DNA from: Aciduliprofundum boonei T469
GTDB taxonomy: Archaea; Thermoplasmatota; Thermoplasmata; Thermoplasmatales; Aciduliprofundaceae
Direction: 5' to 3'
Assembly: GCF_000025665.1 (NCBI RefSeq)
Contig: NC_013926.1
Span: forward strand, 1 to 32,000
Length of the DNA stretch: 32,000 nt
The translations under genes were made by a program, and so were the position numbers. The notes below the pieces were generated by a model that saw only the letters and a program-made list of their open reading frames with translations, was not told where the DNA came from and searched no databases. This document shows, one piece after another, positions 1 through 32,000 of this stretch; position 1 is the stretch's first letter; each line of letters starts with the position of its first letter.

Positions 1-52
1 AAAAATCTTTTTTAACTTTCATATCATACCTACCTTTACTTCGGGTGGAATC

Positions 53-1300
53 ATGGGACAGGTGAACTTGTTTGAGAAGCACATGCGCAAACTCTCGCTT
101 TTTAAAGGAAACAGAGAGGCCCTATATCCAGATTACTTACCAGATTCTCTGCCACACAGGGAGAAGGAGATAGATAGATTAGCTGAAATTTTAGTAACCG
201 CGTTAGAGGGAAATAAACCTTCAAATGTGCTAATATTTGGAAAGACGGGGACTGGAAAGACGGCAGTAGTCAGATATGTGGGAAGGGAACTAAAAAGGGC
301 TGAAAAAGTGTATGCAAAGAAGAAAATTGAGTACATATATTTGAATTGTGAAACTGTTGATACCCCGTATTCCATCCTCCAAAATCTTGGAAACTATTTC
401 ATAGAAGATTGGGATGAGAAAATACCATTCACAGGTTGGCCCATGGACAAGGTTTTCTCCACGGTTAAGGAAAGAATTGATGAATGGAATGGGATAGTTG
501 TTTTAGTTCTTGATGAAATTGATAAGCTCGTGGCAAAGAGCGGAGATGATATCCTCTACCAACTTCTTCTTTTGGATTCTGAGATGAAAAATTCGAGGCT
601 AAGCGTTATAGGTATATCAAATGAGCTCAAATTCACCGATTTGCTAGACCCAAGGGTTAAAAGCAGGCTGGGGCAGGAAAAACTAATTTTCTCTCCCTAC
701 AATGCATTTCAACTCCAAGATATATTGTCTGAGAGAGTAAAAATAGCAGTTAAGGACGATGCTGTGAGCGATGAGGTAATAAGCATATGTGCAGCCATAG
801 CAGCGCAAGAGCACGGAGATGCAAGGAGAGCCATAGATTTACTGAGAATATCCATTGAGATTGCCGAGAGAGAAGGCGCTGAAAAAGTCACGGATAGACA
901 TGTCTATTTAGCAAAGAACAAGATTGAGATGGATTGCATAACTGAAGCCATAAAAACTCTCCCTCTTCATTCAAAGATCGTGCTTTTAGGAATTGCATTA
1001 AATGAGGAGGCAGGAAACAACACACTTACTACCGGGGAACTATATCACATTTATAGTACCCTTTCTAAGAGAATCGGAGCATCTCCCCTAACACAAAGAA
1101 GGGTATCTGATTTAATCTCAGACATGGACATGCTTGGATTGATTTCGACCAAGGTAAAATCATTTGGGAGATATGGAAGAACAAAGATAATAGAGTTAGC
1201 ACTTCCTGTGCAGGAAGTAAAGAAAATAATTTTTGAAGATGAATTTTTAGCTGAACTCAATGAGGTAAAATTGGCGTCTCAGAAAAAATTATTCTTTTAA
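53..1300 (+). CDS. cdc6: Orc1/Cdc6 replication initiator (AAA+ ATPase with C-terminal winged helix)
   Basis: 415-aa ORF. Walker A GKTGTGKT, Walker B VLVLDEID, an Orc1/Cdc6-style N-terminus (YLPDSLPHREKEIDRL) and a C-terminal wH-like segment (RRVSDLISDMDMLGLI). Confidence 0.93.
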   Translation: MGQVNLFEKHMRKLSLFKGNREALYPDYLPDSLPHREKEIDRLAEILVTALEGNKPSNVLIFGKTGTGKTAVVRYVGRELKRAEKVYAKKKIEYIYLNCETVDTPYSILQNLGNYFIEDWDEKIPFTGWPMDKVFSTVKERIDEWNGIVVLVLDEIDKLVAKSGDDILYQLLLLDSEMKNSRLSVIGISNELKFTDLLDPRVKSRLGQEKLIFSPYNAFQLQDILSERVKIAVKDDAVSDEVISICAAIAAQEHGDARRAIDLLRISIEIAEREGAEKVTDRHVYLAKNKIEMDCITEAIKTLPLHSKIVLLGIALNEEAGNNTLTTGELYHIYSTLSKRIGASPLTQRRVSDLISDMDMLGLISTKVKSFGRYGRTKIIELALPVQEVKKIIFEDEFLAELNEVKLASQKKLFF

Positions 1301-2116
1301 CCTCCTTAATTTTCTTTTTATTTCTTCTCTATGAGCAATTGCATAGTCAATACCCACAGAGCCTGCTACAAGTACAATAAGAGAAATGGCAAGATTCACA
1401 TTGGTGTTTGATGGTATCTCTTCGGTATTCGTATGTGTCAAATATAGTTTTATAGCGCCGAACCATGGAATTTCTCCCCTAGCTACACCCACAATCATAT
1501 TATAATTTACAAGATAGGGGCATATGGGAATGAAGCCGGAGGTACTCTGATCATAAGCACTAGGCCCAAATCTTGCCAGATTATGATCTCCCATTGTAAT
1601 AAACCCTTCCTTTCCAACAACATTGGGATTTAATTTCTGCAAATTTATGATTATTTTTTTGTGTTCATAACCCACATTATCAATTGTGATATAATCCTTA
1701 GTCACATGCAGCCAAGAAGGATAATTTCCATTTTCAAATCCTCTTATTTTCCATTCTTTTCCATTCCAATGCAGGTAAACTATGGCACGATGTATTATCA
1801 ACTCACCATGACATTTGTAAATTATAACATCTCCATAATCTCCATATGTTTCATATCCTTTCATTCTTCCTTCAACATAGCTTACAACATCATCTGCAGA
1901 ATAAACTTTCTTAACTATAACTATGTCTCCCGTATCTATAGTTCCTATATGAGATAAATCTCCATGCTGCATACTTCCAGATTCTATTACCACTATAGGA
2001 GGCCAAGTTTGAGCATAAGCATATAGAGAGAGAAAGATAACGAGAACTATTATGATTGAGATAACAACATCTTTAAATGTATCACGCCATAGATTTCCCT
2101 TATTATTTTCTTCCAT
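1289..2116 (-). CDS. Type I signal peptidase, archaeal/eukaryal Sec11-like (S26B), with N- and C-terminal TM helices
   Basis: ORF 1289..2182. Ser box ESGSMQHGD, His box IIHRAIV, Asp box ITMGDHN...YD. I place the start at ATG 2116 (MEENNKGN..) because the longer 5' extension would run through the TATA box of the divergent aIF5A gene. It overlaps cdc6 convergently by 12 nt. Confidence 0.8.
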   Translation of the reverse strand: MEENNKGNLWRDTFKDVVISIIIVLVIFLSLYAYAQTWPPIVVIESGSMQHGDLSHIGTIDTGDIVIVKKVYSADDVVSYVEGRMKGYETYGDYGDVIIYKCHGELIIHRAIVYLHWNGKEWKIRGFENGNYPSWLHVTKDYITIDNVGYEHKKIIINLQKLNPNVVGKEGFITMGDHNLARFGPSAYDQSTSGFIPICPYLVNYNMIVGVARGEIPWFGAIKLYLTHTNTEEIPSNTNVNLAISLIVLVAGSVGIDYAIAHREEIKRKLRRLKE

Positions 2117-2162
2117 TTTAGTGGATATTGGACACAAAAATAAAAATCTTTTGAAAGAAAAT

Positions 2163-2172
2163 CTATATAAAG
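2163..2172 (+). promoter_or_regulatory. TATA-box candidate for aIF5A (ctatataaag)
   Basis: AT-rich TATA-like element about 35 nt upstream of ATG 2204, with a weak SD (gaggg) at 2192-2196. Position and sequence only. Confidence 0.4.
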
Positions 2173-2203
2173 CGAATCCCATTTACCCTACGAGGGATTA
2201 AAA

Positions 2204-2599
2204 ATGTCATGGAGAGATGTTGAGGTTCGAGAACTCAAGGTTGGAGGATATATGGTTGTTGATGATGAGCCATGCAAGATAGTTGAAATGACCACAAGCA
2301 AGCCAGGGAAGCATGGAGAAGCAAAGGCAAGAATAGTCGCCATAGGGGTCTTTGATGGCCAGAAAAGAAGCTTGGTGTATCCTGTGAAGCACAAGGTAAA
2401 AGTTCCAATAATTGAAAAGAGAGATGCTCAGGTTCTCGCAGTCATGGGTGATGAAGTCCAATTGATGGACTCTGAAACCTTTGAGACATTTGAGTTACCT
2501 ATCCCCGAGGAGCTAAAAGACCAAATATCTCCGGGAAAGAATGTACAGTACTGGGAAGCATTGGGAAAAAGGAAGATAATGAAAGTTATGGGCGAATAA
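2204..2599 (+). CDS. eif5a: Translation initiation/elongation factor aIF5A
   Basis: 131-aa ORF. Hypusine-loop motif [15 protein letters not shown], with an N-terminal SH3-like half and a C-terminal OB-like half typical of aIF5A/eIF5A. Confidence 0.95.
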
Positions 2600-2601
2600 A
2601 T

Positions 2602-3474
2602 ATGCTTCTGCATTTTGCAGATGCGAATAAGAATTTTAACGAATCTTTTTTCATAATTTTTGGCGTTCCGTTTGATGGAACATCCTCTTATAGGCATGGT
2701 TCAAAATTTGCACCTGACGAGATAAGAAAAGCATCATATAACCTTGAAAGTTATGTTATGGAGCATAAAATTTCTCTCTCAGAACTCCCAATTCATGATA
2801 TGGGCGATATTGGAACCCTTGATGAATTTGGAAATGTAGAGGATGTAATCGATACAGTTTATTCCACAATGCAATCCATACTACCCAATAAATTTCCAAT
2901 AATGATTGGTGGGGAGCATTCAATAACCATCGGTGCTGCAAAGGCTCTAAAAAAATTAAATGCAGGTATAATATTCATAGACGCCCATGGAGATTTTAGA
3001 GATGAATATTTAGGAAATAAGTACAGCCACGCTTGCACTGCCAGAAGGGCATATGATATCTTAAATGGCAAAATAATTTCAATAGGAGTGAGATCAGCAT
3101 CTCAAGAAGAAGTTGAAGATGCAAAGGATTTGAATTACGAATGGATTGATTCATATGAATTTCAAAGATTGGGATGGAAAAGAACAATAAAAAAAGCCAT
3201 GGAAATATTGGATGTCCAGAAAGTATATTTATCTATCGATATAGATGGTATTGACCCAGCCTATGCTCCCGGAACAGGCACTCCTGAGTTCTTTGGATTA
3301 AGCCCTATGGATGTAAAAAACATCATAAATTTTCTCGCTCCCAATTTAATAGGTGCCGATATAACAGAAGTGTGTCCACCATATGATAATGGAAATACAT
3401 CCATATTGGCTGCACGCTTGGTTCAAGAAATTATAGCGGCAAAGTGGAATACTATGGAAGATAAGTTTAAATAA
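2602..3474 (+). CDS. speB: Agmatinase / ureohydrolase family (arginase fold); may act on agmatine or N1-aminopropylagmatine
   Basis: 290-aa ORF. Mn-binding ureohydrolase motifs IMIGGEHSIT, FIDAHGDFRDEY, LSIDIDGIDPAYAPGTGTPE. It starts 2 nt after the aIF5A stop. Confidence 0.9.
   Translation: MLLHFADANKNFNESFFIIFGVPFDGTSSYRHGSKFAPDEIRKASYNLESYVMEHKISLSELPIHDMGDIGTLDEFGNVEDVIDTVYSTMQSILPNKFPIMIGGEHSITIGAAKALKKLNAGIIFIDAHGDFRDEYLGNKYSHACTARRAYDILNGKIISIGVRSASQEEVEDAKDLNYEWIDSYEFQRLGWKRTIKKAMEILDVQKVYLSIDIDGIDPAYAPGTGTPEFFGLSPMDVKNIINFLAPNLIGADITEVCPPYDNGNTSILAARLVQEIIAAKWNTMEDKFK
3463..3474 (+). promoter_or_regulatory. Possible TATA-like element (aagtttaaataa) for the pilus operon, inside the 3' end of speB
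   Basis: Lies about 40 nt upstream of ATG 3509, and only a 34-nt intergenic gap is available. Co-transcription with speB is an equally good alternative. Confidence 0.25.
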
Positions 3475-3508
3475 CATTTCTCCCCTATGGTTAAGTGGTG
3501 TTGGGTTT

Positions 3509-4411
3509 ATGAGAAGAATCCGAAGGAAGGAGGAAGGTATAGCTTCAACGGTAGGCACTATATTCGCCCTTATGATATTCACATCCTTGCTCTCAATGTT
3601 TATGGTTCAGGTCGTGCCTGTACAAATTAAAGAGAACGAGGCAGAGCATGATATGGAAGTTCTATCTCAGCTCTCTCAACTTAGAAGTGTAATTGATATA
3701 CTCACTCTAACTAAAAATACAAATTACACAGCCTATGTTCCTATTAAACTCGGAGCTCCAGGGGTACCTGTGGTCGCTTCTCCCACATATGGGCAATTAT
3801 CAGTTTATCCTGCAGGACTTAATTCCACATACAATATGACAGTGAGTTTTGTAGACAACTATTCCAACTATGTTAGCTTGCATTCTCAGGGAAGTATACA
3901 ATTCACTGCCCCCAATAGATACTATGTACCTGAAACATTCTCCTATGAAAACGGAGCTATAATTAGGTATAATTTCTATGCAAAAAATGCGATTATGCCT
4001 ATTAAGCCAAATATGAAGTTCCAAAATGTGAGCGGCCATGTTAATGTGAGTATGACTATGGAAAACATATATGGACCCCCAGTCACAGTTACTGGAGTGG
4101 AAACAAGGAGTTTAGGAGTAACATTGCAAGGAGTTTACACCCAAACATACTTTCTAGGTGGAAAAGAACTAAATCTGACTATTAACGATACTTACTATTA
4201 TGGACTCATGCCATTGAATTTCACAAAGTATTGGATTCAAGAAATATCGAATATGCTCAATGAAAGCGGGATTTTATATACCGACAATCCCTCCTCGCTT
4301 CAAAACCCAAATTATCCATATTATACAATATCAGGCAATAAAATACAACTTTACAATGTTTGGAATGTTGTAGTTAGGATGGTGTATATTGAGGTAGAGG
4401 TGAGCTCCTAA
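3509..4411 (+). CDS. Type IV pilin-like protein (archaeal Pilin_N / class III signal peptide), probably heavily N-glycosylated
   Basis: 300-aa ORF. The N-terminus MRRIRRKEEG|IASTVGTIFALMIFTSLL fits the archaeal pilin pattern (acidic/basic leader, G/A, then [VI]-x-x-x-[VI]-G plus a hydrophobic helix). About ten N-x-S/T sequons. The stop overlaps the next ATG (TAATG). Confidence 0.65.
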   Translation: MRRIRRKEEGIASTVGTIFALMIFTSLLSMFMVQVVPVQIKENEAEHDMEVLSQLSQLRSVIDILTLTKNTNYTAYVPIKLGAPGVPVVASPTYGQLSVYPAGLNSTYNMTVSFVDNYSNYVSLHSQGSIQFTAPNRYYVPETFSYENGAIIRYNFYAKNAIMPIKPNMKFQNVSGHVNVSMTMENIYGPPVTVTGVETRSLGVTLQGVYTQTYFLGGKELNLTINDTYYYGLMPLNFTKYWIQEISNMLNESGILYTDNPSSLQNPNYPYYTISGNKIQLYNVWNVVVRMVYIEVEVSS

Positions 4412-6048
4412 TGATGCCCAAAGGAATAAAGAAATTGAATTTCTCAATATTTCAAGGCATCGTAAAACCCCAAGTTAAAATAAAAATCCCAAAATTCGAA
4501 GTCGGGAGAAGCAGTGATATCACTCCAATTCCCCCACTTGAAAAGGAAAATTACGAAACTGTTGAAGTTTATCCAGTTTATCCCCCTTATGTTTACACTC
4601 GAATAATATATGATAGGGAGGAGTATGAGTATATTTATGATTTAATAGAGCCACCTCTCACAGATGAAGAGCAGAGATTACTCGATGAGATAAATGATAC
4701 CCTTGATAGAACTCTAAAATATGAATGGGAGATTATGACCAACAAAGACAGAGAGCAATATTTAAGGGAGAGTGTAGACAGTTTCTTAAGGAGTAGAGAT
4801 ATAAAGATAGATAAAATATCAAAGGAGAGAATACTCTATTATGTTGTTAGGGACCATGTGGGTTATCAGAAAATCGAGGGATTAATTAGGGATGAATACA
4901 TAGAGGACATATCATGCGATGGTGTTGGCGTTCCCATTTATGTCTTTCATAAAAAATATCAGTCCATTAAAACTAAATTGGTATACAAGGATGATGATGA
5001 GCTTAACTCTTTCATAGTGTATATCTCCCAGAAATGTGGAAAGCAGATATCTGTAGCAGAGCCCATATTGGATGGAACAACTGCCGAGGGGCATAGAGTA
5101 CAAGCCACCTATGGAAGAGAAGTCACTACTAGAGGGGGAACTTTTACTATCAGAAGATTCAAAGAGAAGCCATTTACTCCCACAGAGTTAGTTTTATTTG
5201 GCACTGCATCCCCAGAGATTGTTGCATATCTTTGGTTGATGGTTGAGCATGGGGAGAGTGCCATAGTCATCGGAGGTCCAGCTTGTGGAAAAACCTCCAC
5301 GCTTAATGCATTCTCTATGTTCATACCTCCAACCGCGAAGATTGTTAGTATAGAAGATACAAGAGAAATAAACCTTCCACATCAAAACTGGATTCCAGGT
5401 ACAACCAGGAGTGGTATAGGTGAGGCATCCATAACAGGTAAATCTGCAGGAGAAATTGATATGTACGATTTAGTTAGGGCTGCATTGAGGCAGAGACCTA
5501 ACTACATAATTGTGGGAGAGGTTAGAGGTAAAGAAACATATACAATGTTTCAAGCAATGGCCACAGGACATACCACATACTCAACGATGCATGCAGATTC
5601 TATTGTTTCTATGATTCATAGACTTGAAAATCCACCAATAAACTGCCCGAGAATTCTTATGACCGCATTAAACAATGTCATTATTCAGAAAATAGTGAGA
5701 ACGAAGGAAGGAATCACTAGGAGGATTACACAGCTCGTGGAGAATGTTGGGTTTGAGCCAGAAACAAATGAGTTAATAACAAATGTGGTTTTTGAATGGG
5801 ATCAGGCCAGGGATACGCACAAATTCAAAGGGCATAGTTATCTATTTGACAAGATAATGACTATGAAGAACATGACCCATAACGAAATGATGGAGGAATT
5901 TGAAAGAAGAGTTGATATAGTAAAATATTGGGTTAAAAAAGAGATTTTAGATTTCAGAGATATCTGGAAAACAATAGCCAATTATTACAAGGATCCAATA
6001 GGAACTGCAGAAGAAGCACGTCTCAAACTTGGGGAGGTGAAAAGTTGA
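4411..6048 (+). CDS. Type IV filament assembly ATPase, FlaI/EpdL/TadA-like (ATPase-1)
   Basis: 545-aa ORF. FlaI-like N-domain (YIYDLIEPPLTDEE), Walker A GGPACGKTS, Asp box SIEDTREINLP, Walker B IIVGEVRG, His box ATGHTTYSTMHA. Confidence 0.9.
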   Translation: MMPKGIKKLNFSIFQGIVKPQVKIKIPKFEVGRSSDITPIPPLEKENYETVEVYPVYPPYVYTRIIYDREEYEYIYDLIEPPLTDEEQRLLDEINDTLDRTLKYEWEIMTNKDREQYLRESVDSFLRSRDIKIDKISKERILYYVVRDHVGYQKIEGLIRDEYIEDISCDGVGVPIYVFHKKYQSIKTKLVYKDDDELNSFIVYISQKCGKQISVAEPILDGTTAEGHRVQATYGREVTTRGGTFTIRRFKEKPFTPTELVLFGTASPEIVAYLWLMVEHGESAIVIGGPACGKTSTLNAFSMFIPPTAKIVSIEDTREINLPHQNWIPGTTRSGIGEASITGKSAGEIDMYDLVRAALRQRPNYIIVGEVRGKETYTMFQAMATGHTTYSTMHADSIVSMIHRLENPPINCPRILMTALNNVIIQKIVRTKEGITRRITQLVENVGFEPETNELITNVVFEWDQARDTHKFKGHSYLFDKIMTMKNMTHNEMMEEFERRVDIVKYWVKKEILDFRDIWKTIANYYKDPIGTAEEARLKLGEVKS

Positions 6049-7043
6049 AACTCTTTGCCAAATTATTTGCAAAATACGCACCCACTCCTCCAAACAGACC
6101 CTATAAAGTGAAATTACCTAAGGGCTCATTGCCCACATACATAAATTTAGATCCATACCATAAATTGGCTTGGAAGCTCATGGGAAAAATGGCAGAAAAA
6201 TCTGTGAAAAAGAAGAAATTCTCCAAACTCGAAATGGATTTACTTAAAGCGCATATTCTTTTAAGGCCTCAGGAATACCTTGCATATGTATATTTTACCA
6301 CACTCTTAGTTGGAGTCATAGGCATAGTTATGGCAGCTATGCTCGTTCTTATGGGGCTATCCCTCGGAAATAAAATGATTACTATTTTGTTTCTCTTAAT
6401 AGGAATATTTATGATGGTAATTATTCCAATAATGACATACTTCTCCCTGATCTCATCCCCTGCATCTAAAGCCAAGAAAAGGGCCAAAGATATTGATACT
6501 CATCTTCCAACAGCTGTGAATTTCATTGCCGCATTATCATCGGCGGATGTTACCGTGGCCTCAATTTTCAAAGAGCTATCAACAAGAAAAGAGTATGGAG
6601 AGATAGCAAAAGAGGCAGAATGGATTACAAGAGATACAGAGCTTCTGGGAAAGGATATACTCACGGCAATTGAAGAAGCGTCTAGGAGGAGTCCTTCAGT
6701 GAAATGGCAAGAATTTCTGCAAGGAGTTATAACAACTGCAACTTCAGGAGGTAGGCTAAAGCCATTCTTTATGTCCAAATCAGAAGAGTACGAGAAAGAA
6801 AAAAGATTGATGTTAAAGAAAAATATGGAGAGCTTGGGATTATTTGCAGAAATTTATGTAACTGTTGGTGTTGCATTCCCCCTATTCTTAGTTGTTATAA
6901 TAGCAATAATGGCACTTATAAATAAGAATAGTGCAGCAAGTACGGTTATGCTTTTAGAAATAATCGTTGTAGTTATGATTCCTGTTCTAATCTTCGTATT
7001 TAGCTACTTCATATACAGCACGAGTAAGGAGGTGGCGGAATGA
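6045..7043 (+). CDS. Type IV filament platform protein, single T2SSF domain (TadB/EpdJ-like half of FlaJ/PilC)
   Basis: 332-aa ORF. TTG start at 6045 sits behind GGAGGTGA (6033-6040) and overlaps the upstream stop (TTGA). One cytoplasmic T2SSF-like domain (HLPTAVNFIAALSSADVT...GKDILTAIEEASRR) is flanked by TM helices. Confidence 0.8.
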   Translation: MKLFAKLFAKYAPTPPNRPYKVKLPKGSLPTYINLDPYHKLAWKLMGKMAEKSVKKKKFSKLEMDLLKAHILLRPQEYLAYVYFTTLLVGVIGIVMAAMLVLMGLSLGNKMITILFLLIGIFMMVIIPIMTYFSLISSPASKAKKRAKDIDTHLPTAVNFIAALSSADVTVASIFKELSTRKEYGEIAKEAEWITRDTELLGKDILTAIEEASRRSPSVKWQEFLQGVITTATSGGRLKPFFMSKSEEYEKEKRLMLKKNMESLGLFAEIYVTVGVAFPLFLVVIIAIMALINKNSAASTVMLLEIIVVVMIPVLIFVFSYFIYSTSKEVAE

Positions 7044-7912
7044 ACAAGGAAAAACTTATATTTTATGTGTCTGCATTTATAGCTGCAATATTCATAAGTA
7101 TTGGAATAATGCTCTACCTCAAAAAAACTAATATTTTTGGCCTAATCCCCCTTGATTTTATAGTTATAGGTACATCTGCATTCTTATTTGGACCTGGAAT
7201 ATACGATATGCTCCATACAAGGAAAATAAAGAAGATGGAAGAGAGATTTCCGGATTTCCTCAGGGATGTGGCAGAATCCTCAAGATTTGGTATGACCCTT
7301 GCAGACTCCATCGTAGTGGCTTCTTCTGGCAAATATGGGGCCCTTACAGACGAGATAAAGAGAATGGCTTCAAAGATAAGTTGGGGAGTTCCAGTTAAGG
7401 ACGCACTGCTATCATTTAACGAAAGGGTTAAAACTCCACTGATAGACAGAATAACGGCAATAATAATAAAATCAAACGAAGCCGGAGGTAATATTGCAGA
7501 TGTTCTCTCAATGGTTGCAAGAAATGCAAGGGAATCTCAATTAGCTGCTAAAGAGAGAAACATAGAGATGTTTACCTATGGTTTTGTTCTCCTAACTTCA
7601 TTCTTTGTTTTCTTAGCAACTATTATAATTCTAAACAACTCATTTCTACCAGAGATGGGCAAAGCAGGTATGGCTGTAGAGGAGAGCTTTAAAAAGGCAT
7701 CCGTTGCCGGTGCTTTACCCGGAGGGGGTATAGCATACGAATATGTCCCAATAATAACCCTGTTATTTGTAATAGCGACCATAATCCATGGGGTTGGAGA
7801 TGGAATAATGATAGGCATACTCTCAGATGGAAGAGTAAAAAGTGGCTTCGTATGGGCCTTTGTTCTTCTTGCCTCGGGATACTTCATTCTAAGGCTATTG
7901 GGGGCCGTATGA
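7040..7912 (+). CDS. Type IV filament platform protein, single T2SSF domain (TadC/EpdK-like half)
   Basis: 290-aa ORF. ATGA overlap with the upstream gene, SD AAGGAGGTGG (7026-7035). A second single T2SSF-like domain (RFPDFLRDVAESSRFGMTLADSI...GVPVKDALLSF...GGNIADVL) plus TM helices. Confidence 0.8.
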   Translation: MNKEKLIFYVSAFIAAIFISIGIMLYLKKTNIFGLIPLDFIVIGTSAFLFGPGIYDMLHTRKIKKMEERFPDFLRDVAESSRFGMTLADSIVVASSGKYGALTDEIKRMASKISWGVPVKDALLSFNERVKTPLIDRITAIIIKSNEAGGNIADVLSMVARNARESQLAAKERNIEMFTYGFVLLTSFFVFLATIIILNNSFLPEMGKAGMAVEESFKKASVAGALPGGGIAYEYVPIITLLFVIATIIHGVGDGIMIGILSDGRVKSGFVWAFVLLASGYFILRLLGAV

Positions 7913-7922
7913 GGTGATATAG

Positions 7923-9566
7923 ATGGCCATATCAAAAAAGGAGATTCCAACAAAACTAAAAATCGTGAATATGATGAGACCTATAATAAAAAGTGAAAAA
8001 TTAAAGGTTAAAACTCCCAAAAAACATACAGCTCATGGCAGCAACATCACTCCATTACCCGAAATAAAATCTCCAAGTATAAAGGAGATTGAGGTTGATC
8101 CAATAGAGGAGCCATACTCTTATGTTAGAATACTATTTGATGAGGTAACAAGTGAATACATCTATGAGGTGATTGAACCACCCATCACCGATGATGAGAA
8201 AAAGATTCTTGAAAATATAAAATCCAAATTAATTGAAGTGCTTGAATTAAAAGATTTTGAAAATGATGAGGAAAGAAAAGAGTATCTTATGGAAAAAACT
8301 GAGGAAATAATAGAAGAAATGAATACCCCTGTTGACTCCGTGGTTCTTGATAGGCTAAAATACTATGTTTATAGGGATTTCCTTGGATATGGACTGGTCC
8401 AAGTCCCAATGCATGATAGTGAAGTGGAAGACATATCCTGTGATGGTGTGAATATACCAATTTATATCTATCACAGAATGTACGGCTCTATCAGATCAAA
8501 TCTGAAATTTCAAAAAGAGGATGAATTGGACAATTATGTGATATGGATAGTCCAAAAATCAGGAAGACATATATCCATATCAAACCCGATGGTAGATGCC
8601 TCTCTACCAGATGGCTCCAGGTTGCAGGCAACCTTAGGAAAGCATGTCACAAAGAGAGGCTCCTCTTTTACAATAAGAAGATTCAAACCAAATCCATTCA
8701 CTCCCATTGACCTCATAAGATTTAAAACGATGAGTAGGGAAATGATGGCCTACATATGGCTTGCAGTAGAGAACGGGATGAGTATAATTGTATGTGGAGG
8801 CACAGCCAGCGGAAAAACCACCACCCTAAATGCCATTCTTCTTTTCATTCCTCCCAATATGAAAATAGCAAGTATAGAAGATACAAGAGAGTTAAATTTA
8901 CCTCATGAAAACTGGATTCCATCACTAACTAGAGAGGGGTTGGGAGAACCTAATCCGGTAACGGGTAAAAGACCCGGAGAGATAGATATGTTCGATTTGC
9001 TCAAAGCCGCACTTAGGCAGAGACCCCAATACATAATGGTAGGAGAGGTTAGGGGTCCAGAAGCATACACAGTATTCCAAGCTATGGCAACAGGGAAGAC
9101 ATGCTATACGACATTCCATGCTGATGATGTTAAATCAATGGTTCATAGATTTGAGAACGCACCCATAAATTTACCCAGAGCTTTGATAACTGCACTAGAT
9201 ATCGTAATTCTACAAGCTCAAGTGAAAGTAGGCACTGCAATGACCAGGAGAGTTAAATCAATAACCGAAATAGTTGGACTAGACCCAGAAACAAACGAAA
9301 TAATAACAAATAATGCCTATACATGGAATCCTGCAGATGATACCTTTAATTACAGCGGACATAGTTATATTTACGAGAAAATCTCTGCCATAAAAGGGTG
9401 GAGTCAGAGGAGAATGGAGTTGGAAGTTAAGAGAAGAGAGAGAATTTTAGAGTATATGGAAAAACTTGGAGTTAGATATTACAGAGATGTTGCAAGGATT
9501 GTAGCTGCATATTACAAAAAACCAGAAGAAGTATTAAAAAGAGTAGAAGAAGTATTATCCAGCTAA
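7923..9566 (+). CDS. Second FlaI/EpdL/TadA-like ATPase (ATPase-2), paralogue of 4411-6048
   Basis: 547-aa ORF. SD GAGGTGAT (7911-7918). FlaI-like N-domain (YIYEVIEPPITDDE), Walker A GGTASGKTT, SIEDTRELNLP, IMVGEVRG. The His box reads ATGKTCYTTFHA, with Lys where ATPase-1 has His. Confidence 0.9.
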   Translation: MAISKKEIPTKLKIVNMMRPIIKSEKLKVKTPKKHTAHGSNITPLPEIKSPSIKEIEVDPIEEPYSYVRILFDEVTSEYIYEVIEPPITDDEKKILENIKSKLIEVLELKDFENDEERKEYLMEKTEEIIEEMNTPVDSVVLDRLKYYVYRDFLGYGLVQVPMHDSEVEDISCDGVNIPIYIYHRMYGSIRSNLKFQKEDELDNYVIWIVQKSGRHISISNPMVDASLPDGSRLQATLGKHVTKRGSSFTIRRFKPNPFTPIDLIRFKTMSREMMAYIWLAVENGMSIIVCGGTASGKTTTLNAILLFIPPNMKIASIEDTRELNLPHENWIPSLTREGLGEPNPVTGKRPGEIDMFDLLKAALRQRPQYIMVGEVRGPEAYTVFQAMATGKTCYTTFHADDVKSMVHRFENAPINLPRALITALDIVILQAQVKVGTAMTRRVKSITEIVGLDPETNEIITNNAYTWNPADDTFNYSGHSYIYEKISAIKGWSQRRMELEVKRRERILEYMEKLGVRYYRDVARIVAAYYKKPEEVLKRVEEVLSS

Positions 9567-9567
9567 T

Positions 9568-12500
9568 TTATTTCTTTTCCTCCTTCTTCACTGCTATAAC
9601 CTTCTTTATTAGCTTTTTCTTTATCACTGGCTTCTCTTCCTTCTTTTCTTCCTTCTTCTCCGAGACTTTTCCTTCTTTCTTTTCCTCTTTCTCCTTTCTC
9701 TTTGCCCATTCTTCCACAGTAACTACCCCTGGCCTCTGCAACCTTTCTAACTCTTCAGGAGGAATCGATGATTCTTTTGATTCTTTCTGCTCTTTCTTAC
9801 CTTCACCTTCTTCCTTCTTTTCCTTCTTCTCTTCCCCAGTTGGCAGAGGAGAGCCGCACACTCTGCAAATCTTAGCACCTTTTGGATTTAATGCACCGCA
9901 AACTGGGCATTTTACAGTATCTCCCTCTATCTTTTCTTCCTGCCTCTTGACCCATTCTAAAAACGATATGAATTCTGGATTGGTCTTCCACCACTTGTAG
10001 AACTCCTCTTCTGTATACTCCTCACCTATGTATTTCTTCGCTTCATCTCTGTATTTACTTAAATATCTATCGTAATTTTCCTTTAGCTTTTCATACTTCT
10101 TGTATTCTGGATCCTCAGGAGGCATGAAGATAGTGCCGCAAACTGGACAGAATTTCGAGTCTTCATCAATCCAAGAGCCACATGTTGGACACTTTACTTT
10201 CTCCTTCTCAAACACAACACCGCAGTATGGACACTTCTCTGCATCAGCGGGCACAAGATGGCCGCAGTTGCCACAGACCATATATTCTGGTGCCTCTTTC
10301 TTGAAAGATATATAGCCGTACAAGAAGAATCCTACGATTGCGCCCACAACAACAATTATTATGATCCAAAGCCAAGGTATAGTATATGGTTTCTCTTGTA
10401 CCGTTATTGTGGTCTGAGGATTATACCTTGTCTCTGTGCCCTCATACGAGAGAGTTAACTGAGGAGTATAAGTACCTTTGGCAGGAACCTTTATGTGGAA
10501 GATTGCAAGACCATAGGCATTTGTCTTCTGCGTATAAGTTCCCAATCCCCCAGTAAGAGTGAGTTGCACAGTCACACCTTTCATATAAACAGTTTTGCCC
10601 TGAGATTGTGTTGCATTAAGATTTATTATCTTCACCACTACAACCAATGTATCTCCAGCGTATATTTTCTCATTGTGCTCAAGAGAATAACTTGTAAACA
10701 TCACTTTCATAGCAGGTAAGAGCACATTAATCTTCTTAACTCCGATATCATCTCCATATATGCTTTCCTCCACTGTCTTATTTGGATTTAACTTCACAAC
10801 TATATTATGTTCTCCTATTCCATTACTTGTGTAATTAAAAATAATGGCCTTATAACTACCCGGAGCCAAGGAGCTTACATTTCCTTTGTATATAACTTTC
10901 CCATTATCCAATACTATGTAATTCAACTTTCCAGGCATACCTCCCAGGTTTCTCGCAATAAAACCAATTTTTATTTTTACTCCTTCTGGAACACTGGACA
11001 CCTTTTTATTTCCTTCTGAAATTGTGAAATCAGTAAGAACAAAATTAACCTTCTCTTTTATTGTTATAGTAGGCGCAGTATGTATGTAAAGGGCATCTTC
11101 CGTAACATCCGATGTAATGTTTAATTGGTAATCTATTTGTATAGACGTTCTACCTTGCAGATATTTCTGATAAAGAGACTTTGGTATAACAAATCCTATT
11201 ACAATTGGAGTGTTTATCTCCACCTTTATTGGATTATGTGGAGTGATGGGGGCAAGCTCAATATTCCACTGGGGTATATAGAGAACCATAGTGACATTAG
11301 CATCAACATTACTATTTAATGTCGCATTAACAATTATATTAGTTCCATTTACATACTCGTTTTGCGCATTTATTTGCACACTGAATGGCTCTGCATACAC
11401 CATAAAATACTCACTCATAATATTATTCGAAGAGTTATAGTCCCCAGAAGCTACAACTTTAACAATCACTTCATATGAACCATCTGTATCTGGCACCATA
11501 GATATGGAGTATGCGGAGATCGATGTAGAGTATTGTATAGTCTTATTTATAAGCAATGTGCCATAGGGATCATATACATTGATATAAACCATGGCAGATG
11601 TTGGCTCTTCTTTACCAAGATTTATCACATTTGCAGCAATCTTCACTGTTTCCCCTACATATAGGGATTGTGGAGAGATATTTAAAGAATTAACCGCTAG
11701 ATTCACATCTTTTTCAACATTAACATAGTGAGACCCAAGATAAAGATTGTTGTTTGCTATATACAAAAGGAGAGTATGAGAACCTACAGAAATGTTCTTA
11801 TTGATATACCACTGGAAAGATATGTAATTATAACCCTCTTTCAAATCTAAGATTGTACTATTTATGATGTTAGAAGTATTATCCAGGTAGAGATTTATTT
11901 TAATGTTATTCCAAGAATAAACGCTATACACTGTTAAGTTAACCCAAATTTTGTGATATCTTAAAGGAGTTCCAACCTGCCAATTACTTGTTCCAATACT
12001 ACCGACATTGATATCTCTATAAATTCTATTGTTTGCTAAGTTGTAATCCCATACCTGTACCACCTGCTCGCTTATGTTATATACTCCATTTGTGCCAAGC
12101 CAACTTCCACCTATCTTATATGTAAAATCTTTTTTACCTTTGCCATTTATATTTCCTAAATCATAAACATTATACAGATTCCCATTGATATATACATACA
12201 ATTTTACATCGTTTGCTAAGTCTTTTCCTAGGTTCTCTACTTGTGTTTTAATCACTATCTCTTTACCTGGTACATAGGGTTGAGCACTTACCACCTCCTC
12301 ATAATTAATATGCATATCTATATCTTTATATCTCGAAAGGGCCACATTAACATTTAGAGTATTATTGCTAGGTAAAAGCCACGGATAGTAGCTAAGTCCT
12401 ATCTGCAAGGTTGAAAATACTTTGGTACTATTTTCGACAGAAAGAGCATAGATACCTAAATACTTACTATTTGGCATCTCGCTCGCATTGATTATATCAG

Positions 12501-14079
12501 AGAGCAAAGGTAGAGTTACATTCCCGTTTACTGTTGTATCATACACATACCCATTAGAAATCTGAACATCACCTAACTTCATACCTGGTATTAAGCGTGT
12601 ATATTGCACATAACTTGAAATAATACCTAATATCTGAGAGGCAATGCTTGGATTACTATTTACATCTACGGGATTTGGTTTTGCTTTAACTGTCAGTCCA
12701 TTAATAGGTATTCCACGGAATTGAACATTTACATGTGTGTATCTCAAAATGTATACTTGGGAGTATGAATCTCTAATCAAAAATGCGGTATCATATCTAG
12801 GTTGTGTTCCTGTATCATTTACCGTTAAATTCAAGGCATATATTTTTGAATTATCATTAACAAAAAATGTGTTATGAGTAGTTCCAAGATTCTCCCTTGA
12901 TTGATAGTTTACATCCACATACACATCTCTCATATAGAGGGTTGAACCTATAGAATTGAAAGAGAATTTATTTACCCCATATTTCAGCAGATTCGCTTCG
13001 ATATAAATGTTAATATAAACTTTTGAGATAGTTAAAGTACCATTAGTTGTATTTGTAGCATATAACTTTATATCTCCATTCAAGAGTTTTTGATAAAATT
13101 GGTTAGGTGTCATCTCATACGGATAAAAAGGAACATTTTCCTTAATCATTCCTGTTCCCTTTGTTCCTGGAAACGATATATTGAGTAACTGCGTTCCATT
13201 ATAGACCATTATAAAATTGGATGATGAAGGATCATAATCACTGGTATTAGAATAAACTATTCCCACTTCAATGTCTTTAAGCATAACATAATTCCAATAA
13301 TCTGAATATTTATCAATAGGACTCTTCAAGAAATGATTAAATGTAACTCCAGAGGAGACAGTAACTGTATACCTATATGTATCATTCACATAACCTACAA
13401 GACCATTTCCCCCACTTTCGTTTGTAAACATATTTGTAAACCTAGTATTCATAATGTACGCAAGAGAGTTGTAAAAATAAGGTGTTGGGCCATAGTTGGG
13501 AGGGGCAGGATAATCTGCAGGATTCTTTACCATTTTTCCAAAAATCGTGTTTTCGATAATTACATTACCATGCTTGTCAGTAACATTGAACCATCCAGGA
13601 TACAAAAGTCTGCTATTTATTATCTCAACTTTGGCAGTACTGGGACCTTTTATGATAAAATTAAATGGATAATAGGGTTTTATAAGACCATGAGATATTG
13701 TAAAAGTAACATTATAAAAATACAAACCACCTTCTACAGTCAAAGAATATCTATGATCAATGTCCGAAAGAAAATAAAGAGTTACATTTTCAACAATCAG
13801 CTTTCCTGTAGGGGTTACTACCACATTAGCATCAAATCCATACCTTCCACCTCCGCCAACAGTTGTTCTATTTATCACAAATGTATTTGTAATATAAACT
13901 GTGTTTCCCGTAGTGGATCCAGTGGGAGAAGTTGCCATATTATTTATATTCCCCTCACCTACGACAGAGCTCTTAGAATTAGCACCATAGGCATTAGAAT
14001 TAGCCACCAGATAACCAAATCCCCCTAAAATCATCATCAATATAATCAAAATACTCATAAGCACTACCGATTTTTTCAT
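9568..14079 (-). CDS. Giant type I membrane/surface protein: signal peptide, beta-helix-like region, CARDB-like Ig modules, TM, then a cytoplasmic tail with three zinc ribbons and a K/E-rich end
   Basis: 1503-aa ORF with SD AAGGAGGTG (14086-14094, minus strand). N-terminal MKKSVVLMSILIILMMILGGFGYLVA. CARDB-like segments (VENLGKDLANDVKLYVYINGN, VINLGKEEPTSAMVYINVYD, ARNLGGMPGKLNYIVLDNGKVIY..NPNKTVEESIYGDD). TM WLWIIIIVVVGAIVGFFLYGYISF (nt 10303-10374). CxxC..CxxC pairs at about 10135-10278 and 9853-9912. The gene call is confident; the function is unknown. Confidence 0.85.
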   Translation of the reverse strand: MKKSVVLMSILIILMMILGGFGYLVANSNAYGANSKSSVVGEGNINNMATSPTGSTTGNTVYITNTFVINRTTVGGGGRYGFDANVVVTPTGKLIVENVTLYFLSDIDHRYSLTVEGGLYFYNVTFTISHGLIKPYYPFNFIIKGPSTAKVEIINSRLLYPGWFNVTDKHGNVIIENTIFGKMVKNPADYPAPPNYGPTPYFYNSLAYIMNTRFTNMFTNESGGNGLVGYVNDTYRYTVTVSSGVTFNHFLKSPIDKYSDYWNYVMLKDIEVGIVYSNTSDYDPSSSNFIMVYNGTQLLNISFPGTKGTGMIKENVPFYPYEMTPNQFYQKLLNGDIKLYATNTTNGTLTISKVYINIYIEANLLKYGVNKFSFNSIGSTLYMRDVYVDVNYQSRENLGTTHNTFFVNDNSKIYALNLTVNDTGTQPRYDTAFLIRDSYSQVYILRYTHVNVQFRGIPINGLTVKAKPNPVDVNSNPSIASQILGIISSYVQYTRLIPGMKLGDVQISNGYVYDTTVNGNVTLPLLSDIINASEMPNSKYLGIYALSVENSTKVFSTLQIGLSYYPWLLPSNNTLNVNVALSRYKDIDMHINYEEVVSAQPYVPGKEIVIKTQVENLGKDLANDVKLYVYINGNLYNVYDLGNINGKGKKDFTYKIGGSWLGTNGVYNISEQVVQVWDYNLANNRIYRDINVGSIGTSNWQVGTPLRYHKIWVNLTVYSVYSWNNIKINLYLDNTSNIINSTILDLKEGYNYISFQWYINKNISVGSHTLLLYIANNNLYLGSHYVNVEKDVNLAVNSLNISPQSLYVGETVKIAANVINLGKEEPTSAMVYINVYDPYGTLLINKTIQYSTSISAYSISMVPDTDGSYEVIVKVVASGDYNSSNNIMSEYFMVYAEPFSVQINAQNEYVNGTNIIVNATLNSNVDANVTMVLYIPQWNIELAPITPHNPIKVEINTPIVIGFVIPKSLYQKYLQGRTSIQIDYQLNITSDVTEDALYIHTAPTITIKEKVNFVLTDFTISEGNKKVSSVPEGVKIKIGFIARNLGGMPGKLNYIVLDNGKVIYKGNVSSLAPGSYKAIIFNYTSNGIGEHNIVVKLNPNKTVEESIYGDDIGVKKINVLLPAMKVMFTSYSLEHNEKIYAGDTLVVVVKIINLNATQSQGKTVYMKGVTVQLTLTGGLGTYTQKTNAYGLAIFHIKVPAKGTYTPQLTLSYEGTETRYNPQTTITVQEKPYTIPWLWIIIIVVVGAIVGFFLYGYISFKKEAPEYMVCGNCGHLVPADAEKCPYCGVVFEKEKVKCPTCGSWIDEDSKFCPVCGTIFMPPEDPEYKKYEKLKENYDRYLSKYRDEAKKYIGEEYTEEEFYKWWKTNPEFISFLEWVKRQEEKIEGDTVKCPVCGALNPKGAKICRVCGSPLPTGEEKKEKKEEGEGKKEQKESKESSIPPEELERLQRPGVVTVEEWAKRKEKEEKKEGKVSEKKEEKKEEKPVIKKKLIKKVIAVKKEEKK

Positions 14080-14131
14080 TTGCGCACCTCCTTAAACCCA
14101 GATAACATTGATTTAGTTATAGATACCAACC

Positions 14132-14139
14132 TATTTATA
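14132..14139 (-). promoter_or_regulatory. TATA-box candidate (tataaata on the minus strand) for the 1503-aa gene
   Basis: About 55 nt upstream of ATG 14079, compatible with a short SD-containing leader. Sequence and position only. Confidence 0.35.
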
Positions 14140-14197
14140 CCTTACCTTCTTGGTGCCTCCACTTTACTAAGGTGCTCCATATGCATCAAAAATAAAT

Positions 14198-14237
14198 CTT
14201 AAATACCCAAAAAATAGTAAGGCGTTAGCCTTAAATA
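14198..14237 (+). promoter_or_regulatory. Two tandem TATA-like boxes (cttaaata at 14198-14205 and 14230-14237), candidate 23S rRNA promoters
   Basis: An identical octamer repeated 32 nt apart in the AT-rich region 90-130 nt upstream of the processing stem. Tandem rRNA promoters are common in archaea. Confidence 0.4.
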
Positions 14238-14324
14238 TGAGTTCACTATACATCTCCTTGCGCTTTTGGTATGCACTCGATAACGCGGTTATCGGGGAAG
14301 GGCTTAGATCCTCAGGATCAATGA

Positions 14325-14351
14325 GGCCAATCATACGCACTCCGGCATAAT

Positions 14352-14366
<15 letters not shown>
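14325..14366 (+). other. 5' half of the pre-23S processing stem with bulge-helix-bulge (BHB) motif
   Basis: 14325-14343 is the perfect reverse complement of 17313-17331 (19 bp). 14352-14366 pairs with 17290-17304 (15 bp, one G-U). Between them, gcat (14345-14348) pairs with atgc (17305-17308), flanked by 3-nt bulges aat (14349-14351) and tac (17309-17311). Confidence 0.8.
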
Positions 14367-17289
<2,923 letters not shown>

Positions 17290-17304
<15 letters not shown>

Positions 17305-17331
17305 ATGCTACAGGAGTGCGTATGATTGGCC
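17290..17331 (+). other. 3' half of the pre-23S processing stem / BHB motif
   Basis: Complement of 14325-14366, as described for the 5' half. Confidence 0.8.
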
Positions 17332-17369
17332 ATTCAAAAATATTTTATTTGGCCTTTCATTCTTCATTT

Positions 17370-18362
17370 GTGCCCTATGTAATCAAGGTTAAGAAGGAAA
17401 ATGCGGAAAAAATGAGAAAATGGCTTTTTAAAAAAAAGATTTTGAGTGATGAATGGAAAATAGTACAGGAAGGAGATTATATTTATTTTCCACTAAGAGA
17501 GAAAATTGATGGCTCCGTATGGATCGATTTACCAAAGAGAGATAGAAAAAAATCCCCTTATGAGAGAATTGTTAATAAGATAGGCAAAGAGATTGAAATT
17601 CCAAACCATTGGGAGAAAATAGGCGATACTGTGATTCTTCAAGAATTCAAAGATTGGAAAAAATACGGGTATGAAGTGGGTAAGGCATTTGCCGAGGTGT
17701 TAAAAGCAAAAACCGTTGTGATATATCATGGAACTTATGGAGAATTTAGAGAGCCAAGAATTACAAAAATATTTGGAGAGAGCACAGAAACTATTCATAT
17801 TGAAAATGGAATTAAGTACAAACTGGATATTGCAAAAATAATGTTTTCATCAGGAAATGTAGATGAAAGAATAAGAATGGGAAAAATTGATGCAAGGGAC
17901 GAAATAATAGTGGACCTCTTTGCAGGTATCGGATACTTTACTTTACCCTTAGCAAAGTCCGGAAGAGCAAAAAAGATATATGCATGTGAGAAAAATCCAA
18001 TTGCATACAGATACCTTTTAGAAAATATAGAATTGAACCAACTTGAAAATATAATTCCACTATTTGGAGACAACAGAAACATCTCTCCATTAAAAATAGC
18101 CGACAGAGTTATTATGGGATATATCCACACCGAACCTTTTCTTGGCATAGGATTCAAAGCATTAAAAAAAGAAGGGGGAATAATACATTATCACAACACC
18201 ATAACAACAGAGGAGAGAGATTGGAAAATGGAGAATGAGTTAAAATTCTATGGAGAAAAGTATGGTTTTAAAATAAGTATTATATCCAAAAGGGTTGTTA
18301 AATCTTACGCACCCCATATCTGGCATGTTGTAATAGATGCAAGAGCCACTCCAAAAAATTAA
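17370..18362 (+). CDS. Trm5/Taw2-family (COG2520-type) SAM-dependent tRNA position-37 modification enzyme
   Basis: Class I MTase core VDLFAGIGYFTLPLA, then ACEKNP and ADRVIMGY..HYHNT, with an N-terminal domain like archaeal Trm5/Taw2 (PYVIKVKKENAEKMRKWL..GDYIYFPL). The ORF-track start 17259 lies inside the 23S gene. I prefer GTG 17370, about 25 nt after an AT-rich TATA-like stretch; ATG 17412 is the alternative. MGY instead of an NLP-type loop hints at Taw2 rather than Trm5, but I cannot decide. Confidence 0.8.
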   Translation: MPYVIKVKKENAEKMRKWLFKKKILSDEWKIVQEGDYIYFPLREKIDGSVWIDLPKRDRKKSPYERIVNKIGKEIEIPNHWEKIGDTVILQEFKDWKKYGYEVGKAFAEVLKAKTVVIYHGTYGEFREPRITKIFGESTETIHIENGIKYKLDIAKIMFSSGNVDERIRMGKIDARDEIIVDLFAGIGYFTLPLAKSGRAKKIYACEKNPIAYRYLLENIELNQLENIIPLFGDNRNISPLKIADRVIMGYIHTEPFLGIGFKALKKEGGIIHYHNTITTEERDWKMENELKFYGEKYGFKISIISKRVVKSYAPHIWHVVIDARATPKN

Positions 18363-18386
18363 GTAATGAAAAAGGCATAATGCCTT

Positions 18387-19109
18387 ATGGCCGATATACC
18401 ATTTTACATTGCTACCATTGTTGGATTCGTTCCATCATTCGCTCTCTTGTACATTTATTGGGGAAAGTTAGAAGGTTTATTCCATGAGAAAAAAATGTTT
18501 TGGAACTACTTTATAGGATGGATAATGGGGGTCATAATCGCTATATTTTTCCTCATCTCTAAATATTCTGTTGGAGGTTATTTAGATCTTTCCATAATAT
18601 TCGTAATATTTTTCGCCCTATTCACCGAGAGTTTCAAATTTATATACTTGAATTTTCCAAAAAAAAGAGGGAACTATGAACTTCCGTATTTCGGTTTTGC
18701 CCTGGGTCTAGGAATAAGTGCGATATGGGCTGTGGCTATCGTGTATCAATATTTAAAATACGAGCAACTAAACGAGATAAATTATGTCATCGCCATTGTG
18801 TCCCTATTTCTATTCTCAATGGGGCTATCAGCCATTCACGCATCGACAGGTGCCATTATAGGGTATGGGATATACAAAGGTGAAAAAGAGAGATTTTTGC
18901 TCAAAGCTTTTGCCCTCCAAATTATATTCAATTTCACATTACTGCCTTTAATATGGAACCTATATCCTCTTTATTATTTCTTCGGCATATTCATAGGCAT
19001 GCCTTATCTTTACTCTAAAGTTTATAAAGGAGTGTTGATTAATGTAATACCAAAGGAGGTTAAAAGAAAATGGCTAAAGGAAAGGAGAGAAAGAGGGGAA
19101 AGATTGTAG
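18387..19109 (+). CDS. Polytopic membrane protein (about 7 TM), unknown function; weak resemblance to PrsW-type intramembrane proteases
   Basis: 240-aa ORF made of hydrophobic helices with a basic C-terminal tail (KRKWLKERRERGERL). FTESFKF and SAIHASTGAIIGYG loosely recall PrsW EExxK / HxxxD motifs, but only partially. Confidence 0.55.
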   Translation: MADIPFYIATIVGFVPSFALLYIYWGKLEGLFHEKKMFWNYFIGWIMGVIIAIFFLISKYSVGGYLDLSIIFVIFFALFTESFKFIYLNFPKKRGNYELPYFGFALGLGISAIWAVAIVYQYLKYEQLNEINYVIAIVSLFLFSMGLSAIHASTGAIIGYGIYKGEKERFLLKAFALQIIFNFTLLPLIWNLYPLYYFFGIFIGMPYLYSKVYKGVLINVIPKEVKRKWLKERRERGERL

Positions 19110-20200
19110 GAAAGGCAATAGCAATCTCAGTGTTCTTGCTCTTGCTTTACATAATGATGCCCACGATAAACGGATTAGTTAAGAATCCACCATCCTTTGA
19201 AAGCTATGCCATTCCAAAAGAAATGACCTTCAAATTTGAGAGAATAATAACCATAAATGCTGTGGGAAATTACACATTAAATCTAACTATACCTCAAAAC
19301 AATCAATTTCAAAATGTGAGTGTTGAAGACCTTTCTAATCTCAAAAAAAGAGTAGTTAACGAATATAATAGAACTGTGTGGAGCTATCCATTAAAGAATG
19401 ACTCAAAAATCAAACTTGTGTATCAAGGCAAAGTTTTAGCCAAGGTATGGAACATAAAAGATAGTTTAGATGTGAATGCCATACCGCAGTCCTTAAAAAG
19501 GCAGTACAATCATAATGAATCTCTCATATATTATGATGAAAAGGAGCATACTTATGTTAGAGAGATAGTGATAGACCCATACGAATTCAGGGATGTGGCT
19601 AAAAAACTAACTCAAAACGATACAAATGTTCTAGAAAAACTTAGGACAATTTATAATGTAATTGTAGATAATTTTCATTATGTTAGCGAGAGAAAAGGAC
19701 TGCCGAGCAGCGCGGTAGAAACTTGGAATAGAGGTGATGGTGATTGCGATGAGTTATCCTTTGTGTTTGTTTCAATGGCTAGAAGCTTGGGTATACCCGC
19801 CTGGGTAGAATACGGTCTTGTTTACACCCAAGGTACCTGGAGTCCCCATGCATGGATTGGTACTGTTGTACCTACAAAGAATGGACTTGTGAAAGTAAAT
19901 ATAGATACCACCGTGGAAGTTGGGAGAGAGAATCTAGGACTTGGATTTTTGATAAGAAATGCCGATAGAATCGAAGAATGGCAGGATGATGGTAATAGTA
20001 CACATTTGAATTCTTACTACACATTTATAAGAGGATACTATGAAAATTTACATTACACCGAGCAGGTAAATGTATTCTATTCCAATCAAACTGGAAAAAT
20101 AACCATACCTATTGAGGGAACACAATTTCCGTCTTGGCTGATAATGACAATACTTGCAATCATAATAATAGCAGTTTTCATAATAATAATTAGATTTTAA
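19070..20200 (+). CDS. Transglutaminase-like (Cys-His-Asp) domain protein anchored by N- and C-terminal TM helices
   Basis: 376-aa ORF. SD AAGGAGGT (19053-19060) and a 40-nt overlap with the upstream gene. Core GDGDCDELSFVFVSMARSLGIPAWVEYG...SPHAWIGTVV...VNIDTT supplies the Cys, His and Asp. Many N-x-S/T sequons. Confidence 0.8.
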   Translation: MAKGKERKRGKIVGKAIAISVFLLLLYIMMPTINGLVKNPPSFESYAIPKEMTFKFERIITINAVGNYTLNLTIPQNNQFQNVSVEDLSNLKKRVVNEYNRTVWSYPLKNDSKIKLVYQGKVLAKVWNIKDSLDVNAIPQSLKRQYNHNESLIYYDEKEHTYVREIVIDPYEFRDVAKKLTQNDTNVLEKLRTIYNVIVDNFHYVSERKGLPSSAVETWNRGDGDCDELSFVFVSMARSLGIPAWVEYGLVYTQGTWSPHAWIGTVVPTKNGLVKVNIDTTVEVGRENLGLGFLIRNADRIEEWQDDGNSTHLNSYYTFIRGYYENLHYTEQVNVFYSNQTGKITIPIEGTQFPSWLIMTILAIIIIAVFIIIIRF

Positions 20201-21168
20201 TAAATCTTTCCCTTCATCGTTGCACCAGTGACAGCGTTGATCATAATCATTCCGCCTTTTCCGCTCATAATCCACACAGGAAGATAGTATAATCCCAAAA
20301 AATTCGTTTTTACGCTTCCTTTTTTAGGTCTTGTTTTTCTTTTCTCAATTATTGTAACATTCTCCCCCTCAATTTTCACTTCTTCCTCTTTAGAATACTC
20401 TTCCTCCAAACTTTTCTCTGCAATCATCTTGGCTTCTTCAAAATCAATTTTTGGCTCCATTTTTCTATGCTCAATATCCAATCGTGTAACCGTTTCATAT
20501 CCCCTCTTCCAGAATTCTCCTTTACCATTCAACGCATTAAGAGCCAATACACCTTTGACCGCCTTAGTTTGTATAGTGCCCTCAATTAAAACTTCCAAAG
20601 AGTAATCAAAAACATAATAGGGCAAGAGGACAAGTTCCTGAGTGAATCCATGCACATATTCACGAGCTATTCTATCAGCTTCTTGAGGAGATATTGCGGG
20701 CTTGATTATCCTCTCTTCACCATCTCCAACTTCCTCCAAAAAAATGGGTATAACATCCTCATCCTCACTCTCGAGCTCCTCAAAGTCTTCAACCTCAACA
20801 TCTTCCTCCTCCAAAATATTCAACTCCTCAAGCTTGTTGCTCTCGTAAAGTTCAATTATAAGCTCTCCAAGAACACGGGCAAATTCTGCCCTATTCAATA
20901 ACTCAATACCCAATTTCTCTGCCATTTTACGAGCATCTTGGGTGCATTCTTTAATACATATTATGGTTTTAGAAGCATGTACCTGCTCTGTATTTCTCGC
21001 AAAAGAGAGAACATAATCACCATCTACATCCTCATTTTCCTCAAGATAGATAAGCTCAAGACCTTCTTCATGGCGAACCCAGATATAATCATAAGGCTCC
21101 CTATCCAACACCTCTATGCCCTTCAATGCGAATATTTTCTTCAGCAACTCCCTTAAATCCACCACCAT
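20197..21168 (-). CDS. Hypothetical protein: N-terminal restriction-endonuclease-like (Mrr_cat-like) domain, acidic linker, two PepSY-like C-terminal modules
   Basis: ORF 20197..21207. N-terminal pattern LRELLKKIFALKGIEVL..YDYIWV..LELIYLEE..KTIICIKECTQDARKMAEKLGIELLNRAEFARVL. A D/E-rich stretch (EEEDVEVEDFEELESEDEDV). Two modules ending LALNALNGKGEF and MINAVTGATMKG. Start is ATG 21168 or 21207. Confidence 0.6.
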   Translation of the reverse strand: MVVDLRELLKKIFALKGIEVLDREPYDYIWVRHEEGLELIYLEENEDVDGDYVLSFARNTEQVHASKTIICIKECTQDARKMAEKLGIELLNRAEFARVLGELIIELYESNKLEELNILEEEDVEVEDFEELESEDEDVIPIFLEEVGDGEERIIKPAISPQEADRIAREYVHGFTQELVLLPYYVFDYSLEVLIEGTIQTKAVKGVLALNALNGKGEFWKRGYETVTRLDIEHRKMEPKIDFEEAKMIAEKSLEEEYSKEEEVKIEGENVTIIEKRKTRPKKGSVKTNFLGLYYLPVWIMSGKGGMIMINAVTGATMKGKIY

Positions 21169-21172
21169 AAAT

Positions 21173-21379
21173 CTACATCCTCTTATTAATGATTTTCCCA
21201 AATTCATTGAGCAGAATTCTAAAGTCTGTTTTCAAAGTGCCTTGCGAGCTCTCTACCTTTTCTTTCAATATGCTCAAAATTTCATTTTCACTCTTATTTT
21301 TATTCTCTTCAACAAATTCTTTCAACTCTCTTAAATTGGATATATAAGGTACAACATTTTCAAAAGCTTCTTCAAGCAT
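21173..21379 (-). CDS. Small (68-aa) K/E-rich helical hypothetical protein
   Basis: Inner ATG 21379 of ORF 21173..21475 (MLEEAFENVVPYISNLRELKEF..). An AT-rich TATA-like stretch lies upstream (about 21398-21408). The stop is 4 nt before ATG 21168 of the next gene. No homology recognised. Confidence 0.4.
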   Translation of the reverse strand: MLEEAFENVVPYISNLRELKEFVEENKNKSENEILSILKEKVESSQGTLKTDFRILLNEFGKIINKRM

Positions 21380-21413
21380 AAAACAAAAAAAGGATGATTT
21401 AATAAAAACCTTT

Positions 21414-21830
21414 CTACTGAGGTGGTGGGGGTGCCTGGGGTGGTGTGCTGAATTCTGAAGAGGTCTTGAGTTCATTAACTTCTATGAATACTATGAGCAA
21501 TAGCACCCCAACAATTACCCCAAAGACGAGGGTCAAGACCATCCAAGTTATCAAAATATCGTAAAATTCAGAATATCTCCTCTCTTTTACCATGCCCACA
21601 AACTCATCCATTCTCATGTAAGCCATCAGATTTATTATAGCCGCAATTATCCAGTATATTGCACCAAACAGGCTAGACCATGCCCCATAGACCAAGGGCC
21701 AAGCAGCCCCAGCTGCAAGCAAAAATCCCAAAATACCCATAACAAGAGCCAATATCTTTGCGATATTCAAGAGTTCTAACATAGATTTAACTTTACTTGA
21801 TTCTCCAATAACTGGCATATTTCCACCCAT
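21414..21830 (-). CDS. Small membrane protein (3-4 TM) with a proline-rich C-terminus (PPQAPPPPQ)
   Basis: ORF 21414..21851. A TATA-like aaatttaaatag (21851-21863, minus strand) abuts the GTG at 21851, so a leaderless start at ATG 21830 (or 21818) is more likely. Confidence 0.55.
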   Translation of the reverse strand: MGGNMPVIGESSKVKSMLELLNIAKILALVMGILGFLLAAGAAWPLVYGAWSSLFGAIYWIIAAIINLMAYMRMDEFVGMVKERRYSEFYDILITWMVLTLVFGVIVGVLLLIVFIEVNELKTSSEFSTPPQAPPPPQ

Positions 21831-21864
21831 AAATGTGTATAAATATGACACTATTTAAATTTTC

Positions 21865-22464
21865 TTAATACTCCCTTACCTCTCTGATCTCCTTAGCATA
21901 TATTCTCACTATGTCCCTCGCAAGGGCTCCACCCCTCATCACGAATCTTTCCTTAGTTTTTATCTTGTGGATCACTGCGTGCATTTTCTCAACATCTATT
22001 ATATCTCCCACATAGAACTCTTCATCTGGATGTGCTATTATTTCATAAGACACCGTTTTTGAACCCCTATTTACCGAGATTTTAACTACTACTTTATCAA
22101 ATCTCTTTGCCCACAGGGTATCAATATCCTTAACCTTAGCACTCTTTACCCTCTTACCATCACTTTCGATAGCGGTTATTTGAGAATTTATCCCATCCAC
22201 TTTAACTTCATCGCCGACAGTTATTATATCCTCCTCCAACTTGCTTATTCTCTTAACTTCAGATTTATCCCTCCAGCTCCAAATTACCTTAACATCCACC
22301 ATTTTTTCATCCTCAAAGAATTTCTTGTAAGTGTATCCACAATTGGTACATTTTAAAGTATATTCAGTCCCATTCTTTCTATATTTTACACTAAGAACCT
22401 TCTGCTCAACTTCTCGATTGCAATTCGGGCATAAGAGTTTCATAATTCTGTATATCCTTTCCAT
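21865..22464 (-). CDS. Archaeal Zn-ribbon protein (COG1326 / HVO_0476-like family)
   Basis: CPNC...CTNC zinc ribbon at the N-terminus (MERIYRIMKLLCPNCNREV..LKCTNCGYTY), followed by a beta-rich domain. I chose start ATG 22464 because TATA aatataaag (22485-22493, minus strand) sits about 25 nt upstream (leaderless). The longer ORF-track start would overlap the divergent gene. Confidence 0.65.
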   Translation of the reverse strand: MERIYRIMKLLCPNCNREVEQKVLSVKYRKNGTEYTLKCTNCGYTYKKFFEDEKMVDVKVIWSWRDKSEVKRISKLEEDIITVGDEVKVDGINSQITAIESDGKRVKSAKVKDIDTLWAKRFDKVVVKISVNRGSKTVSYEIIAHPDEEFYVGDIIDVEKMHAVIHKIKTKERFVMRGGALARDIVRIYAKEIREVREY

Positions 22465-22524
22465 TGTAAAGCTTTGCCTTGTTTCTTTATATTGAATGAA
22501 TTTCCCAAATTTATGAGGAAATAA

Positions 22525-22533
22525 TTTATATAA
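22525..22533 (+). promoter_or_regulatory. TATA box candidate (tttatataa) for the 1233-aa gene
   Basis: Centred about 24 nt upstream of GTG 22553, consistent with a leaderless mRNA. It is paired back-to-back with the TATA of the divergent Zn-ribbon gene. Confidence 0.45.
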
Positions 22534-22552
22534 GTCCCCCATAGACTGCCTC

Positions 22553-25500
22553 GTGCTTAGAGATGCCTTGGAAAAGTATGGATTGAATCGCGATGATATT
22601 GATGCCCTAGTGGCTAATTTTAAAAGTGTAGAGGATATTATTAATGCGGAGCCTTCGCAAATAAGTTCCATATCCTCACTCAATACTGATGAGGTAAAAA
22701 ATCTTCAAAAATTCTTGAAAGGCTTGAACTCCAAAAATGGAGTTGGTCATGATTTCTTAAAAAGGTGGGGAAAGGTTACCTCTGAGGAGGATTTGAAAGC
22801 TGCGTATGAAGAATACACTAGGCTCTCCAAATTGTATCCAAACTCTCCTGTTGTTTGGGAAATCCGCGGGGATATCCTCGAGAAGATGGGCAGCTTTAAA
22901 GATGCAAGAAAATCCTACGAGAAGGCATATATGCTCTATCTCAAAAAGGGAGAAGAGCCACCTGTGAAATTGAAAAAGAAGTTTGGCTCACAGCCAACAA
23001 TTACTCCAAAGAAGGTGGGGCTCTCAAATGGGTTTGGTAATATAAACGGGTTTAAGAATGGTTTTAAAAACGGCATAGTAAACGGGACTGGAATAGTAAA
23101 TGGCACAGGTGGAGGAAGAAAAGCACCACAACAAAAGGGATGGAAAGTTTTAATCTCCGTATTAATAGTGTTTCTCATTATCTCAGCTCCCCTGGTGGGA
23201 ATGATATTTTTCGAGAAGCATTATGTTTATGCAGTTGACGGTAATTTCCAGGAATGGGTTGAAAATATACCCTATTATGGACTGAAAAGTGAGGATAAAA
23301 GCATAAATGTGAATTTTGTAAAATTCCACATTTCTACGGGAGGCATATACTTTTACCTAGATGCAAACAAGAATCTATTTACAAATGCCAGCGGAATATA
23401 CATATTTTTAGATACAGATAACAACTCTCACACGGGATATCTTGTGGAAGGGATCGGTGCAGATTACATGGTTGAGCTCTATGGATGGAATAGGACTTTA
23501 CAGGGAAAAGAACTGTACAAATTTAATGGAACAAACCAGCTTGATTTCAATAATTTCACCTATATTGGTGGAATAAAGGCAATAGATAGAAATGGGCAGA
23601 TTGAAGGATTTATAAACTTGCAGGTAAGCGGATTCAGGAGTTTTGTGATTTCCTCGGACTATAAAGGAATACAAGCAATCGTACCCTGTATGGACTATGG
23701 AAAGCATACATTCATCGCAGAAGAAAGCACGCTAACCAATTTGATTCCGTTATATCAAAACACACCTCTTCTAAAAATCAACATAATTGGAAAAAATATT
23801 AGAATTCATAGAATAGTTCTTGAGGATATGGGAAATGCAGAGCTCTCTGCCATAAAAAGCATTGAACTGTATGAAGGAAATAAAAATGATTCTTTTGGCT
23901 CGTGGGACAAATATGTAGCAAGTGCAAATATCAAAGGTAAAAATGTTGAATTTAATAACTTAAATCTGGATTTATCTTCCAATTCCACATTGTTTATAAC
24001 CGTGAAAATTGAAAATGCATCTCTCTCAACCAAGACATTCATGCTCAAAATTAACACTATAGAGGCAAATATGCCTTATTACATTGATAATGATATATCA
24101 GGTGGTGCATATATCAACAAGATCCCATCACATCCAGTTATCGATGGGGCTTTTGCAGATTGGAAAAATTACTTAAGAAATGACTCGTCCAATGATGTTA
24201 TAGCTCCAAATGGGAAAATAGTAAATGGCTATCCAAACATAGATTTGCTGCAATACGGAGCTTATAATGCACAGTACCTTTACATGTTTCTAAAAGTTCG
24301 CGGTAAGATACTAGGAGGTGCTGATGTACCCAAAATAGAAGTATTTCACCTTCCTGATAGCGATGGAGATACAGTACCTGATAAATATGATCCTTACCCC
24401 CATGATTTTAACAATGATGGCATCCCCGATAACGAAAGCTATGTAATTGTCAACGGGACAAAATTACCAGATGTTGATGGTGATGGCATACCTGATTACC
24501 CATACGGACCAGATATGTGGCTTAATACTACCATACCATCCTGGTTCCCCAAGCCCTATGCAGGTCGTCAAGTTCATCGCTATATAGGTCCAGTACCTCA
24601 CAAGGTTATAAAGGGGATGGATACAATTGAGATTTACATAAATTCAGATAATAATACTCATACTGGCTACTCTTTGCCAAAATATCCAATAGGGGCTGAT
24701 TACAAGATAGAGATGTTTGGAAAGGATGGGATAGTTTACAATGCATCTCTCTACAATTACTCTAACGGCAAATGGATATTCGTAAAGCATATCTCACCAA
24801 AGCTTGGATACCACGCAATGGAACTCAACACGGGAGTGGAAACGAAGAATAGTAAAGAATACATATTCATCTTTGACTGGCGCAACGATAAGGATGTTGC
24901 GGATGTGCCTCTGGAGCAAAGTAAACAAAGTAAAAATACATTAAAGGTGCACAAAATCAGTTTTCATACAAATCTAACTACAAAAACATTTACAGCATCT
25001 TCAATAAGATCCATAAAGCCAAAATCATTAGGCACATTAACCGCTTCCCAACTTTCATTTGGGAAGGACGTTAAACTTCAAGTAAAAAATTCAAATAGGA
25101 GATACGAAGAGCGCCCTTCTATTACAATTACTAGTAATGGTACCCTTTGGACTGTTTGGAGTTTTGAAAGGAAAAATGGTGCCCATGATATAGCTCTTGC
25201 ATATTCTACAGATGATGGAGCTACATGGGCAGGAGAGAGGTTAAATGCAAGTAGAAATTATGATGATGCAAACCCTATCATTATAAGTGATTCAGAGGAT
25301 AATTTATACATATTCTTTGAAAATCACACCAAGCAAGGAGCTTCATTTCAAATTCTAAAACTTACACCATCTTCTTCAACTTGGAAACTCTATTCCTATA
25401 CTAACTCGTCTTGGTGGGGTAATGTATATAATTTATCAGCTTATTCGTATTCCAACTATATTTATCTGGCTTTTGAATACCATAATAGTTCTTCAAATTC

Positions 25501-26254
25501 ATCTCTAGGATACATGTATACCTCTAATGGGGGATATTCTTGGCATGTTATCATTTTCAATAATACCTATTGGACTGGTCATCCTTCTATAACCATATCC
25601 TCAGGAACAAATTCTCGTGTGTTTATTGCATTTGACTACTATGGAGATAATGGACTCTTCAACGAATATCAATGGTATGTATCAGTTATAAACAATAGTT
25701 ATTTAGGAGACAATAATTGGAAATTAAACGAAATAACTCAATATGAATTTGATAATTGCCAATACCCATCCATTGCAGACTCCGGAAACACTATTTATGT
25801 GGTATTTCAAGAAGAGTTCTCAAGTGAAGATTACGATATATATATTACAACCTCTACAAATAACGGTAACTCTTGGAGCTCACCTTGGCCAGTAACATTA
25901 AGCTCTGATGATGAGGAATATCCATGGGTGGTTGCCTATGGCCAAAATGTATATGTTTTCTATTTAGATAACACCACCGGATATATTTCAATAATTGAAT
26001 CAAATGATGGAGGTCAAAGTTGGAGCAATCCAATCACAGTAAGTGATAATGGTACAGGAATAAGCGTATATCGCACTGTCTCAGCAATGTATGCCGGTGG
26101 AAAGCTCTATGTTGTTTGGACAGATTCTAGAAGCGGTAATGGAGATATATACTTCGACAAAACAGAAGTGCCAGAATTTCACGACTTTGCAATACTTATA
26201 ATCCCGTTGCTTGCAATAATAGTAATTTCAAGAAGAAGAAAGAATAAACAATAA
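22553..26254 (+). CDS. Giant surface protein: cytoplasmic (HhH)2-like + TPR N-terminus, TM, duplicated beta-rich modules, TSP3-like Ca-binding D-rich repeats, BNR/Asp-box beta-propeller, PEF-CTERM-like C-terminal anchor
   Basis: 1233-aa ORF with a GTG start. TM WKVLISVLIVFLIISAPLVGMIFF (nt 23141-23212). DSDGDTVPDKYDPYPHDFNNDGIPDNE..DVDGDGIPDYP (about 24350-24502). Asp-boxes STDDGATW, SNGGYSW, STNNGNSW, SNDGGQSW (about 25115-26152). C-terminus VPEFHDFAILIIPLLAIIVISRRRKNKQ. Confidence 0.85.
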   Translation: MLRDALEKYGLNRDDIDALVANFKSVEDIINAEPSQISSISSLNTDEVKNLQKFLKGLNSKNGVGHDFLKRWGKVTSEEDLKAAYEEYTRLSKLYPNSPVVWEIRGDILEKMGSFKDARKSYEKAYMLYLKKGEEPPVKLKKKFGSQPTITPKKVGLSNGFGNINGFKNGFKNGIVNGTGIVNGTGGGRKAPQQKGWKVLISVLIVFLIISAPLVGMIFFEKHYVYAVDGNFQEWVENIPYYGLKSEDKSINVNFVKFHISTGGIYFYLDANKNLFTNASGIYIFLDTDNNSHTGYLVEGIGADYMVELYGWNRTLQGKELYKFNGTNQLDFNNFTYIGGIKAIDRNGQIEGFINLQVSGFRSFVISSDYKGIQAIVPCMDYGKHTFIAEESTLTNLIPLYQNTPLLKINIIGKNIRIHRIVLEDMGNAELSAIKSIELYEGNKNDSFGSWDKYVASANIKGKNVEFNNLNLDLSSNSTLFITVKIENASLSTKTFMLKINTIEANMPYYIDNDISGGAYINKIPSHPVIDGAFADWKNYLRNDSSNDVIAPNGKIVNGYPNIDLLQYGAYNAQYLYMFLKVRGKILGGADVPKIEVFHLPDSDGDTVPDKYDPYPHDFNNDGIPDNESYVIVNGTKLPDVDGDGIPDYPYGPDMWLNTTIPSWFPKPYAGRQVHRYIGPVPHKVIKGMDTIEIYINSDNNTHTGYSLPKYPIGADYKIEMFGKDGIVYNASLYNYSNGKWIFVKHISPKLGYHAMELNTGVETKNSKEYIFIFDWRNDKDVADVPLEQSKQSKNTLKVHKISFHTNLTTKTFTASSIRSIKPKSLGTLTASQLSFGKDVKLQVKNSNRRYEERPSITITSNGTLWTVWSFERKNGAHDIALAYSTDDGATWAGERLNASRNYDDANPIIISDSEDNLYIFFENHTKQGASFQILKLTPSSSTWKLYSYTNSSWWGNVYNLSAYSYSNYIYLAFEYHNSSSNSSLGYMYTSNGGYSWHVIIFNNTYWTGHPSITISSGTNSRVFIAFDYYGDNGLFNEYQWYVSVINNSYLGDNNWKLNEITQYEFDNCQYPSIADSGNTIYVVFQEEFSSEDYDIYITTSTNNGNSWSSPWPVTLSSDDEEYPWVVAYGQNVYVFYLDNTTGYISIIESNDGGQSWSNPITVSDNGTGISVYRTVSAMYAGGKLYVVWTDSRSGNGDIYFDKTEVPEFHDFAILIIPLLAIIVISRRRKNKQ

Positions 26255-26270
26255 AAATAAGGGGGAAGGA

Positions 26271-26543
26271 TTACTCCCTCTTCATCTCTATTTCGATGGA
26301 AGAGACATTTGTTTCTCCTTTCTCGCTCTGCAAGCTCTCTGTGCCTATCTTTATTTCTCCATACTGCAAGCTTGGTACAAAGCGGTTGCGGACAATTTCT
26401 GCAACATCAACGGCCTTACTTATGGCCTTTCCTCTTGCCTTCAAAATCACAGTGTTCACACCACTGTTAAACTGTGTCACAACAGCGAGTACATAGTTCA
26501 TTGTTGGCTTCTTTCCTACGAATACAACGTTTTCTTCTGCCAT
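26271..26543 (-). CDS. albA: Chromatin protein Alba (Sso10b family DNA/RNA-binding protein)
   Basis: 90-aa [22 protein letters not shown]...[23 protein letters not shown] is the canonical Alba core. SD AAGGAGG lies 9 nt upstream. Confidence 0.95.
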
Positions 26544-26590
26544 TTTTCATCGCCTCCTTATTTTCTGGGTATTTGAGGAATAGGATTTCT

Positions 26591-26600
26591 CTATTTATAT
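26591..26600 (-). promoter_or_regulatory. TATA box candidate (atataaatag on the minus strand) for alba
   Basis: About 50 nt upstream of ATG 26543, leaving a short leader with the SD at 26553-26559. Confidence 0.45.
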
Positions 26601-26624
26601 TTTTCTTTGAAAAAAAGGAAGAAA

Positions 26625-29600
26625 TCAGAGTTTGTTTCTTTTCTCCCTCCATGATGCCCACATATATAGGAATGTTGGAAGTATGAACACTGAGAGAACA
26701 AAGCTGTATAGAATTGAGAGTGCGGCAATTTCCCCAAACTGCTGTATTGGAGGCATTGAAGATAACATCAAAGTTCCAAATCCCGCCATAGTGGTAGCAG
26801 CAGCACCGAATATAGATGTACCAGTATGTCTAACCGTTTTCTTCACTGCATCTTCTATGCTCTTCTCTCTCTCCCAATCTTCCAAGAATCTGTGAGTTAT
26901 ATGAATTGCATAGGTAATTCCAAGACCTATCGTCAAAGAGGTTATGGTAACTGTTACTACATTGAAATTTATGCCCAAAGCATACATGCTTCCAAGAAGC
27001 CAGAGTAGAGCTAACACAACAGGAATCGATGTTATTAATCCAAGAATCCAGCTCCTTTTCTCGTACAAGAACACTATTGTAAGGACTATTAGGGATGCAA
27101 TCACCGTTATCATCAGAGAGCGCCATTGGCTACCCTCTAGCATATCAAGAATGTGGAATGTGAGAAGATTTGTACCAGTGGGTATGGCCTTCAATCCCGC
27201 ATCTTTCAGAGGCTGAATATCCTCATCTATCTCTTTCGTAAGTATCTTATTTTCCTTGTCGTTGCTTGCAGAGCTGCGAATTATGATGAGCATTGAATCA
27301 TATGTGCCATTGCTCTTATGAAGTATTGATTTCCCATTTGCGTTCTCGTACAGCCAGTCATATATTGCCTTGATATTTTTATCTGGTAAACCATCTCCAT
27401 TTGTATCGTTACCACTCACCATCTTCGCAAATGTGCTATTCTTCTCTTTCCACTCAGAGATAAGAGTAGTAATGCTTGAAGATTGAGAATAATCAACATA
27501 ATCATCATCTTTCAGATTTTGCATGGTTGCCTGGACTGCTTTCAAAGCCGAAGGTGAAGTGATATTTCCTTCAATGAGAACATAATTATCACTCATTCCA
27601 GAGGCGTTAAAATGATCCATCATAAAGTTTATAGTATCAGTTATCTCTAAATTCTGCGGTAGAAAATCCTTCAAATCAAATGTGGTGTTAACATTCATTC
27701 CTCCGTAAATAGCCACGCCACTTATGAGCAAAACTGCCGCGATAACTGCAATTCTGTGATGCTCCGCTGCCATTGCACTCAAAGCCATAAATTTATTCAG
27801 TACTATAAGTCCTGAGCCCTCTCTTTCTTTCTCTTTCTTTATCTTCAATTTTCCCTTCTTTTCTCTGCGTTCATCAATAAGTATTTTCATCGCCGGAATC
27901 GCTGTTGTGAATATTACGAACGCGCCAAATATACCTACAGCATTCATTATTCCAAAATCACTAACTGGAGGGATAGGCGAGGAAACATTTGAAAGGAACG
28001 CTATTATTGTAGTGATCGTTGCTAAAATAAGACCCATCCCCAAATGAGTTATCATCTCGTTCATGGCATCTCTTACCTTTCTACCCTTTCTCAGTTCTTC
28101 TCTATAACGCAAAATAGTATGTATGGCATAATCTATACCCAATCCAACCAAGAGAACCGCTACAGTGGTGCTTATCTGATTGAAGTTGTAATTCATTATA
28201 ACTCCAAATCCATATGCCCAGGATATGGCCATCCCCAGACCCAGTATACCAAGGAGTGTATCAACTATGCTTCTGAATGTTATGAGAAGAATGACAATAA
28301 CAAGTATTATCGCTATTGGAAATATGACATTCATCGTTTCATTGGAGGTCTTCTCCGTTGCCTGTGAAATTAGATAAGTACCCATTACCATAACTTTGCT
28401 AGAGATATCCGATTCCTTTGCTATGCTTTCAACTCTCTCCTCTAAAGCTTCCATTCTCTTACTATGCTGGGCATCACTCTCTCCGGGTAATCTGGTGTCA
28501 TTGAGCATAACGATGAGCATTGCTGCCTTCGCAGTTTTACCATTAAAATCTTTAGAAAACATAGTTTTTAATTGTCCTGAGAATCTGTGCATCATATAGG
28601 TAAATCCACTCATATGCGGCAAATTTGAAGATAAGGAATCTAGGGCATTAGAAGCCGCAGATATATTCGCGTGAAGTTGCGTATACATTTTGAGCATGTT
28701 GCTAACATTATAGTCCCCAGTGGTGGAATAAACAAACTCCATATTATTTACTAACTTTTCTATATCGTTTGCAAAACTGCTCATGTTGGCACTTGCATTT
28801 TCCACTATTGGTATTGTGGAATTAACGGTATTCATAAACTCTGATGCATTGTAATTTTCAATGCTTGAAACAGTTTTGGTTATGTCTTCATAACTCATAT
28901 TTTTGAGTATATTCTTTTTCTCCGCATATGATGGATTTAAATTAGGCAATTTGATACTTGGAGAGGAGGGCATTGAAGGCATCTCTCCTTCATATCCCTT
29001 TCCTATTTTCATCATTCCCATTATGGTTAGGTACATACTCTGTATCTCCTCTTTATACTTAGGAGCGACATTGGAATCAAAAGCATGCTTTAAAGAATAA
29101 AATATCGTAAAATCACCCATATTCCCTCCTTGAGCTCCTTCATTCATCATTTGAAGGGTGAACACAAAAATATTCATAGCGTAGTCTGCCACATTTGAGT
29201 TGTACAAAACATAATCTAAATCAGAGAGCATCTGTGTGTACCAGCGATAGTATGGTGTGTCCATGGCACCCATAGCATTCTCTATAAACTCCTTCTGCTT
29301 CTCCAACTCCGCATTAGCATTTTTCAAATATCCTATGAGATACTCAATATGTGCAGTTGTATTTCCTACAGGAGCATAATTTATTTCCATCTTTATACTC
29401 GTTAAAGAATTATTAAGCATAATGGCTCCTTGATAATTCTGCAAGAATCCCTGCACCGCTGGAAGCGTTGAATTTGCCTCGTATAAAAGATCATAAGATA
29501 TGTAATTGCTCTGTGTCCACTGATTCAATGTATCATACAAAATTTGTAGCATATTTTTAAACTCTCCAGAAGATATGGTAAGCATAGCAGATGTATTCTC

Positions 29601-30704
29601 TTTCAAACTCTCTACATCCTGTGGTGTCAGTGTTCCCATTTTGAAATCGTAGAGAAACTTTGAGAGTGAATTGTTAAATGAATAATAATATGGGTACGCA
29701 AAAGACATATGGGCAATATTCGAAGATACACCTTCAATCGTTTTATTCATTATGTATAAAGCGGTGGCATTGTCCCCACTCATAATACTACCTTTCACCA
29801 TATTCAAAGCATTTATAAGCTGATTATTTCCATCTATGGCTGAATTTATAGAGGAGAGCGAGTAATCCAACGAACTTTCCGTAAAAGTATTTGTGAGAGA
29901 GAAATAATGCACAGAGATACTCTTATTCTCCAAGCTCATATTTGAAAGTATATCCTCCACAAAATATTTGAACAACGGATTCATACTTTCATTTCCGAGT
30001 GTTGAATTTCCCAAAGGAGGAGTGAGCATAGTCAATACCTTCGATTTTACAGAGAAATTATTAGATTGGGTAAGCACATAGGTCAAATTCTGCAAAAGTG
30101 GCTCAATCTTACCCATACCAGTTTCATTTGAAGATGGTTTAGAGAACATCAAAAGAACTATGTCTTTTGCATCATCTCTTATATCTGTAGCATTTTCGTA
30201 AATATCCCTGTAATCACTCATAACAGAGTTCATCATCCTCATGGGTATAAGGGCAACTGTGAAATTAAGACCCTTCATCTCAGCGCTCATATTTTTAAGC
30301 AATTCAGTAAGTTTATTTTCAAAATTAAGAGTTATATTACCCATTATAATGATATCCGCGGGGGATATTATACTCTCGCTCGGAGAGTTTGGAGTTCTCA
30401 AATTCTTGGATATAATGCTATCATTTTGCAAATTCTCCTCAATTGTAAGCATATCCATCAAGGATGATTTAGAAAGCGTGTTATTTGATACAACTATAAC
30501 CTGAACAATATCCGTATCACCGAAATTCTCACTCACTTTCATCTGGGCCTTAACCATTTCATCATTTGGAAGGAAAGTACTAAGATCTGCACTCATCTGC
30601 ATCTGGGCAGTATAGAATCCAAATATGGATGTTATGAGAAGTATTACTATTATCGTAGCCACGGGCCTCTTACTTACCAAATTTCCAAGAGCTCTCAACT
30701 CCAT
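26625..30704 (-). CDS. MMPL/RND-superfamily exporter (COG1033-type, 12 TM) with a greatly expanded first extracytoplasmic loop
   Basis: Two TM bundles carry the family signatures LLVGLGIDYAIHTILRYREE and LTIGLGITYAIHITHRFLED. Start set to ATG 30704 (SD AAGGTGG at 30710-30716) rather than the GTG at 30713. The first loop is about 750 aa, the second about 180 aa. Confidence 0.85.
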   Translation of the reverse strand: MELRALGNLVSKRPVATIIVILLITSIFGFYTAQMQMSADLSTFLPNDEMVKAQMKVSENFGDTDIVQVIVVSNNTLSKSSLMDMLTIEENLQNDSIISKNLRTPNSPSESIISPADIIIMGNITLNFENKLTELLKNMSAEMKGLNFTVALIPMRMMNSVMSDYRDIYENATDIRDDAKDIVLLMFSKPSSNETGMGKIEPLLQNLTYVLTQSNNFSVKSKVLTMLTPPLGNSTLGNESMNPLFKYFVEDILSNMSLENKSISVHYFSLTNTFTESSLDYSLSSINSAIDGNNQLINALNMVKGSIMSGDNATALYIMNKTIEGVSSNIAHMSFAYPYYYSFNNSLSKFLYDFKMGTLTPQDVESLKENTSAMLTISSGEFKNMLQILYDTLNQWTQSNYISYDLLYEANSTLPAVQGFLQNYQGAIMLNNSLTSIKMEINYAPVGNTTAHIEYLIGYLKNANAELEKQKEFIENAMGAMDTPYYRWYTQMLSDLDYVLYNSNVADYAMNIFVFTLQMMNEGAQGGNMGDFTIFYSLKHAFDSNVAPKYKEEIQSMYLTIMGMMKIGKGYEGEMPSMPSSPSIKLPNLNPSYAEKKNILKNMSYEDITKTVSSIENYNASEFMNTVNSTIPIVENASANMSSFANDIEKLVNNMEFVYSTTGDYNVSNMLKMYTQLHANISAASNALDSLSSNLPHMSGFTYMMHRFSGQLKTMFSKDFNGKTAKAAMLIVMLNDTRLPGESDAQHSKRMEALEERVESIAKESDISSKVMVMGTYLISQATEKTSNETMNVIFPIAIILVIVILLITFRSIVDTLLGILGLGMAISWAYGFGVIMNYNFNQISTTVAVLLVGLGIDYAIHTILRYREELRKGRKVRDAMNEMITHLGMGLILATITTIIAFLSNVSSPIPPVSDFGIMNAVGIFGAFVIFTTAIPAMKILIDERREKKGKLKIKKEKEREGSGLIVLNKFMALSAMAAEHHRIAVIAAVLLISGVAIYGGMNVNTTFDLKDFLPQNLEITDTINFMMDHFNASGMSDNYVLIEGNITSPSALKAVQATMQNLKDDDYVDYSQSSSITTLISEWKEKNSTFAKMVSGNDTNGDGLPDKNIKAIYDWLYENANGKSILHKSNGTYDSMLIIIRSSASNDKENKILTKEIDEDIQPLKDAGLKAIPTGTNLLTFHILDMLEGSQWRSLMITVIASLIVLTIVFLYEKRSWILGLITSIPVVLALLWLLGSMYALGINFNVVTVTITSLTIGLGITYAIHITHRFLEDWEREKSIEDAVKKTVRHTGTSIFGAAATTMAGFGTLMLSSMPPIQQFGEIAALSILYSFVLSVFILPTFLYMWASWREKRNKL

Positions 30705-30736
30705 GCCAACCACCTTATTGAGAGTATTTAGAGCAG

Positions 30737-30828
30737 ATATTTAAATTTTTGGAATTACATAACCAAATTTATCAATATTTTTAACTTATAATAACATTTT
30801 ATTGCTTTTTTTGGAAATTTTTATATAT
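30737..30828. promoter_or_regulatory. Divergent promoter region: TATA-like atttaaatat (30737-30746, minus strand, MMPL gene) and tttatatat (30819-30827, plus strand, regulator gene)
   Basis: A 137-nt AT-rich intergenic region. The plus-strand TATA is about 27 nt from ATG 30851 (leaderless). The minus-strand TATA is about 35-40 nt from ATG 30704. Confidence 0.4.
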
Positions 30829-30850
30829 CAATTTTCCCATATCCTGTTCT

Positions 30851-31888
30851 ATGAAACTCAATGATGTTGAGAAGAGAATCATCTGTGCCCTGTGTAAAAA
30901 TCCCGATATGTCGGCGAGAGAACTTGCAGAATTTTTAGATTTAAATTATTGGACAGTATACAAAAGCATTAATAAGATGAGGGGAAAAGGAATATTCAAA
31001 GAAACAATAATTCCAAATTTTAAAGCCCTTGGATTTGAGCTTTTAGTTATTGGATATGGAAGTTTAACAAAAAAGAAGATGGACGTGCTACAAGAGGTCA
31101 AAACTCTAAAAACGAATCTTAAATTCTCTTCTGGTGTATTTTATTCATTTGCGGAATCTTACAGAGGATTCGTGCTCGCCGTGTCCAAGAACTATACAGA
31201 GGTTGTAAAGGGATTGATTTATGCAGAGAGATTGATTCGTGTTAGGGAATTTCTTAAAGGGGAGAACACAGAGATGGTAATACTGCCCTTTGAAATAACA
31301 GAAATTCCATTATTTTTTGATTATTCAAATCTCATATGCAAAGAATTCAAGTTGGATTTAGAAAAGAGAGGTGAGAGGAAGGAAAGAATGAAAAAACTCA
31401 GTATGAAAAATGCTAAAGTCATGATGGAGATTGTTAAGAATCCCGAAGCAAAAATTTTACATATTGCCAAGAGATTAAATATGGCTCCCCAAAGTGTCTC
31501 AAAAATCAAAGATAGATTATTTGCAGAAGGTTATGTATCTAAAAAAATAATCCCAAACCTTCCCTTGCTTGGATACGATGTGCTGGTATTCGCTCACTGG
31601 AATTCAAATCCAGAAGTTATGGAAAAAATGCAAAATATAAAAATAGAGGCTCTCGGATATGACATGTCAAATGTAATCTTTACGGCTTACAATTCCCTCG
31701 AAGGTGTTGCCATAGCACCTTTCAAATCCCTTAAAGAGAGCAGAGATATAGTATCTTTCTTTGAAAATTTCGGTGAAGAGACCGGAGTGCTAACTAAAGA
31801 GCCAAATATCCTATTTCTTTCACTTCAAGAGGGAGTTGCAATGCGGGATCACGAGTACTATCCAATTTTAGCCTCAATTTTTAAGTAG
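30851..31888 (+). CDS. Transcription regulator with two tandem Lrp/AsnC- or MarR-like winged-HTH modules
   Basis: 345-aa ORF with an internal duplication. Module 1 is EKRIICALCKNPDMSARELAEFLDLNYWTVYKSINKMRGKGIFKETIIPNFKALGFELLVIGY. Module 2 is AKVMMEIVKNPEAKILHIAKRLNMAPQSVSKIKDRLFAEGYVSKKIIPNLPLLGYDVLVFAH. Confidence 0.75.
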   Translation: MKLNDVEKRIICALCKNPDMSARELAEFLDLNYWTVYKSINKMRGKGIFKETIIPNFKALGFELLVIGYGSLTKKKMDVLQEVKTLKTNLKFSSGVFYSFAESYRGFVLAVSKNYTEVVKGLIYAERLIRVREFLKGENTEMVILPFEITEIPLFFDYSNLICKEFKLDLEKRGERKERMKKLSMKNAKVMMEIVKNPEAKILHIAKRLNMAPQSVSKIKDRLFAEGYVSKKIIPNLPLLGYDVLVFAHWNSNPEVMEKMQNIKIEALGYDMSNVIFTAYNSLEGVAIAPFKSLKESRDIVSFFENFGEETGVLTKEPNILFLSLQEGVAMRDHEYYPILASIFK

Positions 31889-32000
31889 TTCGATAGCCAT
31901 ATTTACCTCAAATGCCACACCGTAAATAAGGGCACTCTCATCCACATTGAATCTTGGATTGTGATGTGGATAGATTATTCCCTTCCCCTCGTTTCTAGTA
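31874..32000 (-). CDS. 3' end (last 41 codons) of an M20-family amidohydrolase/aminoacylase-like gene, truncated by the window edge
   Basis: My own minus-strand translation gives ..TRNEGKGIIYPHHNPRFNVDESALIYGVAFEVNMAIELLKN*. The HHxPxFxxDExAL..G motif is typical of M20D C-termini. It is not in the ORF track because it is too short. It overlaps the regulator gene convergently by 15 nt. Confidence 0.45.
   Translation of the reverse strand, partial: TRNEGKGIIYPHHNPRFNVDESALIYGVAFEVNMAIELLKN

Follow-up and report, generated by a model that had tools for sequence, protein, structure and literature searches.

A two-ATPase, split-platform operon of Aciduliprofundum boonei as probable assembly machinery of a clade 2 type IV pilus

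Five plus-strand genes in the window analysed here (bases 1-32000, 32,000 nt, of the Aciduliprofundum boonei T469 chromosome) probably encode the membrane-proximal assembly machinery of an adhesive clade 2 type IV pilus with the architecture of the CdiP system of Cuniculiplasma divulgatum (Table 1). That the operon specifies type IV pilus machinery of the clade 2/CdiP kind is very likely, it seems rather more probable than otherwise that both of its ATPases are required on one platform, and any one particular division of labour between them is doubtful. The identity of the machinery is based on Pfam and NCBIfam domains, on afGspE as the best solved relative and on published arCOG and clade 2 assignments (PMC4858521), while the CdiP-like architecture is drawn from the literature on the Cuniculiplasma operon and from the colinear homology of both platform halves.

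Table 1. Features of the pilus operon and its flanks
Feature	Position	Strand	Product or context	Basis
TATA-box-like element TTTAAATA (archaeal)	3466..3473	+	overlaps agmatinase stop codon; 36 nt 5′ of first ATG	
Pilin-like gene	3509-4411	+	300 aa	ORF
ATPase-1 gene	4411-6048	+	545 aa	ORF, T2SSE domain (Pfam)
Platform-1, N-half gene (TadC/PilC-like)	6045-7043	+	332 aa, TTG start	one T2SSF (Pfam)
Platform-2, C-half gene (TadC/PilC-like)	7040-7912	+	290 aa	one T2SSF (Pfam)
ATPase-2 gene	7923-9566	+	547 aa	T2SSE + PilB3_C domains (Pfam)
CARDB/Zn-ribbon surface protein gene	9568..14079	-	1503 aa; convergent to ATPase-2	Pfam CARDB + Zn-ribbon matches

Operon organization, split platform and neighbouring genes

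The gene coordinates are identical to the RefSeq annotation of NC_013926 as given in Table S4 of Makarova 2016, and the five chained genes of the preliminary description were recovered with the same coordinates, overlaps, lengths and domains. The pilin-like gene overlaps ATPase-1 by TAATG, preceded by GAGGTAGAGGTGAG; ATPase-1 overlaps platform-1 by TTGA, preceded by GGAGGTGA; platform-1 overlaps platform-2 by ATGA, preceded by AAGGAGGTG; and a 10-nt gap containing GAGGTGAT leads from platform-2 to ATPase-2, a Shine-Dalgarno-like sequence being present at each of the four junctions. Median intergenic gaps in the cassettes of relatives are -11, +1 and +3 nt, and a search of 4411-9566 found no TATA consensus and no canonical promoter directly 5′ of ATPase-2. 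Short junctions with Shine-Dalgarno-like sequences, short gaps in relatives and an operon interior free of TATA consensus matches are consistent with co-expression of the five genes. The element TTTAAATA is the putative promoter of the operon; matches to the TATA consensus occur window-wide at chance frequency (10 found vs 9.6 expected), six of the ten lying ~5-50 nt upstream of gene starts and five of these six at 25-50 nt.

Pfam assigned exactly one T2SSF domain to each of the two platform genes. Platform-1 aligned to the N half of the ArlJ/UpsF/BasF models (8-241 of 555 for ArlJ, 29-242 of 484 for UpsF) and platform-2 to the C half of the same model set (270-535 of 555 for ArlJ, 267-437 of 484 for UpsF), which indicates a true split and bears out the claim of one T2SSF domain per gene. 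No similarity was detectable when platform-1 was compared with platform-2. The organization was followed in a survey seeded on ATPase-1 orthologues, and hence leaving out loci with ATPase-2 only, that covered the top 80 out of at least 592 candidates: the platform was split, with the N half as a separate ORF, in 73/73 loci.

The product of 3509-4411 is assigned to arCOG02911, the "signature minor pilin" of clade 2 systems (Makarova Table S4). It carries a class III signal peptide (RKEEG/IASTVGTIFALMIF) and is the sole convincing protein of this kind within the window. Its N-terminus was conserved among the 25 homologues compared, and a FlaFind-like motif with a hydrophobic stretch was present in 62/76 orthologues; otherwise the arCOG02911 pilin varies, and some orthologues carry LamG insertions. 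A Pfam scan gave no match. The AF2 model (pLDDT 87.8) shows a helix at 8-68 and, after it, an all-beta domain, and comparison with the PDB, solved pilins included, returned no significant fold match. We regard the protein as pilin-like on the strength of the class III signal peptide and of the long N-terminal helix and beta domain in a confident model.

Pfam scans with a minimum ORF length of 100 aa, or of 125 aa over 1-14100, detected no KaiC/FlaH, archaellin, FlaC-G or A24 peptidase, in agreement with the earlier statements that this is not an archaellum operon and that the window holds no prepilin peptidase; a major pilin was likewise not found within the 32,000 nt. One nucleotide separates the ATPase-2 stop from a convergent gene. 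Its 1503-aa product has a signal peptide and CARDB domains, a single TM helix, three zinc ribbons on the cytoplasmic side and a tail rich in Lys and Glu. A homologous convergent CARDB-type gene follows ATPase-2 in 28 of the 48 loci where the available DNA reached far enough (survey of the top 80 out of at least 592 candidates), and such a gene also lies 3′ of ATPase-2 in loci L001, L084 and L085; from this synteny, the protein is a candidate accessory component. A signal peptidase I-like gene is also located near the operon.

Two conserved ATPase paralogues of clade 2

ATPase-1 and ATPase-2 share 47% identity over 546 columns with 9 gap positions. The catalytic core, previously called gapless, contains a single 1-residue gap, and the earlier description of the pair as colinear and about half identical holds. 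In a wider comparison, ATPase-1 (82 sequences) and ATPase-2 (61) were reciprocally monophyletic, with within-locus identities of 44-56%. The two are true paralogues, as had been proposed.

Their designation as FlaI-type, in contrast, was not supported. The closest solved relative of both is Archaeoglobus afGspE (2OAP; 392 bits for ATPase-1, 468 for ATPase-2), whereas scores were lower with FlaI (304 and 320 bits) and CpaF (134 and 149 bits), and neither reached the NCBIfam threshold for FlaI (408 and 448 vs 550) or for TadA (TIGR03819; 133 and 143 vs 373). We therefore abandoned an archaellum-type identity, since both miss the FlaI cut-off and score higher with afGspE, and also an Epd/Tad-type identity, since the TadA and CpaF scores are far lower and both enzymes fall in euryarchaeal clade 2 (Makarova 2016 Table S2). 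The label "Epd/Tad-like" thus remains apt for the split platform and not for the ATPases, which are, by these scores and assignments, afGspE-type members of euryarchaeal clade 2.

In ATPase-1, Walker A K294/T295, the Asp box E315/D316, Walker B E370 and the His box H394 were 100% kept in 82 orthologues, and all catalytic motifs of ATPase-2 were 100% kept in 61. The dN/dS values were 0.023 for ATPase-1 and 0.037 for ATPase-2. To judge from sequence, strong purifying selection acts on both ATPases and their catalytic sites are intact; neutral evolution of ATPase-2, which would have spoken against a functional pair, was not observed. Fifteen sites are diagnostic of one paralogue or the other, and six of these form a cluster at 199-241, immediately before the start of the ATPase core. 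ATPase-2 has the afGspE/FlaI state at 7/15 and ATPase-1 at 3/15, which marks ATPase-2 as the apparently more ancestral-like paralogue and ATPase-1 as the more derived.

In this survey (top 80 out of at least 592 candidates), the cassette with the order ATPase-N half-C half-ATPase was present in 60 of the 63 Thermoplasmatota loci that had an ATPase-1 orthologue and enough DNA, was seen here only in Thermoplasmatota, and showed no lineage-specific loss of either ATPase from within. As far as sequence can tell, the two-ATPase, split-platform layout is real and conserved across the phylum. Three lineages in the same sample had an ATPase-1 orthologue with neither platform nor ATPase-2 within 8-10 kb, which suggests that ATPase-1 can persist, and perhaps work, apart from the machine. 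Taken together, conservation of the cassette, reciprocal monophyly, invariant motifs and low dN/dS suggest that both ATPases are needed and non-redundant.

Comparison with known pilus systems

The nearest counterpart is the CdiP operon of C. divulgatum (CdiPE1-CdiPFa-CdiPFb-CdiPE2; CSP5_0712-0715), which has the same ATPase/N-half/C-half/ATPase order and the same arCOGs (01817 and 01808), belongs to the same phylum and likewise has its major pilin encoded elsewhere. Platform-1 was colinear with a CdiPFa fragment (40% identity over 47 aa) and platform-2 with the CdiPFb C-terminus (31% identity, 89 columns, DGR..SG motif included); the sequence comparison covers these platform fragments, and orthology of ATPase-1 and ATPase-2 to CdiPE1 and CdiPE2 is taken from the literature. 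The CdiP pilus has been seen by cryo-EM, whereas the A. boonei machinery is known here from genes. Unlike CdiP, A. boonei has the arCOG02911 gene directly upstream and the convergent CARDB/Zn-ribbon gene downstream. A. boonei is also reported to have an S-layer and an archaellum, whereas Cuniculiplasma has neither. One further, non-clade-2 secretion ATPase of A. boonei in Makarova Table S3 is the support found for these two structures.

The clade 2 pili of Archaeoglobus fulgidus (afGspE/AF0659 and TadC) and Haloferax volcanii (PilB3-PilC3, PilB4) share with A. boonei the ATPase clade, the signature pilin arCOG02911 and the TadC platform arCOG. Their loci have one ATPase each instead of two, and the TadC of A. 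fulgidus, at 614 aa, is not split; in A. sulfaticallidus, one ATPase is accompanied by a short and a long TadC. Two platform genes with one T2SSF each are also found in Epd (Methanococcus maripaludis EpdJ/EpdK) and Tad/Flp (TadB/TadC), which, like A. boonei, have no dedicated PilT-type ATPase. Unlike A. boonei, these systems have a single ATPase, of clade 1 or CpaF, and short Flp-type pilins, and Tad also has TadZ and a secretin. The bacterial T4aP ATPases PilB/PilT(/PilU), duplicated hexameric secretion ATPases on one platform, offer a conceptual analogy for division of labour. However, the duplications are independent, neither A. boonei ATPase matches PilT, and both keep the full N-terminal region.

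Roles of the two ATPases

We propose that a prepilin peptidase encoded elsewhere would cleave the class III signal peptide off the pilins, the arCOG02911 protein acting as a minor, priming or tip pilin and the major PilA-like pilin gene presumably lying outside the window. The two half-platform proteins would form one PilC/TadC-like platform, hexameric ATPases would dock beneath it, and ATP hydrolysis would lift membrane pilins into the growing filament. Both ATPases would act on this same split platform in non-redundant ways, the ancestor-like ATPase-2 probably as the canonical assembly motor and ATPase-1 as a sub- or neo-functionalised partner that would either join ATPase-2 in a mixed hexamer or form a homohexamer of its own for a separate step (candidates are priming, pilin-substrate switching or disassembly).

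An obligate mixed hexamer, with ATPase-1 and ATPase-2 alternating in one ring (e.g. 3+3) under a heterodimeric platform, is unlikely. It would accord with the near-constant co-occurrence and translational chaining of the ATPases (60/63 loci), with their matching lengths and domain layout, and with a platform that is itself a two-gene hetero-complex in 73/73 loci (both counts from the best 80 of at least 592 candidates). Open and closed subunits are reported to alternate in the afGspE crystal. A hetero-hexameric make-up has also been put forward for ATPases of type IV filaments (PMC6711533). However, the orphan ATPase-1 orthologues have intact motifs, which argues for a functional homo-oligomer.

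It is improbable that the ATPases form an extension/retraction pair, in which one of them (probably ATPase-2) polymerises and ATPase-1 is a disassembly motor, a convergent PilT analogue. Two conserved, catalytically intact and diverged paralogues in one operon, with six of the 15 diagnostic substitutions clustered beside the core, fit this idea, as does the accepted origin of PilB/PilT by duplication followed by sub-functionalisation (PMC6711533). Archaea are without PilT homologues, yet Sulfolobus Aap pili retract (PMC11178785). Nonetheless, C. divulgatum, which has the same operon and is the sole relative examined, adheres, but live imaging recorded no twitching and no retraction was seen (PMC12448462); this one experimental hint does not point to a retraction motor of the PilT kind. 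Moreover, neither paralogue is PilT-like (TIGR01420, 44-46 bits vs a cut-off of 319), both retain the N-terminal domain that is lost in PilT, and one ATPase does both jobs in Tad (PMC6711533) and Aap (PMC11178785).

A similarly low probability was given to interchangeable motors that would combine one platform with differing sets of pilins or modes of regulation, along the lines of the paralogous ATPase/TadC modules of Makarova et al. The locus is their example of diverged ATPases sharing pilin sets (PMC4858521), pilin genes are scattered in related Cuniculiplasma genomes (PMC5155288), and the arCOG02911 pilin varies as described. In contrast, tight junctions and the failure to find a TATA consensus inside 4411-9566 point to co-expression instead of differential regulation, and strict retention of both copies in 60/63 loci (best 80 of at least 592) argues against redundancy. 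Finally, a non-pilus role, in which a pseudopilus akin to type II secretion or a system for handling surface proteins would serve the neighbouring CARDB/zinc-ribbon protein, is very improbable: the recurrent convergent gene (28/48 loci; best 80 of at least 592), the single large atypical pilin-like gene without a structural match to solved pilins and the nearby signal peptidase I-like gene would suit it, but an abundant pilus solved by cryo-EM is linked to the homologous operon of C. divulgatum (PMC12448462), Haloferax and Halobacterium clade 2 systems make adhesive pili (PMC4858521), and the signal peptide of the CARDB protein is of the ordinary Sec type.

The arrangement, suggested at first to be new, is already published for A. 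boonei, locus and architecture alike. Makarova, Koonin and Albers (2016; PMC4858521) listed the locus gene by gene with the same coordinates and remarked on its two distinct ATPases, Golyshina et al. (2016; PMC5155288) recognised an ATPase-TadC-TadC-ATPase cluster in Cuniculiplasma and compared it to Aciduliprofundum, and experimental work (ISME J 2025; PMC12448462) tied the operon CdiPE1, CdiPFa, CdiPFb, CdiPE2 to a cryo-EM-solved pilus and termed the second ATPase enigmatic. To these studies, our analysis adds the survey counts, the split of the platform in 73/73 loci (best 80 of at least 592 candidates), the reciprocal monophyly of the two ATPases, their invariant motifs and dN/dS of 0.02-0.04, and the apparently ancestral residues of ATPase-2.

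Gene layout and class of the pilus operon

The five plus-strand ORFs agreed in length and start codon with the calls of the preliminary description, and the TAATG, TTGA and ATGA overlaps and the 10-nt gap that chain them were found again, with a GGAGGTG-like sequence ahead of each. The window begins at Cdc6/Orc1, and the gene coordinates are those of NC_013926 in PMC4858521 Table S4, which puts the window at bases 1-32000 of the A. boonei T469 chromosome. Both ATPases carry a T2SSE domain and, as proposed earlier, either platform gene a single T2SSF domain, and the two ATPases, judged by eye to be about half identical, share 47% identity. In the NCBIfam models of ArlJ, UpsF and BasF, the N half was matched by platform-1 and the C half by platform-2, and no similarity was seen between the two proteins. 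Because the halves match different parts of the models and are mutually dissimilar, the platform is split and not duplicated. The observed layout of the operon is confirmed as real.

Coordinates of the features discussed (window, A. boonei; L-numbers, loci of relatives)
Sequence	Coordinates	Strand	Feature
Window	2204-3474		aIF5A and agmatinase
Window	3509-4411	+	Pilin-like gene
Window	4273-4280	+	TATA-consensus match
Window	4411-6048	+	ATPase-1
Window	6045-7043	+	Platform-1 (N-half)
Window	7040-7912	+	Platform-2 (C-half)
Window	7923-9566	+	ATPase-2
Window	9568-14079	-	CARDB/zinc-ribbon protein, 1503 aa
Window	14356-17300	+	Complete archaeal 23S rRNA gene, stand-alone
Window	18387-19109		7-TM protein
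Window	18387-20200	+	7-TM protein and transglutaminase-core protein
L001	2397-3458 and 4098-6038		KaiC-like gene region, deoxyhypusine synthase close by
L001	13554-17788		CARDB/zinc-ribbon homologue
L084	15158-19657		CARDB/zinc-ribbon homologue
L085	9588-14750		CARDB/zinc-ribbon homologue
L002	8001-9650		Orphan ATPase-1
L003	8001-9650		Orphan ATPase-1
L009	10001-11599		Orphan ATPase-1

The ATPases had been called FlaI-type and the operon Epd/Tad-like. Both ATPases are full length and afGspE-like: their top PDB match was Archaeoglobus fulgidus afGspE 2OAP (392 bits for ATPase-1, 468 for ATPase-2), followed by lower scores for FlaI structures (304 and 320 bits) and scores far under afGspE for CpaF structures (134 and 149 bits). 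Neither protein reached the curated cut-offs for FlaI, TadA, PilB or PilT, with 408 and 448 bits on the archaellum FlaI/ArlI equivalog NF058587 (cut-off 550), 133 and 143 bits on the TadA/CpaF-type TIGR03819 (cut-off 373), and 44 and 46 bits on the PilT/PilU family TIGR01420 (cut-off 319). "FlaI-type" is thus loosely descriptive at best, since both fall below the FlaI cut-off and closer to afGspE. In PMC4858521 both ATPases are labelled Clade_2 (Table S2; the euryarchaeal afGspE/PilB3/PilB4 group), both platform genes are arCOG01808, and the first gene is arCOG02911, termed the signature minor pilin of clade 2 systems. The tree of that study puts the Methanococcus maripaludis Epd ATPase in a separate, sister clade 1. 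The Epd pilus of Methanococcus, with its clade 1 ATPase of the EpdL type, therefore differs from the A. boonei system in its motor and has in common with it a platform made of two single-domain genes, here adjacent to each other and beside the ATPases. Given the ATPase scores, the clade 2 assignments and the arCOG02911 pilin, the term "Epd/Tad-like" holds just for the split platform and fails for the ATPases. In the large window ORFs scanned we found no TadZ/CpaE, secretin or short Flp-type pilin domains and, in line with the preliminary description, no archaellum-specific genes or A24 peptidase; the archaellum set of ArlH (KaiC-like), archaellins and ArlF/G/C-E was absent from the window.

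The pilin-like gene encodes the only convincing class III signal-peptide product in the window. Its conserved N terminus, RKEEG/IASTVGTIFALMIF, contains an EEG/IAS motif that precedes a hydrophobic helix, and in the AlphaFold (AF2) model (pLDDT 87.8) an N-terminal helix of 60 residues (residues 8-68) leads into an all-beta domain. For the protein, no Pfam family and no fold match among solved structures was obtained. About 16 orthologues (P0136-P0151) are ~500 aa long with an inserted LamG/Laminin_G_3 domain, which fits a variable, adhesin-like tip or minor pilin. Neither small PilA-like pilins, including a PilA-family major pilin, nor a prepilin peptidase (PibD/EppA) was found within the 32-kb window. 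The 7-TM protein was rejected as a candidate peptidase, since it lacks a GxGD motif and matched no Pfam family at thresholds up to E=10. This family-less protein shares a 40-nt overlap with a transglutaminase-core protein, the N terminus of which, VGKA/IAISVFLLLLY, bears a weak likeness to a class III signal or a signal anchor. We concluded that the operon is the predicted assembly machinery of an adhesive clade 2 type IV pilus.

A TATA-like box, TTTAAATA, lies 36 nt upstream of the ATG of the first gene, and no TATA-consensus box was found inside 4411-9566. A further consensus match, TTTATATA, occurs within the pilin-like gene, 131 nt before ATPase-1; as a match to the consensus alone, it could be a candidate internal promoter that uncouples expression of the pilin from that of the machinery. 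Scans with bacterial promoter and terminator models, which are not applicable to archaea, gave results at or below chance. At the other end, the stop codon of ATPase-2 lies within a T-rich stretch, 1 nt from the stop of a convergent gene, whose product combines a signal peptide with CARDB domains, a single TM helix and, on the cytoplasmic side, three zinc ribbons; its tail is rich in Lys and Glu. In 28/48 Thermoplasmatota loci (among the best 80 of at least 592 candidates), ATPase-2 is likewise followed by a convergent homologue of this gene. This gene, listed as arCOG01917 and not marked as pilus-associated in PMC4858521 Table S4, may encode an undescribed accessory or anchor component of the pilus system. 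The 23S rRNA gene beyond it has a GC content of 0.51-0.63 against a background of ~0.37, and the window holds no 16S or 5S rRNA genes; unlinked, GC-rich rRNA genes fit a thermophilic, Thermoplasmata-related genome.

Published precedents and conservation across Thermoplasmatota

The novelty claimed in the preliminary description was lost, as the arrangement was already in the literature. A two-ATPase operon had been noted in 2016 for Aciduliprofundum and Cuniculiplasma (PMC4858521, PMC5155288). In Cuniculiplasma divulgatum the ATPases CSP5_0712 and CSP5_0715 flank the TadC homologues CSP5_0713-14, an arrangement likened to both Aciduliprofundum genomes (PMC5155288). A later study named these genes CdiPE1, CdiPFa, CdiPFb and CdiPE2, aligned CdiPFa with the N half and CdiPFb with the C half of AapF, provided RNA-seq data, solved the pilus by cryo-EM, and found adhesion and no twitching (PMC12448462, ISME J 2025). 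It described the operon as unique among those for archaeal pili and archaella, and the need for a second ATPase as enigmatic. Like the CdiP machinery, that of A. boonei has paired ATPases bracketing a split N-half/C-half platform. Two platform fragments, one of CdiPFa and one of CdiPFb, gave colinear alignments with the A. boonei halves (E values of 1e-7 and 2e-8). The two-ATPase layout has thus been described before, at this very locus and, by experiment, in a relative, and why there are two ATPases is a genuine question that has been posed for Cuniculiplasma. The A. boonei locus in itself contributes nothing new; the increment over the literature is the phylum-wide conservation, with the data on constraint.

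One genome per GTDB species was scanned with an ATPase alignment seeded on ATPase-1, and of at least 592 candidates the best 80 were analyzed, all of them Thermoplasmatota loci with an ATPase-1 orthologue. The cassette was mapped by tblastn with the A. boonei proteins, counting the 63 loci that had at least 5.3 kb after the start of ATPase-1. Within this set of the best 80, the order ATPase-1/N-half/C-half/ATPase-2 was present in 60/63 loci, with median intergenic distances of -11, +1 and +3 nt; the pilin-like gene lay on the upstream side in 60 loci and on the downstream side in 8; and wherever both halves were visible (73 loci) the platform was split, so that a fused platform in some lineages was rejected (0/73). 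The cassette-bearing lineages comprised DHVE2, Methanomassiliicoccales, many Thermoplasmata and the halo-alkaliphilic Saliniplasma and Haladaptatiplasma. The two-ATPase arrangement spans the phylum under strong constraint and is no "unique" outlier; the 60/63 loci, drawn from the best 80 of at least 592 candidates, correct the label used in PMC12448462.

The three exceptions (L002, L003 and L009) carry an ATPase-1 orthologue alone, amid metabolic genes. These orphans are 65-66% identical, with intact catalytic motifs, and no platform gene or ATPase-2 was found within 8-10 kb of them, which suggests that ATPase-1 may work outside the cassette, or that its partners have their genes at other loci. 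For the protein of L002 and L003 (P0091), the assembly collection has entries in 56 index blocks.

Two of the relatives' loci deserve mention. A contig labelled "bacterium isolate clean3188" (L051, DAIDCO010000078.1) holds a complete archaeal cassette with 60-63% identity, and its taxonomic label is probably wrong. In the Methanomassiliicoccales locus L001, a gene for a KaiC-like ATPase (PF06745, DUF7090, DUF7504) is found shortly upstream of the cassette. In A. boonei, aIF5A and agmatinase directly precede it. The hypusine-pathway genes beside the cassette in L001 and A. boonei could reflect residual synteny or coincidence.

Divergence of the two ATPases

For the best 80 of at least 592 candidate loci, ATPase-1 (n=82) and ATPase-2 (n=61) were reciprocally monophyletic, with 44-56% identity within a locus and ~64% between orthologues and the window proteins. 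This reciprocal monophyly indicates that the duplication is older than the radiation of these lineages. Neighbour-joining recovered the two ATPases as sisters excluding afGspE in 100/100 bootstraps, with afGspE represented by a single Archaeoglobus sequence. The published FastTree tree (PMC4858521) disagrees on the placement of ATPase-2, which it puts with the afGspE group (support 0.882); ATPase-1 is there with A. sulfaticallidus and a nanoarchaeote (support 0.778).

The Walker A Lys/Thr, the Asp box, the Walker B Glu and the His box were invariant in both groups. Fifteen sites were fixed differently between them, 6 of which fall in residues 199-241; afGspE and FlaI carry the ATPase-2 state at 7 of the 15 and the ATPase-1 state at 3. 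Group-specific conserved positions numbered 29 in ATPase-2 versus 13 in ATPase-1. Judged by these residues, the conservative copy appears to be ATPase-2, and the derived one ATPase-1.

The near-identical MAG L084 was the sole usable reference for dN/dS; comparisons with DHVE2 relatives and strain MAR08-339 were discarded, their synonymous sites being saturated (pS 0.76-0.86). The ratios were 0.023 for ATPase-1, 0.037 for ATPase-2, 0.039 and 0.027 for the platform N-half and C-half, and 0.096 for the pilin-like gene. Such values indicate that neither ATPase is decaying. We also observed that dS was very uneven between the two genomes (window 53-9566 against L084 5645-15156), high in ATPase-1 (1.0), platform C-half (0.78) and ATPase-2 (0.54), and low in Cdc6, aIF5A and agmatinase (0.12-0.14), platform N-half (0.2) and the pilin-like gene (0.27), a pattern that looks like mosaic recombination inside the pilus locus.

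Proposed mechanism: two motors on a split platform

In the mechanism that we propose, a hetero-dimeric platform would be served by two non-redundant ATPases. ATPase-1 and ATPase-2 could form a mixed hexamer, or two homohexamers that drive different steps, and the data do not discriminate between the two. A mixed ring that is obligate is made less likely by the existence of orphan ATPase-1 genes. Retraction is known for some archaeal pili, yet Archaea are not known to have dedicated retraction ATPases. That one of the two ATPases is a retraction motor, as the preliminary description had raised, has become less probable, since no twitching was found in C. divulgatum and PilT-like features are absent from both proteins. 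Simple redundancy or differential regulation of the two ATPases is disfavoured by their tight coupling and strict co-conservation, and redundancy also by the phylum-wide constraint on the trait.

A more far-reaching reading of two non-redundant ATPases, which we consider rather unlikely, is that the pair constitutes an obligate two-motor system of single origin at the base of Thermoplasmatota, acting on the heterodimeric platform as a mixed hexamer or as an assembly/disassembly pair. If true, this would mark the first case in Archaea of a type IV pilus with a dedicated second motor, evolved independently of bacterial PilT, and the conserved CARDB/zinc-ribbon membrane protein could represent one more component, so far undescribed. 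Two active, diverged ATPases on one platform, kept since the early radiation of the phylum, make a natural test case for the division of labour between motors, and the spread of the cassette to Methanomassiliicoccales and halo-alkaliphilic lineages widens the choice of experimental organisms.
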